Shown here: positions 1 to 64,000 of the stretch, piece by piece | How the letters are laid out: each line of letters begins with the position of its first letter | How positions within the stretch are numbered: the first letter of the stretch is position 1 | Source of the DNA: Elusimicrobiota bacterium | Lineage (GTDB): Bacteria; Elusimicrobiota; Elusimicrobia; F11 | NCBI GenBank assembly: GCA_044221725.1 | Contig: JBGAON010000001.1 | Location: 352,001 to 416,000, forward strand | DNA length: 64,000 bases | Reading direction: 5' to 3' | Translations under genes and position numbers: made by a program | Notes under the pieces: model-generated | What the model saw: the letters and a program-made list of their open reading frames with translations, nothing else | Databases searched by the model: none | Told to the model about the DNA's origin: nothing

Positions 1-381
1 GGCTGGGTTCTCAAAATCAACGACCAAGTGCCCGGCCGTGAACCGATTGAACTTAAGTCCGCGCTCAGCAAGTCGCAATTCAAAGTTGAGCTCGTCTATA
101 TGAGCACGACGCCCGTGTGGGGATTTTCTTTCAAGCTCATGTCCAGTCCAAAGCTTTCGTTCTGGAAACAAGGTCGGCAGACGACGCTGAACGAAGTGCC
201 GAAACCTATTTTCATTTACGACCACCAAGCGCTGTTCAGCCCGCTTAAAGGCGGAAAGTCCGTTGTGTTGCCGATGGAAGCGCATTTCATCGACGAAAAG
301 AAGGAATACAATTTGACGTTCGAAATCACGTCCAAAAAAGCCGAAAAATTCTCGCAGACCGTGCGAGTAATATTTAAATAA
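1..381 (+). CDS. Hypothetical protein, 5'-truncated by window edge
   Basis: Frame 1 is open from base 1 (GWVLKINDQVPGREP...) to TAA at 379-381; no recognisable motif. Confidence 0.6.
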   Translation, partial: GWVLKINDQVPGREPIELKSALSKSQFKVELVYMSTTPVWGFSFKLMSSPKLSFWKQGRQTTLNEVPKPIFIYDHQALFSPLKGGKSVVLPMEAHFIDEKKEYNLTFEITSKKAEKFSQTVRVIFK

Positions 382-414
382 GGCCCGTTCGTTAACTTAG
401 GGCGAGGAGTCTTC

Positions 415-1362
415 ATGTCACGAAAGAAAGTAACTGTTGTTGGTGCTGGGAATGTCGGAGCGTCATTGGCGCAGGCCGTTGCGCTTACAAATTTGGCGGA
501 CGTTGTTCTTATCGATATTCCGGAGACCGGTGGTATGCCGGCCGGAAAAGGTTTGGACTTGCTTGAAGCGGGAACGGTGTATGGTTACAGCACTCACATT
601 TCCGGCGGAACGGATTGGGCGCTTGTGAAAAATTCGGACATCGTGGTGGTCACGGCGGGCGTGCCACGCAAGCCCGGAATGTCACGCGATGATCTTTTAG
701 CGATCAACGCGAAGATCGTTGGTGAAGTGGGAAAAAAGATTAAGGCAAACGCGCCAAACGCGCTCGTCATTGTGGTGTCAAATCCTCTGGATGCAATGTG
801 CACGGTGTTGCAGCGCGCCACCGGTTTCCCACGCGAACGCGTGCTCGGAATGGCCGGTGTGCTCGATTCCGCTCGCATGAAGGCGTTTATTGCCGAAGAA
901 TTGGAAGTGTCCGTCGAGAATGTGGATGGCTTCGTGCTGGGGGGGCACGGTGACACAATGGTGCCACTGCCGCGTTTCACAACGGTGTCGGGAATCCCCT
1001 TGTCCGAGTTTCTTCCGAAGGAACGTGTGGACGCGATTATGCAGCGCACCCGCGATGGCGGTGCTGAGATTGTGAAGCTTCTTGAGAAAGGGTCGGCATT
1101 TTACGCACCGGCCGCATCCGTATGCGAAATGATCGAAGCCATTCTTCTCGATAAGAAAAAAATTCTCCCCTGCGCCGTTTTGTTAAACGGCGAGTACGGC
1201 GTGAAAGGGCTTTTTGTGGGTGTGCTGGCAAAGCTGGGCTCAAACGGTATGGAGGGTGTGATTAACCTCAAGCTTAACGCCGAAGAGGAAGCGGGTTTTC
1301 GTAAATCGGTCAAAGCCGTCGAGGAATTGGTGGCCGCGGTTGACAAGATGGCGCTCGTCTAG
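415..1362 (+). CDS. mdh: Malate dehydrogenase (LDH-like MDH)
   Basis: GAGNVG Rossmann motif, [15 protein letters not shown] substrate loop (Arg = malate specificity), VSNPLD, LGGHGD; GAGGAG RBS. Confidence 0.96.
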
Positions 1363-1396
1363 CCGAACTCAGCCCCGCCAGATTCGTAAAACGGAT

Positions 1397-1708
1397 ATGG
1401 CGAATGAAAATAAGGCTTTGGCCGCCAACGAGATCGGCAAGCGTTTGAAAGATTTGCCGCAGTGGAGCGAGGCGGAAGATTCGCTCGTGCGGGGACAGAA
1501 ATTCAATTCCTACCGAGACGCACTGGACTTCGTATACGCGGTCGGGAAGGCCGCTGACAAGAACGATCACCACCCCGACATGCGTATCGATTACAAAACT
1601 GTCGAAGTGCGTTTCTCAACGCACTCGGCGGGCGGAATCACCGCGTTGGACTTCAAAATGGCCGCTGCGGTCGAAGCGTTGATCCCAAAATTTCTGAAGC
1701 GGTCGTAA
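1397..1708 (+). CDS. phhB: Pterin-4-alpha-carbinolamine dehydratase
   Basis: HHPD...YKTV...STHSAGGITALDF signature; ATG 1397 preferred over the TTG overlapping mdh. Confidence 0.9.
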   Translation: MANENKALAANEIGKRLKDLPQWSEAEDSLVRGQKFNSYRDALDFVYAVGKAADKNDHHPDMRIDYKTVEVRFSTHSAGGITALDFKMAAAVEALIPKFLKRS

Positions 1709-1747
1709 CAATTTTATTTCGGTGCTGTTACCGAAGGTTTACATCTT

Positions 1748-1780
1748 CTTAAGACCAACTTAAGCCGGTTGTCGTTTAAT
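1748..1780 (+). promoter_or_regulatory. CTTAAG-N5-CTTAAG direct repeat (OmpR/PmrA-type box) with downstream -10-like TTTAAT
   Basis: CTTAAG at 1748-1753 and 1759-1764 (11-bp period), then GGTTGTC and TTTAAT at 1775-1780; same layout at 32593-32626. Confidence 0.5.
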
Positions 1781-1785
1781 TGGCT

Positions 1786-4700
1786 ATGAGACCACCCCTT
1801 CTCAAGGCCGTTGCCACGCCTCTCTCTGTTGTTGTTCTCGCCACAAATTGCCTGTTCGCGCACTCCGTCGAAGTAAATTTTTGGACCGAAAGGCGCACCA
1901 CCTCGCCAACGTCGATTTCTGCACGTGGAGGTGAAATCCCCGCAAGACCTGGCCTCTGGGGGATTTCTCAATTTGGCACCGTCCGTAAGATCTTAAAACC
2001 AAGAGGCGTTTCGAAAGGAACGGTTCTGCACATCCAAGACATTCATCGAAATCGCGAAGCACAAACGGCTATTTCCAAAGCCGTTCAACAATTAATTAAC
2101 AGCGACTCCATTGATCTCATCGCACTGGAGGGCGCTTTCGGCCCCATCGACCTTTCGTTGTTTCGAAAATTTCCCTCTAGAAATTCGGTGAAGATTGTTG
2201 CCGATTATTTGTTCCGCGAAAATCAAATCGCGGGCGCCATTTTTGCTGCCATCACGAGTGACCGCGGAGGGCCCGCGCTAATCGGTGTCGACGCGCCCTC
2301 CCCTTACGCAGCGAACGTGAATGCGTACAAGCAAGCAAAGCCTTTTGTTCGATCGCGAAAAGAAGAAATTGAGCGGTCCGCGGAGAAAATTGCGGTCGAC
2401 AAGAAGCGTCTGTTTAACTCGAAACTGTCGACATTCGATGCGGATGTTCAGCGCTTTCGCAGCGGCGAATTATCGTGGGGCTACTACGTTCGGCATTTGT
2501 GCGCGTACTCCGGCGCCATCCCCGACGACGTTCAAGGTTTTTTGTCGGCGCTCAACATGGAATCTCAGATTGATTATGCGGGCATGGAATCGGAACGGAC
2601 CGCGCTCTTAAACAAACTCGTCGGTCATCTCACCGACAAGCAAAAGGCGGAATTGCTGAACGCGAGCGCCGCCTATCGGGCGGGGCAGCTCGGCCATTCT
2701 GATTTTTATCTTTATCTAAAACGACTGTCTGTTAAGCGTGGGATTTCGTTGGCAGCGTACCCGGTCTTTAACCGTTACGTTCGTTACGCACGGCTGGCTG
2801 ACAGCGTCGATGCCGAAAAGGTTCTCGAAGAAACGACCGCCATGGAAAAAGCGATTTATTCCCGGCTGGCGGTTACCGATGCGGAGAAACGGCTCGTTCA
2901 AAAATCGCGCGAGCTTTATTTGATCCGCAAACTTGTGGAATTTGCGCTGACGAAAAGGGAGTGGGAGGAACTAAAGCTGTCGCCCTGGAACGCCTTAATC
3001 CAGGGCCCACTTTCTTCCGCGAAAATGACGGATCTGCAGCCTTTCGCAGAATTTTACAAGCAAGCCGAGCTTCGCGATGAAGCAATGGCCAGCAATTTTT
3101 TAAATTGTCTCCGATGTACGAAGCACCCCGTACGAAGTGCCTTTGTCCTGATTACGGGTGGCTTCCACTCCACAGGCATTGACCAACGACTTGTTGATGC
3201 GGGTTACACGATCGTTGCCTTTGTTCCGAAAATTTCGAAGGTCGAATCCTCGGGTGGCACAAGTTATCTGACGGTATTCGCCCAAGAAAAAACGCCGCTC
3301 GAAAAATTGTTTGCGGGCGAAAAGCTTTTTGTGAGTCCTCCCGTGGTTCCGAAAAATCTTTTTCCCGCAAAGATAATGCTGGATCAGCATGTGTCTTTGT
3401 TGCGAACAAAGTGGGAAGGCAACGACGAGCGAACCGTGACCACGCGGGCCCGCGGCTTTGGTTTGACCACCACCTTCGCACGGAACAAAATTGTTTCCTC
3501 GAGAATCGTCTTGGCAAATGAGCCTGTGCCGGCCGGCACCGCGACCGGCCATGCGTTTGGAAATGCGGGCCGGTGGTACGGTCTCCGCGGCTTCTTGCTG
3601 GGGGGCTTTGTGAACGCGTTGTTTGCCTTCTTTGTGATGTATCCGTACGGGGATTTTTCAAACGTGTACGTGCGGGGGGGAATCGCCGCGGTGGCTCTTT
3701 TCGGCGGTGTTTATGGCGTCGTTGGTTTTCGGTCAATCTTTAATACCTACGGGAACGAACTTGTCGGTTACCATCTAATGGCGCGCACCCGAAAGATTGC
3801 GGTGGAAAAAGCAGCGCGCTTGGGTTTGTCACGACCGGAAAACGTTCTCTATATTCCGCTGCTCAAAACGCATATTTGGCTCAACCGAAAGTTTGATCGC
3901 AGTCGTGGAATTCAGCGTTGGATTGCGAATCCCATGATTCTTTCCCATGAGATATTCCCGTATCACACCTTCGGCATGATCGGCATGGTCTTCCTGCCCC
4001 TCACATTGTTGGTTCAAGCGATCTGGGTATGGAACAACGAATGGGTCACACATCCGCTCGAGCGGCAGAAACTTCTTGATCAAGAAATTCGGCATTTCGT
4101 GCGCATGACCGGAATCGCTGACGGAGATGCGAACGCCTTGATTCGCGATCTTCGCAAACGAACCATTGTGGTTCAGAGCCGAGGGGAAGCGTTTTGGCGA
4201 ATGTTGGTATCAAACACCATTTTTTTTGTTCCGCTCGTCGGTGCGCTCACGACGGTACTAATTTTTTATCAACAACCGATCGAGATGGTGGTGTTCCCGG
4301 CTATGTTCGGAGCTCTAATGATTATCGTTTTATCGGCTTCCTCTGCGTTCGGAGAATTTCTTGGTGTTGCATTGCCGTTTTTGAACCTCATCTTGATTAT
4401 GGATGAACAGATGCACAGCGATCACCTTCGTGGAGAAGTTATTTTTCACGAGTTGACGCACCATGTTTTCCCCGATTGGCGTACCGGCCGGGAATCGGTC
4501 GCGTATGCGGCTTCCTATATGGAAACGCTTCGGCGTGTGGAGCGGGGATACTCCGAGCAGACCGATACCGAGCTTGAGCGGATTCGTCGCGATATAAGTT
4601 CCGCGCCGCTGGACCAGTTGGTCAAGCGATACAAAAAAAAGGCCATTTTTACGGTCGCCCAAGATTCGCTCCGTGGCGATCATTTTGTTGAAGATACGAT

Positions 4701-7557
4701 TGAACCTCGGTTCAGTTATCCCTTTGGAAAGGAACTCGCCTACGTAGCGCTTGAATTGTTAAAGAATGACCCTCACAAATTTCACCGAGCGTACGAGATT
4801 GGTGTTGAACTGGCGCAAGGCATTCCGCTTGATAGAGCGTTTCACAATCGAAAAGTAAAAATTTTGTTGGCCGATGAAATGCCCGAGGCAAAAATAAATG
4901 CGCTCGTCGCTGAATATGGCGGACTCGTCGAGTTGGTGTCCCAAAACGGAGTTCGAGCCAGCGAAGGAAGAACCGCGAAGCAGAATTTGCTCGAAATTAT
5001 TCGGCGTAAAAAGCCGACGATAATGGTTGTTCGTTCCGGAACAAAACCGGACGGCGAAATTCTCGAAGAAGCGTTTCGACAAAACCCCGGTTTTGAAATT
5101 GTTCGAGCCGGAATGGGGCTTGATGGGGTTGATTTGCAGAAGGCCGATGAGTTGGGGGTTGCTGTTAAGCGGACAGGAGGAAGCGAAAACTCGGTCGCCA
5201 ACTTGGCTCTGCGTTTTTTCTTGGCGGGACTTCGAAAGCAAGACCGGAATTCGACGCGACCCGCAACTGTCCAAGCGGCGCTCGACATCGCAAACGATGC
5301 GGAGTGGAAACAAAAATTGGGCTTAATCAATCTTTTGGAGTTTAGCGGAGCCGCCGAAAAATCCGCAGCGGACGGGCGCGGACGGCTTGCGGATGACGAG
5401 TTCCGCGCAATTTTCGAACCGATGTCCGTTGATCAAGTAAGAAGACTGGTTGAATCCCGTTTTTCTGGCAAGACGATTGGTCTGTATGGTTGGGGCGCCA
5501 TTTCACAAGCTTTTGCGAGCAAGCTCAAAGCCCTGCGAGACCTGACCGGAGGGACGTTTAACATTGCGGCGTATTCACCGGCGCTCCGCAGAGGGCTTGT
5601 GGACGCTCGTGTGAAGGCCGAAGCGCTCGATGTCGAGAGTATGTCCGAGCACGAATTGCTGACGCAAGCGCACGTCATCTCGCTTCACATTCCTCTCGAT
5701 GAATCAACACGCTGGAAATTCGTTCCGGATAGTTTTGTCGGTAATCCGAATATCGAAATGCTTATCAATACGGCGCGACCTTCTATTGTGCAAGCAGCGC
5801 TTGTGGATGCGGCAGTCCGCGATCGCCACGAAGGATTTTTTTACTTTGCAGACGGAAAATTCGCTGAGTTGGACGCCTTGCGTGGCAAATATCCGGCGAA
5901 CGTTTTTATCACACCCCACATCGGCGCAAACACGAAAGACGGAATTGACGGCGTGGAAAAAAACACCGTGCGCACGTTGCGCGCCTCACTTCAGGAGCGC
6001 ATTCGCCGTGGAAAGGGCGATATAACGCTCCTGATTATTCTCGTGGTAACTTTTGGAGCATGGGCTTCAAGGACGTCCTATTTTTTAATCCCTCTGTTGA
6101 GTGTGCTCGCTTTCGCGATTTGGCCACGGATGGCCGGAGGCGCCTTTTTGTTTCCTTCGCCGAACGGTGAAGAAAGTCCTCTGGAAAAAACGGCCGAACA
6201 GAAGCGGGAAGAGATGGGGAGTGGTTTTTCGAGTTCGTTGGGCGTTGATCCAACCGATCTGGAAGTCGGGTCGATTGTTGGCGAGGAATATGTTGCAAAT
6301 GCTCCAACGCTCGAAAGCGAAAGCATTCTGCGGGCCGAGCGTTACATTTTCATCATCGCATTAACGGCCACGGCGCTATTGGGCGCCTTTCGAGTACCCA
6401 TCGAAATGCTTTGGAAGATCAGCGTCATCTTGTTGCTGCTGCCCAACCTTGGCGTTGCGCTCTCCATTGTGGTGCAACATTGGCGTCGCGTCCTGATTAA
6501 AGTGGCCGATGTGCCTTTGTTGTATATGGTGAAGCGCGCCAAATGGAGCGATCGCCTAGCGATTGGCTTCGGTTCGATTTTCTTTAACTTCGTCCCGAGC
6601 TTGCTATTCCTGCTGCCATTGATTGCTTTGTTGTTCGTCTTTGCGCTATTCCCAAATTTCAAACCCGTCGAGCGGCGGGCGTGGGTGTTCCTGCCGTTGT
6701 TTTTCTTTGCGTCTTATTTTCTGGTTCCAAAGCTCGAGCACGTTATTTTGTCGATAAAGATTTATTTGCACACGAAATTTAATGTCTGGCGCGGCAAGAA
6801 GTCGCTAGCGACCGTGCCACCGTCAACGAATGGCATGGCCGACCAGCTCCCCGAGTCACGTTTGGTGGAAACTGTCAGCGCAGACTTACAGGCCCGCTTG
6901 GTTCGCGGGTTGGAAGATGCGGTGCCAAATCTTCCTTCATCCGTTGGTGGCGCAGAGGAATTGACGAATCAGCTTAAACATCATGCGATTCCGGCTGCGG
7001 TGCGGTCGGCGGCCGTAGGTTTGGATCAGGCTTTAAACCGGGCGTTCCAACCGAAAATCAACAATATTCAAATTTTCCACGTCGCTTCACCTGAAGACGT
7101 TCGTGATCTCGAGTCTGTTATTCTCCAAATGAAGAAAAACAACGCGCAGCGCGATGATGGGATCAGCTGCGTATGTGTCGTTCTTGCTCGGGGAGTGGAT
7201 TCCGAAATTGATTGGAGTGTTCAAAAGTTGCGGCGAGCAACCGTTACCTGGGATTGGGTCGAAATCATTAAGGAGGAGCGGTTGATCGCGCCCGGCACGA
7301 ATAAAATCGACTATAAATCACTGTTCAAAATTGCCCAAGAGGGGTTCCTCGCAAAACCGGAGCCGACGAAGCTCTTTCGTGAACTTTATGAGGGCAACTA
7401 CGCGGATAAGCGCCTCGTCGTCTGGGGACATTCCAATATCCGCTACGAGGCCGACGAGAACCTGCTTCCAATTCTTACGCTTGTTGTTCGAGTGGCAGGC
7501 GAAATCTATGGTGTTCTCGATCTGCGGAATTGGCGCGAGCGGGCCACCGCCGCTTGA
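1786..7557 (+). CDS. Giant mosaic membrane protein: signal peptide, HIQDIH N-terminal domain, TM clusters, HExxH motif, D-isomer 2-hydroxyacid dehydrogenase-like domain, further TMs
   Basis: Long uninterrupted ORF; LHIQDIH (~2029), LEGAFG; IFHELTHH (~4447); VVRSGTK, VRAGMGLDGVD, GLYGWGAI, ISLHIPL, LINTAR, ITPHIGANT (~4850-5990). Confidence 0.85.
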   Translation: MRPPLLKAVATPLSVVVLATNCLFAHSVEVNFWTERRTTSPTSISARGGEIPARPGLWGISQFGTVRKILKPRGVSKGTVLHIQDIHRNREAQTAISKAVQQLINSDSIDLIALEGAFGPIDLSLFRKFPSRNSVKIVADYLFRENQIAGAIFAAITSDRGGPALIGVDAPSPYAANVNAYKQAKPFVRSRKEEIERSAEKIAVDKKRLFNSKLSTFDADVQRFRSGELSWGYYVRHLCAYSGAIPDDVQGFLSALNMESQIDYAGMESERTALLNKLVGHLTDKQKAELLNASAAYRAGQLGHSDFYLYLKRLSVKRGISLAAYPVFNRYVRYARLADSVDAEKVLEETTAMEKAIYSRLAVTDAEKRLVQKSRELYLIRKLVEFALTKREWEELKLSPWNALIQGPLSSAKMTDLQPFAEFYKQAELRDEAMASNFLNCLRCTKHPVRSAFVLITGGFHSTGIDQRLVDAGYTIVAFVPKISKVESSGGTSYLTVFAQEKTPLEKLFAGEKLFVSPPVVPKNLFPAKIMLDQHVSLLRTKWEGNDERTVTTRARGFGLTTTFARNKIVSSRIVLANEPVPAGTATGHAFGNAGRWYGLRGFLLGGFVNALFAFFVMYPYGDFSNVYVRGGIAAVALFGGVYGVVGFRSIFNTYGNELVGYHLMARTRKIAVEKAARLGLSRPENVLYIPLLKTHIWLNRKFDRSRGIQRWIANPMILSHEIFPYHTFGMIGMVFLPLTLLVQAIWVWNNEWVTHPLERQKLLDQEIRHFVRMTGIADGDANALIRDLRKRTIVVQSRGEAFWRMLVSNTIFFVPLVGALTTVLIFYQQPIEMVVFPAMFGALMIIVLSASSAFGEFLGVALPFLNLILIMDEQMHSDHLRGEVIFHELTHHVFPDWRTGRESVAYAASYMETLRRVERGYSEQTDTELERIRRDISSAPLDQLVKRYKKKAIFTVAQDSLRGDHFVEDTIEPRFSYPFGKELAYVALELLKNDPHKFHRAYEIGVELAQGIPLDRAFHNRKVKILLADEMPEAKINALVAEYGGLVELVSQNGVRASEGRTAKQNLLEIIRRKKPTIMVVRSGTKPDGEILEEAFRQNPGFEIVRAGMGLDGVDLQKADELGVAVKRTGGSENSVANLALRFFLAGLRKQDRNSTRPATVQAALDIANDAEWKQKLGLINLLEFSGAAEKSAADGRGRLADDEFRAIFEPMSVDQVRRLVESRFSGKTIGLYGWGAISQAFASKLKALRDLTGGTFNIAAYSPALRRGLVDARVKAEALDVESMSEHELLTQAHVISLHIPLDESTRWKFVPDSFVGNPNIEMLINTARPSIVQAALVDAAVRDRHEGFFYFADGKFAELDALRGKYPANVFITPHIGANTKDGIDGVEKNTVRTLRASLQERIRRGKGDITLLIILVVTFGAWASRTSYFLIPLLSVLAFAIWPRMAGGAFLFPSPNGEESPLEKTAEQKREEMGSGFSSSLGVDPTDLEVGSIVGEEYVANAPTLESESILRAERYIFIIALTATALLGAFRVPIEMLWKISVILLLLPNLGVALSIVVQHWRRVLIKVADVPLLYMVKRAKWSDRLAIGFGSIFFNFVPSLLFLLPLIALLFVFALFPNFKPVERRAWVFLPLFFFASYFLVPKLEHVILSIKIYLHTKFNVWRGKKSLATVPPSTNGMADQLPESRLVETVSADLQARLVRGLEDAVPNLPSSVGGAEELTNQLKHHAIPAAVRSAAVGLDQALNRAFQPKINNIQIFHVASPEDVRDLESVILQMKKNNAQRDDGISCVCVVLARGVDSEIDWSVQKLRRATVTWDWVEIIKEERLIAPGTNKIDYKSLFKIAQEGFLAKPEPTKLFRELYEGNYADKRLVVWGHSNIRYEADENLLPILTLVVRVAGEIYGVLDLRNWRERATAA

Positions 7558-7697
7558 ACCGCAAGCAAAAATTCCGGTTGCGGCGGTGGGGGGCGATGTG
7601 ATATACACGCACCCTGATTCGAACACCTCCCCTTGTCGTCATCCCCTTGTAATGGCTTTGAGGTTCTGGTGAATTATTTTTTTGGAGTTTATTGTCT

Positions 7698-8132
7698 ATG
7701 GCAAAACCTTTAGCGGCGGAACGTTCATACGAGTGTCTTTTCGTGTGTCCCTCCGACACGCCACAGAAAAACATCGATCTTTTCATTGAGAAGATCAAAA
7801 CAACCATTGCACCGACAAAAGGTGTTTTGCGCAGCGTCCAGATTTGGGGGCGCCGAAAGTTAACTTACTCAATCAAACACCAGAAAGACGGGCTTTATAT
7901 CTTTATCGATTTCACCGGCGAACGCGGCACCGCCGAAGCGTTGCGCGGGCTTTTCCGCGTCACGGATTTCGTGATCCGCAACGTGATCACTGACAAAGTA
8001 AATTTGCGACCGCCCTACGTCCGTAAATTCCCGACGCCCACCGATGGTGCGGCCGAAGGAGCAGCAGCGGCACCGGCGGCGACCGCGACAGCAACTCCCT
8101 CGACAGAAACAACCAAGGTTACTCCCTCATAA
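7698..8132 (+). CDS. rpsF: 30S ribosomal protein S6 (Ala/Thr/Pro-rich C-terminal tail)
   Basis: YECLFV, WGRRKLTYSIK, G.Y motifs; rpsF-ssb-rpsR-rplI synteny. Confidence 0.95.
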   Translation: MAKPLAAERSYECLFVCPSDTPQKNIDLFIEKIKTTIAPTKGVLRSVQIWGRRKLTYSIKHQKDGLYIFIDFTGERGTAEALRGLFRVTDFVIRNVITDKVNLRPPYVRKFPTPTDGAAEGAAAAPAATATATPSTETTKVTPS

Positions 8133-8146
8133 ATTAGGAGTCCCGA

Positions 8147-8629
8147 ATGGCAAACTTGCGATTGCACAGTCTCAATGACGTAAAAATTGTCGGGCGGTTA
8201 ACGCGCGATCCCGAACTTCGGTACACGCCTCAAGGAACAGCGGTGTGTCATTTTCGTGTGGCGGTCAGCCGCAGCTACAAAGCGCCGAACTCGAACGAAT
8301 GGAAAGAAGAAGTGGCGTTCGTTCCGTGCACCGTGTGGCGAGAAACCGCGGAGCGTTGCGGTCAACGGCTTAAGAAAGGAAGTCCGGTTTTTGTTGAAGG
8401 TCGTTTGAAGTCACGCGAATGGCAAACGAAAGAAGGCCAGAAGCGGACCGATTTGGAAGTCGATATTCAACGCATTCAATTTTTGGAAATGATGGGCGAT
8501 GGTGGTGGCAGTTCGAACGCGGAACCGTCCGGTGATGAATCCGGAGAATCCGCTTCTGTGGGTGCCGGCAGTTTTGGCTCATCTTCTCCTTCAGCACAAT
8601 CACATAACGATGACGAGGTACCATTTTAA
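8147..8629 (+). CDS. ssb: Single-stranded DNA-binding protein
   Basis: LNDVKIVGRLTRDPELRYT, VEGRL, acidic DDEVPF C-terminus. Confidence 0.97.
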   Translation: MANLRLHSLNDVKIVGRLTRDPELRYTPQGTAVCHFRVAVSRSYKAPNSNEWKEEVAFVPCTVWRETAERCGQRLKKGSPVFVEGRLKSREWQTKEGQKRTDLEVDIQRIQFLEMMGDGGGSSNAEPSGDESGESASVGAGSFGSSSPSAQSHNDDEVPF

Positions 8630-9015
8630 TGGAAACATCTGACAAACCTTCGACACCGACCAGTTCGTACCGGCCGAAACCGGCTGGCGCGACCGGCGGA
8701 TACACGCCACGGCCCGCGGGAGCTACGGGTTCCACCGGATACAAACCGGGAGGCCGCCCTCCAATGGGAGCCGGTGGTCCAGGAATGGGTCGCGGTGGTC
8801 GTCCACCAATTCGTCGTCGCGTGTGCCGTATTTGCATGGATCGTCAGGGCGGTGTGGATTGGAAGGCCGCCAATTTCCTGCGCAATTTCATCACCGAGCG
8901 CGGAAAAATTCTTTCGGGTCGTTCCACCGGAACCTGCGCACGATGCCAACGCCAACTTACACAAGCGATTAAACGCGCGCGCAACATTGCGCTGATTCCA
9001 ACGTCGCCAGTTTAA
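8629..9015 (+). CDS. rpsR: 30S ribosomal protein S18 (Zn-ribbon type, long N-terminal extension)
   Basis: CRIC...FITERGKIL...TGTCARCQRQLTQAIKRAR. Confidence 0.95.
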   Translation: METSDKPSTPTSSYRPKPAGATGGYTPRPAGATGSTGYKPGGRPPMGAGGPGMGRGGRPPIRRRVCRICMDRQGGVDWKAANFLRNFITERGKILSGRSTGTCARCQRQLTQAIKRARNIALIPTSPV

Positions 9016-9041
9016 ACGCCCTTCGAACCGAGGTTATTACT

Positions 9042-9572
9042 ATGCCACAGTCCGTTATTCTTCTTGCCGATGTCCCAGGTTTGGGGCAGCTCGGCGATCA
9101 CTGCAAAGTTAAAGAAGGCTTTGCGCGCAACTATTTAATTCCCGAGCGTCTCGCTATGTACGCGACGACCGATGCGCTTAAGCGTTTCGAAAAACAGAAA
9201 GCGAAGCTCGTTCAAGAGCGCGAGAAGCAACTGGCGCGTTCGAAATCTCTTTCCGAAAAAATTGGCCAAGTCGGTCTCGTGTTTGATCGGCCGGTTGGTC
9301 AAGGCGGTCGTTTGTTCGGATCCGTCACACCGATGGATATCGCCGCTGAGCTCTCGAAACAAGGCGCTTCGGTGGAAAAGAAATCCATCCTCATGAATGG
9401 CCCGATCAAAACAATTGGGGATCATTCCATCCGTGTCCGCATTCATTCTCAAGTTGTTGTTGATGTTCCTGTGAAAGTGATCGGTCGCGAAGCCAAGAAA
9501 ACCAGCGAACACGCGGAGCACGCGGACTCGCTTGTTGAAACGCCGTTCGGCGAGCCGGACGAAGATTATTAA
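9042..9572 (+). CDS. rplI: 50S ribosomal protein L9
   Basis: VILLADVPGLG..GD...VKEGFARNYLIP; GRLFGSVT. Confidence 0.96.
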   Translation: MPQSVILLADVPGLGQLGDHCKVKEGFARNYLIPERLAMYATTDALKRFEKQKAKLVQEREKQLARSKSLSEKIGQVGLVFDRPVGQGGRLFGSVTPMDIAAELSKQGASVEKKSILMNGPIKTIGDHSIRVRIHSQVVVDVPVKVIGREAKKTSEHAEHADSLVETPFGEPDEDY

Positions 9573-9725
9573 AGCCGTCGTCCTGGCACGTCGTTAGCCA
9601 GGATCCGTTTTTCCTAGATTAACTTGGGCCCTGGATTGAGACGTTCCAGGGCGACGACTTGTTTCCGATGACGATCTCTTGCGGATCGCCCTTTTCTTCC
9701 CGAATAGTATAATCGTTCACCCCTT

Positions 9726-11093
9726 ATGACCGAACAAAACGAAAGTTTACCCCCGCACAGTCTCGAAGCTGAGATGGCTGTTTTGGGCAGTATGCTCGTC
9801 GAGCGCGACGCGGTTGTGAAGGCCGCCGACATTCTTAAAGCCGACGACTTCTACAAAGAAAACCACCGTAAAATTTTTGCCGCGATCATGCGGCTTAGCC
9901 ACTCGAATGTTGAAGCCGATATCATTACCGTTGGCGAGGCGCTAAAGAATGAAGTGGGCTTCGGAAGTTCGGGCGGCCCGGCGCTGCTCTTGGAATTGGC
10001 CGAACGCGTGCCGACCGCTCTGCACGTTGAACACTACGCAAAAATTGTCCACGAGAAGGCGCTGTTGCGGGCGCTCATCACGAACGCGCGCGATTTGATT
10101 CGCGACGCGCATTCCGACAAAATTCCGGCGAACGAGCTCGTCGATAAAGCGCAAGAACACTTCTTTACTGTGGGTCAACAAAAGGCGCGCCGCGATTTTT
10201 ATAGCGCGGGCGATTTGATGCAAAGCGCTGTTGAATCGCTCGAGCAAATGGCGAACGCCGGAAAACTTGTGACCGGTGTGCCCACCGGTTATATTGAACT
10301 CGATACGATGATGGCGGGGCTTCAGCCGGCGAATATGATCATCGTCGCCGGTCGTCCGTCGATGGGGAAAACATCGCTCGTTATGAACATGGCGGAACAT
10401 GTGGCGATCGATAACAAAACGCCGGTGGTTTTCTTCTCGCTGGAAATGAGTCAGCAGGAATTGGCGTTGCGGCTTCTGTGTTCGCGGGCTCTGTTGAACA
10501 TGGGCGAAGTTCGTCGGGGATATCTTGCTCGCAAGAATTGGCCTCGTATCACCAGCACCGCGTCCGAAATTGCCGAAGCTCCGCTCTATTTTGATTTTTC
10601 CACTTCACCGACGGTTCTTGAAATTCGCTCCGCATCGCGGCGCTATGCGCACGAACTTCAGCGGAAAAATATGAAGCTGGGATTGATCATCATCGATTAC
10701 TTGCAGCTCATGCGCGGGGACGGATCGATTGAAAGTCGCCAACAAGAAATTTCTGAAATCTCCCGAAGCTTGAAAGGTCTCGCGCGCGAACTGAATGTTC
10801 CCGTGATCGCGCTCTCTCAGCTAAACCGCAAACCCGAAGATCGCACGCGCGACGGTCGCCCGCAATTGTCCGACTTGCGTGAGTCGGGCGCTATCGAACA
10901 AGATGCCGACGTTGTTATGGCCATTTACCGCGAAGAAGTGTACAAACGGGATGACCCGGATCTTAAGGGCAAGGCGAAAATTTTTGTGTTGAAACAACGT
11001 AACGGTCCGATCGGTGATGTATCGCTGACGTTCCTGGATGAGTGCACGCGATTTGTTAACCCTGAGCGAGAGCTTGAACCCACCCCCGTCTAA
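9726..11093 (+). CDS. dnaB: Replicative DNA helicase DnaB (no intein)
   Basis: PPHSLEAE, Walker A AGRPSMGKT, IIIDYLQL, ALSQLNR, SDLRESGAIEQDAD, KQRNGP. Confidence 0.97.
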   Translation: MTEQNESLPPHSLEAEMAVLGSMLVERDAVVKAADILKADDFYKENHRKIFAAIMRLSHSNVEADIITVGEALKNEVGFGSSGGPALLLELAERVPTALHVEHYAKIVHEKALLRALITNARDLIRDAHSDKIPANELVDKAQEHFFTVGQQKARRDFYSAGDLMQSAVESLEQMANAGKLVTGVPTGYIELDTMMAGLQPANMIIVAGRPSMGKTSLVMNMAEHVAIDNKTPVVFFSLEMSQQELALRLLCSRALLNMGEVRRGYLARKNWPRITSTASEIAEAPLYFDFSTSPTVLEIRSASRRYAHELQRKNMKLGLIIIDYLQLMRGDGSIESRQQEISEISRSLKGLARELNVPVIALSQLNRKPEDRTRDGRPQLSDLRESGAIEQDADVVMAIYREEVYKRDDPDLKGKAKIFVLKQRNGPIGDVSLTFLDECTRFVNPERELEPTPV

Positions 11094-11130
11094 GCCCGCA
11101 CCCTCCGCGGACTCCTCGTCGTCGGTAAAA

Positions 11131-12240
11131 ATGTACCGGCCGACGTGGGTGGAAATTTCCACACGCGCATTCTCCTCCAATCTTCGTCAATTAAAGCTGC
11201 TGGCGGGCCCCGGTGTAGCGGTCATGGCTGTTCTCAAGGCCGATGCTTACGGTCATGGTGGAAAACCATTGGCCAAGCGCGCCGTCGAGGACGGTGCATC
11301 GTTAATTGGGGTGTCGAGTCTCGAAGAAGGAATTGCGCTGCGCGAGTGCGGAATTGAAGCTCCCATCCTATTGCTCGGAGGAATATATCCGCTCGAAAAT
11401 TTTGCCGTAGCGATTGAAAACAATCTGACGCCCACCGTCTCAAGTCTCGATGCGGTTAAGTCGCTCGGTGAAATAGCGAGCGCGCGCAAAATAAAAGTTT
11501 CGTTTCATTTGAAGGTGGACACCGGCATGGGCCGCATCGGCGTGTCGCCGATCGGAGCCAAAACAATCTTTTCGTGGCTTAGCGGCCAGCCGCAATTGAA
11601 CTTGGCCGGCGTCTACAGTCACTTCGCATGCGCGGATTCGGATCCCACGGTGACGCAAGACCAATTGCGCGATTTCTTAAGCGTGCGTGAGCTTGCGACC
11701 GGTTTCGGATTTAAAAATACCAAGTTCCACATCGCCAATTCGGCCGCGGCCATTCGTTATCCCGAAAGTCGCCTTGATCTTATTCGTCCGGGCATCGCAC
11801 TTTATGGCGTTCCAACCGTTTCAGTGGCAGAGGATATTCATTTGCAGCCGGTGCTTAGTTGGCATTCCCGAATTGTGTTTCTGAAAAAAGTCCCGAGCGG
11901 AACACCGATTAGTTATGGGGCATCGTTTCGCACGAAACGGGAATCGGTGATTGCGACGTTGCCCGTTGGGTACGCGGACGGAATTCCGCGTCTTGCGTCC
12001 AATAAAGGATTTGTTCTGATTAAAGGACGACGGTGTCCGATTGTCGGGCGTGTGACCATGGATCATATTATGGTGGACGTTACCGACATTCCGGTGGACA
12101 TTGGAGAAATTGTCACGTTAATTGGTCGACAAAGCGATGCTGTGATCTCGGCTTCCGAATGGGGCGCGTGGGCCGATACAATTTCCTATGAGATTTTTTG
12201 CGGCATTTCGAAACGCGTGCCTCGGATCGTGACCCAATGA
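11131..12240 (+). CDS. alr: Alanine racemase
   Basis: AVLKADAYGHG (PLP lysine), KVDTGMGRIG, GYADG, GRVTMD, TISYE; ATG 11131 avoids the dnaB overlap. Confidence 0.95.
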   Translation: MYRPTWVEISTRAFSSNLRQLKLLAGPGVAVMAVLKADAYGHGGKPLAKRAVEDGASLIGVSSLEEGIALRECGIEAPILLLGGIYPLENFAVAIENNLTPTVSSLDAVKSLGEIASARKIKVSFHLKVDTGMGRIGVSPIGAKTIFSWLSGQPQLNLAGVYSHFACADSDPTVTQDQLRDFLSVRELATGFGFKNTKFHIANSAAAIRYPESRLDLIRPGIALYGVPTVSVAEDIHLQPVLSWHSRIVFLKKVPSGTPISYGASFRTKRESVIATLPVGYADGIPRLASNKGFVLIKGRRCPIVGRVTMDHIMVDVTDIPVDIGEIVTLIGRQSDAVISASEWGAWADTISYEIFCGISKRVPRIVTQ

Positions 12241-13025
12241 CCTGGATTGCTTGGCTCGGTGCCGTCACATTGGACACAGCGGAGGCCCTGGGCCGCGTGG
12301 CCGCAATGGTTCGAAAATCTTTTTCGCTTATTTCCAAAGGCAAATGGGAGCCGGCGCTCTCGGTCACACAAATGAACGAGATTGGCGTGGCCTCTTTTCC
12401 GGTGGTTGGTCTCACTTCTCTTTTTACGGGCATGGTGCTGGCGTTTCAAAGTGGTTTCTCGTTTATGAAGGTTTTCAACGAGCCAATTTACGTCGGTTCC
12501 GTGGTCGGCCTGTCTCTGGTGAAGGAGCTGGGGCCTGTTTTGACATCGGTTGTTATCGCGGGGCGCGTCGGTGCCGCAATTACGGCCGAGCTCGGAACCA
12601 TGAACGTGACGGAGCAGATCGACGCGTTGTACACGCTGGGAACAAGTCCGGTTCGCTATTTGGCCGTACCCCGTTACATTGCGATGATGATCATGGTGCC
12701 GATTCTCGCGGCGCTCGCAAACATTATCGGAATCATTGGTGGTTGGATTGTGGCCGTGTCGCAATTAAAAATTCCCGGCAGTGTGTATTGGGATGAAGTG
12801 CGAACGTTCGTGGAACTCAACGACGTTTCGCACGGCATAATAAAATCTTTTTTCTTCGGGCTTATCATTGTCACGACTTCCTGTTACATGGGATTCAATT
12901 GCTCGGGAGGCGCCGAAGGCGTGGGGCGAGCCACGACGCGCGGCGTCGTTATTTCGATGGTTCTCATTCTTGTTGGAGACTATTTTTTGAGCGCGCTCTT
13001 GGTGTCGGTGGGTATTGGCGGATGA
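12237..13025 (+). CDS. mlaE: MlaE-family ABC permease
   Basis: KELGPVLT, AGRVGAAITAELGTMNVTEQIDAL, GVGRATT; ATGA overlap with alr stop. Confidence 0.93.
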   Translation: MTWIAWLGAVTLDTAEALGRVAAMVRKSFSLISKGKWEPALSVTQMNEIGVASFPVVGLTSLFTGMVLAFQSGFSFMKVFNEPIYVGSVVGLSLVKELGPVLTSVVIAGRVGAAITAELGTMNVTEQIDALYTLGTSPVRYLAVPRYIAMMIMVPILAALANIIGIIGGWIVAVSQLKIPGSVYWDEVRTFVELNDVSHGIIKSFFFGLIIVTTSCYMGFNCSGGAEGVGRATTRGVVISMVLILVGDYFLSALLVSVGIGG

Positions 13026-13783
13026 TCAAGATCGAAGGTGTCGAAAAGGCGTTCGGGCGCAACCGCGTGTTGCGCGGTGTCGATCTTGAAATCAAAGAGG
13101 GTGAAACGCTCACCATCATGGGTGGGTCCGGTACCGGAAAAAGTGTGCTCATCAAGCACATGGTGGGGCTGTTGAAGCCGGACCATGGACGTATATATGT
13201 CGACAACAAAGAAATCACAAATATGAACGAAGATCAGTTGTTTCAGATTCAGCGGCGCTTCGGGTATTTGTTTCAAGGCGCTGCGTTGTTCGATTCGTTA
13301 ACGGTGGGAGAAAATATTTCGTTTGGAATTCAGAATCTTCGACCCGACGTGAAGAATTTAAAAGATGTGGTGGTGGAAAAACTTGCGCTCGTGGGACTGC
13401 GGCCAGAAGTAGCCAACCTTAAGCCGGCCGAGTTATCCGGAGGAATGAAAAAACGCGTTGGATTGGCGCGTGCGATCGCCTATGAGCCAGATTATATTTT
13501 GTACGATGAACCAACGACGGGATTGGATCCGATCATGTCCGATGTGATCAACGATTTGATTCTTGGACTGCAAAAAAAGTTGGGCGTGACGTCCGTGGTC
13601 GTCACGCACGACATGACATCGGCGTATAAGATCTCCAACCGCATGGCGATGCTGTATCAAGGGAAAATCGTGGCGATCGGCACGCCCGCGGAAATTCGGA
13701 ACACGTCCAACCCGTTGGTGAAGCAATTCATCACCGGCTCCTCTCAAGGGCCGATCCAAATGCAAATAAGGGCGGTTGAATAG
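13022..13783 (+). CDS. mlaF: MlaF-family ABC ATPase
   Basis: GGSGTGKS, FQGAALFDS, LSGGMKKRVGLARA, YDEPTTGLDP. Confidence 0.93.
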   Translation: MIKIEGVEKAFGRNRVLRGVDLEIKEGETLTIMGGSGTGKSVLIKHMVGLLKPDHGRIYVDNKEITNMNEDQLFQIQRRFGYLFQGAALFDSLTVGENISFGIQNLRPDVKNLKDVVVEKLALVGLRPEVANLKPAELSGGMKKRVGLARAIAYEPDYILYDEPTTGLDPIMSDVINDLILGLQKKLGVTSVVVTHDMTSAYKISNRMAMLYQGKIVAIGTPAEIRNTSNPLVKQFITGSSQGPIQMQIRAVE

Positions 13784-15142
13784 TTGAACACCGAAACAAA
13801 AGTCGGCCTGTTTTTGTTGGCGGCCTTGAGCGTGATACTGACGTCAATTCTCACGCTCGGTAATGTTCAATTTTTCAGTCGCAATCACCGCTACTACGTT
13901 GATTTTGCGAACGTCGAAGCGCTTCCCGCGAAAGCGTTGGTCAAAGTGGCCGGCGTCGAAATCGGAAAAGTACGCAAAGTGTCGCTCGTGGAAGGTCACG
14001 CCCGCGTTACGATTGATATTGATCCCGAAGTGGAGCTGCACGAAAACGCATCGGCGCGCGTGGAGTCAACCGGTATCATTGGAACAAAATTTATCGAGTT
14101 GCGTCCCGGCAGTTCCTCTCTTCCAATCCTTCCAAACAAATCCGCGATCCGTGGTGAAGAAGCCGCTGGTTTGAATCAGATGATCAACAAGCTCAGCACG
14201 CTGTTTGAAAGCGACGAGAAAAACGGCAACGCCGTCGATAATTTTAAAGAGACGATGGCCAACATCCGCAACATTACGCGCGCGTTGAATGTGGCGATGG
14301 GCAATCATGCTGGAGAAATGGAAGAGATCGTCATGAACGTTCGCGATTTGACCGCCAGCTTGAAAGTTTTCTCGGCGCATCTCGAAGAAATTTCCACCGA
14401 GAAGAAAGAGGATTTCAAAACAGCGATCACGAAGTTCAAGGACGTGGGTGACAAGTTGGACGCGCTGTTGGCCAAGGTGAGCCGCGGCGAGGGAACGATC
14501 GGTGCGCTGATGACCGACAAGCAGACGGAGCAAAATGTAAAAGAAGCGGTCGCGTCCATTAAAGACTCGGCCAATTCCGCAAAGAAGATTTTGGGTCGTT
14601 TCACGGCCGTGAATATTTATTGGGATTACCGGTATCGCTATGACATGACGGACAACGAGGGAAGGCACGATCTTGCGCTCAAGTTTGTGCCACGGCCCGG
14701 AAAATTTTATGCGCTCGGTGTGACGAACATGAGCGTGAACGATCAGTCGGATGAAGAACACACATTGTTTGAGCGTCGCAATCGCGTCCTGGCCGTCATG
14801 GGGAACGATCTTGGCCCATTTACCGGATACATTGGTGCGGTGCGATCACGCGGGGGCGGTGGCCTAAATTTCCGTCCGTTCTTCTTTAACCCGAAGTGGG
14901 ATCGCCGCGTTGAATTGAACGCTGAGCTGTCCGACCCAATGCGGGACCGGCTGGTGCAGGGCCGTCATTTGGACACGCCGTGGGTCGGCGTTGGGGCGCA
15001 CGTGGCGTTGAACAAATGGTTATGGATTGGCGCGCGCGCAGAAGATATTTTTGAGCGGGTTGCGTATCAAGCGTATATGAACATCAACTTCCGCGATCAA
15101 GATTTGGCGTATATGTTCGGTCTCGCCAGCGTGGCGAGATAA
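13784..15142 (+). CDS. mlaD: MCE/MlaD-domain protein with long helical region and beta-rich C-terminus
   Basis: ETKVGLF TM anchor, VKVAGVEIGKV MCE motif, GIIGTKFIEL, GEGTIGAL; TTG start directly after mlaF. Confidence 0.85.
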   Translation: MNTETKVGLFLLAALSVILTSILTLGNVQFFSRNHRYYVDFANVEALPAKALVKVAGVEIGKVRKVSLVEGHARVTIDIDPEVELHENASARVESTGIIGTKFIELRPGSSSLPILPNKSAIRGEEAAGLNQMINKLSTLFESDEKNGNAVDNFKETMANIRNITRALNVAMGNHAGEMEEIVMNVRDLTASLKVFSAHLEEISTEKKEDFKTAITKFKDVGDKLDALLAKVSRGEGTIGALMTDKQTEQNVKEAVASIKDSANSAKKILGRFTAVNIYWDYRYRYDMTDNEGRHDLALKFVPRPGKFYALGVTNMSVNDQSDEEHTLFERRNRVLAVMGNDLGPFTGYIGAVRSRGGGGLNFRPFFFNPKWDRRVELNAELSDPMRDRLVQGRHLDTPWVGVGAHVALNKWLWIGARAEDIFERVAYQAYMNINFRDQDLAYMFGLASVAR

Positions 15143-15153
15143 GGAGCAATAAA

Positions 15154-15684
15154 ATGGCAGGAAAGGTAGTTCCAACCCGATTGTATTCGCTGTCTCAAGT
15201 CGGTGGACAGTGCGTAATGGTTCTCGAGGAAATTGACGGGCCGCGTTTGTTGCCCATTTGGATCGGCCTTTATGAAGGAGGCGCCATTGGCATGGCATTG
15301 TCCGGCCAGCAATTTCCCCGTCCGCTCACGCACGACCTGTTTATGATTGTCATGCAGCAGCTCGGCGGCAAAATGAAGCACATGGAAATTACCGAGCTCA
15401 AAGATTCAACCTTCTACGCCGAAATTTGTTTGACGAGTGGGCCCAACGATATCATCATTGATGCGCGTCCCAGTGACTCGGTGGCGCTGGCCGTGCGCGC
15501 CAACTGTCCGATTCTCGTGAACGAAAAAGTTTTCAAAGCGTGTCCCGAATTGTTGAAGCCCATTAGCGAAGACGAAGTGAACGATTTCAAAAAAAAGTTG
15601 GACACAATGACGCCGGAAGACTTTTTCAAAGATCTCAAGAAGAAAGACGAGCCTCCATCAGGAAAAGAACCGCCGCAAGAATAG
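15154..15684 (+). CDS. Bifunctional nuclease family protein (DUF151)
   Basis: LPIWIG, RPLTHDL, TFYA, IDARPSDSVALA. Confidence 0.9.
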   Translation: MAGKVVPTRLYSLSQVGGQCVMVLEEIDGPRLLPIWIGLYEGGAIGMALSGQQFPRPLTHDLFMIVMQQLGGKMKHMEITELKDSTFYAEICLTSGPNDIIIDARPSDSVALAVRANCPILVNEKVFKACPELLKPISEDEVNDFKKKLDTMTPEDFFKDLKKKDEPPSGKEPPQE

Positions 15685-15711
15685 TCGTCGACAAATAAGG
15701 AGACATTTCGA

Positions 15712-16764
15712 ATGTTTCATGTGTTAAGAGGATTGCTGTTGCTCGTAGGGCCCATTATTGGTTATTCGGTTGGTAAAACCGCCGACGCCGCGCTTGTAGG
15801 ATTGGGTGTGTCCGCATTCGTTGTAGCGATTGAACTGGTGATTGAGCGCATTCCATTGGACGTTTTAATTTTTGGTGCGATTGGAGCGTTTGGCGGTGTC
15901 ATTATTGCGAAAGGAATTGACTGGCTTGTTTTCCGGCTCGACAATCCGGCGATCTATCAATTCATTTCAAACAAGTCGCTGCTAGTGAATCTTGTGTTCG
16001 CGTATCTCGGTTGCATGATCGCGGTTCGAAAAAAAGGCGAACTCGATCTCCTCGATAAAAATCTCGTTGTTAAGTCCACAAAATCCAAAGAAGTCAAAAT
16101 TATCGACACGTCCGTTCTCATTGATGGACGACTCGCCGACGTCGTGGAAACCGGTTTTCTTTCGGGGAATCTTATCGTGCCACGATTCGTGTTGCATGAG
16201 CTCCAGGTCGTCGCCGACTCGTCGGACGGAACGAAACGTCAGCGTGGGCGTCGGGGGCTTGATATTTTAAAGCGGTTGCAAGACAGCCAAGAAGTAACGG
16301 TCAAAATTTACGACAAAGATTATCCGAACATAAAAGAAGTGGACTCGAAGCTCGTTGAACTCGCAAAAGAAATGGACGGCAAGGTTGCGACAACGGATTT
16401 CAACTTAAGCAAAGTGGCCGCGCTTCAAGGCGTGCCCGTGTTGAACGTGAACGATTTGGCCGGAGCGCTTAAGTCGGTGGTTCTTCCGGGCGATACGTTG
16501 ATTCTTTATCTCGCGAAGGAAGGCAAAGAAAAACAGCAGGCTGTCGGATATCTCGACGATGGAACCATGGTTGTTGTGGATGACGGCCGCCGCTATTTGG
16601 GTAAGCGCGTGAGCGCTTACGTGAATTCAATTCTTCAAACGCCTGCCGGCCGTATGATTTTTGCTCGCGCGCAGGAAGTAAAAGAGATGCCCCACGTGGA
16701 AGAAAAGCATCCGCTGCCAGGATCTCCGTCCGCGTCGAACGAATCTCATCCACCCCATTCCTAA
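15712..16764 (+). CDS. Membrane PIN/TRAM-domain protein (YacL-like)
   Basis: N-terminal TMs; DTSVLIDGR, RGRRGLD, TDFNL, GYLDDGTMVVV, LQTPAGRMIF; upstream of ispD as usual. Confidence 0.92.
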   Translation: MFHVLRGLLLLVGPIIGYSVGKTADAALVGLGVSAFVVAIELVIERIPLDVLIFGAIGAFGGVIIAKGIDWLVFRLDNPAIYQFISNKSLLVNLVFAYLGCMIAVRKKGELDLLDKNLVVKSTKSKEVKIIDTSVLIDGRLADVVETGFLSGNLIVPRFVLHELQVVADSSDGTKRQRGRRGLDILKRLQDSQEVTVKIYDKDYPNIKEVDSKLVELAKEMDGKVATTDFNLSKVAALQGVPVLNVNDLAGALKSVVLPGDTLILYLAKEGKEKQQAVGYLDDGTMVVVDDGRRYLGKRVSAYVNSILQTPAGRMIFARAQEVKEMPHVEEKHPLPGSPSASNESHPPHS

Positions 16765-16769
16765 TTGGT

Positions 16770-17438
16770 ATGAAGTCGGGTGTGGTGTTGCTTGCGGCCG
16801 GATCCGGGCGACGGTTCGGTGGACGCCAACCCAAACAGTTTCTCTTTGTTAACGGCAAACCGCTTTTTTTTCTTCCGCTGAAAACTTTTTTGGAAAAGCC
16901 CTCGGTGAAAGAAGTCGTGATCGTGGGCGCGCCCGTGCATCGCGCCAAAATTTCACGCTGGGTCGCAGCGATGCGAACAAACAAGCCAATCGCCGTGGTC
17001 GACGGGGGCGCCATTCGAGGAGAATCGGTTCGAAATGGCGTACAAGCGTTATCGAACTCCGTCGATGTCGTGCTTGTGCACGATTCGGCGCGTCCGTTGG
17101 TATCGCGCGACATTATTGACCGGGTTGAAAAAGCGGCGAAGCGAACAGGGGCCGCGTTGGCCGCGTGGCCGCTGGCCGACACGTTGAAGTTGGCCACGCC
17201 GAGCTTGCTCGTTAAGAAAACCATTCCAAGGGAGAAGCTTTGGCTTGCGCAAACACCGCAGGGATTTCGACGGGATGTGGCTCAAAAATGTTTGATGGCG
17301 CCGTCCGCTGGTGCGACGGACGATGTGGAACTCGCGCAACGCAAAGGGTACAAGGTCGCAATTGTTGAGGGGAGCGCCACCAATTTTAAGGTCACGTATC
17401 CCACGGATTTAACGTTATGTCGATTACTTCAAAAATAA
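16770..17438 (+). CDS. ispD: 2-C-methyl-D-erythritol 4-phosphate cytidylyltransferase
   Basis: LAAGSGRRFG..PKQF, VLVHDSARP, AQTPQGF, TDD, NFKVTYPTDL. Confidence 0.94.
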   Translation: MKSGVVLLAAGSGRRFGGRQPKQFLFVNGKPLFFLPLKTFLEKPSVKEVVIVGAPVHRAKISRWVAAMRTNKPIAVVDGGAIRGESVRNGVQALSNSVDVVLVHDSARPLVSRDIIDRVEKAAKRTGAALAAWPLADTLKLATPSLLVKKTIPREKLWLAQTPQGFRRDVAQKCLMAPSAGATDDVELAQRKGYKVAIVEGSATNFKVTYPTDLTLCRLLQK

Positions 17439-17911
17439 GTCGGACCGGATTCGGTTTCGATTCGCACCTGTTCTCGTCCAGCGGTACGTTGGTGCTGGGC
17501 GGAATCAAATTTAAAAACATGCCGATCCTCAAAGGGCATTCGGACGGCGATGCTGTTTTGCATGCGCTGATCGATGCGCTTTTGGGCGCCGCCTCGTTGG
17601 GCGACATTGGCGAGATGTTCCCGGATACGTCATCGGCGCTCAAGGGGATTGATAGTGCGTTGCTTTTGAAACGCGCCGTCGACCGCGTAAAAAAAGCCGG
17701 CTGGACGCCGGAACATGTGGACGTCACAATTCTTGCGGACGACCCGCGCCTATCGCCGGTCAAAGAAAAAATGAAGAAAGGGTTAGCGAAACTACTGGGT
17801 ATGCATGCGAGCGACGTGAACGTAAAAGCCAAAACTCAAGAAGGGTTAGCGATATTCAAACAGCCCGGCGGAATTGCCGTTTGGGCCGTCGCCACACTGG
17901 GTGGTAGATGA
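17417..17911 (+). CDS. ispF: 2-C-methyl-D-erythritol 2,4-cyclodiphosphate synthase
   Basis: GFGFDSH, HSDGDAVLHALIDALLGA, GDIG.FP, NVKAKT.E. Confidence 0.95.
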   Translation: MSITSKISRTGFGFDSHLFSSSGTLVLGGIKFKNMPILKGHSDGDAVLHALIDALLGAASLGDIGEMFPDTSSALKGIDSALLLKRAVDRVKKAGWTPEHVDVTILADDPRLSPVKEKMKKGLAKLLGMHASDVNVKAKTQEGLAIFKQPGGIAVWAVATLGGR

Positions 17912-19314
17912 GACCGTTGCATTTCCATAACACGTTGTCGGGCAAGAAAGAGGAACTCAAACCGCTCGTCGCCGGCAAAGTCGGACTTTACGTTTGCGGG
18001 ATTACGCCGTACGACGAATCCCACATTGGGCACGCGCGCTGTTATGTCGTGTTCGATATATTGAAACGGGTGCTACTGGCAAACGGTTACCAAGTCAAAC
18101 ACGTTCAGAACTTCACCGATGTCGATGACAAAATTATCAAGCGCGCAAACGAAATGAACGTGCCGGCGGAATCTTATCCGAAGCCGTTCATGAAAGGTTT
18201 TCTGGATCACATGAAAAAGTTGAACGTGCTGCCCGCCGACACCTACCCGCTTGTAACGACGCACATGAACGAAATTGTTGCTCTCATTGAGAGGCTCATC
18301 GCTCGCGGATTCGCCTATGAGATAGGCGGTGACGTGTATTATTCCGTGCGAAAATTTGGAACGCGTTACGTGGAATTGTCGAAACGAAATCTTGAAGAGA
18401 TGATCGCCGGTGCGCGTGTGGAAGTGGACGAACGGAAAAACGATCCGCTCGACTTCGCGTTATGGAAGAAATCGAAGGAGAACGAGCCGGCTTGGCCATC
18501 GCCGTGGGGAAACGGGCGGCCCGGTTGGCACATTGAATGTTCGGCGATGGCGATGAAATACCTGGGCGACGAATTTGACATTCATGGCGGCGGAATGGAT
18601 TTGATTTTTCCACACCACACGAATGAAATCGCCCAGTCGGTGGGCGCCTCCGGCAAAGCGTTTGCAAAGATGTGGGTGCACAACGGGTTTGTCACGATCG
18701 ACAATGAAAAGATGTCGAAGTCGCTCGGGAATTTTTTCACGATTAAAGAGGTGCTTGCCAAGTTTGATCCGATGACGCTTCGGTATTTTCTGCTTTCGCA
18801 GCATTACCGAAGCCCGCTCAATTTTTCGGACCACGCGCTCACCGTGGCCCAAACCACGTGGTTCCAACGAATCATCGGAGCTTATCGTATTGCAGAGGGC
18901 TGGGAGCATCGTCGTTCCCGCGAAGGCGGGAACCTAGACACCCCCGGTGGGGCGACAGAGAAGTTTCACGCCGCACTCGCTAACGACTTGAACACGCCCG
19001 AAGCGCTCGCGGAAATCAATCAATATTGTTCGCTTATTTACGAGCACGAGAAATCACAAGAGCCAATGCCGGAGGCGAAGTCGGTGTTGGATGCGATGTT
19101 CAATACGCTCGGGCTGGTTCCCGCGCAAGAGGAAAAGTGGTCCGATGAAATTCTCGCAATCGTCAAAGATCGGGAGACCGCGCGTAAAAACAAAGAGTGG
19201 AAGCGCTCCGACGAGCTGCGTGATTTGCTGAAGTCAAAAGGCGTGCTCGTTGAAGATTCGTCATCGGGCCAGCGTTTGAAAAAAATGGGAGACGGCGTTG
19301 GCGTGGCGAAATAA
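17908..19314 (+). CDS. cysS: Cysteine--tRNA ligase
   Basis: CGITPY, HIGH, DFALWK, GRPGWHIEC, HGGGMDLIFPH, KMSKS. Confidence 0.97.
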   Translation: MRPLHFHNTLSGKKEELKPLVAGKVGLYVCGITPYDESHIGHARCYVVFDILKRVLLANGYQVKHVQNFTDVDDKIIKRANEMNVPAESYPKPFMKGFLDHMKKLNVLPADTYPLVTTHMNEIVALIERLIARGFAYEIGGDVYYSVRKFGTRYVELSKRNLEEMIAGARVEVDERKNDPLDFALWKKSKENEPAWPSPWGNGRPGWHIECSAMAMKYLGDEFDIHGGGMDLIFPHHTNEIAQSVGASGKAFAKMWVHNGFVTIDNEKMSKSLGNFFTIKEVLAKFDPMTLRYFLLSQHYRSPLNFSDHALTVAQTTWFQRIIGAYRIAEGWEHRRSREGGNLDTPGGATEKFHAALANDLNTPEALAEINQYCSLIYEHEKSQEPMPEAKSVLDAMFNTLGLVPAQEEKWSDEILAIVKDRETARKNKEWKRSDELRDLLKSKGVLVEDSSSGQRLKKMGDGVGVAK

Positions 19315-20077
19315 GTCGAATCGCTCCGACCGTGCGGAGGATTCCTCGGCGGACCTTGTGTACGGTCGCTGGCCCGTGCGCGAAGCATTGGCCGCCGGGC
19401 AAGTCGCCAAAATTTTTGTCGCGCGGGGAGTGAACGGCGGTCCCGTAGAAGAAATCTTACGAATCGCTCGCGATAAGAAAGTGCCCTTTCATTGGGTCGA
19501 GCGTCAGAAAATTGACGAGCTTGCCGGCGATGAAGCCGTTCATCAGGGCGTTGCCGCGTACGCGACGCCGATAAAATTTTCCGACGTGAACGAAATTATT
19601 GGATTGGCCAAAAATTTCCGAGACAAAAGACCTGCGGCGATTTTTCTCGATGGCGTTACCGACCCGCACAACCTCGGCTCCATTTTGCGCAGCGCCGTTT
19701 TTTTCGGAGTGCCCGCTGTTGTGATTCCGAAATGGCGCGCCGCAACGTTGACGGGAACCGTCGTGCGCTCCTCCGCAGGTGCGGCGCGGCTTATCTCCAT
19801 TGCACAGGTACCGAACCTGGTCGGTGCAATGGAACTCGCTCGAAAAGCGGGCGTTTGGCTGGTGGGTGCCGATATGTCGGGCGATGACATTAAGCAAGTT
19901 GATCTCCCTCAACCGTATATATTGGTGATGGGAGGAGAGGGTGAAGGGCTCCACGAGTTGGTGAGAAAGAAGTGCGACATGTTGATTAGCCTTAAAGGGC
20001 ATGCCAACAGGAAAGGAATCGATTCGTTAAACGTGGGCGCCGCCACCGCTGCTTTGCTTCACTCGGTTTCCTCTTAA
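19298..20077 (+). CDS. rlmB: 23S rRNA Gm2251 methyltransferase (TrmH/SpoU family)
   Basis: HQGVAA, LDGVTDPHNLGSILRSA, GGEGEGL, SLNVGAA; follows cysS. Confidence 0.9.
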   Translation: MAWRNKSNRSDRAEDSSADLVYGRWPVREALAAGQVAKIFVARGVNGGPVEEILRIARDKKVPFHWVERQKIDELAGDEAVHQGVAAYATPIKFSDVNEIIGLAKNFRDKRPAAIFLDGVTDPHNLGSILRSAVFFGVPAVVIPKWRAATLTGTVVRSSAGAARLISIAQVPNLVGAMELARKAGVWLVGADMSGDDIKQVDLPQPYILVMGGEGEGLHELVRKKCDMLISLKGHANRKGIDSLNVGAATAALLHSVSS

Positions 20078-20159
20078 CTAGAACGGTTTTGAACACCGGT
20101 AACCGGTTTGCTAATCGAGCGTGTTTTTATACGATCGGTTCGCTGTTTGGACTCTGAAC

Positions 20160-20231
20160 GCCGATGTAGCTCAATGGCAGAGCAACGGTTTTGTAAACCG
20201 TAGGTTGGGGGTTCGAGTCCCTTCATCGGCT
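20160..20231 (+). tRNA. tRNA-Thr(UGU); CCA not encoded
   Basis: Acceptor GCCGATG/CATCGGC, D arm GCTC-aatggca-GAGC, anticodon stem ACGGT/ACCGT with loop TTTGTAA, T loop GTTCGAGTC. Confidence 0.96.
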
Positions 20232-20312
20232 TATAAAAGTTTTTCACTCTGTTAGCCCCCTCCCTAACGAGATTTCACCATCGATATTTCTGTACAAAGG
20301 AACTTACGACCA

Positions 20313-21608
20313 ATGAAAAGAATGACCTGGCTTCTTGTTCTGACAGTTGTTGCATCACCGTTTTTATCTTCGTGCAAAGGTTCAAAGGCTTCCGGAAGTG
20401 AAGCGGTTGTTGTTTGGCACTGGATGACCGATCGCGATGAAGCATTTCAGCACTTGGCTCAGGAATACAAGAAGGAAACTGGCAAAGACGTGCAATTCCA
20501 GCTTTATGCTCCCTCGGACGTTTACTCTCAAAAAGTTCGAGTCGGTGCACAGACGAACAGCCTTCCCGATATCTTTGGCGTTTTGGGTGACGCCCGCGAC
20601 CTGGCAAGCTTTATTGAAGCGGAGCACGTAGCGAACCTCACGAAGGAATTGGGCGATGGCCCAGGGTCGTGGAAATCACGTTTTTACGAGGAAGCATTGG
20701 CGACCACGTTCTACAAAGCAGGCAACAGCTTTCAGGTTCCCGAAGGCTATTACGGAATTCCAATTGATGTCACCACGATTCCGATGATTTACAACAAAAA
20801 ACTTTTCCAGAAAGCGGGCCTGGATCCAAACAATCCGCCAAAAACCTGGGATGATTTTATTGCCGCGGGTGTCGCATTGAAGAAGAGCGGTGTGACCGGA
20901 TTCGTCAGCGGTTGGGCCGAAACCTGGCTCATCTACTCGTTGGCCACCGATTTGGCTCACAATTTGATGGGCGAGGCGAAAGTGATGGACACGTTCGCGG
21001 GCAAGGTGCCTTACACGGATCCCGACTGGATTACAATCTTTACGGCATTTGAAAAATTGCAGAAAGCCGGATTCGCCGATCCGAGCCTTGTAACCTTGGG
21101 CAACAAAGCCGCCGAACAGGCCTTCTCGCAAGAGCGATCGGGTATGACGTTCAATGGTTCGTGGGCCGTCAATGTGTACGCGGGAATGAACCCGAAACTT
21201 GAATATGCACCGTTCCGTCCGTCAGCGCTTGGAAACAAATATCCTCAAACCGTTTGGGGAGGAGCGGGAACGGTTTTTCTTGTGAACGCGAAGTCAACAG
21301 CGAAAGACAACGCCGTGGCATTCCTCAAATGGTTATCGGACAAAAAGCAGGCCGGCTATTTGGTCTCCTCGACAAAGAACTTGCCGGCGGTGAACGATGC
21401 CGAAAGCGCCGATATTTCTCCGGTGCTCAAGCAGTTTGCCGATCTCATGAAAAATTCGATCCATCCGAACCGCTTCTCTGTTTCAGAGGATCCGAAGGTG
21501 CAAGAGGTGTTCACGAAGGGCATTCAATCGATTCTCATTGCGGAGAAGACGCCGCAACAAGTTGCGGCGGAAACGCAGAAAGCGAAGGAGAAGTCGAAAG
21601 TTCAATAG
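20313..21608 (+). CDS. Carbohydrate ABC transporter substrate-binding lipoprotein (family 1)
   Basis: Lipobox LSSC, VVWHW, PDIF, YGIP, YNKKLF..AGLD..PPKTWDDF. Confidence 0.9.
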   Translation: MKRMTWLLVLTVVASPFLSSCKGSKASGSEAVVVWHWMTDRDEAFQHLAQEYKKETGKDVQFQLYAPSDVYSQKVRVGAQTNSLPDIFGVLGDARDLASFIEAEHVANLTKELGDGPGSWKSRFYEEALATTFYKAGNSFQVPEGYYGIPIDVTTIPMIYNKKLFQKAGLDPNNPPKTWDDFIAAGVALKKSGVTGFVSGWAETWLIYSLATDLAHNLMGEAKVMDTFAGKVPYTDPDWITIFTAFEKLQKAGFADPSLVTLGNKAAEQAFSQERSGMTFNGSWAVNVYAGMNPKLEYAPFRPSALGNKYPQTVWGGAGTVFLVNAKSTAKDNAVAFLKWLSDKKQAGYLVSSTKNLPAVNDAESADISPVLKQFADLMKNSIHPNRFSVSEDPKVQEVFTKGIQSILIAEKTPQQVAAETQKAKEKSKVQ

Positions 21609-21610
21609 AT

Positions 21611-22528
21611 ATGAGCGAACCGTCGAGCGCAACAACGAAAACGCCGTCAAGATTTAGCTGGCACATGGCCAGCAACTATCTATTCGTTTTGCCGGCGCTG
21701 CTCATGTTTTTAACGTTCAACTTTTATCCTTACATTCAGGTTTTCTTCCTTTCGGTTTTTAAGTGGAACGGAATCTCTGTCCACAAAGTGTTCCTCGGAT
21801 TAGCGAATTACAAGGACATCTTCGTGGACAATCCGGCGTGGTGGACTTCGATGAGAAACGCCGGATACGTAACCTTCTTGGCGCTCACGGTTCAAAATGG
21901 CGTGGCTTTGATGCTCGCGTGGCTCGTGGACCGCGATATTCGCGGCGGTCAAATTTATCGTTCCATTTTTTTCTTGCCGCCGATTCTGTCCGGGATCGTT
22001 GTTGGTTTGATCTGGAACTGGATTTACCAGGGCGATTATGGATTGCTCAACGCCTGGTTGGAAGAGCTGGGTCTGCATTCCTACAAGCACGCCTGGTTGG
22101 CCGAACCGCAGACGGCGCTCACGGCGCTGGCGGTGGTGCACATGTGGAAAGGCTTTGGTTGGGGCTTCATTATTTTGTTGGCGGGGCTTCAAGGAATTCC
22201 GCGTGAGTTATACGAGGCCGCGCGGGTGGACGGCGCCAGCGAGGCGCGTATTTTTTGGAAAATTACGGTTCCGCTCATGATCCCGGTGTTCATTCTCGTT
22301 AGTGTTCTCACGATTTTGGGTACCATGCAGATGTACGATCTTGTTATCACCACAACCCGCGGCGGACCGGGGCTTCACACCGAAGTGCCGATGAAGCGAA
22401 TTCTCGATGAAATTACGCCTGGTTCGCGAGTGGGTTATGCGTCGGCCATGGGGGTTGTATTCGGAGCGGTATTGCTCGTTGTGTCCATGATCCAAATTCA
22501 GCTTTCAAAGTGGTTCAAGGCAGAATAA
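21611..22528 (+). CDS. Carbohydrate ABC transporter permease (MalF/UgpA type)
   Basis: YLFVLPA, FLGLANY, EAA loop LAGLQGIPRELYEAARVDGA. Confidence 0.92.
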   Translation: MSEPSSATTKTPSRFSWHMASNYLFVLPALLMFLTFNFYPYIQVFFLSVFKWNGISVHKVFLGLANYKDIFVDNPAWWTSMRNAGYVTFLALTVQNGVALMLAWLVDRDIRGGQIYRSIFFLPPILSGIVVGLIWNWIYQGDYGLLNAWLEELGLHSYKHAWLAEPQTALTALAVVHMWKGFGWGFIILLAGLQGIPRELYEAARVDGASEARIFWKITVPLMIPVFILVSVLTILGTMQMYDLVITTTRGGPGLHTEVPMKRILDEITPGSRVGYASAMGVVFGAVLLVVSMIQIQLSKWFKAE

Positions 22529-22529
22529 T

Positions 22530-23435
22530 ATGAATCGCACAATTCCCATGGAAGACCAGTTAATTAATCCCGTACGAAAGCGCTTTACGGCGGAGCGGAT
22601 TCGACTGCGTGTGACGCGAGCGGTCAAAAACGTCATCAAGCACACGATTCTTATTTTGGTCGCCATCAGCTGCGTTTTCCCTCTTGTCTGGATGTTGTCT
22701 TCCGCATTAAAAACTCAAGCCACTGTTTTCACCGATCTCAGCCTTATCCCGTCCGACCCGCAATTTGTGAATTTTGCTGACGCGTGGACAAAAGGAAAAT
22801 TCGCGGTTTATTTCTTTAACAGTGTGCTTTACACGGTGTCGTGTGTGTTTGGCGTGTTGCTAATTTCCTCATTGGCCGCTTTCGCCTTCGCGCGGCTTCA
22901 GTTCCCCGGCAAGAATGCTCTTTACTATCTTTTCTTGATTACCCTGATGATTCCCGTGCCCGGCGCCATTGTGGCGCTGTATGTTTTGCTCATCAAACTC
23001 GGCATCATTAATACGCGTATTGGTTACATGCTTCCACAGATTAATGGCGGGCTCGCGTTGGGCTTGTTTATCTTGCGCCCGTTCTTCGAGCGTATTCCAA
23101 AAGATCTTGAGGATGCGGCGCGCATTGATGGCTGCGGTCGGTTGGGAATCTATTGGAATGTGGCAATTCCGTTGGCAAAACCTGCGCTCGCGGTGGTCGC
23201 CTTATTCACGTCGCTTTCTGTTTGGAATGAATTCATGTTGGCTCAACTTGTGTTGCAGTCGCAGTCCCTCATGCCGCTGCAGTTGGGGCTCGTTAAATTT
23301 TGGGGAGGCACGCTCACCGAATATCCGCTGCTTATGGCCGGCATGGCCATTTCTGTCATACCTATTATTATCGCGTACATCTTTCTGCAGCGGCACATCA
23401 TCGCCGGTGTTACAGCCGGCGCATTAAAAGGGTAA
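22530..23435 (+). CDS. Carbohydrate ABC transporter permease (MalG/UgpE type)
   Basis: FFNS, FAFARLQFPGK, IPKDLEDAARIDG, WNEF, FLQRHI..G...GALKG. Confidence 0.92.
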   Translation: MNRTIPMEDQLINPVRKRFTAERIRLRVTRAVKNVIKHTILILVAISCVFPLVWMLSSALKTQATVFTDLSLIPSDPQFVNFADAWTKGKFAVYFFNSVLYTVSCVFGVLLISSLAAFAFARLQFPGKNALYYLFLITLMIPVPGAIVALYVLLIKLGIINTRIGYMLPQINGGLALGLFILRPFFERIPKDLEDAARIDGCGRLGIYWNVAIPLAKPALAVVALFTSLSVWNEFMLAQLVLQSQSLMPLQLGLVKFWGGTLTEYPLLMAGMAISVIPIIIAYIFLQRHIIAGVTAGALKG

Positions 23436-23466
23436 GCCTTCGCCAATTGAATTACGCCACCAACCA

Positions 23467-25431
23467 ATGAAAAAAATCTTGGTTCTCTTGATGACGGTGG
23501 CGGGTCTCACTCCGATCTTCGCCGACGATTCCTATGTGGAGCCGGGATCGCTCCGCCTCTCTCACGAAATTGTAATTGAAAATGTGATGCACCGTTTGGA
23601 TTCCGGTTGGCGCGCAACGAATAACAATCTCGATAAGACCTACACGAAAGACGGTTCCGGTAATCCACCGTGGAAATCCGAATGGGGGGAATCTCTTTTA
23701 ACCGAAGCGGCGACGCGCATCACGCCGGATATATTTGGTCGCGTGCTTTTCGAAATGCAAGGCGATTACGCGGATCGGTTCTGGCGGCCGAACAACATCG
23801 AGCATGACATTGATAATAAGGACCGGTATGTTTTTCTAAGGCAAGCGGAGGCGCGTGTCGATAAAGATGAGTGGTTCGTGCATGGCTTCCAAGGGGTCGG
23901 TCACAACGACTGGTACGACAAAGGGGATTTCTTCCATTTGTATCCGGCGTCATACCCCGACGACGATTATCTTGGCCGCTCCGGTGCATTTGGAATTTAT
24001 CCCGATCCGTTTAAACAAGATAACTTTCTCAATATTTCGAAACGACATGCGCCGCGCGGCGTCGAGGGCGGGGTAAACGCCTTCGGAATGGACTTCGGCG
24101 CTGCGCTCGGTAACGAGCTCAACTTCGGTTACAACGAAGCCGCGTATGGTCGCGTGTCTGCGCCGATCGGATCAACCCGACTCACGTTCGTTTACAAAAA
24201 CGAGGATGTGCCTTACATGAAAGCGGTGGATCCTGATAATAATGAGCGCGACCGCGCGTACGCGTTGTCCTGGCGGGCTCCGTTTGAAGCCGGACATGTG
24301 TTCGAAGCCGGTGTAAAATACCGGCCGTTTCGCGTGGGCCAGAATTATTTAATGGCGAACGACGTTTCCGCAGGTTCAGGGCTGCAAGGCTCCTCGACGG
24401 AAATCACCGAGGGAAAGACCGGGACGAAGGACGCGTTTGCGGAACGCATTCGATACGAGCATCACGCGTCTCTCAAAGACCGGGTTGTTGTGTTGTCGGC
24501 GGATGTCACGCATGCGGGCCTTGTCGCTGGGAACAAAAATGAAATTGATTTGAGTGCGGCCACCGACATAGTTCCCGTGTTTCGCGGCATTCTTGATTAC
24601 ACGTATCGCAAGCCGCTGGAAGGACCAATTCCGCTGTTGTATGAGGGAACACCCGCAAATATGGGTGCCATTGCGGCGAATCCACGCAGCCCAGAAAGCC
24701 CGTTTACCGTCGATTGGGATAATCGCGAAGCTGTTTTTCTTACAGCGACATTCATTTTCGATCCTACTCCCGGAACGAGCATGCTCAAGTACAATCCGAG
24801 CAGTTTGCAAATGTGGAACGTAAATTCAGAAGAAAATGCACCGTTTAATGTCGCGTTCCAATACAAGATGAGCGATTATCGCACCGCCACCGACCGGCTT
24901 ACGTACATCGATGCGGAAGGAAATTACGTTTTCGAACCGGCCGGCCACGAGGGCGCCTGGGCAACCGACCATCCGATTAGCGCGTACAGTCTAATGTTGC
25001 TTGGCCATCCTCATCGCTGGAGCTGGATGCTCGGTATTTCGGGCGGACAAATGCTCGCGTATCAGAGCTTGGCGTATACCACCGACACCAGTGTCAATAA
25101 ACCCATCACCGATTTTTATTCGATCGAAGCAAAACTTGAACGTTGGCCGTATACATTGTGGGCGCATTACGGTTATGGTGTTTGGGGACCGGAAAATTAT
25201 CAGGCGCAATTTGGTGAGGCGTTTGATCGATTGTGGGGTCTGGGTCTAAGTTATAAGATCACCGTCAATACAACCGTCGATGTAAGTTATTTGGCGGCGC
25301 GCCAAGACGACAACTTGTTTGTCGCCCCCGACCTTGGCTCGTACGACGAAATTCGCACGTTATTTTCTCATCGCTTTGGTTTTCAATTTCAATTTGTTGA
25401 AGCTGCGCGCAGCGGTTACCAAGCGCGATAG
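23467..25431 (+). CDS. Secreted, probably outer-membrane beta-barrel protein
   Basis: Signal peptide (..TPIFA), many alternating aromatic beta-strands, no TM helices; inside glycan operon. Confidence 0.7.
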   Translation: MKKILVLLMTVAGLTPIFADDSYVEPGSLRLSHEIVIENVMHRLDSGWRATNNNLDKTYTKDGSGNPPWKSEWGESLLTEAATRITPDIFGRVLFEMQGDYADRFWRPNNIEHDIDNKDRYVFLRQAEARVDKDEWFVHGFQGVGHNDWYDKGDFFHLYPASYPDDDYLGRSGAFGIYPDPFKQDNFLNISKRHAPRGVEGGVNAFGMDFGAALGNELNFGYNEAAYGRVSAPIGSTRLTFVYKNEDVPYMKAVDPDNNERDRAYALSWRAPFEAGHVFEAGVKYRPFRVGQNYLMANDVSAGSGLQGSSTEITEGKTGTKDAFAERIRYEHHASLKDRVVVLSADVTHAGLVAGNKNEIDLSAATDIVPVFRGILDYTYRKPLEGPIPLLYEGTPANMGAIAANPRSPESPFTVDWDNREAVFLTATFIFDPTPGTSMLKYNPSSLQMWNVNSEENAPFNVAFQYKMSDYRTATDRLTYIDAEGNYVFEPAGHEGAWATDHPISAYSLMLLGHPHRWSWMLGISGGQMLAYQSLAYTTDTSVNKPITDFYSIEAKLERWPYTLWAHYGYGVWGPENYQAQFGEAFDRLWGLGLSYKITVNTTVDVSYLAARQDDNLFVAPDLGSYDEIRTLFSHRFGFQFQFVEAARSGYQAR

Positions 25432-25470
25432 CGGATTGGATGAATAGTCTTAACACGGAGGAGTGTTCAC

Positions 25471-26175
25471 ATGAATAAGAATAAGACAGTGTTGTCGTTG
25501 CTCTTGGGAGCCGCATTGGTTGGTGCCGGTGTGCTTTCGGCAGCGACACCGGATAAGAAAAAAGCAGGCAAGACCGCAGGAGCGGCCGCTTCAGACGATG
25601 TGTTTTATATCTATACCGAGCGTGGATCCCGATTGAACCATTACGTTCCGTCCGGTTGGATGGGCGATTACGGCGACATCAAAATGAACCAAGGTTGGGT
25701 CAAAAATGCGCCAGCCAAAGATGCAAAAAAAGATTCAAAAGCTCCGTCCAAGGCGGAAGAGCCGAAACCAGGCGAAGACACCGTCATTCAGGTCAAATAT
25801 TCGGCTGAGCGGAAGCAAGGCGCGGGATGGGCTGGAATTTATTGGCAGCATCCGGCCAACAACTGGGGCGACAAGCGCGGTGGCTTTGATTTGTCGTCCT
25901 ATTCAAAACTGACGTTCATGGCGAAAGGTGAGCAGGGCGGCGAAGTCATCGATAAATTCTTCATTGGCGGCATTACCGGCCAAACGGAAGAAGGCGATTC
26001 CGATGAGGCTTCCTTGAGCCCGGTGACGCTCACAAAAGATTGGAAAAAATACGAAGTGTCGCTCAAAGGGCTTGATATGAGCCACATCATCGGTGGCTTT
26101 GGTTTCGCGGCGAACGCGGACGCCAACCCGAACGGCTTCACGATGTATCTCGACGACATCCGGTTGGAAAAATAA
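25471..26175 (+). CDS. Secreted carbohydrate-binding-like (galactose-binding fold, CBM11/CIA30-like) protein
   Basis: Signal peptide; PSGWMGD, WAGIYWQHPANNWG, DLSSYSKLTF..KGE.GGE, W..Y..L, YLDDIR; strong GGAGGAG RBS. Confidence 0.75.
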   Translation: MNKNKTVLSLLLGAALVGAGVLSAATPDKKKAGKTAGAAASDDVFYIYTERGSRLNHYVPSGWMGDYGDIKMNQGWVKNAPAKDAKKDSKAPSKAEEPKPGEDTVIQVKYSAERKQGAGWAGIYWQHPANNWGDKRGGFDLSSYSKLTFMAKGEQGGEVIDKFFIGGITGQTEEGDSDEASLSPVTLTKDWKKYEVSLKGLDMSHIIGGFGFAANADANPNGFTMYLDDIRLEK

Positions 26176-26188
26176 ATCTTCGCTTTGC

Positions 26189-26226
26189 CCCGTTCCGTCG
26201 TTCGCCTTGGCGAGCGGCGGAACGGG
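26189..26226 (+). other. Strong intergenic RNA hairpin without U-tract
   Basis: CCCGTTCCGTCGTTCGC-cttg-GCGAGCGGCGGAACGGG, 17-bp stem with two G-U pairs. Confidence 0.7.
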
Positions 26227-26238
26227 ACGGAGATTTGA

Positions 26239-27390
26239 GTGAATTGGCGAAGTCACTTAGCATCCCCTCTTTTTTGCGGTTTTCTTTTGATAACCGCGCT
26301 CTCCACTAACAACTCTCAGGAACGATTGGGCGAAGCGCCCAAATCAGACGGCACCCCAAAAACCGTCGACTACAATATCACGCGTGGTGAAGCGATTCCG
26401 GTCCCCGCAAAAAAGACCCGATTGCCGCTGGTGGTTTATGGCGACAGCAAAGGCGCCGTCGGCAGTTTCGCCCCAAGCGGATACATGGGCGATGTTGAAT
26501 CGTTAAGAATCAAAGGCGCGGACTTTTCGGCACCGCTGACATCGTTGGGAGACGGAAGTTCGTGTTTGCGAGTTGAAGTGGTTCCTCGGGGTCGGCAAGG
26601 TTGGGCCGGACTCTATTGGCAAACGCCGGCCAACAATTGGGGAAAAATAAAAGGCGCGGGTTACGATCTTACGAAGGCGCAGCGGCTAACATTCTGGGCG
26701 CGCGGCGAAAAAGGCGGTGAGTTGATTGCGCAATTTTCGGTGGGAGGGCTTGTTGGTCCCTACCCCGATACCGATTCCGCGAAGCTTGGCCCCATTCGTC
26801 TCAACAAAGAGTGGACGCAGTATGTGATCGATCTCACAGCAAAAGATTTGCGCCACATTGTCGGAGGGTTTGAATTTATCGTGCGGCGAACAGACAATCC
26901 ACGCGGCGCGGTTTTCTACTTGGATGAAATTATTTTTCAAGGAGATGTGACCGTCAGCGAAGCACCGCCGCAGCCGCTCCCACCGCACCACGATTTAACG
27001 ACGCAGCAGTTTCCCGAACCGTTGCCAACGATGCCGAAGCTAACAAAATCCGTTTTGGTGGTTGTTCCTTTTGACTCAGCAAAAACGGCGTTCGGCAAGG
27101 AAGGAACGGATTTGCTGAATGAAATTGCTGCCGTTTCGCACAAATACGCGGACGCTGCCATTCTTATTGAGGGTCACACCGATAGCACGGGACCCGAAGC
27201 GGTCAATCAAAAACTATCCGAGATGCGTGCGAAAGCGGTGGCTGACTATTTGGTGACGAAAAACGTACCGCGCGAACGTATGACGATAAAAGGGCACGGA
27301 TCGGAACGGCCGGTACGCGAAGGAGCCAATTTGACGCCGGAAGGCCGAATGAAAAACCGTCGCGTGGAAGTAACGCTGGTGGCCCAGTGA
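26239..27390 (+). CDS. CBM-like domain + Pro-rich linker + OmpA-like peptidoglycan-binding domain
   Basis: Paralog of previous gene (PSGYMGD, WAGLYWQTPANNWG, LTFWARGEKGGE); IEGHTD..G....N..LS..RA, NRRVEV. Confidence 0.85.
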   Translation: MNWRSHLASPLFCGFLLITALSTNNSQERLGEAPKSDGTPKTVDYNITRGEAIPVPAKKTRLPLVVYGDSKGAVGSFAPSGYMGDVESLRIKGADFSAPLTSLGDGSSCLRVEVVPRGRQGWAGLYWQTPANNWGKIKGAGYDLTKAQRLTFWARGEKGGELIAQFSVGGLVGPYPDTDSAKLGPIRLNKEWTQYVIDLTAKDLRHIVGGFEFIVRRTDNPRGAVFYLDEIIFQGDVTVSEAPPQPLPPHHDLTTQQFPEPLPTMPKLTKSVLVVVPFDSAKTAFGKEGTDLLNEIAAVSHKYADAAILIEGHTDSTGPEAVNQKLSEMRAKAVADYLVTKNVPRERMTIKGHGSERPVREGANLTPEGRMKNRRVEVTLVAQ

Positions 27391-28055
27391 AAAACCGAAA
27401 CTTTTTCTTTTTGCTCGGAACGCTCGCTCTCGTGCCGGCCTGCGAGAAAAATCCTGTCGACAAACTGACGAATCCGTTGCCGAACGGTAGCGTTCCCCGA
27501 TCCAGCGGTATTTATCCGATTTATCATGACGAGCTGGAAACGGGGGGTGGGCTTGGATTCATTCCTGGTGGCGAAAACCAGGTGATCGATTTGTTTGATA
27601 ATTCGAGCCCCCGTCAGACCGCGCGTCAAATCCGCTACACATGGAATGGCGGCGATGTATCGGATGCGGAACACAGCACCACCGCGCACACGTTTGCCGG
27701 TTTTTCGTTGTTGGTGACGCCAAACTTCTCCACCCTTTCGGCGGCGCCGGCAAAAGATCTTTCCACGGCCGGATACACAAAACTTACGCTTCTTCTCCGC
27801 GGTTCGTTGTCCACCGGCACCAAGCTGCGCGTTGAGGGGCCCAGCGACGGAACGGCAACCCCTGCTCGACAAGAGTTGGATGCCGCGCAAATATCTCAAG
27901 CCTGGCAACTCGTGACGGTGGCCGTTCCGCCGTCTGATTTCTCCAATATCAAAACCTTCGCGACCATTTCGATTCAATACACGCAGCCGCCTCGCACGAC
28001 CAATCCAGGAGAAGGCGGAACAATTTACGTGACGCAGATTCAATATGAACGCTAG
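27387..28055 (+). CDS. Lipoprotein with CBM-like beta-sandwich
   Basis: Lipobox VPAC; DLSTAGYTKLT..LRG, WQLVTV, IYVTQIQY. Confidence 0.7.
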   Translation: MKNRNFFFLLGTLALVPACEKNPVDKLTNPLPNGSVPRSSGIYPIYHDELETGGGLGFIPGGENQVIDLFDNSSPRQTARQIRYTWNGGDVSDAEHSTTAHTFAGFSLLVTPNFSTLSAAPAKDLSTAGYTKLTLLLRGSLSTGTKLRVEGPSDGTATPARQELDAAQISQAWQLVTVAVPPSDFSNIKTFATISIQYTQPPRTTNPGEGGTIYVTQIQYER

Positions 28056-28629
28056 GGCCGCGCTGTCTTTTCTATTGGTGACCCAAATGGCGGTAGCGTC
28101 GTGGGCGGCGGATTCTTCAGCGAGCGCGGCGGCATCTTCCGAAAGAGGAAACTACATTGGCGAAGCGGCCGAGGCGACCGTGGGGCGCGTGTTTGGTGTT
28201 GAGGGAGACGCCGCCGAAATAAATTATCACGTGTTTGAACTCACCTCTCATTCTCCGGCGAACGCGGCCATTCGCTCCGGCATCATCCCGGGTTGGGGAC
28301 AGTATTTCAATAACGAGCGCGTGAAGGGTTCGGTTTTGTTCTTGGCCACATTGGGCGCGGTCGTCGCGAGCGTGCATCTTCACAATTCTGCCGAGAAATC
28401 TTACGACGATTACCAGGCGCTCGGACAGAAAGACAGTTCGTTGTACGATGATTACGAACGGGCGTACACCGGTTCCATCGTTCTTGGAAGCGCCGCTGCC
28501 GTTTTGTGGTTGGTTGGAATTTGGGACGCGCACCACAATGCGTATCATCCGCTCTATTCGAAAAATGTCACGGTGGATGTGGCGTACGCGGACAACACCT
28601 CTCAAATTCGCGTAAAGAAAAGTTTCTAG
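28045..28629 (+). CDS. DUF5683-like membrane protein
   Basis: AAIRSGIIPGWGQYFN motif, two hydrophobic helices, WDA. Confidence 0.6.
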   Translation: MNARAALSFLLVTQMAVASWAADSSASAAASSERGNYIGEAAEATVGRVFGVEGDAAEINYHVFELTSHSPANAAIRSGIIPGWGQYFNNERVKGSVLFLATLGAVVASVHLHNSAEKSYDDYQALGQKDSSLYDDYERAYTGSIVLGSAAAVLWLVGIWDAHHNAYHPLYSKNVTVDVAYADNTSQIRVKKSF

Positions 28630-28683
28630 AAAAATTTCTTGTGCGAGCGCACCTTGATTTAATATTTTGTGCGTGGAGAACCT

Positions 28684-29583
28684 ATGTTTTTACCCACTTT
28701 ATTCAACCGTTTGAATAAAATCTGGCCCTGCGCATTCGTGGCGGGCATGATCGCAACAACTCTTATGCTGCCTGGCTGCAAAAAGAAAGAACGGCTCACC
28801 GCTTCGACGTTTTCATTTTCGATTACGCCTCCCGCCTCCACTGTTTTGAAGACCGAATCGATCACGCTCATGGCAAAAGGTTCGTCGGCGAGCGGATCGG
28901 TGGACGTGAACCCCACGTGGAGCGTGTCGCCCACAACGCTGGGTTCTTTGAACACCACAATCGGACGCAGCGTCGTTTTTCAACCGACCGGTCTGGGAGA
29001 CGTGGTGGTCACCGGCGTGTATGACGGCATTGCGGCGACATCACAAATTGCGATTGTGACCTACAAGCCCACCGCAAACACATTTGATATTTATAACGAC
29101 AACGGACTTCCCGCCGGCAGCGACGTGGACAGCGATATTTTTACGTCGGGCGGGCTTTCTCTCACCGAGCTTTCGAGCGGGTACACACCGGAAGGTTCAA
29201 AGTACGAACACACCACCAATGCGATCACGAACAATTTTTGGGGCGTGACCGTTGATAAACTGAATACGGGGAAGCGAAAAGATCTTTCGGGATTTTCATC
29301 CGGCGCTCTGAAATTCTCGTTGCGCCTTGCGCGGTCGCTTTCCGTGACAGAAAGCATTCGAATCGATATTGTAGATTCGGCGCAAACGGTTTCGTACACG
29401 TTGAGCAGCGGTTCCGATAATTACAATCGACTGAGCACCGATTGGCAAGAAATTTCGTTGTCGTTGCCAGCACGATTTGCAACATTGGATAGCGCTCATG
29501 TAAAAGTACCGTTTGTAATTGTTCCGACGGCGCTGGGTGCGCCGTTGACCTTTGACGTTGATGCCGTTCGTTGGGAGCGGTAG
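28684..29583 (+). CDS. Lipoprotein with Ig-like and CBM-like domains
   Basis: Lipobox LPGC; Ig-like ITPP...PTWSV; PEG, FWG, DLSGFSSGALKF, WQEISL, DVDAVRW. Confidence 0.75.
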   Translation: MFLPTLFNRLNKIWPCAFVAGMIATTLMLPGCKKKERLTASTFSFSITPPASTVLKTESITLMAKGSSASGSVDVNPTWSVSPTTLGSLNTTIGRSVVFQPTGLGDVVVTGVYDGIAATSQIAIVTYKPTANTFDIYNDNGLPAGSDVDSDIFTSGGLSLTELSSGYTPEGSKYEHTTNAITNNFWGVTVDKLNTGKRKDLSGFSSGALKFSLRLARSLSVTESIRIDIVDSAQTVSYTLSSGSDNYNRLSTDWQEISLSLPARFATLDSAHVKVPFVIVPTALGAPLTFDVDAVRWER

Positions 29584-29624
29584 CCGGCGAAGAAAATTTT
29601 TTGATCGAATTAAAGCGCTTGAAT

Positions 29625-30902
29625 ATGAATGGACATCGGAGAACAACAGTTGATTTAAATTTTTGGGTGATGCCGAATGCGGGTATCGCCACGCGGCATA
29701 TTTTAAAAAGCTTTATCGATGAGTTTGAGCAGCTTCATCCGGAAGTTCGCGTCAATCTCGTAATCCACCCATGGTCGCTGGCGTGGAATCGGGTCATGGA
29801 TGTGGTGAAAGGACGCAACACGCGCAGTGTTCCCGACGTCATGCAAATTGGAACTACCTGGGTTACCACTCTTGGTTATCTGGGAGCGCTCGAAGAAGTC
29901 CCCGACGTTCCGTTCGGGCCACGGGATCAACGCATTGCCACATCCATCGGAGATTCAAGTGCGTTTTGTATTCCGTGGTTTATCGACATTCGGGTGCTGT
30001 ATTACCGAAAAGATATTTTTCAGGCGTTTCGAATTGACCCGGCACTTCTAAACGATTGGAAGGGGTTTGCGCGGGCGTGCGCGGAACTCAAAAAAAACCT
30101 TTCAAGCAAGTCCGGCAAATTCTCTCGGATCATTGCGCCCTTGGGGATTCCGGGGCAAAAGCCCGGCGTTTTGATGCACGACTTGGCCCCGTGGGTGTGG
30201 GAAGCGGGTGGCGACTTTTGCGCCGATGATTTGCGCGACACGAATTTAAATCAGGCGACGCTCATCGACGGATGCAAATTTTATTTTGACCTCATCGATC
30301 AAGGTTTTATGCCGGTGCCAAACAGCGCCTTGCCGGCCGGAAATTTTTTCACGGGACATTACGCCATGCAGTTTTCGGGCAGCTGGCCGATCGATTCTTA
30401 TTTGAATCCGACGTGGACCTACGCTGATCCCGACGTTGCAGCAAACGCCGGAGTGATGCCACTTCCCGAAGGACCTCAGGGGCGATACACGTTTTTGGGC
30501 GGCAGCAATTTGGCGGTACCGTCCTCGGCTCGGCATCGTGAAATCGCCTGGGAATTTGTGAATTTTCTTGTCGACCCTGTCCGGATCGTCAAGCATGCTC
30601 GGGGCATTGGTGCGTTACCCGCACGGCTGTCCGGTATGGAAAACTTGTTTGAACGGTTCCCGGCGGCCAAAGAAGTGTTTTTTAGTTCGTTCGGTTACGC
30701 GCGGCGTTTGCCCCGACTTGTGGAGCTCGGATCCATCGAGCAGATTATCTACAAGATGGGCGGTCGTTTGCTGTCCGCCGTTCGCGAAGGCTCTTACAAC
30801 CAGAAGCGACTCCAGCAAGAAATAAACACCGCGAACAATGAAATTCGCTCGTTGCTGTCGATACACCGGTATGGTACGCGAATTTCGCAGGTAACCGCAT
30901 GA
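29625..30902 (+). CDS. Family-1 sugar-binding-protein fold lacking a signal peptide
   Basis: FE..HP.V.V, PDVMQIGTTWV, PWFIDIRVLYYRKD, FLGGSNL; no hydrophobic h-region or lipobox from any in-frame start. Confidence 0.8.
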   Translation: MNGHRRTTVDLNFWVMPNAGIATRHILKSFIDEFEQLHPEVRVNLVIHPWSLAWNRVMDVVKGRNTRSVPDVMQIGTTWVTTLGYLGALEEVPDVPFGPRDQRIATSIGDSSAFCIPWFIDIRVLYYRKDIFQAFRIDPALLNDWKGFARACAELKKNLSSKSGKFSRIIAPLGIPGQKPGVLMHDLAPWVWEAGGDFCADDLRDTNLNQATLIDGCKFYFDLIDQGFMPVPNSALPAGNFFTGHYAMQFSGSWPIDSYLNPTWTYADPDVAANAGVMPLPEGPQGRYTFLGGSNLAVPSSARHREIAWEFVNFLVDPVRIVKHARGIGALPARLSGMENLFERFPAAKEVFFSSFGYARRLPRLVELGSIEQIIYKMGGRLLSAVREGSYNQKRLQQEINTANNEIRSLLSIHRYGTRISQVTA

Positions 30903-32461
30903 GCCAATTTCGTGCCCTCTTGGTATACGAAGAATTGTTGCGCTGTTTTCAGAACCACATGACGGCCTCGCACTTGGGAATGGAACAGGCCTTTGAGTCG
31001 GGTTTTGGCTATTTGGCTTCGCGTCTGCGCCTCGAGCATGTGAGTTTGTTTTGGTGGGACCCTCATCGGCACGCGTTTACCATGCAATATATTTTGCAAG
31101 ACGGCGCGCTCATGGAAGGCGAGGATGAGATCGTCGTTGATGAGACAAGCGCGCTGCGTCCGTTGATTCAAGAGCGACGTCCGGTCGTTGTTTCCGAAAA
31201 GAAACCGTGGGCTGCGTTTCTACCGCTACAAATTGGAACGGAATTGTTGGGGGCGGTTCGACTGCAGCGGGCGCATCCGTTACCGAAAGGAAAAGTTTTG
31301 CTTCCGCTTTCACCGCTTATTACTCCGCTCGGTTCCCGAGCGAACGGGAATGGCAAACACTCGACAAAAGATCGGCTCATGCCGTTTCTCGAAGACCTTG
31401 GCGACATATTCTCGATCCGATTTCATCAGTTGATTCGTGATGAAAAACACAAAAAGAAGGCCCAGGTTCTTCAAGCCAGCTCCGAAGTTGCGACCGCTGT
31501 TTTTGAGCGGCCGCGCTTGCGCGATATGTTGGAAGCGGTTTCCCGCAGCATTGTGCGAAATCTCGGGTTTGATCGCGTGCGCGTGTTTCTTGTGGACGTT
31601 GAGCAAACAAAACTCGAAGGAATTCTCGGACTGCAAATTCCCGACATGCTATTGGACATGACGGGCGAAAGTTATCCGCTGAGACCCAACACGAATTCGT
31701 TGGTTGACATGGTTCTCTCAGCAAAAGGGGCGTCGCACGTTCATCTCGTGGGGGGCCGTGTGGTTTACGTGCCGCTGATTGTGAATAGCCAAGTGATTGG
31801 TTGTTTGGCGGCCGATAACTTGCTCAGTCAGCAATTGATAGACGAGGAGCAAATGGAAGCGCTTCGCACACTTACCGGCCAGATAGGCATGGCCGTGTTG
31901 AACGCGCGACTCTTCGAAGACATTGAACAGCAAGCGATCACGGACGGATTAACAAAGCTTTATGTGCACCGGTACTTCCAGCAGCGTCTCAAGGAAGAGA
32001 TTGATCGCGCGGATCGCTACTCGTACAACATTGCTTTGATCATGATGGATGTCGATCACTTCAAGGCGCTGAACGACAGCCATGGGCATTTGATGGGCGA
32101 CAAGGCGCTCGAGTATTTGTCGCAAGTGATTCGAAGCAACATTCGCCGAATCGATTTGGCCGCTCGGTATGGCGGGGACGAGGTGGTGCTCGTTCTGCCG
32201 GAAATCACCGAACAGGAAGCGCTGCTGATGGGGGAGCGTTTGCTAAACGCAGTAAAAAAGGGAGTTCTTATTTCGTCGGATGGGGCGAAGGTGCAAATGT
32301 CGGTTAGCATGGGTGCGGCGCTTTATTCGACGGACGCCCGCAACGCCCGGGACCTCATTGATGCGGCGGACAAAGCCCTGTTTTGGTCGAAGAAAAATGG
32401 GCGCGGCAACATCTGTTTCTACCGAACGATCCCCGCGCCGACCGAAAAAACAACGGCTTAA
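30899..32461 (+). CDS. Cytoplasmic GAF-GAF-GGDEF diguanylate cyclase
   Basis: AITDGLT, MMDVDHFKALNDSHGHLMGD, RxxD I-site (RRID), RYGGDEV, ADKAL..SK..GR; ATGA overlap with upstream gene. Confidence 0.88.
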   Translation: MSQFRALLVYEELLRCFQNHMTASHLGMEQAFESGFGYLASRLRLEHVSLFWWDPHRHAFTMQYILQDGALMEGEDEIVVDETSALRPLIQERRPVVVSEKKPWAAFLPLQIGTELLGAVRLQRAHPLPKGKVLLPLSPLITPLGSRANGNGKHSTKDRLMPFLEDLGDIFSIRFHQLIRDEKHKKKAQVLQASSEVATAVFERPRLRDMLEAVSRSIVRNLGFDRVRVFLVDVEQTKLEGILGLQIPDMLLDMTGESYPLRPNTNSLVDMVLSAKGASHVHLVGGRVVYVPLIVNSQVIGCLAADNLLSQQLIDEEQMEALRTLTGQIGMAVLNARLFEDIEQQAITDGLTKLYVHRYFQQRLKEEIDRADRYSYNIALIMMDVDHFKALNDSHGHLMGDKALEYLSQVIRSNIRRIDLAARYGGDEVVLVLPEITEQEALLMGERLLNAVKKGVLISSDGAKVQMSVSMGAALYSTDARNARDLIDAADKALFWSKKNGRGNICFYRTIPAPTEKTTA

Positions 32462-32592
32462 GAATTTCCTTCGAAACGGCGGTCAAAAGTGGTAGAAAGC
32501 CGCCGCTAAAAACAACATCCCCCTCCCTAACAAAACGCGTTGAAACGACGGGTTCTTTTGCGCCCAAAATGTTTGCAGCTTTTTAACGATTT

Positions 32593-32626
32593 CTTAAGGA
32601 GATCTTAAGGGAGGGTTGTCTAGAAT
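32593..32626 (+). promoter_or_regulatory. CTTAAG-N5-CTTAAG direct repeat over the -35 region, with -10 TAGAAT
   Basis: CTTAAG at 32593-32598 and 32604-32609, weaker third copy TTTAAC at 32582; GGTTGTC-TAGAAT at 32614-32626. Confidence 0.55.
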
Positions 32627-32660
32627 CGAAGTAACCGATGTCGGACCTTCGGTGTCTTAG

Positions 32661-33650
32661 ATGAGTTGGATTATGGGCATGAAACGCAACGGCGTGCATT
32701 TCTTGAAATTCCTTTTCCTCGGGCTGATGTTGAACGCGGGGATTTCGTGCACAGCATCCGCTGCTTTTCAAGAAGCTCTCTGGGGCGCTCGCCCCGCTTC
32801 TCTTGTTGGTGCCTACACCGCTCTTGCCGATGACTCAAATTCGCCCGCCTACAACCCCGCCGGAATCAGCATGCTCTCGCAGAATGAACTCACGTTTATG
32901 TACGCCCGGCTTTTCTCGGGTGTTAATTTTTATGCCGGGGAAGACACCTCGCGTTTGGGTCTCGGTTATTTCAGTTTCGCTCCAAACATTCGGGACAAGA
33001 AATACGGCAGTTACGCGATCAGTTGGAGCAATTTCGCCGCCACAAATCTTTACCGTGAAGACACTCTTACTTTTACCGCCGCCGATTCGTACCAGTTTGA
33101 ATCGGTAAATTCCAAACCGATTTTATCGTATGGCGCGAATTTGAAATTCTTGCGCCGTTCGTTTTCGACCGATCAACGCACGGACCAAGATCCCGTGTTC
33201 AAAAACGGGCGGGATTCAACAGGGGTAACACTTGATGCCGGTCTTCAATTGCGCCCGAACTGGAACGTTTTGCCCGGTTTGCGTTTCGGTTTAACCGGAC
33301 AAAATTTAACCGAACCCGACATTGGTTTGGCCGCTACCGATCGCGTCCCGCTCCGCGTGGCTTTTGGCGCCGCTTACCAAGATCCGAACCTTCCGCTTTT
33401 TGGCCCCGCTGTGGAAATTTCTCAGCGCTCGGGTCGCACGCTCGTTACGGGCGCCTGGGAAACGTGGGTCTCAAAAAACACGCTCGCGTTTCGCGCCGGT
33501 GCGAACGCCGATGAAATCGGCGGCGGCGTGGGATATCAATTTCGTCTGCTAAGCAAAATGATGATGCGTTTCGATTACGCGATTCTGTGGCCGCTGAACA
33601 TTGACGGCACCAACGGAAGTCATCGCGTGTCGATCTCAGCATCGTTTTGA
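32661..33650 (+). CDS. PorV/PorQ-like outer-membrane beta-barrel
   Basis: GARPASL.GAYTALADD..SPAYNPAG N-terminal motif; C-terminal FDYA...HRVSISASF; start may be 32679. Confidence 0.75.
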   Translation: MSWIMGMKRNGVHFLKFLFLGLMLNAGISCTASAAFQEALWGARPASLVGAYTALADDSNSPAYNPAGISMLSQNELTFMYARLFSGVNFYAGEDTSRLGLGYFSFAPNIRDKKYGSYAISWSNFAATNLYREDTLTFTAADSYQFESVNSKPILSYGANLKFLRRSFSTDQRTDQDPVFKNGRDSTGVTLDAGLQLRPNWNVLPGLRFGLTGQNLTEPDIGLAATDRVPLRVAFGAAYQDPNLPLFGPAVEISQRSGRTLVTGAWETWVSKNTLAFRAGANADEIGGGVGYQFRLLSKMMMRFDYAILWPLNIDGTNGSHRVSISASF

Positions 33651-33710
33651 TCAGCAGATGAATGTTGTTCAGGCTTTGTAGAAAAGTAATTGGCTCAAAG
33701 GAGAGCAAAA

Positions 33711-34544
33711 ATGAAAAAGAAACTAGCAGTACTCGCGTTTGTCGCAACAGCGATCGGCGCATGGACGCCGTCGTGGGCGTTCCAGTTGGTTCAAATCGAA
33801 ACAGTAACCGCGACGGCGGTGACAGGAGGAGCGAAGGTTGCGCGGTTTAACTTCGTTATTCGTGACGCTGCGAACGTAAACGGCCCGAACCGTCCGAACC
33901 TCGGATGGTCCGGTGTTGATCCTCTGTCAACCCAATGGAAAATGTCAGATCAGGTTATCGTGATGGCTTCCACGGTTACCGACGCTGCCGGTGGTATTCA
34001 GATCCACACCGACAACACGGCGGCCGATGCATCGCCGAAGTTTGTTGATCCGACCCCGGGCAACCTCATTAATCCAGATTCGAACGCTGCCGGTTTGTTG
34101 CAGGGCACCTCGGGAGTAACGTCAACGGTTTTGCCGATGGCGTGGAGCATTAAGGACTCGTCGCGTACCGTTGAAAGTGGAACCGTCAATACCGGAATCG
34201 GCGCCGCCGATCCAAACAACGGCCCAATCACGGCGGTCTACAACACGAAGTATCAGTGGCTGTTCGTGACCGATAAATTCAACGTGCAAGGTATCGACTA
34301 CAGCGGTGATGGGCTCGTAACGCCTGGTCCAAATTCTCCGGACGCCGCTCCGTTCGTGAATGGCGCCAAGTACATCACGATGCGCAACTCGACCGGTATT
34401 CACTTCGGTCAAGCGGATGGTGAGTTTGCGTCGGTTCCTCAGGGACAAACGAACTATGTTTACTTCGAAGCCAACTTCTTGGGTTCGCAAGTGCAACAGA
34501 CGTATCAAACAACGACTCTGCGTCTGGAAGCCTTCATCCAATAA
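33711..34544 (+). CDS. Secreted beta-rich protein, putative major fibre/pilin subunit (WxL/pilin-like)
   Basis: AAAGGAG RBS, signal peptide ending SWA; body homologous to C-terminus of 36644-40621; final strand Y...LRLEAFIQ. Confidence 0.65.
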   Translation: MKKKLAVLAFVATAIGAWTPSWAFQLVQIETVTATAVTGGAKVARFNFVIRDAANVNGPNRPNLGWSGVDPLSTQWKMSDQVIVMASTVTDAAGGIQIHTDNTAADASPKFVDPTPGNLINPDSNAAGLLQGTSGVTSTVLPMAWSIKDSSRTVESGTVNTGIGAADPNNGPITAVYNTKYQWLFVTDKFNVQGIDYSGDGLVTPGPNSPDAAPFVNGAKYITMRNSTGIHFGQADGEFASVPQGQTNYVYFEANFLGSQVQQTYQTTTLRLEAFIQ

Positions 34545-34565
34545 CGATTGTTCGGAGTTTCGATC

Positions 34566-35363
34566 ATGATTAAAACGCCAGAGTGGTGGAACCGAAAGGT
34601 TCCGCCACTCGGCGGTTTTTTCACGTTGCTTCTTTTGGCGGGTGCGCCCCCTGCGGCGCGCGCGTTCGAAATTGCGCCGTCTTACCAGTTGTTAAAGGCG
34701 CAGCCCGGGAAATCCGTGGACTCGCAATTAACATTAACGAACACCGACCAGGAAGAAATCAGCGTTGAACCAGAAGCCAAGGATTGGCAATCGCTCGAGG
34801 TGAACCGTGGGATCAAGGTGGCTGATTGGTTGTCTGTGGATAAGAAAATGTTTTTCTTGAAGCCCGGCCAATCGCGAACCATTAAGTTCTCGGCGCGTGT
34901 GCCAAAAAATGCGCACGGCGAGCTTATGGGAATGCTTTCTTTTGCCACGAAAAAGGAATCGGCTCAATCCATCACGTTCAAACTGAGCTCAGCGGTTTAT
35001 GTCGAAGTGGTTGGTACACAAAAGATCGACGCGCACGTGGACGCTATTACGATTCAATTGTCATCAAACACGCAGGTGGGATTGCTTGTGATCAATCGAG
35101 GGAACATCCATGTTCGTCCTCACTCCTACGTTCAGATTCTCAACGAAAAAAAGAGCCCGGTAGGCAACGTGGTCATTGCGCAGAATGAGCCTGTTTTCCC
35201 CGGAATACCAAAGCCAATTTTCGGAACCATTAGAAATTTTCGTTTGCCCGCGGGGACGTACACCGCACAGATTTCGATGCAAGACACGGACCACAACATG
35301 GAATTTCAGCCCGTGACAAAAAAGTTTTCGCTTTCGGAGAAAGGGGAGTTGACCGAAAAATAG
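34566..35363 (+). CDS. Two-Ig-domain chaperone-like protein (PapD/DUF916-like)
   Basis: Signal peptide; FEIAPS...PG......LTN....., WLSV....F.LKPGQSR.I.F...VP, VINRGNIHVRP pattern. Confidence 0.65.
   Translation: MIKTPEWWNRKVPPLGGFFTLLLLAGAPPAARAFEIAPSYQLLKAQPGKSVDSQLTLTNTDQEEISVEPEAKDWQSLEVNRGIKVADWLSVDKKMFFLKPGQSRTIKFSARVPKNAHGELMGMLSFATKKESAQSITFKLSSAVYVEVVGTQKIDAHVDAITIQLSSNTQVGLLVINRGNIHVRPHSYVQILNEKKSPVGNVVIAQNEPVFPGIPKPIFGTIRNFRLPAGTYTAQISMQDTDHNMEFQPVTKKFSLSEKGELTEK
34576..34622 (+). terminator. Intrinsic terminator-like hairpin just after the putative major subunit gene, overlapping the start of the next ORF
   Basis: GAGTGGTGGAACC-GAAA-GGTTCCGCCACTC (13 bp, GNRA loop), extendable by CGCC/GGCG, followed by T7. 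Confidence 0.75.
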
Positions 35364-35369
35364 CTTTGT

Positions 35370-36644
35370 ATGAGAGACCGGAAACGTAAAAATAATTGGA
35401 GTGGCGGCTTCGCTCTGGTGCTTGGTTTGGCGCTGGCTGCTTTCTTGCGCCCTGTTTCTGCATTCCAGATTGTGCAGACCTCCAATGTTACGTGCCGCGT
35501 GGTGATTGGCGGAGTTCCTCCGGGCAAATTGAAGTTCCAGCATAATCCTCTTCAAAAGGTTTCCCCGGTGGACGATATGATCATTATCATGGGTCAGGCT
35601 GGTTCCGAAGTTTTACCGACCCAGCCCACGTACGAAGAGTCGCTTAAAACGAATTCGGATTTTGGGCCAGCAGAAGATCGGAAGATCCGCGTCGTTGTTC
35701 AATACCGATTTGTTCCCTCGCTCGATAATCAAGACTCCGTGCCGTTCGTAACGTCGAGCAATATCGAGGGTCCGGATCCTACACCGTTTGCTTTTCAAAT
35801 TGATCCGGCGTCCGTTCAACCCGGTTTCTTCCAATATCGGTTTGTCGCAACCGGATTGAATTTCGTGAACGGGCAGCTTGTCCCGATTTCACAAACAACC
35901 GGAGAATTGTTTACGGTTGGTGTGCAGGCCAACGCAAGCCAGGTTTTCGGCCCGGCGGGCGGCACGTTTATTCTTGCGAACGGAAACCAAGCAGTCGGCC
36001 AAACATCGTTGGCAATTCCTTCCGGTGTGTTTCGGCAGCCAACAACGGTTTCAATCGATGAGATTCCCTCGAATAGCCCCAGTGTTCCTGCTGGACTTAA
36101 CAATCCAATCAGCGTGTTTCATCTTGATTCCGACGGGCCGGCACGCGGAATTTTCCAGTTATCGCTTGTGTATCCGGACTTTGAATATCCGCGAGGTCGC
36201 GACGGGGTTGTTGATGGCACGAATATTCCGGTTCAAAACCTTTCAATCCAGTGGTGGGACGGGTTTGTGTGGCGCGGTGGCGGCGGGACAATCAACACAA
36301 AGACAAATACAATCTCGACGCGCATCAGCGCTTTGAGTTTCGTCGCAATAATGGCGGCGCCTGTGATGACGCCGGAGGATCGGCGACCGCTGGAACGCGT
36401 GATCACACCGAATAGCGACGGCATTAACGATGTGCTCAATTTTGCGTTTGGTGATTTGGCCGAAGATGTAAAAGTGGAGATTTTTGATGTCGGCGGTCAC
36501 CGCGTGCGAACGCTTCATAGTTTGACAAACATGCAATGGGATGGTCGCGATGATGACGGCAAAGTGGTGGAAAGCGGTGTTTACATTTATCAATACGACG
36601 TCAACAGCAAACGCATCAGCGGCGTCGTCGCGGTGGCGAAATAA
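35370..36644 (+). CDS. Secreted protein with ZU5-like region and C-terminal FlgD-Ig / T9SS-CTD-like domain
   Basis: Signal peptide ending VSA; GPAGGT...LAIPSG; ITPNSDGINDV, VEIFDVGG.RVRTL, WDGRDDDGKVVESGVYIY. Confidence 0.75.
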   Translation: MRDRKRKNNWSGGFALVLGLALAAFLRPVSAFQIVQTSNVTCRVVIGGVPPGKLKFQHNPLQKVSPVDDMIIIMGQAGSEVLPTQPTYEESLKTNSDFGPAEDRKIRVVVQYRFVPSLDNQDSVPFVTSSNIEGPDPTPFAFQIDPASVQPGFFQYRFVATGLNFVNGQLVPISQTTGELFTVGVQANASQVFGPAGGTFILANGNQAVGQTSLAIPSGVFRQPTTVSIDEIPSNSPSVPAGLNNPISVFHLDSDGPARGIFQLSLVYPDFEYPRGRDGVVDGTNIPVQNLSIQWWDGFVWRGGGGTINTKTNTISTRISALSFVAIMAAPVMTPEDRRPLERVITPNSDGINDVLNFAFGDLAEDVKVEIFDVGGHRVRTLHSLTNMQWDGRDDDGKVVESGVYIYQYDVNSKRISGVVAVAK

Positions 36645-39600
36645 TGGAAGCGAATAACTATTGTCGTCATTCCCGCGAAAGCGGGAATCTAGGTCTCAAG
36701 CAATTTTTTGAATTCAGGCTCAAAGCCTGGATTCCCGCTTTCGCGGGAATGACGTTATTGCTTTTGCCCGGACTGGTTCATTCCGAAGCGACGAAGGAAT
36801 ATACGCGCGACGCCGGAATTTATAGCGCGAACCCGTTCAGTATCTTCACGTTCTCGTTTAGCTCGATCAACGTTGATTTTGATTCCACGTCGGACCCGAA
36901 CCCGCCAGAGGGATTAAAAGTCGCGAGCACAACCGTCGCGACCCAATGGGGAGGATGGGGAATATTCAATACGACCGCGATGGGCAACAACGTCGTTACC
37001 GATTTGAATTTTTCGGACTATGTGAACGGGCATTTGCGATTCTGGTTAAAAAGCCAAATTGCGCTTGATGTAAAGATCGAATATCAGCAGGGGTCGAATG
37101 CCGTGCAAGTTTCCAGCAGCGTGGCCAGCACAGGCAACGCGTGGAAAGAAATTGTAATTCCATTGCAGTCGGGTGGCTTTGGTCTAAACAACGGTCAGAT
37201 GAACCGCATCCGTTCTCCATTTATTGTGGTGGCTCCGCAAACGACCGGCGTGCAAAAGCAATGGTTCATCGATCACGTGCGCTGGACAAAACCTGTCACG
37301 TCCATCGTTATGTATCCGCCGTCGACCACGGTTCAACAAGGTTTCCACCGCTTGTTTACCGCGGAAGGTCGCGATGCCGCGAACGAACGTGTCATTATTT
37401 ACCCCACGTTCAGTGTTTCTCCGACGGTCGGAACATTTACTCCGGCTGACCCGACTCCGGTCACAGCGTCACGCTTGAACGCGACCGGCGCGAGCGGCGT
37501 TGCAAACGCGGTTTTTTCACCGCTATCGGCGTCCTCCGTGGTCACCATTACCGGATCTCACATTAATGACGAGCTTGGGTTGCTTAGTGAAACAATCCCG
37601 TCGTCGTTGATCCTTAATACTGACAGCGAGTTGGATGTGTCCTCGGGCGGCGGCGGGACGGATCCGGTGTTATTGGATGAATCGAGCAGTGATGTACGGG
37701 AGGGCGTGCGCCGTTTTAAAACGACCATCAGCGCGCAGCCGGCGAATGGCTTTAGCGGGTGGTTTATTCAATGGAGTACGAACGCCGCGAACACGGTGAC
37801 ACGCGACATGAGCAATTATTACGACGGATCGTTGCGGTTCTGGTTCAAAGGTCCGGCCGCTCTACAAAACGTACTCCAGATTTCTGTTCGGTCCGGAAAT
37901 ACCGAAGCGGGCACCGAACTATCAAAAGTGAATCTCAAGAACTACGTGACGTTCGATGACACGTGGCGACCGGTTGTCATTCCCATTTCCGATTTCACTG
38001 GTGCGCGGCCCAAAGCCGATTTGTCGCGCATGAAAATATTGTTCGGAGCTTTTGCGGTCGGTGCCGTTGGAAGCGTACAAACGTTCTATATCGATAATCT
38101 TCGCTGGGACACAAATATTCCCGGCGCGCTGGCATCGCTCACGGTGTCGCCAGCATCGGTGACGGTTCCGCTTTCAGCGAAACGCCAATTCGTCGCCAAA
38201 GGCTTCGACGCGAACGGCGTGTCCGTTGACATCTTCCCAACATGGACAATCACCGGTGGCATCGGTTCGGTAAACCCATCGCAGGGGGCCATCACGCAAT
38301 TGACCGCCGCCAGCTCCGCGCAATCGGGAACTCTCAAAGCCAGTCAAGGAGCGGTATCAGCGACCGCGTCGGTAAACGTGGCCGATGTTCAATGGGTGCA
38401 GTCGTTCAACGTGTATTCGGACAATGGGTCTGGCGGATTTGTTGGAGTTGCTAAGGGAACGAACAACGGCACCGTGATGAATTTGAGCGAGCAAAATTTG
38501 GGCGCGGGCGTGGCGCCCGAAGGAAAATTTGTGCGCCAATCGAACTACACACTCGTTAACAATCCGAATCTTCAAGACGCGTTCGCGATTTGGTTCACCA
38601 ACGCGGACGCGGGCACCGGCTCGCGCTTCATGCATTACTTTGATACGGGCTATCTTTATTTTTGGGTACGCACGACTCAGGACCTACAAATCTCGATTCG
38701 CTCCGCCAACATAACAGCGGGGAACGAGCGTTCGAAATTTCGATTGAGTGAGCTTGGTGTTCCGCTCGACAACAATTGGCAGAAAGTGGTGATCGCGCTT
38801 GCCGATTTCAAGAACCGCGAACCGCTTTTGGATTTTGACCAGATTCAAACGTATTTCGCTATCGGCGCCGTGTCGTCGCAGATTGGGCCTGTTACGAACC
38901 AAACGTTTGACGTCGATGATGTGAAATGGCTCACGAACAATCCGGGCCAGCCCGACGACAACAAGATTTACATTGGTCTCAAAGAGAAACAGGCCGCGGG
39001 GGGGCTTGTGCGGTCGTTCGATACGTTGCTCGATGCGTACACCTACGATCAGGCGCTTGCCGCTATGAATTACACGTACCGAAAGGACGTGGCGTTATCC
39101 AAAAAAGTTTTTGACGTTTATAAATATGTCCATGATAATTACGGCGGTACCTTCAGCGGTTTTCACGAGGATTACAACATCAATTCGGCGGTGGGCGGGT
39201 ACACGGTGCTGAATAGCAGTCGCGTCGCCGGGCCAAACGCTTGGATTCTTCTCGCGATGATTCATTACCGGAATGTAACGGGTTCCACCGCGTACGACAC
39301 GGTGATTAACGACGTGGCGGCGTGGTTGCGCGGATTGCAGGGGGCTGACGGTGCTGTGCAGTTTGGGCGTGTAAATTCGACATTGATCACTCTTAAATCC
39401 ACCGAACACAATTTCGATGTGGTGGCCGCGTTTCGCGCGTACGCAAAAATGAGTGGCAACAGTGCGTACAACAGTTACGCGGACGCCGCGCGCAATTGGC
39501 TTCAGACACAAATGTACGTTCCCGCCCAGCAACGTTTTAACGTGGGCACGTACGCGAACGGAACCACAAACACGGATCGTGCGCTCGACGCTTATTCGTG

Positions 39601-40621
39601 GGCCCCTCTCGCCCTTTCCTCCTTCACGAACGTGTTGACGACCGCCGAGACCGATTTCAAGAACACAAAGGTGTGTGATTTGACGGGACTCAGTGTCACG
39701 GGATTTGATTTTTCGGGTCCACCCAACTTTGGCCCCGACTTGGACGCGGTGTGGTTGGAGGGAACAGGCCAAATGGCGCTTGCCTATTACCTTACCGACA
39801 ATCTCGCGAAAGGCGATTTTTACCTGCAAGAGCTCGATAAAGCGATCGTGAACACGTCCGCCAACGGCCAGGGCATGGCGTACGCGACGAACAACGGCAC
39901 CGCCTACGGTTTTAATATGAATTCGCTGAATCCAGCCATAAGTTCAATGGCGTGGTATCTGTTTGCAAAGCAGAAATTCAATCCGTTCAAGCCTTATCCG
40001 ATTTATGAGTTAAAAATCATGGACACGGCGTCCGGGACCGAACGTTCGTCGGTTGGCTTTACGGTTTCGGTTCCCGCGGCATGGGTGCGAGCGGATCAAT
40101 ACATCAAGCTCGATGTGCAACCGAATTCGGTCGATCCGTGGGGCTTGCAAATTTTGACGGATAACACGCAGCCAACCGTGGTTCCTCGTTTTGTTGATCC
40201 CACGCCGGGAACAACGTCCAATTCGGACTCGAATCCAGCGGGACTCCTTTTGGAATTGACCGGTCAAACAACAACGCCGTACCAAATCAACATGGCGTGG
40301 AGCGTCAAGGATACGAGCGCAACCGCCACCATGCCAATCGCAACCGATCCAAATTCCGGCGCGCCAAACTCCTTTCAGTGGATTTTTATGAAAGACCGCG
40401 CGACTCCAGACATTCCTTCAATGAACACGGTCGCGTTTGCGAACGGGCAAGATGATGTGATTGTTCGAAAAGCCGTGAGCGGAAGTCATACGTCCCAGGG
40501 ACCTGCCGGATACACCGCTTCCGTTTCGCCGGACTACTTATTTCTAGAAGCAAATTTTAATTCCGCTGCGGCCCAGGTCCGCTACTTAGCGCATATCACG
40601 TTCGAATTTTTCCTGCAATGA
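36644..40621 (+). CDS. Large secreted protein: 3 CBM-like domains + Ig-like domains + (alpha/alpha)6 glycosidase-like domain + C-terminal pilin-like domain
   Basis: Three repeats of Y..G.L.FW...W..(I/V)VIP...D.(V/L)(R/K)W; YDQALA, GPNAW, STEHNFD, DAYSW, VWLEGTGQM; last ~205 aa match 33711 protein. Confidence 0.8.
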   Translation: MEANNYCRHSRESGNLGLKQFFEFRLKAWIPAFAGMTLLLLPGLVHSEATKEYTRDAGIYSANPFSIFTFSFSSINVDFDSTSDPNPPEGLKVASTTVATQWGGWGIFNTTAMGNNVVTDLNFSDYVNGHLRFWLKSQIALDVKIEYQQGSNAVQVSSSVASTGNAWKEIVIPLQSGGFGLNNGQMNRIRSPFIVVAPQTTGVQKQWFIDHVRWTKPVTSIVMYPPSTTVQQGFHRLFTAEGRDAANERVIIYPTFSVSPTVGTFTPADPTPVTASRLNATGASGVANAVFSPLSASSVVTITGSHINDELGLLSETIPSSLILNTDSELDVSSGGGGTDPVLLDESSSDVREGVRRFKTTISAQPANGFSGWFIQWSTNAANTVTRDMSNYYDGSLRFWFKGPAALQNVLQISVRSGNTEAGTELSKVNLKNYVTFDDTWRPVVIPISDFTGARPKADLSRMKILFGAFAVGAVGSVQTFYIDNLRWDTNIPGALASLTVSPASVTVPLSAKRQFVAKGFDANGVSVDIFPTWTITGGIGSVNPSQGAITQLTAASSAQSGTLKASQGAVSATASVNVADVQWVQSFNVYSDNGSGGFVGVAKGTNNGTVMNLSEQNLGAGVAPEGKFVRQSNYTLVNNPNLQDAFAIWFTNADAGTGSRFMHYFDTGYLYFWVRTTQDLQISIRSANITAGNERSKFRLSELGVPLDNNWQKVVIALADFKNREPLLDFDQIQTYFAIGAVSSQIGPVTNQTFDVDDVKWLTNNPGQPDDNKIYIGLKEKQAAGGLVRSFDTLLDAYTYDQALAAMNYTYRKDVALSKKVFDVYKYVHDNYGGTFSGFHEDYNINSAVGGYTVLNSSRVAGPNAWILLAMIHYRNVTGSTAYDTVINDVAAWLRGLQGADGAVQFGRVNSTLITLKSTEHNFDVVAAFRAYAKMSGNSAYNSYADAARNWLQTQMYVPAQQRFNVGTYANGTTNTDRALDAYSWAPLALSSFTNVLTTAETDFKNTKVCDLTGLSVTGFDFSGPPNFGPDLDAVWLEGTGQMALAYYLTDNLAKGDFYLQELDKAIVNTSANGQGMAYATNNGTAYGFNMNSLNPAISSMAWYLFAKQKFNPFKPYPIYELKIMDTASGTERSSVGFTVSVPAAWVRADQYIKLDVQPNSVDPWGLQILTDNTQPTVVPRFVDPTPGTTSNSDSNPAGLLLELTGQTTTPYQINMAWSVKDTSATATMPIATDPNSGAPNSFQWIFMKDRATPDIPSMNTVAFANGQDDVIVRKAVSGSHTSQGPAGYTASVSPDYLFLEANFNSAAAQVRYLAHITFEFFLQ
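36665..36754. repeat. REP/RPE-type palindromic element inside a coding sequence
   Basis: Perfect 25-bp inverted arms CGTCATTCCCGCGAAAGCGGGAATC (36665-36689) and its reverse complement (36730-36754); each arm is itself a hairpin. Confidence 0.9.
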
Positions 40622-42798
40622 TTCTCGATCCGTCGCCGATTTCTGCGTCCGATCGAAAGTTAAAACATCCTTCCGCAGAAAAGAAATCGGGGCGGCGCGA
40701 AAAGGTCGGATTTGCGTTGCTGATCCTGTTGGCGTTTGTCGGGTCTTTCGGCATCTGGAGATGGGAGCCGAAATGGGCCAAGCCATCCGTCCCGCCCGTT
40801 GAAAAGCCGCTGGTACGGCTTCCCGTGCCAGACACCATCGATGAGCGCCACCGCGAACACATTAAAAACGTTTTGTCGGTGATCGAATCCAACATCAATC
40901 CCGAAACCTACCTCGCCTACAGTTTCAGTGGAGACAAAAGACTCGAGTATTGGAGCGTTGTCTACGACAATTGCATTCGCGCGATCGTTCACTTGCAAAC
41001 CGGACAGCCGGAGCTCGCCAAGAAAATAATCGACTACTTCATCGATAACACCGCGATCCAAAAAATCGGTTGGGTTCGGAAGAATCACCGGTTGGTGGCT
41101 CGGACGGGGTGGGTCATAAATATTGTCGATGCGTCGGAATCGCGTGCGGGCGGTCGTGGCATCGAACATATTGCGCATACCGGCCCCAACGCTTACCTCG
41201 GAATTGCAGCGCTCCATATTTTTGAAGTGACGGGGGAGCAAAAATATTTGCGGTTCGCCAAGAAACAGTGGGAATTATTAAAGGATTTGCAGAACGAAGA
41301 TCCGCAAGATCCGAATTTCGGCGGAATTCGTATGGGGCCCATGGGCAATCCCGCCAATCCACGCGAGCAGCGCTTGGATTTTAAACCATCGAATCCGTCG
41401 TTCTATGAGTTTTATAACGGTGAGCATGCGGCGGATTTTAAAGCGTTTTCCGAACTCCTTTCGGTTTACGATCTCGAAAATCAAGAACGCTATGAAAAAG
41501 CAGTGGATCTCATTGAGACGTGGGATCACCGAATTTACGATGCCGAAAAACATTTGTTTTATATCGGTACCACCGAAAAGAAATTTTTTGATCCAAACAT
41601 CGGGCAATGGATAAGCGTCGGGGTAATTCCGATGTATCCACTCGATACAAGCTCGTTAAAGATTTCCGCCTATGGAGTTGATGGATTGGAACAGTTTGAG
41701 AAGAACGCCGCGCAGAAAATTCGCAAAGCGATCGATGACAACTTCAAGGTGACCGTGAGGATCCCCGATGGCAGCGGAGGTTTCAAGTCCGTTTCCGGTT
41801 ATGACTTTGTTTGCAATTCGGACCGAGCGCGACTGATTCGCTTCGTTGAAATGGGACACTACGGCGACCGAAAAATAAACGAAGGCATCGGACGCGAACC
41901 GCTGCTCAGTGACGAATGGTCGAATTGGGTAGCGCTCGCCGATCTTCGACTCACCGCTGACTTTGAAAAGAAAAACGACAACCGAAAGGCCACGATGTAT
42001 TCAAACGCTTACTATGAAAACGCGCTCGTGAGCTCGATGAAAACGTCGATGTCGGTCGATGGGGGGCTTGCATATCCCTACGCGCAACCGCTGCCCGATT
42101 CGTTAAACAAGCCGGTCGGTTTCGGTTGGAACACACATCACGAGCCGTACGCGATCATTGGCGGTGCCGCGCGAATTCTGGGCATTTTGCGATTTGATCC
42201 GTTTCTCGCGCGTGGCGGGGATCGATCAACGACGGTCAATGTCGAGGTGAAGAAACTGGGCAGGCCCATCGGAGAAATGCGTGACAAGGCCGTACTTTAC
42301 ACCGAGGCCGAGCTGTATTTGCGCGATGCGTGGCGGGATTTGCGCGTGGCACAAATCAATGGACCGAAAGCGGAGTTGTACTGGAGCTGTGCTCGAGCCA
42401 CGTGTGAGAGGATGCTTCGTGAACACCAAGATTGGGTTGATGTGGCGATGTCGCAGAACAACAGTTTAAGACTCTCGCGGCAGCCATTTCCTCTCACGGG
42501 GGTTGCGAATTTGACGGAACGAGATTTGGAGCCGGTTTATCGAAAATATTGGGCGCTTTATCATATCGGCACCGCGGAATTTATTTTGGTCGTTGCCAAT
42601 GCGGGGCTGCGCGATATTTACCGCGAGCGCGGCGACGTTGGGCGTGCCGACGCATTGAATCTAAAAGCCATTGAAGCGGCAAAACGAATTAAAAAAGATT
42701 TTTGTTTTGCGCAGTCTTACGACGAGGGCGGTTGGTTATGGCAACCCGCGCAAGCCATTAACGAATACGTTGATCTCGCGGGGCCGATAAATCACTAA
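40618..42798 (+). CDS. Membrane-anchored (alpha/alpha)6 glycosidase-like protein with helical C-terminal domain
   Basis: N-terminal TM; YDNCIRA, TGPNAY, NGEHAAD, LDTSS, SDEW motifs colinear with those in the 36644 protein; YWAL..IGT...AQSYD.GGW.W.P tail. Confidence 0.65.
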   Translation: MILDPSPISASDRKLKHPSAEKKSGRREKVGFALLILLAFVGSFGIWRWEPKWAKPSVPPVEKPLVRLPVPDTIDERHREHIKNVLSVIESNINPETYLAYSFSGDKRLEYWSVVYDNCIRAIVHLQTGQPELAKKIIDYFIDNTAIQKIGWVRKNHRLVARTGWVINIVDASESRAGGRGIEHIAHTGPNAYLGIAALHIFEVTGEQKYLRFAKKQWELLKDLQNEDPQDPNFGGIRMGPMGNPANPREQRLDFKPSNPSFYEFYNGEHAADFKAFSELLSVYDLENQERYEKAVDLIETWDHRIYDAEKHLFYIGTTEKKFFDPNIGQWISVGVIPMYPLDTSSLKISAYGVDGLEQFEKNAAQKIRKAIDDNFKVTVRIPDGSGGFKSVSGYDFVCNSDRARLIRFVEMGHYGDRKINEGIGREPLLSDEWSNWVALADLRLTADFEKKNDNRKATMYSNAYYENALVSSMKTSMSVDGGLAYPYAQPLPDSLNKPVGFGWNTHHEPYAIIGGAARILGILRFDPFLARGGDRSTTVNVEVKKLGRPIGEMRDKAVLYTEAELYLRDAWRDLRVAQINGPKAELYWSCARATCERMLREHQDWVDVAMSQNNSLRLSRQPFPLTGVANLTERDLEPVYRKYWALYHIGTAEFILVVANAGLRDIYRERGDVGRADALNLKAIEAAKRIKKDFCFAQSYDEGGWLWQPAQAINEYVDLAGPINH

Positions 42799-44870
42799 TG
42801 CCCCGCTACTTCGGGTGGGGGAGCGGACGGAATTAATTTGTTCGCACGGCAGAACCAATAGACAAACAGAAAATCCGTCGATGGATAAATCTTCGCGCCG
42901 TCGCCTTTCAGGCGTCGCGGATTGCGTTGCCATAGGAAGGAATCTTTCGGTCGATGGGACACCGGAAGCGGTTCGCGAGAAAAGCCGCTCCATTCCCCGC
43001 CACCGATCGTGTCCGCCAGTTCACGATCGTGCGCATCCCAAAATTCTTTTCCATATCCGTGACGGTTTTCCGGGTAAAGTGAAAGATCGCGCAGCACCTG
43101 TTCCATGTCGCCCTGCTCCTTTTTGGACGCAAGGCAATTGAACGCCGTAACCATCGGATTGTCTTCGCCGCGGTACGAACTCCATTCCCGTTTCAGTAGG
43201 GAACGGTAACTCGCTTGAACCGTCGGATTTTTTTCCAACGAAATAAGATTCATGAGAGCCAGTGTTCCTAGGTAACCCCGGCGTTCCGAATTCGCGCGTG
43301 GATTGCCAGCGGTTAATTGCGTAAGTTCATCTTCAATCCCGTACCAATCGAGTGCCGTTTTCAGAAGTGCATCTTGCGAATAAAGATTCTCCCGATAGTA
43401 ATCGCGAAATGTCGATTTCTCCGTGATCTCGGCCGCGGTTTTCACAATGTGAAGCGAAATTAACGCGTTGGACGCCAATATTTTTAGATCGGAGAATTCT
43501 CGTAGGCGTTGACCATCCTCTTTTTTCGGAAACCGTTTTAAAAGTGTCGTCAGCATGTCCGCCAATTTGATTCCGGGATACTCTTTGTTTGTGTAGCGTT
43601 TGGGGAACAAGTCCTGACGATATTGTTCGCGCAGCACATCACGAACGCGCTCACCCAGCAGAAACACTCCGTTCATCGTAGGCAATGTCAATTCGAAACA
43701 CCGTTGCTCGTCTTCCGCTTCAAGCGCCTTAATCACTTCTTTCATTCCGGGCCATAGTTCGCCGAACGGTAGGTAGCGTCGCGACATTTTGAGATTCTTG
43801 ACGAACTGGTGAACGTCTTTTTTGTCGTCCAATAGTTTGCGAATGCCCGAGCGAATTTCCGACTCTGAAAGGTACGGCGTGAGACTGAACAATGTTTTGC
43901 TGCCGCTTTTTACGGCCAGATCATCACGCAAAAACTTCGTCGCGATACGGTCCACGTCATCTCTCATTTGCTTTTTTAGCGCGGGGTTCGTGATCCGCGG
44001 ATAGGCGACGGACATCGCGAGAAAGAACGAAGTGTAAACGTCCTTGCTTGGAATTTTTGAAAACGGGTTTCCATCGACGTCGACGTAACGTGTGATGATG
44101 GGTTCGTCAAATGTTCCTTTGATCGCGTTGTGCAAGGTCGCGAGCCCATTTTCGAGCGCCTGATAGGTAAGCGCATCGCCGGTGGCCGCGTACTTCCATG
44201 CGAGCGACGTGACATAGAATCCGGTGTAGGTGGTGGCGTCGCCTGTCTCATCGGGCGCTCCGTTCAACTCCCGGGAAACCACGAAGCCGTTTTCCAGATG
44301 ATCATGCGCCAGCTTGTCGGCAAGGCGCGTTGCCTTCTGTTCAATCGCTGTTAGGGATACCTCAGAAAACCGCTCAAATTGGATCGAACTGATTTCACCG
44401 TTCGCGAGCCCAATCCAGTACACACGCGGTTCGATTGTGTGTCGCTCCCGGCTTTCCATCGAAAACTCCAACCAGCGCGGCTCGTAGCGGTTGGGCCCCG
44501 AAAAATCTGCAATCTGGAGCTCGCGCTGCGCGATGAGTTTGTCGGTGGTTGTATCCCAGAGCTCAATTCGGAAAAGCCCGTAAGATGAAAACAATAATCC
44601 TTTCTTCGGATAATGACCGCGTCGCATTTCGAACGTGGCGCGATAGAGTCCGGGTTCCAGGAACAGCGGATCCTTAAGTCCCGAGATGGCGTAACCCGGA
44701 CGATCCCGCTTGTAGTCCAACTCCCATCCTCGAAATCCCGCTTTTCCGACGGAGTGGAGGGCTTCTGTTTTTACAACGATTTCTCGCACCATCGTGCGAG
44801 GAGGAGCGGTCACTTCGGCGGTCGCCGCGGCGGCCAGCAAAATTCCGACGAGAAAAGATGCTTTTTTCAT
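42795..44870 (-). CDS. Secreted hypothetical protein (N-terminal beta-sandwich + helical barrel, possibly glycoside hydrolase-like)
   Basis: Long ORF, signal peptide MKKASFLVGILLAAAATA; DATTYTG.Y....AWKYAATGD, SKD.Y, WQRNP, DFLFVYW. Confidence 0.65.
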   Translation of the reverse strand: MKKASFLVGILLAAAATAEVTAPPRTMVREIVVKTEALHSVGKAGFRGWELDYKRDRPGYAISGLKDPLFLEPGLYRATFEMRRGHYPKKGLLFSSYGLFRIELWDTTTDKLIAQRELQIADFSGPNRYEPRWLEFSMESRERHTIEPRVYWIGLANGEISSIQFERFSEVSLTAIEQKATRLADKLAHDHLENGFVVSRELNGAPDETGDATTYTGFYVTSLAWKYAATGDALTYQALENGLATLHNAIKGTFDEPIITRYVDVDGNPFSKIPSKDVYTSFFLAMSVAYPRITNPALKKQMRDDVDRIATKFLRDDLAVKSGSKTLFSLTPYLSESEIRSGIRKLLDDKKDVHQFVKNLKMSRRYLPFGELWPGMKEVIKALEAEDEQRCFELTLPTMNGVFLLGERVRDVLREQYRQDLFPKRYTNKEYPGIKLADMLTTLLKRFPKKEDGQRLREFSDLKILASNALISLHIVKTAAEITEKSTFRDYYRENLYSQDALLKTALDWYGIEDELTQLTAGNPRANSERRGYLGTLALMNLISLEKNPTVQASYRSLLKREWSSYRGEDNPMVTAFNCLASKKEQGDMEQVLRDLSLYPENRHGYGKEFWDAHDRELADTIGGGEWSGFSREPLPVSHRPKDSFLWQRNPRRLKGDGAKIYPSTDFLFVYWFCRANKLIPSAPPPEVAGH

Positions 44871-45007
44871 TTCCCTTGAGGGTATCCCCAAGAGTCTTCG
44901 TTTTCGAGTCGGTTGCCCGTCGAAAACGAGCCGAAAAGACTAAGTGTTGCTTTGCTCGGTCTTTGATAGCATTATCGCGGTCCAAAAAAACAAGATAGGG
45001 AGGATGT

Positions 45008-45493
45008 ATGAAGAAGCTCGTAGCAATTAGCGTAGCAGCGTTGACGATGGCGCCCTCGTTGGTTTTGGCAAAAGGCAACCATCCTATGGCAGGATGCGGA
45101 CTCGGTTATGTGTTGTTGTCCAATAAAGACAATTCAAAAGTGACTCAGATTCTCGGCGCAACGACGAACGGCACCTCTGGAAACCAGACGTTCGGAATCA
45201 GCTCCGGAACCTCGGGTTGTACCGAAGACGGAGCCGTTAAAGTGGTGAAAGCGGCCGAAGTGTATGCCGAGGTAAACCTCGATAGTCTTCGCCATGATAT
45301 GGCGGCGGGTGACGGCGAATTTGTTCGGACCTTTGCCTCGCTTCTTGGTGCCAGCGATGCAAATGTGCCGGCTCTCGTGAGCGTGTTTCACGCGAACTAT
45401 GCGTCTCTTTTCCCGAGCGCAACAATCTCCACCGGTGACATGCTCGATCAGCTCAGCAGCGTGTTGTCCAGCCACAAAGATCTTTTGAGCTAA
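45008..45493 (+). CDS. DUF3015 family secreted protein
   Basis: AGCGLG, ATTNGTSGNQTFGISSGTSGC, DMAAGDGE; GGGAGG RBS. Confidence 0.88.
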   Translation: MKKLVAISVAALTMAPSLVLAKGNHPMAGCGLGYVLLSNKDNSKVTQILGATTNGTSGNQTFGISSGTSGCTEDGAVKVVKAAEVYAEVNLDSLRHDMAAGDGEFVRTFASLLGASDANVPALVSVFHANYASLFPSATISTGDMLDQLSSVLSSHKDLLS

Positions 45494-45515
45494 TTTCCGT
45501 CCCCTCCTCAAATCG

Positions 45516-45565
45516 CCCCTCATCCGACCGAAGCTCCGTGCGACGGCGGATGAGGGGTTTTTTTT
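45516..45565 (+). terminator. Intrinsic terminator between DUF3015 and DUF4105 genes
   Basis: CCCCTCATCCG...CGGATGAGGGG stem followed by T8. Confidence 0.8.
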
Positions 45566-45568
45566 GAC

Positions 45569-47452
45569 ATGAAACGTTCCCGAAATCTTGTTGTCTTCAT
45601 TCTTCTGTCCCTTGCTGGCGTTCCGTCGCACGCTTCGGTGGAGGAATTAATTTTGAAGGCCCACGAAAGAAATGTTGCGCAGGATTCCTATTGGTTGCGG
45701 CTGCTGCATTACAAACGTGGCGTGTTCGGTGGCATGAAAAGCGACATTGATGGGAATAACTTCTTTTTGTCCAAAGACGGGCGCCACGATCCCACGGCCG
45801 AACTGGACGCCACGCTTCGGGCGTTTTACGATCCGATTCCGGCGAGCAGCGATACGCAACATCCGCAATGCCGTTATCCGGCGCGATTTGCTTGGTTAAA
45901 CGAGCGGCTCCAATTTGGCACCGATATGCCGCGCACGCGTTGCGAGCGTTTCGAATCGTGGGAGCAAAAAATGGAACCGGAGTCGCTGTCGATTGTTTTC
46001 GCTGGTTACTATTTGAACAATCCCGCGTCGATGTACGGACATACGTTTCTTCGGGTGGGGCGTGCGACGCATCGTGGTAGCGAGAAGCCACTGTTGGATT
46101 ACACCATCAACTTTGCAGCGAACACGCCCACGCGAAACGGGATTGTTTTTGCGGCAATGGGGCTTGCTGGCGGCTATCCGGGCACGTTCACGGCTCTTCC
46201 TTATTATATGAAGGTCCAGCAGTACAACAATTTGGAGTCACGCGATTTGTGGGAATATCAGCTAAATTTTTCGTCCGCGTCCGTCCATCGGTTGCTTGCG
46301 CACGTGTGGGAACTGGGTCCCACGTCGATCTCCTATTACTTTCTCAACAAAAATTGCTCGTACCAACTTTTGCCGTTGCTGGAAGTTGCGGATCCAAAAC
46401 TGAATCTTTCGGGCCAATTTCATTTTCGTGCAATTCCAATTGATACGCTGCGGACCGTGATTGAACAACCGCAAATCGTGTCAAAGCGCGTATTTCGGCC
46501 GTCGGCGTTGCGGCGAATGATTGCTTCTCGTGATGTGTTGACGCACGATGAGCGGGCGGTTGCTCAGAAATTTCCGGAATCGGATTTGTCTCGATATTCG
46601 GCTCCGGAGCAACGTCGTATTCTCGACGCGTCGTACGATTATCTGCGTTACAAATACGGTTACAAAAGAAATCAATCGAACGACATGCGCGAGCGCGAAC
46701 AGAAGATTTTGCTTGCCATGAACAAACTTCCGAAAGATCCGGCGATCGCGCCTTCAATAAATATTGCGGAACCGGCTCCGCCGGAGTCTTCTCACCGAAC
46801 GGGGCGGATCGGACTGGCGTTTGGTGCAACGCGCGACACGACGTTCGAAGAAATTTCGGCGCGAGGTGCGCTGCACGATTTTGAGTCAAGCCAAAACGGA
46901 TTTGTGGAAGGCAGTCAGTTGGAAATGCTGTCGTTTCGTGCACGTTGGAATAATGAGAATGGTCACGCGACCGTGGAAGATTTTACGGCGATCAGTGTGT
47001 TGTCGATGACGCCGCGTGAAGAATGGGTTAAGAAACCATCGTGGCATTTAAAGATCAACTACGGACACGCGCATGACTTGGGAAAATCACCGGACGGCGA
47101 CGGTTATGCCGGCGTGGGCGGTGGATCCGGTGCGTCCGTGCGTGTTCCGATTTTGCGAGGTGGCATTGCCTACGCCATGGTGGATGTGGACAGTGGCGTT
47201 GGCGGCGTTTTCCGGGATTATTATCGATTGGGCGCCGGTGGTTCGACGGGCGTGGTGCTTGGCGTAACGAAAATTTGGCGCGCGCACTTCATCGGTTCTT
47301 ATATCCGCTATGGAATTGGCGACATCAGTTCGGCCAATCGGTTGCGGCTTGTTCAGGCCGTGGAACTGCCGAAGGATTTCGAATTGCGTCTGACACTAAA
47401 TCGCGAAAACTATTACCGCGACGGAATTTTCTCCCTAAACCGCTATTTCTGA
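45569..47452 (+). CDS. DUF4105 (Lnb-like N-terminal domain) protein with C-terminal beta-barrel
   Basis: WLRLLHY, CRYPARF.WL, NNPASMYGHTFLR, ESRDLWEY, YYFLNKNCSY. Confidence 0.85.
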   Translation: MKRSRNLVVFILLSLAGVPSHASVEELILKAHERNVAQDSYWLRLLHYKRGVFGGMKSDIDGNNFFLSKDGRHDPTAELDATLRAFYDPIPASSDTQHPQCRYPARFAWLNERLQFGTDMPRTRCERFESWEQKMEPESLSIVFAGYYLNNPASMYGHTFLRVGRATHRGSEKPLLDYTINFAANTPTRNGIVFAAMGLAGGYPGTFTALPYYMKVQQYNNLESRDLWEYQLNFSSASVHRLLAHVWELGPTSISYYFLNKNCSYQLLPLLEVADPKLNLSGQFHFRAIPIDTLRTVIEQPQIVSKRVFRPSALRRMIASRDVLTHDERAVAQKFPESDLSRYSAPEQRRILDASYDYLRYKYGYKRNQSNDMREREQKILLAMNKLPKDPAIAPSINIAEPAPPESSHRTGRIGLAFGATRDTTFEEISARGALHDFESSQNGFVEGSQLEMLSFRARWNNENGHATVEDFTAISVLSMTPREEWVKKPSWHLKINYGHAHDLGKSPDGDGYAGVGGGSGASVRVPILRGGIAYAMVDVDSGVGGVFRDYYRLGAGGSTGVVLGVTKIWRAHFIGSYIRYGIGDISSANRLRLVQAVELPKDFELRLTLNRENYYRDGIFSLNRYF

Positions 47453-48288
47453 AGCGCGGCGGAGAAAAAGTCGGCAACCCGTTTTTCGTATTCCGCGCCT
47501 TTTTTTCTTTTGCATTCCAAGTGGCCCGCGCCGTCGATCACCCACAGCTCGTACGGCTTTTTGGCCTTTGTCGCGAGTTCGTCCGTCATCCAGCCAGGAA
47601 CCACGTTGTCCGCTGTTCCATGAATGAAAAGTGTTGGGCGCGGTGAAATTTTTCCAACGAATTTCCAAGGGTCGTACGTCGTTCCAAGAAAAAGCGGATA
47701 GATCGGATAAAGAATCCACGTGAACACGGAACGCTTGAGAACATCGCGCGCGATCGAGCGGTACGAATAGAACGGAGACTCGAGGACGACGGCTTTCACC
47801 AGCGGCTCTTTCGCAGCGACCACCGTTGCGACCGAGGCTCCAAGAGATTGGCCGAGAAGTACCACTCCCGCTGCTCCAGGACGGCGATGCGCCTCGGCCC
47901 ATCGAATCGCTGCAATACCATCGTCGATTGTATTCTTTGGAGAAACCCGTCCCTCGGACCCGCCGTAACCTTGATAGTCCACAACAAGCACATCGAATCC
48001 GTGCGTCGTCAGGTATTGGGATTGCATGTAATGACACGACACATTTCCAAAGTTACCGTGGAGATGAACGACGGTCCCTTTCGGCGGGCCTGGTGTCTTA
48101 AACAAGATGGCGCTTAGCGTTTTTCCGTTCAGGCTGGGGATTTCGAGCGTGTCGTACCAAATGCCTTGATTTTTCGGATCGGAATATAGGTGGCGGTTTG
48201 GCAGGTAAAAGAAGCGCGCGGGTGTGCAGGCCGAACAGAAGGCGAAAATTAAGGCCAAAATCGGGCGGAAACGCCAATTTGTGTGCAT
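47443..48288 (-). CDS. Alpha/beta hydrolase lipoprotein (YfhR-like)
   Basis: Lipobox CSAC, HGNFGN, DYQGYGGSEG, GQSLG nucleophile, HGTAD.VVP, GAGH. Confidence 0.88.
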   Translation of the reverse strand: MHTNWRFRPILALIFAFCSACTPARFFYLPNRHLYSDPKNQGIWYDTLEIPSLNGKTLSAILFKTPGPPKGTVVHLHGNFGNVSCHYMQSQYLTTHGFDVLVVDYQGYGGSEGRVSPKNTIDDGIAAIRWAEAHRRPGAAGVVLLGQSLGASVATVVAAKEPLVKAVVLESPFYSYRSIARDVLKRSVFTWILYPIYPLFLGTTYDPWKFVGKISPRPTLFIHGTADNVVPGWMTDELATKAKKPYELWVIDGAGHLECKRKKGAEYEKRVADFFSAALQK

Positions 48289-48305
48289 AGGATTTTTCGA
48301 AGTTG

Positions 48306-48314
48306 TGATATAAT
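48306..48314 (+). promoter_or_regulatory. Extended -10 promoter for the yggS operon
   Basis: TGATATAAT = TGnTATAAT consensus in the divergent intergenic gap. Confidence 0.6.
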
Positions 48315-48323
48315 CCTCGGGCT

Positions 48324-49052
48324 TTGTCAACCCCATCTTTTGGCGGAACGCCTCCGCGTCCCTCGCTCCAAGATCGATATCGAGAGATCAACGAAAGAAT
48401 AAGGAAGGCCGCGGAAAAATCCGGGCGGCCCGCCTCTTCCGTTTGTTTGGTGGCAGTGACGAAAACGGTATCAGCGAATCAAATCATCGAAGCGGCGGCG
48501 CTGAATATCAGTGATTTCGGGGAGAACAAAGTGCAAGAGGCTGCAGAGAAGCGACCTCAAATGGTGGCGATGCCAACCGGCGTTCGCTACCACATGATTG
48601 GTTCCTTGCAGACGAACAAAGCTCGAAAAGCGGTCGAACTTTTTGACGTGATCCAATCGGTGGATCGACCAAAGTTGGCACAGGCCTTGGACAGGATTGC
48701 TGGAGAACTTGGTAAGAAGCAGCGGTGCTTGATTGAAGTGAAAATTTCGAACGAGCCGACGAAAGGAGGCATCGCGTTGGACGATGCACCGAGATTCATC
48801 GATAGTTTTTCGTTGTACACAAATTTGGAATTGCAGGGTCTCATGACAATTGGCGAATTGGACGCATCCGCCGACCGCACGCGGGAGTCGTTTCGAAAAA
48901 TGAAGGATCTGTTTGATCTGAAAAAGTCGCTTTTGGGCTCGGCTCCGGTTCTTTCGATGGGAATGTCCGACGATTTTGAAATGGCCGTTGAAGAGGGATC
49001 GACGATGGTCCGCATTGGACGCGCACTTTTTGGTGAGAGAGAAAGAAATTGA
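48324..49052 (+). CDS. yggS: PLP homeostasis protein YggS
   Basis: LVAVTKT, FGENKVQE, HMIGSLQTNK, GLMTIG, LSMGMSDDF, GSTMVRIG. Confidence 0.94.
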   Translation: MSTPSFGGTPPRPSLQDRYREINERIRKAAEKSGRPASSVCLVAVTKTVSANQIIEAAALNISDFGENKVQEAAEKRPQMVAMPTGVRYHMIGSLQTNKARKAVELFDVIQSVDRPKLAQALDRIAGELGKKQRCLIEVKISNEPTKGGIALDDAPRFIDSFSLYTNLELQGLMTIGELDASADRTRESFRKMKDLFDLKKSLLGSAPVLSMGMSDDFEMAVEEGSTMVRIGRALFGERERN

Positions 49053-49855
49053 TGATTGGTTTTATCGGATTCGGCCGAATGGGACGTGCGTTGGCGCAGG
49101 GCGCTGTGGCAGCAAATGTTGTTAAGCCGAAAGAAATTTGTGGTTTTGATCAAGAGGCCAAGGCGTTAGCGGTCCTCAAAAAGTTGGGTGGACTGGCTTT
49201 GAAAGATAACGCCACCGTTGTCGCTAAGTCCGATATCGTTTTCTTGTGCGTGAAGCCTCAGGGCATGAAAGAGGCGTTGGCTTCTATCCAGCGCCCCGGT
49301 ACAAATTTGAAGTCCAAATGTTTTGTTTCAATCGCGGCCGGAATACCGATTTCTCGATTGGAAAACTGGATTGGAAAGGGCGTCGCGGTTTTTCGTGTGA
49401 TGCCGAACACGCCGGCTCTGTTGAGCGCGGGAATGAGCGCGGTGAGCCGCGGAAAATTTGGTAGCGCCTCCCAGGAGAGGCAGATTCGCAAGATTTTGTC
49501 GTCCGTCGGCGATGTGGTGAATCTGCCAGAGAAGTTTATGGATGCGGTGACAGCGGTGTCCGGGTCGGGTCCCGCCTATGTTTTTTATTTGGCGGAGTCG
49601 ATGATCGCGGGGGCCCGCCGGCTCGGAATGAGTGCGGATATCGCGCGACGGCTTGTGAACCAAACAATTTTTGGCAGTGGCAAAATGTTGATCCGTCGTC
49701 AGGAATCGGCGGAAGAGCTTCGTCGTCAAGTGACATCTCCTGGCGGAACAACCGCCGCAGCCATCGCGCACTTCGAATCGAAAGATTGGAAGAAAATCGT
49801 AGAAGACGCCGTGAAATGTGCGGCGCAGCGGTCAGCGCAACTAGCAAAAACGTAA
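49052..49855 (+). CDS. proC: Pyrroline-5-carboxylate reductase
   Basis: GFIGFGRMG, VKPQ, SIAAG, RVMPNTP, SGSGPAY, VTSPGGTT. Confidence 0.95.
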   Translation: MIGFIGFGRMGRALAQGAVAANVVKPKEICGFDQEAKALAVLKKLGGLALKDNATVVAKSDIVFLCVKPQGMKEALASIQRPGTNLKSKCFVSIAAGIPISRLENWIGKGVAVFRVMPNTPALLSAGMSAVSRGKFGSASQERQIRKILSSVGDVVNLPEKFMDAVTAVSGSGPAYVFYLAESMIAGARRLGMSADIARRLVNQTIFGSGKMLIRRQESAEELRRQVTSPGGTTAAAIAHFESKDWKKIVEDAVKCAAQRSAQLAKT

Positions 49856-49870
49856 CAAAGGGATAGGAAA

Positions 49871-50134
49871 ATGATTATTCGAGTGAGAGTTATTCCAAAC
49901 GCCAAGCATTCGGAAGTAATGGGCCGCGTCGGTTCCATTGTTCGTGTGCGCGTGGCGGCTCGTGCCGTCGAAGGGGAAGCCAATGAAGAACTTCTTGAGT
50001 TCCTTGCAGAATTTTTCGGCGTAAAGAAAAACGGTGTTTCAATTCTTCGAGGTGAGAAGGGAAAAGAAAAAACGGTTCAGATCGAAGGCCGCCCCGAACA
50101 CGAGCTCGAAGAGATAATGGAAGCAATTCCTTAA
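49871..50134 (+). CDS. DUF167 (YggU) family protein
   Basis: VRVIPNAK, VEGEANEEL..FLA..FGV, GEKGKEK; yggS-proC-yggU synteny. Confidence 0.88.
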   Translation: MIIRVRVIPNAKHSEVMGRVGSIVRVRVAARAVEGEANEELLEFLAEFFGVKKNGVSILRGEKGKEKTVQIEGRPEHELEEIMEAIP

Positions 50135-50146
50135 AAGGAGTTTCAA

Positions 50147-50467
50147 ATGTCGAAAACCACAATAGACAAAAGCAAAGCCGATCTGCCCGTCGAAGCCCTC
50201 ATGCTCGAGTGCGTAAAGGATCGTTACAAACTTTCTTACGCGGCGCTTCGTTGGGCGAAAGAAATTAAGCAGAAAGAAAATTTGCCAGACACTATTCCGG
50301 TGCTCGTGCTGCGAGCCATGCGCGATATTCTCGTCGGCAAAGTATCAGTAAAAGAAGTTGAAAAACTTCCTTATCTGACGAAGGTTCCGACGCCAGCGCC
50401 GGCGGCACCAACCACGCCAACGATCACATTAAACACGTCCGAAGAAACGAGCTCGAAAGCGGAATAA
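50147..50467 (+). CDS. rpoZ: Probable RNA polymerase omega subunit
   Basis: DRYKL...A..WAKEI...AMRDI..G resembles omega; position directly before coaC/coaB-priA. Confidence 0.6.
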   Translation: MSKTTIDKSKADLPVEALMLECVKDRYKLSYAALRWAKEIKQKENLPDTIPVLVLRAMRDILVGKVSVKEVEKLPYLTKVPTPAPAAPTTPTITLNTSEETSSKAE

Positions 50468-50470
50468 TCC

Positions 50471-51016
50471 GTGTCAAATTCCGGTAAGCGAATACTTCTT
50501 GGCGTTACCGGAAGTATCGCGGCCGTGAAGACGCCCGAACTCGTTCGACTGCTCGTCGATAAAGGTTTCGATGTTCAGTGCGTGCTCACGAAAGAAGCGA
50601 AGGAATTCGTGGCGCCTCTCGCGCTGGCCACGTTCAGTGGAAAGCCGGCGGTATGGGAAATGTTTGGGCCCGACGCGTACAAGATGCCGCACATATCCTT
50701 TGCTGAAAAAGCCGATCTCATGCTCATTGCGCCCGCAAGTACGACCACGCTGGCGCGTTGCGCTCACGGTACAGCCGAAGATATGGTGAGCCTTTGCTAC
50801 GTTACGACCGACGCGCCGGTTGTTGTGGCGCCGGCCATGCATCCGACCATGTGGGAGCACGCGGCAACGCAAACGAACGTAAAAACTTTACGCGACCGCG
50901 GTGTTAAGTTTGTTGGCCCTTATGTTGGTCCGTTGGCCGACAAAACGCGCGGCGAAGGCCGCATGAGCGAGCCGGAAGAAATTGTGCAGGTCGTGGCAAA
51001 GATTTTAAAAAAGTGA
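50471..51016 (+). CDS. coaC: Phosphopantothenoylcysteine decarboxylase (stand-alone CoaC)
   Basis: LGVTGSIAA, H...A..AD, APAS, PAMH, G.GRM.EP. Confidence 0.88.
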   Translation: MSNSGKRILLGVTGSIAAVKTPELVRLLVDKGFDVQCVLTKEAKEFVAPLALATFSGKPAVWEMFGPDAYKMPHISFAEKADLMLIAPASTTTLARCAHGTAEDMVSLCYVTTDAPVVVAPAMHPTMWEHAATQTNVKTLRDRGVKFVGPYVGPLADKTRGEGRMSEPEEIVQVVAKILKK

Positions 51017-51678
51017 AACGTACGCCGTCGCGGCGGCTCAACGTTTTAATAACTGCCGGACCGACGCGCGAATGGATGGACCCGGTTCGATTCCTCTCCA
51101 ATCCATCGACCGGGAAAATGGGACTTGTTCTTGCCGACGTTCTAGCGCAACGCGGCGCGGACGTGACGTTGGTTCTTGGTCCTACTCCGCTGCAACCTTC
51201 CCAAAAAATCAAAACAATCCGAGTCGAATCCGCGCTTCAAATGGCTCGGGCTGTCAAAAAAAACTCTCCCGGGATCGATGCGTTCATCGGAACCGCCGCG
51301 GTGGGGGATTGGCGATTTAAAGCAATTCGTTTTTCCAAAATAAAAAAAACAAAATCCGCCACACGAACGGTTGCGCTCGTTAAAAATCCCGACATTCTCG
51401 CTTCGGTCCGCGCTCCGATAAAAATCGGTTTCTCATTGGAAACAGCGGCGCTTCGCGCTCATGCCGAAGAAAAGCTCCGTAAGAAAAATTTGGATCTCAT
51501 CATTGCGAATGAACCCGCTTCGTTTGGCCACGATTCAATCCGCGGATTGTGGATCGAGCGGGCGGGGCAAGCGAAGAAATTTCCGTCGATGACGAAGAAA
51601 ACTCTGTCGCGAAAAATTGCACAATGGCTGGAGTTGCGATGGAAGAAGAAAATTTCGAAACATTTGTTGCTGATTTAA
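51013..51678 (+). CDS. coaB: Phosphopantothenate--cysteine ligase (stand-alone CoaB)
   Basis: LITAGPTRE.MDPVRFLSN.STGKMG, AAV.D, KIKK, NPDIL, GFSLET, K...K.LD.I.AN. Confidence 0.9.
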   Translation: MKRTPSRRLNVLITAGPTREWMDPVRFLSNPSTGKMGLVLADVLAQRGADVTLVLGPTPLQPSQKIKTIRVESALQMARAVKKNSPGIDAFIGTAAVGDWRFKAIRFSKIKKTKSATRTVALVKNPDILASVRAPIKIGFSLETAALRAHAEEKLRKKNLDLIIANEPASFGHDSIRGLWIERAGQAKKFPSMTKKTLSRKIAQWLELRWKKKISKHLLLI

Positions 51679-52445
51679 AACATCATCTCCGGGAAAATGA
51701 CGGGGAGATTGTTTATTGGGGTGAACAGATTCAAATCGCCTCTCCCTTAAGGGAGAGATCGGACCGCGAAGCGGGCCGGGAGAGGGAAACCCCGGGATCT
51801 CCCGGGGCCCACCCCTTCGTCCCCTCCCTAAAGGGAGGCGAGAAAGCGCCTTCCTTAGAAATTCTCCGCAAAAATAGCATCGGTGACTGCCATCTCTGTC
51901 CGCTCGGCGATACGCGGATCAAACTTGTGTTTGGTACGGGGAACCCGGAAACGGACGTCATGTTTGTTGGCGAAGGCCCAGGTTACGACGAAGATCGCAA
52001 AGGCGAGCCCTTCGTCGGAAAAGCCGGGCAGTTGCTCGATAAAATTATGGGTGCGATTGGTCTTGATCGCACCAAGGTTTACATCGCGAATATTGTGAAG
52101 TGTCATCCGATGGTGGATGCGTCGCAACCCGAGAAACGCGGCAACGATCGCCCCCCGGCTCCCGAAGAGATAGAGAAGTGTCGTCCCTTCTTAATCGAAC
52201 AAATCAAGATCATCCAACCGAAAATTATCGTGACGCTGGGCGGCACCGCAACAAAAGCGTTGCTGCGAACCAATCAGGGCATTACCGCGGCGCGCGGAAA
52301 ACTTTTTGATTTGTCGGTTGATGAATCAACGCCACCAATTAAAGTGCTGCCAACATTTCACCCGGCGGCGCTGCTTCGCGATGAAACCCTGAAGAAGCCC
52401 GTGTGGGAAGACATGAAGCTTCTCAGAAATCTTTTAGAAAAATGA
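51639..52445 (+). CDS. Family 4 uracil-DNA glycosylase (4Fe-4S)
   Basis: C..C.L, VGEGPG..ED..G.PFVG.AG.LL, NIVKC.P, TFHPAALLR. Confidence 0.92.
   Translation: MEEENFETFVADLKHHLRENDGEIVYWGEQIQIASPLRERSDREAGRERETPGSPGAHPFVPSLKGGEKAPSLEILRKNSIGDCHLCPLGDTRIKLVFGTGNPETDVMFVGEGPGYDEDRKGEPFVGKAGQLLDKIMGAIGLDRTKVYIANIVKCHPMVDASQPEKRGNDRPPAPEEIEKCRPFLIEQIKIIQPKIIVTLGGTATKALLRTNQGITAARGKLFDLSVDESTPPIKVLPTFHPAALLRDETLKKPVWEDMKLLRNLLEK
51736..51841. repeat. CTCTCCC/GGGAGAG-type palindromic element within the UDG linker
   Basis: Nested palindromes CTCTCCC-ttaa-GGGAGAG, CCCCGGG-atct-CCCGGGG, CCTCCC-taaa-GGGAGG, with outer TCGCCTC/GAGGCGA. Confidence 0.75.
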
Positions 52446-54436
52446 TTTTTGAAGTTGCTCTGCCGGTCCCCGTTCCGAAAACGTTTGATTATCTCCCTCC
52501 GGATCACTTTGTAACCGACGATCCAATTGTGGGGCGACGCGTGAAAGTTCTGTTCGGCCCCCGCCCGCTCACGGGCGTGATTGTTTCCAGTAAAAAAGAA
52601 TCCGCCGCCCCGGTTTCCCAGCTTAAGCACGCACTTTCGGTGCTTGATCATGATCCGGTGCTCGACGAAAATCTGCTTCGGCTCGGACAATGGCTTGCGC
52701 GGCGATACGTGTGTTCGCTTGGCGAAGCGCTCAACTTCTTGCTTCCACCCGCCGCCGGTTCCGACAAAAGGAACTCCACTAGCGATGACATCCACTTTTA
52801 TGGGACGGATTTTCATGCGCCGATAGAGAAACCCGAATTTGTTTTAACGGGCGAACAAAATGCCGCTATTTCGACGATTCATGATTCGATTTACTCAACA
52901 GGCAACGACGCTTTCCTGTTGCGCGGCGTATCGGCGGCCGGCAAAACAGAAGTGTATATGGCGGCGATTAAAGATGTTCTTGCGCAGGGGAAATCCGCAC
53001 TTTACCTGGCGCCCGAAATTGGGCTTGTCAACTTTATTGCGGAAATTCTCAAACAGAAATTTGGACACGAAAAAGTGTGTGTGTATCACAGCGGCCGAAC
53101 AGCGGCCGAGCGTCGGGAAGATTGGTGGCGCATCAAACGCGGGGATATTCGCATTGTGGTGGGTGCCCGTGCCGCGGCCTTGTTGCCGATGAAAGATCTG
53201 GGCGTCATCGTTGTGGACGAAGAACACGAATCCGCTTGGAAAGAAGACCGGAAACCCCGTTTTCATGCACGCGATGTGGCGCTTGCGCGTAGCCGGATTG
53301 AAAACGCCACGGTTGTTTTTGGCAGCGCCACTCCAAGTTTGGAAATAATTCTCGAGGCCAAAGAAGGTCGCGTGCGCTTGCTGGAAATGAACGAACGCGC
53401 TGTGCGAACATCGACGCCAAGCGTGCGACTCATTGATATGAAAACCGCGAAAGGAAAGGGGATTTTATCGTACGAACTTGAGAAAGCGATCGGCGAGCGG
53501 TTGCAGCGCAAAGAACAAGTGGTTCTGTTTATTAACCGTCGCGGTTTTCATCGAACGTTGCGATGTCCGAATTGCGAGTGGACCGCGAAGTGCCCCGACT
53601 GTGGTGTGAGTTTGGTCGAACACAAAAACGATTCCGGAATGACGTTGCAATGCCACTACTGCTCAAAAAATTTCCCAATACCGAAAATGTGTCCGGAGTG
53701 CGGACATAAAAAACTTTCAGCGCGAGGGACAGGAACCGAGCGCGTCACCGATGAAATCAAGCAGCGTTTCCCATGGGCCAATGTCGCGCGTTGGGATCGC
53801 GATAGCGTTTCAAAGAAAGGCAGCCAAGAAAAAATTCTGCAGGATTTTAAAGACGAGAAAATTGATGTGCTCGTTGGCACGCAGCTTGTGGCGCAAGGTT
53901 TTCATTTTCCCAAAGTGACCTTGGTCGGCGTGGTCAACGCCGACACATCGTTGCACGTGCCCGATTTCCGTGCCGCTGAGCACACGTTCCAAATTTTGAT
54001 GCAAGTGGCTGGTCGGGCCGGCCGCGATATGGTGGCCGGCGAAGTTCTCATTCAAACCCGGCATGCGGACCACGCGGCGATTCGCGCTGTCGCGACGCTG
54101 GATTTCCAGAAATTTTCAGAAGACGAATTAGGATTTCGACGCGATCTGCTTTATCCACCGTTCACGCATTTGGTCGAAGTTGAAGCGACCGCCAAAGACA
54201 CTGCAAAAACAGAAAAACAAATGAATCAATTTATCGATTGGATCATGAATCGAACGGTGGACGAACCGATCGGTATTTTAGGTCCGGTGCCATCGCGGCG
54301 GAAGCGAAAAGGAATCAGCGGCCAACACGTTTTGTTGAAAGTTCCACTCGCTTCGTTCGACCAGTTTTTAACGGAGCTTCACTCTTTTCTCGTCGATAAA
54401 TCCGCAAAATTCCGCGTCAACGTCGACCCAAATTAA
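52442..54436 (+). CDS. priA: Primosomal protein N'
   Basis: GVSAAGKTEVY, DEEHE, SATPS, NRRGF, four CxxC, GTQLVAQG..FP, QVAGRAGR, YPPF. Confidence 0.95.
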   Translation: MIFEVALPVPVPKTFDYLPPDHFVTDDPIVGRRVKVLFGPRPLTGVIVSSKKESAAPVSQLKHALSVLDHDPVLDENLLRLGQWLARRYVCSLGEALNFLLPPAAGSDKRNSTSDDIHFYGTDFHAPIEKPEFVLTGEQNAAISTIHDSIYSTGNDAFLLRGVSAAGKTEVYMAAIKDVLAQGKSALYLAPEIGLVNFIAEILKQKFGHEKVCVYHSGRTAAERREDWWRIKRGDIRIVVGARAAALLPMKDLGVIVVDEEHESAWKEDRKPRFHARDVALARSRIENATVVFGSATPSLEIILEAKEGRVRLLEMNERAVRTSTPSVRLIDMKTAKGKGILSYELEKAIGERLQRKEQVVLFINRRGFHRTLRCPNCEWTAKCPDCGVSLVEHKNDSGMTLQCHYCSKNFPIPKMCPECGHKKLSARGTGTERVTDEIKQRFPWANVARWDRDSVSKKGSQEKILQDFKDEKIDVLVGTQLVAQGFHFPKVTLVGVVNADTSLHVPDFRAAEHTFQILMQVAGRAGRDMVAGEVLIQTRHADHAAIRAVATLDFQKFSEDELGFRRDLLYPPFTHLVEVEATAKDTAKTEKQMNQFIDWIMNRTVDEPIGILGPVPSRRKRKGISGQHVLLKVPLASFDQFLTELHSFLVDKSAKFRVNVDPN

Positions 54437-54540
54437 TTTTTTGTCGTCGATCAGCGAAGTTTGACAACCCCAATTTCAATTTGATCAGATGCCGTTCCGG
54501 CCGCACCTCCAGCGAGCCCGCCCCTTCATTGGAGCTTAAA

Positions 54541-54855
54541 ATGCATAACGACCTGACAACCCTTCGCAAAGACGTAGAAACCATCAAATCAACCATGGTA
54601 ACCAAAGACCATTTGGCCCATGAATTGAAGAGATTCGCAACCAAAGACGACCTGAAAAACTTCGCAACCAAAGACGACCTGAAAAACTTCGCAACAAAAA
54701 AGGATCTTAAAGGGTTCGCGACCAAAGAAGATGTTCAGCTCATCATTGAGCATATGGACAGTTTCTTTGTTCGTGGCAATCGCCTTCAAAGCATAGAAGG
54801 CAAAGTCTCTAATCATGAGGCGCGAATATTAGCGCTCGAACAGAGACAGCCTTGA
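54541..54855 (+). CDS. Small coiled-coil protein with FATKDDLKN repeats
   Basis: GGAG RBS; VTKDHL, FATKDDL x2, FATKKDL, FATKEDV; HEARI..LE end. Confidence 0.75.
   Translation: MHNDLTTLRKDVETIKSTMVTKDHLAHELKRFATKDDLKNFATKDDLKNFATKKDLKGFATKEDVQLIIEHMDSFFVRGNRLQSIEGKVSNHEARILALEQRQP
54634..54732 (+). repeat. 27-bp in-frame tandem repeat (2 identical + 2 degenerate copies)
   Basis: TTCGCAACCAAAGACGACCTGAAAAAC at 54634 and 54661, variants at 54688 and 54715. Confidence 0.9.
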
Positions 54856-54864
54856 GAGAGTGCG

Positions 54865-55170
54865 ATGAAGAAAATCAAAAACTCCTCTATTAACAAAAAG
54901 CTGAAGTTGCTTCGCAAAAATATCGAATCGATGGGCCGGATATTGGCCACAAAAAAAGGTACCGCTTCCCTCAAGCGGGGCCTCGATATTACTCGCGAAG
55001 ATATCGACCAAAAATTTCGACGGCTCGCTGTTGAAATTGTGAAAAATAGTTGTGACATTAAAGAGCTCAAAGCGCTGTATTCACCGCTCGAAGAAGTTCG
55101 TGAAAATGTTTGGTTAATGATGGGCCGCCTCGACGCGATGGCCGGAAAAATCGAGCAGCTTAACGAGTAG
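54865..55170 (+). CDS. Hypothetical coiled-coil protein
   Basis: 101-aa ORF immediately downstream with heptad-like composition. Confidence 0.55.
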   Translation: MKKIKNSSINKKLKLLRKNIESMGRILATKKGTASLKRGLDITREDIDQKFRRLAVEIVKNSCDIKELKALYSPLEEVRENVWLMMGRLDAMAGKIEQLNE

Positions 55171-55318
55171 CAAAAGACAATCACGAAAATGCCATTCAAA
55201 CGTTGAATCCGACTACGAAATCGAGTTGTTAAATCAAACCAAAATGGCCCCAAATTAAACTTAAAGTCAAATGTAACTTCTTATTGAAATAAGGGCTGCG
55301 GTACTTACATTTATTGTT

Positions 55319-58300
55319 ATGCACGCCGCCCCTGCCACGAACCTGCGTTTTTCCTTCCCTCCTTTGGCATTCCTCGCCCTTCTTCTCTCGACCTTTTTTC
55401 TAGGAGGTCTGCGCAATGTCCAGGCGATCACTTGTATTTCGGCTAACACCGGCAATTGGAACAGTGCCACGACGTGGGGGACGTGCGGTGGCGCGACGCC
55501 CGGGTTGAGCGATACCGTCATCATCGGGACGCACACGGTAACACTGAACATCTCAACTGCGGTTGCCACTGTCGTTATACATTCGACCGGCGTGCTGACG
55601 ATGGCGGCAGGCTCCACACTGACTGTTACTGGGAATTTTATTTTGAACCAACCGGGCGCCGACAATTTGACGAACGGATGGTTTATTAATAACGCCACCG
55701 CGGCCGTCAACGGAATTCTTCATTCGACGGGAGCCGCAGCGACGAGTCGAACATCCACGGTCACATTTGTGAGTGGAATGTTGACGGTGTCTACGCTTTC
55801 TTTCGTATCGAGCGTAGCAACAAATAAAATTATCAATATGACCGGTGGTGCTGGCACGCTGAATATCACCAACACCTTAAAGTTTTCAACCAGCGTAACG
55901 TTGAATGCCGGTACGCAAAGCGTCATAACCTTCAATGGTGGCGTGAACCAGGTTATTCCGAGTACGTGGGGGGTGGGTGGATACAATCATCTTTGGATAA
56001 AGCCCACTGTAAACGCGACGGTAAAAACCTTGCTGGGCGGTCACTTAAGGATGGCCGATTGGGTTATGGGCAATGGTGTGAATTCCGTAACCATAACGGC
56101 CGCAACCAACAAACCCATCATTTTTTCTTCCGGTAACGTAACGATCAATAATTCCGTCACCTATACGAAAGGAACCAGTTCAACAACATTTCAACCCACT
56201 GGCACCGTGACGTGGACGGACAATAATGCCACCAAGCAAGACATGGGCGTGGTGCGAATAGAAGCTGGGCAAACAACCCCCACGGTGAATCTGGGGTCCG
56301 GCGTCAAGGTTTCTACGATGGTGATTTCGGCGGGTCACGGATTGAGTGCGAACGGCGCGAATATGATCGAGCTCACCGCCAACGGTACACCGTTCACGAA
56401 CAACGGAACGTTCACGTATTCGACCGGAATCGTCCGTTATTCGGGCAATAACACAACAAATATTGCCGCTCTCCCTGGGACCGCTGGTACGAACGGCTAT
56501 TACGATTTGGAGGTGAAACCTTCGGGTACCACAGCGCATACGCTCGGTACCGCCGCGTCCCAGACAATAGCAGTAAACAATGTGTTAACTGTTGGAGACG
56601 GTACCAATGCGGGAGCTTCTGGAGCAACGAATAGTCCGGTGATATTGGTATCAAGCAGCGTTGTAATTAACCCGGCAGCAACTTTTACCGCGGGGAATAG
56701 TTCGATGACGGTGGGCGGCAACTGGGTGAACAACAGCACCTTCACTGCCAATTCGTCCACGGTTATTTTTAATGGGGCCGGGCTTCAGCAATTGTCTCGC
56801 TCGACTACCTTTTTCTGTTTGTCCGCGATTACGAGCGGCGCCACTCTGCAAATGACCGCGGGCACGACGATTTTTGCAACAAACATTTTAGAGTTACGGA
56901 ATATTAGTTTGAAGTCGCCGGTCAGTGGCGCCACGTGGTATTTCACATTCACTGGGTCCAGCCAGACATTGACCAACTTGAGCGTACGAGATTCCAACGC
57001 GAATTTGGGAACAACATTATTCCCCGACACGGCGAGTATCGATTCCGGCAACAACAGGAACTGGGCGTTTGGCGATCGTCGTTACTGGGTGGCCAGCGGT
57101 GCCTCGAGCTGGAGTTCGATCAACGGCTGGTCCTATTCGAGCGGCGGAAAAGTGGGCGCACCGGTTCCAACCGCGACGCACACGGTCGTGTTTGACGGAA
57201 GTAGTCTTAGCACGTGCACGATAAACACAAATATCACGATCTCCAGTTTTACAATGGCAGGGTTTTCCGCCCGGTTGAACACCAGTGGATACGACTTTGT
57301 TGTGTCGAGCAACGTGACGCAGACAAGCGGGGCAATAGCTTTAAGCACGTCACAAGTGACGCTGCAGGGGGATTTGTTGCGGGTTGGCGGAATTTGGGAT
57401 GCCGGTATCTCGACGATTACTTTCTCCGGTTCTCAGAACCAAACGTTAACTCCGAATGCCACCGGCTTTGCTCATCTCGTTTCCAGTAAAACTGCGGGGG
57501 CTGTATTGACGTTGGGAGGAAACCTGATCGTTGGCGGAAACTTTCTCGTTGGCAATGGCACGTTCTCAACCAGCGGCAGTAATTTTTGGATGAGTGTAGC
57601 GGGTGATGTTTCTATCAGTGGTGGCACGCTAAGGCTCAATGCTTCGACGGTTAGCGTAGCGGGAAATTGGAGTCGGACCAGCGGAACCCTTGACGCCGGC
57701 GTTTCAACTGTCAGTTTCAATGGTACTGGAGCGCTTAAAATAACATCGGGCGGGCAATTGTTTAGGTTTGTGGAATTTATTGGGCCCAGCGGTATTTGGA
57801 CATTACAAGACAATTTCAATCTATACAGCTTAACGATCACGACTGGAAGCTTAGATACAAACGGTTCGTTTAATTACGCTGTAAATATAGCGAGCGATGT
57901 AATTTTTACGGATGGTACGTGGGCGGCTAATTTGTCTCAAATGACGGTGGGGGGAAATTGGACTAAAACAACAGGCACGTTCACTGGAACACTATCCACA
58001 GTCACCTTTACGGCAAATGATGCGAGAAGTATTGATGCTGGATTTTACGCTGGCGACCAGTTCGGGTATGTGGATTTTAATGGTACCGATGGTGTATGGA
58101 CAATTCAGCCGGATCCCCTTTACGCTGTGAGATGTCTCAAAATAACAACTGGTACCGTGAATGTGGCAACTTATGTGGTGGCACGCGATTCCCTTATCCA
58201 AACGGGGGGTACTCTTGAGCTCAATACGTCAGATTCGAGTTATACGTCAGGCCCTTTCACCATTACGGGAGGCTCGTTTAATGCCTCTCGATCAACGTTC

Positions 58301-61300
58301 ACGGTGTTCCCTACGGGTTCCAACGTAGGTCTTGACTCCAATGGGCGTTTGTTTGGGACATTGCTCATAAGTCAAGTTGGAGGCCGAACAATCACTCTTC
58401 GAAGTCCGTTAAGAGTAAAAGATCTTTTGTCTATCCAGGATTCCGCAACCTTGGATACGGGCGTATCAGGAAATTATGGCGTGTTTGTTACTTCGAATGT
58501 GAATATCCAATCGGGTGGTATATTCACAGCGCGGGGATCTTCAATTGCAGTTGGAGGAAACTGGTACAACTCCGCGACATTCAACGCCAATACCTCTACG
58601 GTCATTTTCACTGGTTTGTCCGGTATTCAAACCATTTCTGATTCAACAACCTTTTACGGGTTAAGAGCTATTACTCCCGGGGCCACGATTGCTTTTACGC
58701 CTGGCAGCACGCAATACGTAACAAACATGGTGGAATTTCGCAACGTTGGATTGCTTTCCTCTGGTGCCAGCGGATCCACGTGGTATTTCACTTATCATGG
58801 GTCAAGCCAGACACTAAGCAATTTGCGCGTGCGCGATTCAGACGCGAGCGCGAGCGCGGGTGGAATCATGAATGCAAACGACGGAACCAGCGTCAACATC
58901 TCTAACAACACCAACTGGAACTTCACCAATACCACGGATAATGGAATTCGCTATTGGATTGGATCGGGCGCCGGTAAAGTGTGGAATGACGCGAACAATT
59001 GGTCTATTGGCTCCGGCGGTTCATCGTCGGGTGGTGTCCCAATGGCAACGCATACCGTTGTGTTCGACGGAGCAAGTCTTAGCACGTGTACCGTAAACAC
59101 GAACGTTACGATTTCCAGTTTAACGATAGCTGGATTCTCCGCGCAGTTAAATGATGTTGGCTACAACTTCACGGTATCAAGCAATGTGACCCAAACGAGC
59201 GGGTCGATAGTGTGGAGCACCTCACAAGTGACGCTTCAAGGAGATTTGATTCGCGCTGGCGGAAGTTGGGATGCCGGTAGCTCAACCATCACAATTTCAG
59301 GAACCCAAAACCAGACATTGACGCCAAACGCGACGAACTTTGCTTATGTTCTTATTAACAAAGGCGGTGGCACTCTGTCGTTATCCGGCCAATTGTTCGT
59401 AACAATGGATTGGAACAACTCGACCACACCGAATATCGGCACGGGCAGCACGGTGACATTCTCCGGCACAACCGTTCAAAAACTATCAGGGAATACGACG
59501 TTCTATGCGATTCGAGCTATCACCACAAACGCAACCGTTCAGTTCGCGGCGGGCAGCACGCAGTACGCGCTGAGCATGGTGGAATTCCGCAACGTGAGTC
59601 TGTTGTCGCCCACGAATGGAGCGACCTGGTACTTCAGTTTCCAAGGTTCAAGCCAAACTTTAAGAGGAATCCGCGTGCGCGATTCCATTGCCTCCGTTAG
59701 CAATGGTCTCGTGTTGTACGCAAACGACGGCACGAGTGTGGACATGGGAGACAATACCGCTTGGAATTTTGGTTCGTCGATCACGGCCGTGAGAAATGGA
59801 AACTGGTACAGCCGTGTTGCAGGGGCGCCCTGGTCCAACGGGTTGGTTCCACTGTCCATTGATACGGTCACTATCCAAGGTGGCGTTGTTGTAACGGCGA
59901 CGGGGTCTGTGGTTGTGACGTCGGTAACCGTAGCTTCCACCGGAGAATTGGATTTGGACGGCACGAACAGTGCGGTGATATTCACGATAAAAAACAACGG
60001 TCGAATAAATAATAACGGCGTTGTAAAAGTCGCGAACACATCGAATAGCGTGACGCTGCAAGGAGAAAGCGGGGGATTCTTTACATTTTCCGGAAACAAC
60101 ATCAATTTCAATGGAAAAACGTTGAACATGGGAAATGTGTACTACAGCACGAACGCGGCGTTGGCCTCCGGGGAAACAATTTCGTTGGTTGGAACCTCAA
60201 CATTCACACAAATTACCGCCGCGAGCGGATCCTCTTTTATTCAAGGAACCAATTGTGATCTTATTTTGAAAAGCAGTGCTTCTTTTGCGGCGGGCACTTT
60301 CACGCGCGGAACCGGAACCGGTCGATTGCTTTTGTATGGAGATTTGTCACTCAATTCTTCAAACCAAAACATGGGTGCTGTTATCGTCGGAGCCAGCCCC
60401 GACACGACGCGTCTGACATCCGATTTTTCGGCGGCGAGCCTCACCGTGTCCGCCGGCGACATTTTCCAAACAGCGGGTTATGAAGTAACCGTAACGACCG
60501 ATATTGTTATCAACGGAACTCTTGACGCTACCGACAGCGCCCCCAGCAACGAAGGCGATGGTTCGTTGCTCACGTTGGGTGGGCAGTGGAACCAGGCGAT
60601 CTCGAGCACCTATACGTTTGCAACCTCCACGGTGTCCTTTAATACCGTGACTGTTTCGACAATTTCGGGTCCGGCCACATTCTATGCGTTGCGAGCCATA
60701 AACAGTGGAACGACACTTTATTTCTTGGCCGGTTCCACGAATTACGTGACCAATTCCGTCGAGTTTCGGAGGGTCGGATTGCTTTCCCCCACCTCGGGTG
60801 CCACGTGGTATTTCAGTTACACCGGCTCCAGCCAAACGCTTTCAGGGGTGCGTGTGCGCGATTCCAATGCGTCTGTTAATTCGGGTGCTACCATGAACGC
60901 GACGGACGGAACAAGCACAAATCTCGGAAACAACACGAATTGGAATTTCAACCCAAATGACAATGGAATTCGTTACTGGATCGCGAGCGGGGCGAGCAAT
61001 TGGAGCAATGTGAACAATTGGTCCACAACGAGCGGCGGATCCATTTCGGGCGGCGTACCGCTCGCCACGCACACCGTTGTATTCGACGGCGCGAGCGTGA
61101 GCAGTTGTACGGTGGACACAAACATCACCGTATCGTCGCTTACCATCGCCGGATATTCGGCACGTTTGAATATTAATGGATACAACTTTACGGTTTCGAG
61201 CAATGTGACTCAGACGAGCGGCAACGTTGTGTTGACGACCGCGCAAGTCACTTTAAGTGGCGACTTCCTGAAAGCCGGTGGGGCGTTCGACGCGGGCCAG

Positions 61301-64000
61301 TCGACGATTCAATTCACCGGTGGCCAAACGCAAACATTAACGCAAGGCGGCACCAATTTCTACAACGTGCGCGTGAACAAAACGGCCGGTACAACGCTGA
61401 CATTGGGCGGCGCCATGATTTCCTCCGGTGTGTTCATGGTGAGCGGTGGAACGCTGACAACCAGCGGAAGCAACTACGCGATCACCGTGGCAACGTCGGT
61501 GATTATGAACGGCGGAACATTAAAACTGAATTCGTCTCAAATGAATGTTGCGGGAGATTGGACCGGTAGTTCCGGAATGCTTGATGCGGGTCAGTCAACG
61601 GTCACGTTCAACGGGCGCGCCACGCAATCGCTGCTCACCGCGGGTGTTACTTTCTATAACACGCAATTTAGTTTGGTGGGAAGCACCAAATCCATTGCGG
61701 ACGCGTTGTTCGTCGGAAATATCCTCACGCAGAATTTTTCGACCCGATTCAATTCCAATAACTACGCCATCACCATCGGCAGCTCGGTAAAATTAAATGG
61801 AGATTTCCAGGCCGGAAATTCGACGATAACCGTGGCCGCGAACTTTGATATGTCGGTTGGTACGTTTACGCCTTCCTATTCGCGTGTGATTATGAGCGGC
61901 GATGGAACCATTACGTTCCGGCCCAGCGCCAATTTTTTTAATCTCGAAGTGGCTGCTGTCGGGAAAAAAACGGCGGTCGTTCCTAATCCGGCCACCGGGC
62001 CATCGCTGTTAGTTAATGGTTCGCTAAAAATAAATGGTGGTAGCCTGGATTCAACGCAAGCCTATTCAAATGCCATCATCGTGAATTCTTATGACTCAAA
62101 CGCATTGGTTCTCACGCCCGGATGGACGCACATTTACCCAAGCCGGATAACTGTGGATATGAATGTCTTTTACTCTCTGCCGGGATCGAATGCTTATAGC
62201 TACATCGACTTAATTTCCGCTTCGAATTCAACGGCTACCTTGTCCGGCAATGTTACAGCTCAAGCATTTGGAGCGGCGGGAGTATTCGATCAAATGGGCA
62301 ATGACATCACCGTGACAGAAACAAACCATACTCCTTACTATACCGGAAATGGGGACGGCGTAACTTGGTACACCCACGGCGGGCGGTTAACGTTCCCGGC
62401 GGCCGGAGCCGGATATTTGAATTGGAATTGGAGCGGCACAGACTTGGTGGCCCTGTACGCGTCGAGCTCGAGCGTAACAACGCTGGGTTCGTTTACGATG
62501 GGATCGGCTTCCGTATCAACGAATACCGTGATTCATGCAGAAACATCCACATGGCAAGTGAATGGGGATTTGGCGTTAACGGTTGGGCAATTTTTCGCTG
62601 AGCAATCGACAGTTACAATTGCTGGAAACCTCATCGGTGGCGCGCGCGGGTCCGGATCGTTTATCGCCGGGAATTCGACGGTGATTCTCGCAACCGGTTC
62701 GGCGGGCCAATCCTTGACGGGCGCCGGCTTCACATTTTCAACCATTGTTGCATCGAACACCTCGTCGAGCGGTGCAACCTTCACGTCGAGCTTTACCGCC
62801 ACGCGCTTCCGCTTGCGTCCCGCCGATCTTACGGCGTCCGCCACCGCGTATTTCGCGGGTATGTCCACGTACACCATTGGCAACTTCGATGTGGCCGGAA
62901 CCGCATCCAAATACGCGGTGCTCAAATCCACCACGTCGGGAACGCCGTGGTATCTCAACAACACGAGCACAAATTCGGTCCAATACGCGTACGTGAAAGA
63001 CTCAAACGCGTCGGCGGGCCAGACAATTTACTGTTATCCGGGCTGCGTGGACGGAGGAAACAACACGAATTGGGTTTTTGGTCGCGGTGCCATTTGGACG
63101 GGCGCTGGATCCGATAATAATTGGAGCAACGCCGCCAACTGGTCTGCCGGATTTGTGCCGAGCGGAACCGACCAAGCGCTGTTCAACGGAACCAGCAACA
63201 AGTCATGCACCATTGACATTTCCACAACCGTTGGTTCAATCGCGGTTATCGCGCCATCGACGGTGACAATTACATTGGCGTCGGGCAGCAACCTGACACT
63301 CACCAGCGAGATGAATCTCTCGACGGGCATATTCAATGCCGGTGGAAACCTTGTCACCGTCGCTGGTAATTGGACGAAAGGTGCGTCTACTACGTTTAAT
63401 GCACAGACTTCCACGGTAGTTTTCAATGGAACGAGCGTAACCACTCTAACGGGGGCAACGACGTTTTACGGATTGGTTTCTACAACAACTTCCAGCACGT
63501 TGAAATTTGCGGCAGGTTCGACAACGACCGTAACGAATAAACTAGACATTGAAAATATTTCGTTGCGCTCAACGATTGACGGTTCAGCGTGGAATTTCAG
63601 AGTTACCGCGAGCAACGTTACGGCTTTGGTGGTGAACGTTAAAGATTCGAATGCCTCGAGCGGCAACCCAATCACGGCTTTGCTTTCTGTTAATTCTGGA
63701 AATAACACCAATTGGAATTTCGCTGGCAGCAACGCCGTGCCCGACGCGTATTGGAAGTTTGACGAAGCGAGCGGATCTTTAACGGACTCAGGTCCGCTCG
63801 CCGACTCCGCGACGCCGTCTGGTTCGCCAACGTACGGTATAGCGGGCGTGAACGGCTCGGCCGTTCGTTTCAACGGGTCCGATTATTTCAACGTTGGAGC
63901 AGCGACCAGCGGAACCGTTTTTTCGTTTGCTGTTTGGGCCAACGTTAACGGATCCGATATTTCTGTTTATAACGAATGCGGAGGCGCCTACAACGAATTC
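55319..64000 (+). CDS. Giant secreted beta-strand-repeat adhesin-like protein (>2894 aa, 3'-truncated) with a LamG-like domain starting at ~63740
   Basis: ATG 55319, signal peptide MHAAP...RNVQA|ITCIS; the same frame reads sensibly at both ends and the ORF track lists no closed ORF in this frame, consistent with no stop; S/T/G/N-rich repeats; YWKFDEASG...FNG...FSFAVW. Confidence 0.88.
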   Translation, partial: MHAAPATNLRFSFPPLAFLALLLSTFFLGGLRNVQAITCISANTGNWNSATTWGTCGGATPGLSDTVIIGTHTVTLNISTAVATVVIHSTGVLTMAAGSTLTVTGNFILNQPGADNLTNGWFINNATAAVNGILHSTGAAATSRTSTVTFVSGMLTVSTLSFVSSVATNKIINMTGGAGTLNITNTLKFSTSVTLNAGTQSVITFNGGVNQVIPSTWGVGGYNHLWIKPTVNATVKTLLGGHLRMADWVMGNGVNSVTITAATNKPIIFSSGNVTINNSVTYTKGTSSTTFQPTGTVTWTDNNATKQDMGVVRIEAGQTTPTVNLGSGVKVSTMVISAGHGLSANGANMIELTANGTPFTNNGTFTYSTGIVRYSGNNTTNIAALPGTAGTNGYYDLEVKPSGTTAHTLGTAASQTIAVNNVLTVGDGTNAGASGATNSPVILVSSSVVINPAATFTAGNSSMTVGGNWVNNSTFTANSSTVIFNGAGLQQLSRSTTFFCLSAITSGATLQMTAGTTIFATNILELRNISLKSPVSGATWYFTFTGSSQTLTNLSVRDSNANLGTTLFPDTASIDSGNNRNWAFGDRRYWVASGASSWSSINGWSYSSGGKVGAPVPTATHTVVFDGSSLSTCTINTNITISSFTMAGFSARLNTSGYDFVVSSNVTQTSGAIALSTSQVTLQGDLLRVGGIWDAGISTITFSGSQNQTLTPNATGFAHLVSSKTAGAVLTLGGNLIVGGNFLVGNGTFSTSGSNFWMSVAGDVSISGGTLRLNASTVSVAGNWSRTSGTLDAGVSTVSFNGTGALKITSGGQLFRFVEFIGPSGIWTLQDNFNLYSLTITTGSLDTNGSFNYAVNIASDVIFTDGTWAANLSQMTVGGNWTKTTGTFTGTLSTVTFTANDARSIDAGFYAGDQFGYVDFNGTDGVWTIQPDPLYAVRCLKITTGTVNVATYVVARDSLIQTGGTLELNTSDSSYTSGPFTITGGSFNASRSTFTVFPTGSNVGLDSNGRLFGTLLISQVGGRTITLRSPLRVKDLLSIQDSATLDTGVSGNYGVFVTSNVNIQSGGIFTARGSSIAVGGNWYNSATFNANTSTVIFTGLSGIQTISDSTTFYGLRAITPGATIAFTPGSTQYVTNMVEFRNVGLLSSGASGSTWYFTYHGSSQTLSNLRVRDSDASASAGGIMNANDGTSVNISNNTNWNFTNTTDNGIRYWIGSGAGKVWNDANNWSIGSGGSSSGGVPMATHTVVFDGASLSTCTVNTNVTISSLTIAGFSAQLNDVGYNFTVSSNVTQTSGSIVWSTSQVTLQGDLIRAGGSWDAGSSTITISGTQNQTLTPNATNFAYVLINKGGGTLSLSGQLFVTMDWNNSTTPNIGTGSTVTFSGTTVQKLSGNTTFYAIRAITTNATVQFAAGSTQYALSMVEFRNVSLLSPTNGATWYFSFQGSSQTLRGIRVRDSIASVSNGLVLYANDGTSVDMGDNTAWNFGSSITAVRNGNWYSRVAGAPWSNGLVPLSIDTVTIQGGVVVTATGSVVVTSVTVASTGELDLDGTNSAVIFTIKNNGRINNNGVVKVANTSNSVTLQGESGGFFTFSGNNINFNGKTLNMGNVYYSTNAALASGETISLVGTSTFTQITAASGSSFIQGTNCDLILKSSASFAAGTFTRGTGTGRLLLYGDLSLNSSNQNMGAVIVGASPDTTRLTSDFSAASLTVSAGDIFQTAGYEVTVTTDIVINGTLDATDSAPSNEGDGSLLTLGGQWNQAISSTYTFATSTVSFNTVTVSTISGPATFYALRAINSGTTLYFLAGSTNYVTNSVEFRRVGLLSPTSGATWYFSYTGSSQTLSGVRVRDSNASVNSGATMNATDGTSTNLGNNTNWNFNPNDNGIRYWIASGASNWSNVNNWSTTSGGSISGGVPLATHTVVFDGASVSSCTVDTNITVSSLTIAGYSARLNINGYNFTVSSNVTQTSGNVVLTTAQVTLSGDFLKAGGAFDAGQSTIQFTGGQTQTLTQGGTNFYNVRVNKTAGTTLTLGGAMISSGVFMVSGGTLTTSGSNYAITVATSVIMNGGTLKLNSSQMNVAGDWTGSSGMLDAGQSTVTFNGRATQSLLTAGVTFYNTQFSLVGSTKSIADALFVGNILTQNFSTRFNSNNYAITIGSSVKLNGDFQAGNSTITVAANFDMSVGTFTPSYSRVIMSGDGTITFRPSANFFNLEVAAVGKKTAVVPNPATGPSLLVNGSLKINGGSLDSTQAYSNAIIVNSYDSNALVLTPGWTHIYPSRITVDMNVFYSLPGSNAYSYIDLISASNSTATLSGNVTAQAFGAAGVFDQMGNDITVTETNHTPYYTGNGDGVTWYTHGGRLTFPAAGAGYLNWNWSGTDLVALYASSSSVTTLGSFTMGSASVSTNTVIHAETSTWQVNGDLALTVGQFFAEQSTVTIAGNLIGGARGSGSFIAGNSTVILATGSAGQSLTGAGFTFSTIVASNTSSSGATFTSSFTATRFRLRPADLTASATAYFAGMSTYTIGNFDVAGTASKYAVLKSTTSGTPWYLNNTSTNSVQYAYVKDSNASAGQTIYCYPGCVDGGNNTNWVFGRGAIWTGAGSDNNWSNAANWSAGFVPSGTDQALFNGTSNKSCTIDISTTVGSIAVIAPSTVTITLASGSNLTLTSEMNLSTGIFNAGGNLVTVAGNWTKGASTTFNAQTSTVVFNGTSVTTLTGATTFYGLVSTTTSSTLKFAAGSTTTVTNKLDIENISLRSTIDGSAWNFRVTASNVTALVVNVKDSNASSGNPITALLSVNSGNNTNWNFAGSNAVPDAYWKFDEASGSLTDSGPLADSATPSGSPTYGIAGVNGSAVRFNGSDYFNVGAATSGTVFSFAVWANVNGSDISVYNECGGAYNEF

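Follow-up and report, generated by a model that had tools for sequence, protein, structure and literature searches.

Among the described systems, the closest to the locus reported here is the Elr/WxL pilus of Enterococcus faecalis, which the accessible part of its report places only in Bacillota, on the basis of Pfam cut-offs (Sleutel et al., bioRxiv 10.64898/2026.10.17.759780). According to the same partial text, the donor strands of this pilus share the consensus [S/T]-x-[G/A]-x-[V/I]-x-F, its base, ElrB, is donor-only, and the pilus view of the WxL clusters was preceded by a static-platform model (bioRxiv 10.64898/2026.10.17.759780). A further point of reference comes from the Bacteroidota, in which each type-B tag has its cognate barrel and the tagged cargo is thereby kept at the cell surface, as stated in the available portions of two papers (PMC9143113; PMC12618676). 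Here, a gene cassette of an uncultured Elusimicrobiota bacterium is described that most likely encodes a variant of the strand-exchange pilus, a reading in which we infer both the binding of the strand and the polymer from sequence.

The window, i.e., the whole stretch of 64,000 nucleotides that was analysed, carries five genes on the same strand, in the order V, A, C, B and D (Table 1), with sugar-transport genes upstream of the cassette. The strand-profile, co-variation and hairpin counts given below refer to 40 loci fetched from 38 genomes and not to all 73 carriers. Among these 40 loci the order of the genes varies, V is present in most of them and some possess two or three A genes. A promoter scan of the locus yielded three sites, which is below the chance expectation. 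From their signal peptides, all the parts are predicted to be exported via Sec.

Table 1. Features of the V-A-C-B-D cassette, with positions counted from the first letter of the window.
Feature	Position	Strand	Description
V	32661..33650	+	PorV/PorP-like outer-membrane beta-barrel; candidate anchor or shuttle for the C-terminal tag of B
A	33711..34544	+	277 aa; candidate major subunit of the shaft; signal peptide (1-23) followed by the donor strand and the acceptor domain
A donor strand (putative)	33780..33830	+	Mature residues 1-17
A acceptor domain (putative)	33840..34541	+	Residues 44-277; pilin-like, Ig-type; final element is the C-terminal strand
C	34566..35363	+	Candidate soluble chaperone, two Ig domains
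Hairpin and T-run	34576..34622	+	Just 3' of the A stop; in frame within the signal-peptide region of C
B	35370..36644	+	424 aa; candidate base and terminator; donor strand, then spacer domains, with a type IX-like tag at the C-terminus
B donor strand (putative)	35463..35513	+	Mature residues 1-17
B C-terminal domain, type-B-like	36396..36641	+	CHU_C and TIGR04131 matches
D	36644..40621	+	1,325 aa; proposed tip; CBM30-like modules, helical glycoside-hydrolase-like domain, C-terminal acceptor domain
D acceptor-only copy of the A domain	40004..40618	+	D residues 1121-1325

An earlier note on this DNA had claimed that A and B, two otherwise unrelated proteins, begin after signal cleavage with the same strand. 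The two segments translate exactly as they were given there and are identical in 9/17 residues, and the absence of similarity beyond the strand was confirmed by BLASTP, which aligned one stretch (E 7e-4, 12/29 identical) and none other below E 1. When all the 17-residue windows from stop-to-stop frames of at least 80 aa in the genome were scanned (2,128,792 in total), the B strand was the best non-self match to the A strand (score 44; next 34); a third carrier was looked for in the genome and not found. Since the 58 relatives of A possess Ala at position -1 in at least 90% of cases and an invariant Phe at +1, cleavage of the signal peptide of A is predicted to occur just before this Phe. V and C, too, have F or FQ at their N-termini, and this feature by itself is therefore non-specific; in C the F varies among relatives. 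The literal pattern FQ(L/I)VQ...GG that had been proposed holds for the local A/B pair but not as a family motif: position 3, here Leu in A and Ile in B, is usually Ser, and Gly16 is present in 6/40 A proteins. The core of the A-family strand is T-hydrophobic-T-A-x-V-x-(F/V/L/T). The earlier account holds for the strand of A and B; it gave the motif too narrowly, and D, C, V and the tag of B had been overlooked.

A profile of the A strand, from which the tested genome was each time left out, recovers at a threshold of 8 bits the N-termini of 19/39 B proteins, 17 of them at the mature start and 2 at an internal window; the 20/39 that fall below are mostly distant ones. None of the N-termini of C (0/34), V (0/35) and D (0/34) reaches 8 bits on the same profile, and a strand-like segment ahead of the acceptor domain is likewise found in none of the 34 D proteins (3/34 rows mis-anchored). 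From the sequences, the strand is judged to be retained in both the A and B families across Elusimicrobiota, the literal motif being specific to a lineage.

The strands of A and B also change together within operons. For 30 operons the strand score of A and B is 29.3 in cognate pairs vs. 13.5 in non-cognate ones; B has its own A in first place in 13/30 cases, including the pair of the window, and among the top three in 17/30, with 13/30 cognate pairs ranking below third. These operons were obtained from the 39 B proteins by leaving out five that have no A in their loci, three from two near-duplicate genomes and one second B lacking an A of its own; for one B, which is preceded by a long upstream frame, the segment to be scored was placed by hand. 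Permutation within families, possible for 21 operons, gave a p of 0.0002, which is the floor of 5,000 permutations and leaves kinship below the family level in place. The excess in the controls amounts to 1-2 points at most: C shows 1.4-2.0 points (p 0.02), and V, D and an internal segment of B give p values of 0.055-0.52. The small cognate excess of C points to a slight lineage bias. Among the 20 pairs that match best, identical residues use the same codon in 64/172 cases vs. 61.9 ± 6.0 expected, and therefore the likeness of the strands is kept in the protein and not by recent DNA copying; over the 45 bases ahead of the strand, the DNA identity between A and B is 0.53-0.58 in 3/20 pairs. Strands that track each other in two unrelated proteins would most simply be explained by one common binding site.

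In the structural model of A (pLDDT 90.9, mostly above 90 in the domain) the first strand starts at residue 44, and residues 24-43 are without pairing, the donor-strand region having no secondary structure in the monomer. The top Foldseek rows for A are TLP-1b, TasA and CfaB, all of them strand-exchange filaments and none with E < 0.001. The best Z of the fold searches is 6.6, with an rmsd of 8.3; the rows of donor-strand filaments lie at Z 4-6.6 and the upper ones are rich in TLP-1, TasA, CfaB/E, CS17 and CsuE, with N-terminal domains of glycoside hydrolases equal in score (Z 5.0-6.0). Profiles of A gave no sequence match to solved structures, and no family for A was returned by Pfam and NCBIfam searches. 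The coupling signal is thin (best register 0.91, second 0.85, spread 0.29, with ~160 effective sequences).

The tail of D is 33% identical to residues 46-277 of A (E 4e-22) and corresponds to the A domain minus its first strand, and no A-type domain was found in B. Among the best 150 of 555 relatives, 34/35 proteins of at least 360 aa match only from profile position 37 onward and all end at most 9 residues from the C-terminus, and 96/101 short proteins match from position 20 or before. Three architectures can be read from these alignments: acceptor only (D), donor plus acceptor (A), and donor only plus tag (B). The A domain was found by profile in 73/401 Elusimicrobiota genomes (55/293 good ones), with tips ranging from ~370 to more than 1,300 aa. 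The 555 representatives that match the A profile come with no taxonomy attached, and a pattern search of 185,579 genomes returned 8 loci, a search that is insensitive and so sets no bound on the range outside the phylum. One record labelled Clostridia (L077) carries the cassette among neighbours of outer-membrane type, and its label is therefore not trusted. As for the role of the tip, the CBM30-like modules and helical hydrolase-like domain of D, together with the sugar-transport genes upstream, suggest glycan capture, and D probably binds or cuts glycan.

The model of C (pLDDT 91.7) finds its best Foldseek matches in WxLIP (9i1y/9i25, E 1.4e-10, TM 0.47), behind which RbmA, CEP192 and FimC-type chaperones are listed (FimC and others at E ~1e-7); compared with PapD-like and WxLIP chaperone folds, the TM values are 0.40-0.47. 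With the WxLIP Pfam families (PF06030, PF11797) the C of this locus reaches 22 bits vs. a cut-off of 27.3, and weak matches occur in 5/30 and 1/30 members; the PapD Pfam matches none of the 30 C members at E <= 0.01. A C-terminal membrane helix is absent in C, and in the alignment of 30 C proteins the last part consists of strands and basic residues. Judging from the model, the strand at residues 137-148 may be the donor strand of the chaperone.

The hairpin that follows A has a core stem of 13 pairs (34581-34610, z -5.84). Evaluated with 12 base shuffles per gene, such a structure follows 27/40 A genes, vs. 6/33 for V, 2/32 for C, 2/35 for B and 1/34 for D, and in the tandem locus L047 it is found after the second A only. 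This would fit a hairpin that yields surplus A message and an A subunit produced in larger amounts than the others, and has a parallel in papA, where a stem-loop lies 3' of the gene for the major subunit. Four metatranscriptomes from one study contain short contigs of low depth over the locus (17-23/30 bins) with no visible excess of A; such contigs may stem from DNA and allow no ranking of the genes.

With regard to the outer membrane, the tag of B matches CHU_C over the cut-off (E 5.5e-11) and TIGR04131 under it (33.7 bits vs. 35). V matches UPF0164 over the cut-off (E 4.7e-6) and PorV_fam under it (38 bits vs. 90), and its orthologues also match PorP/SprF, under the cut-off. In the whole genome there are 25 PorV-family matches, and for 10/19 proteins with a B-type tag a PorV-like gene lies at most 300 bp downstream. 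The type IX-like tag is absent from A and D, whose C-terminal strand is required for the groove. No usher (PF00577) was found in the host genome, which is 93.9% complete, or in any of the 73 carriers, the 2/401 genomes of the phylum that do match being non-carriers. A frame of 1,806 aa resembles SprA (E 2.9e-16, 57.6 bits vs. a cut-off of 200), the match being made up of three collinear stretches; an SprA-like gene is present in 354/401 genomes of the phylum, and its presence thus says nothing specific. Read across two tables, 71/73 carriers have it, a figure that is no measure of enrichment. Searches for PF14349 and GldM matched nowhere, controls included, and three secretins in the genome represent alternative exits.

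The earlier note had read the strand as an assembly strand, and several lines now point the same way: orthologues keep it in A and B, it co-varies within operons with no excess of synonymous codons, the tail of D is acceptor-only, residues 24-43 of the A model are unpaired and a gene with a chaperone fold lies between A and B. The shared strand is, very probably, a donor strand. It is also likely, if with somewhat less assurance, that a strand-exchange fibre is built with D as the tip, A as the shaft and B as a base docking on V, assisted by C as the chaperone. As its fold suggests, C would cap every incomplete acceptor domain using a strand of its own, and would prime D and A. D, with a groove and no strand, would start the fibre and form its tip; A would polymerise from D, until the strand of B enters the last A and the chain ends, B having no groove. 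A single groove that has to accept both would explain why the strands of A and B are alike and why they change together. By analogy, the tag of B would bind the barrel V and hold the fibre at the outer membrane. The weakest step is the exit: the chain would be completed in the periplasm and leave as one cargo via the SprA-like pore with the B tag leading, a route proposed because A and D are untagged and no usher was found. This export of the finished chain can only be put forward tentatively, and a shade more tentatively the complete pilus route of a diderm, i.e., a WxL-type fibre with a soluble chaperone, tag-led SprA-like exit of the tag-less A and D, and docking on V. If this is true, proteins lacking a secretion tag of their own would also be lent one by the donor strand.

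The same strand chemistry could also build a short adaptor of fixed make-up, either D-A-B or, if A is a spacer that may be left out, D-B, by which a single enzyme would be tethered to the barrel. The sequence evidence for strand donation would fit a short chain equally, the polymer is one that we infer, and a static platform was the earlier view of the WxL clusters; this adaptor is nonetheless unlikely, given that A has both strand and groove, that the strong hairpin is associated with A alone (27/40), as for a surplus subunit, and that two or three A genes occur in some loci. Slightly more unlikely still is a strand-exchange fibre that is kept in the periplasm, or that exits by another pore, be it a secretin or a barrel not recognised as such, V and the tag then acting as a tether only. 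Against it, pairs of tag and barrel recur in the genome, and such pairs hold cargo on the surface of Bacteroidota according to the available text of PMC9143113 and PMC12618676; it draws on the lack of tags in A and D, on the usher that was not found, on an SprA-like match that is partial and under the cut-off, and on the three secretins beside a GldM search that was silent in its controls too.

A likeness with no role in binding, left over from 5'-end copying or due to a common preference after the signal-peptidase site, is very improbable: the sharing of synonymous codons is as expected by chance (64 vs. 61.9), the N-termini of V, C and D fall outside the strand profile, the co-variation spans many families, and it is precisely the expected acceptor-only tips that lack the strand. 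What would agree with such an origin is the F with which V and C also begin, and the DNA identity of 0.53-0.58 in the preceding 45 bases of 3/20 pairs.

In the literature searched, which left subscription papers largely outside, there is no report of donor-strand pili or of SprA/T9SS in Elusimicrobiota; for donor strand, type IX secretion and pilus taken together, reviews and, by listing, type V fimbriae were retrieved, and no such combination. Among individual systems, the chaperone-usher pili (type 1, P, CFA/I, Csu) resemble this one in the fold of a putative soluble chaperone of two Ig domains (FimC E ~1e-7), and their pilins resemble A weakly (CS17, Z 5.4 and rmsd 4.0 over 116; CfaE/B, 5.3; CsuE, 5.1). 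They differ from it in that no usher is found here in the locus, the genome or the 73 carriers, the subunit is larger, and the proposed base, a protein of another kind, bears a secretion tag. The Pam pili of CPR bacteria, likened here by description, also rely on strand exchange with no usher, on an acceptor-only tip and on a base that donates its N-terminal strand; unlike the present system, they belong to monoderms, their chaperones and base carry membrane helices, and their pilins are two-domain proteins that contain an internal linker strand, as far as the accessible part of the report describes them (PMC13278184). The TLP-1a/b pond fibrils and TasA resemble A in N-terminal strand exchange, in subunit size and in giving its best rows (Z 6.6 and 6.3), the fibrils being known to us from part of their report (PMC11494351); the identity is however 6-11% with an rmsd of 7-8 and no sequence match to A, so that no kinship is implied. 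The type-B cargo of type IX secretion is a tagged protein encoded with a cognate surface-holding barrel, a pair that B and V resemble in their matches to CHU_C and, under the cut-offs, to PorV/PorP. That cargo is described in Bacteroidota and consists of a single chain, whereas here the host is a member of the Elusimicrobiota, scores lie under the cut-offs and the tagged protein would be the base of a multi-subunit assembly.

The likeness to the Elr pilus, as the accessible text of its report presents it, includes a tip with a C-terminal acceptor and a variable payload, a shaft with strand and acceptor, a base with the strand only, and a two-domain chaperone with no usher, WxLIP being also the best structural match of C. 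Compared with the Elr strand consensus, the core of A has a small residue at position 11 in 39/40 proteins, V/A at 13, and F at 15 in 18/40; WxL is the nearest named ESM cluster to A (0.77), which is a lead only. In contrast to the Elr pilus, again as described in that part of its report, the host here is diderm and a B tag with a barrel gene takes the place of LPxTG and sortase; C moreover has no membrane helix and lies under the cut-offs of the WxLIP Pfams. The WxL domain (PF13731) was matched by 0/58 and 0/48 A members at E <= 1 and by nothing in the genome, with a positive control, and WxL chains are absent among the fold rows listed for A, an absence that is compatible with a WxL fold.

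The comparison raises the question of how a strand-exchange fibre crosses the outer membrane with no usher, and the lock-step change of the strand in unrelated proteins would supply natural orthogonal pairs of strand and groove. Judged by its predicted parts, the system works like the Elr/WxL pilus but lies outside the Pfam definitions of that family, and it is not a chaperone-usher pilus either. With it, the plan of the Elr/WxL pilus, reported from Bacillota only, would reach a diderm phylum, and type IX-like parts would stand in for both the usher and the sortase.

Two consecutive D-B-V sets (proposed tip, proposed base and PorV-like barrel, respectively) are found in L058, L064 and L059 and, since a single A (the proposed shaft subunit) and a single C (the soluble chaperone-like protein) accompany both sets, this arrangement suggests alternative tips and bases for one shaft. 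In the cassette of L077, V is fused to an OmpA-like tail and there is a second small A-domain protein, possessing a signal peptide and lacking the donor strand, which would be a bare cap; three further short strand-less representatives (P0062, P0148 and P0193) resemble it. Moreover, a single TGA, located within the acceptor domain, interrupts the D gene of L060.

The genes flanking the cassette in the window encode a sugar ABC transporter, several CBM-like proteins and a GAF-GGDEF protein; one flanking product is probably an outer-membrane barrel, and a family search gave no match for two other proteins. Relatives of some of these genes are found again beside the cassette in other genomes. Inside the cassette, the hairpin is translated in frame within the signal-peptide region of C, an overlap present also in L032, L033 and L041, and the edges of the palindromic repeat are joining points for contigs of other origin.

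Location of the features (G000, genome of the window; C3 and C4, its contigs)
Feature	Location	Remark
Cassette flanks	window 20313-32461 and 40618-44891
Hairpin	window 34576-34622	3' of A
Palindromic repeat	window 36666-36753	5' end of D
Giant open frame	G000:C3:407277-448385	starts at window 55277, runs past window end
SprA-like frame	G000:C4:344397-349814 (L079, L080)	1,806 aa; adjoins PorV-like gene
Cassette of L077	L077:751-6465	record labelled Clostridia
D gene of L060	L060:6240-7595

The giant frame, of 13,703 residues, terminates in a C-terminal tag of the same type as that of B, the proposed base; a frame of 18,016 residues is found on C2, another contig of the same genome. A literature search on Elusimicrobiota, SprA and T9SS found no paper on a type IX-like export system of this phylum. 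Frames similar to the SprA-like one have been found in 354 of 401 genomes of the phylum, and this spread points to a type IX-like export system that would extend across the whole phylum.
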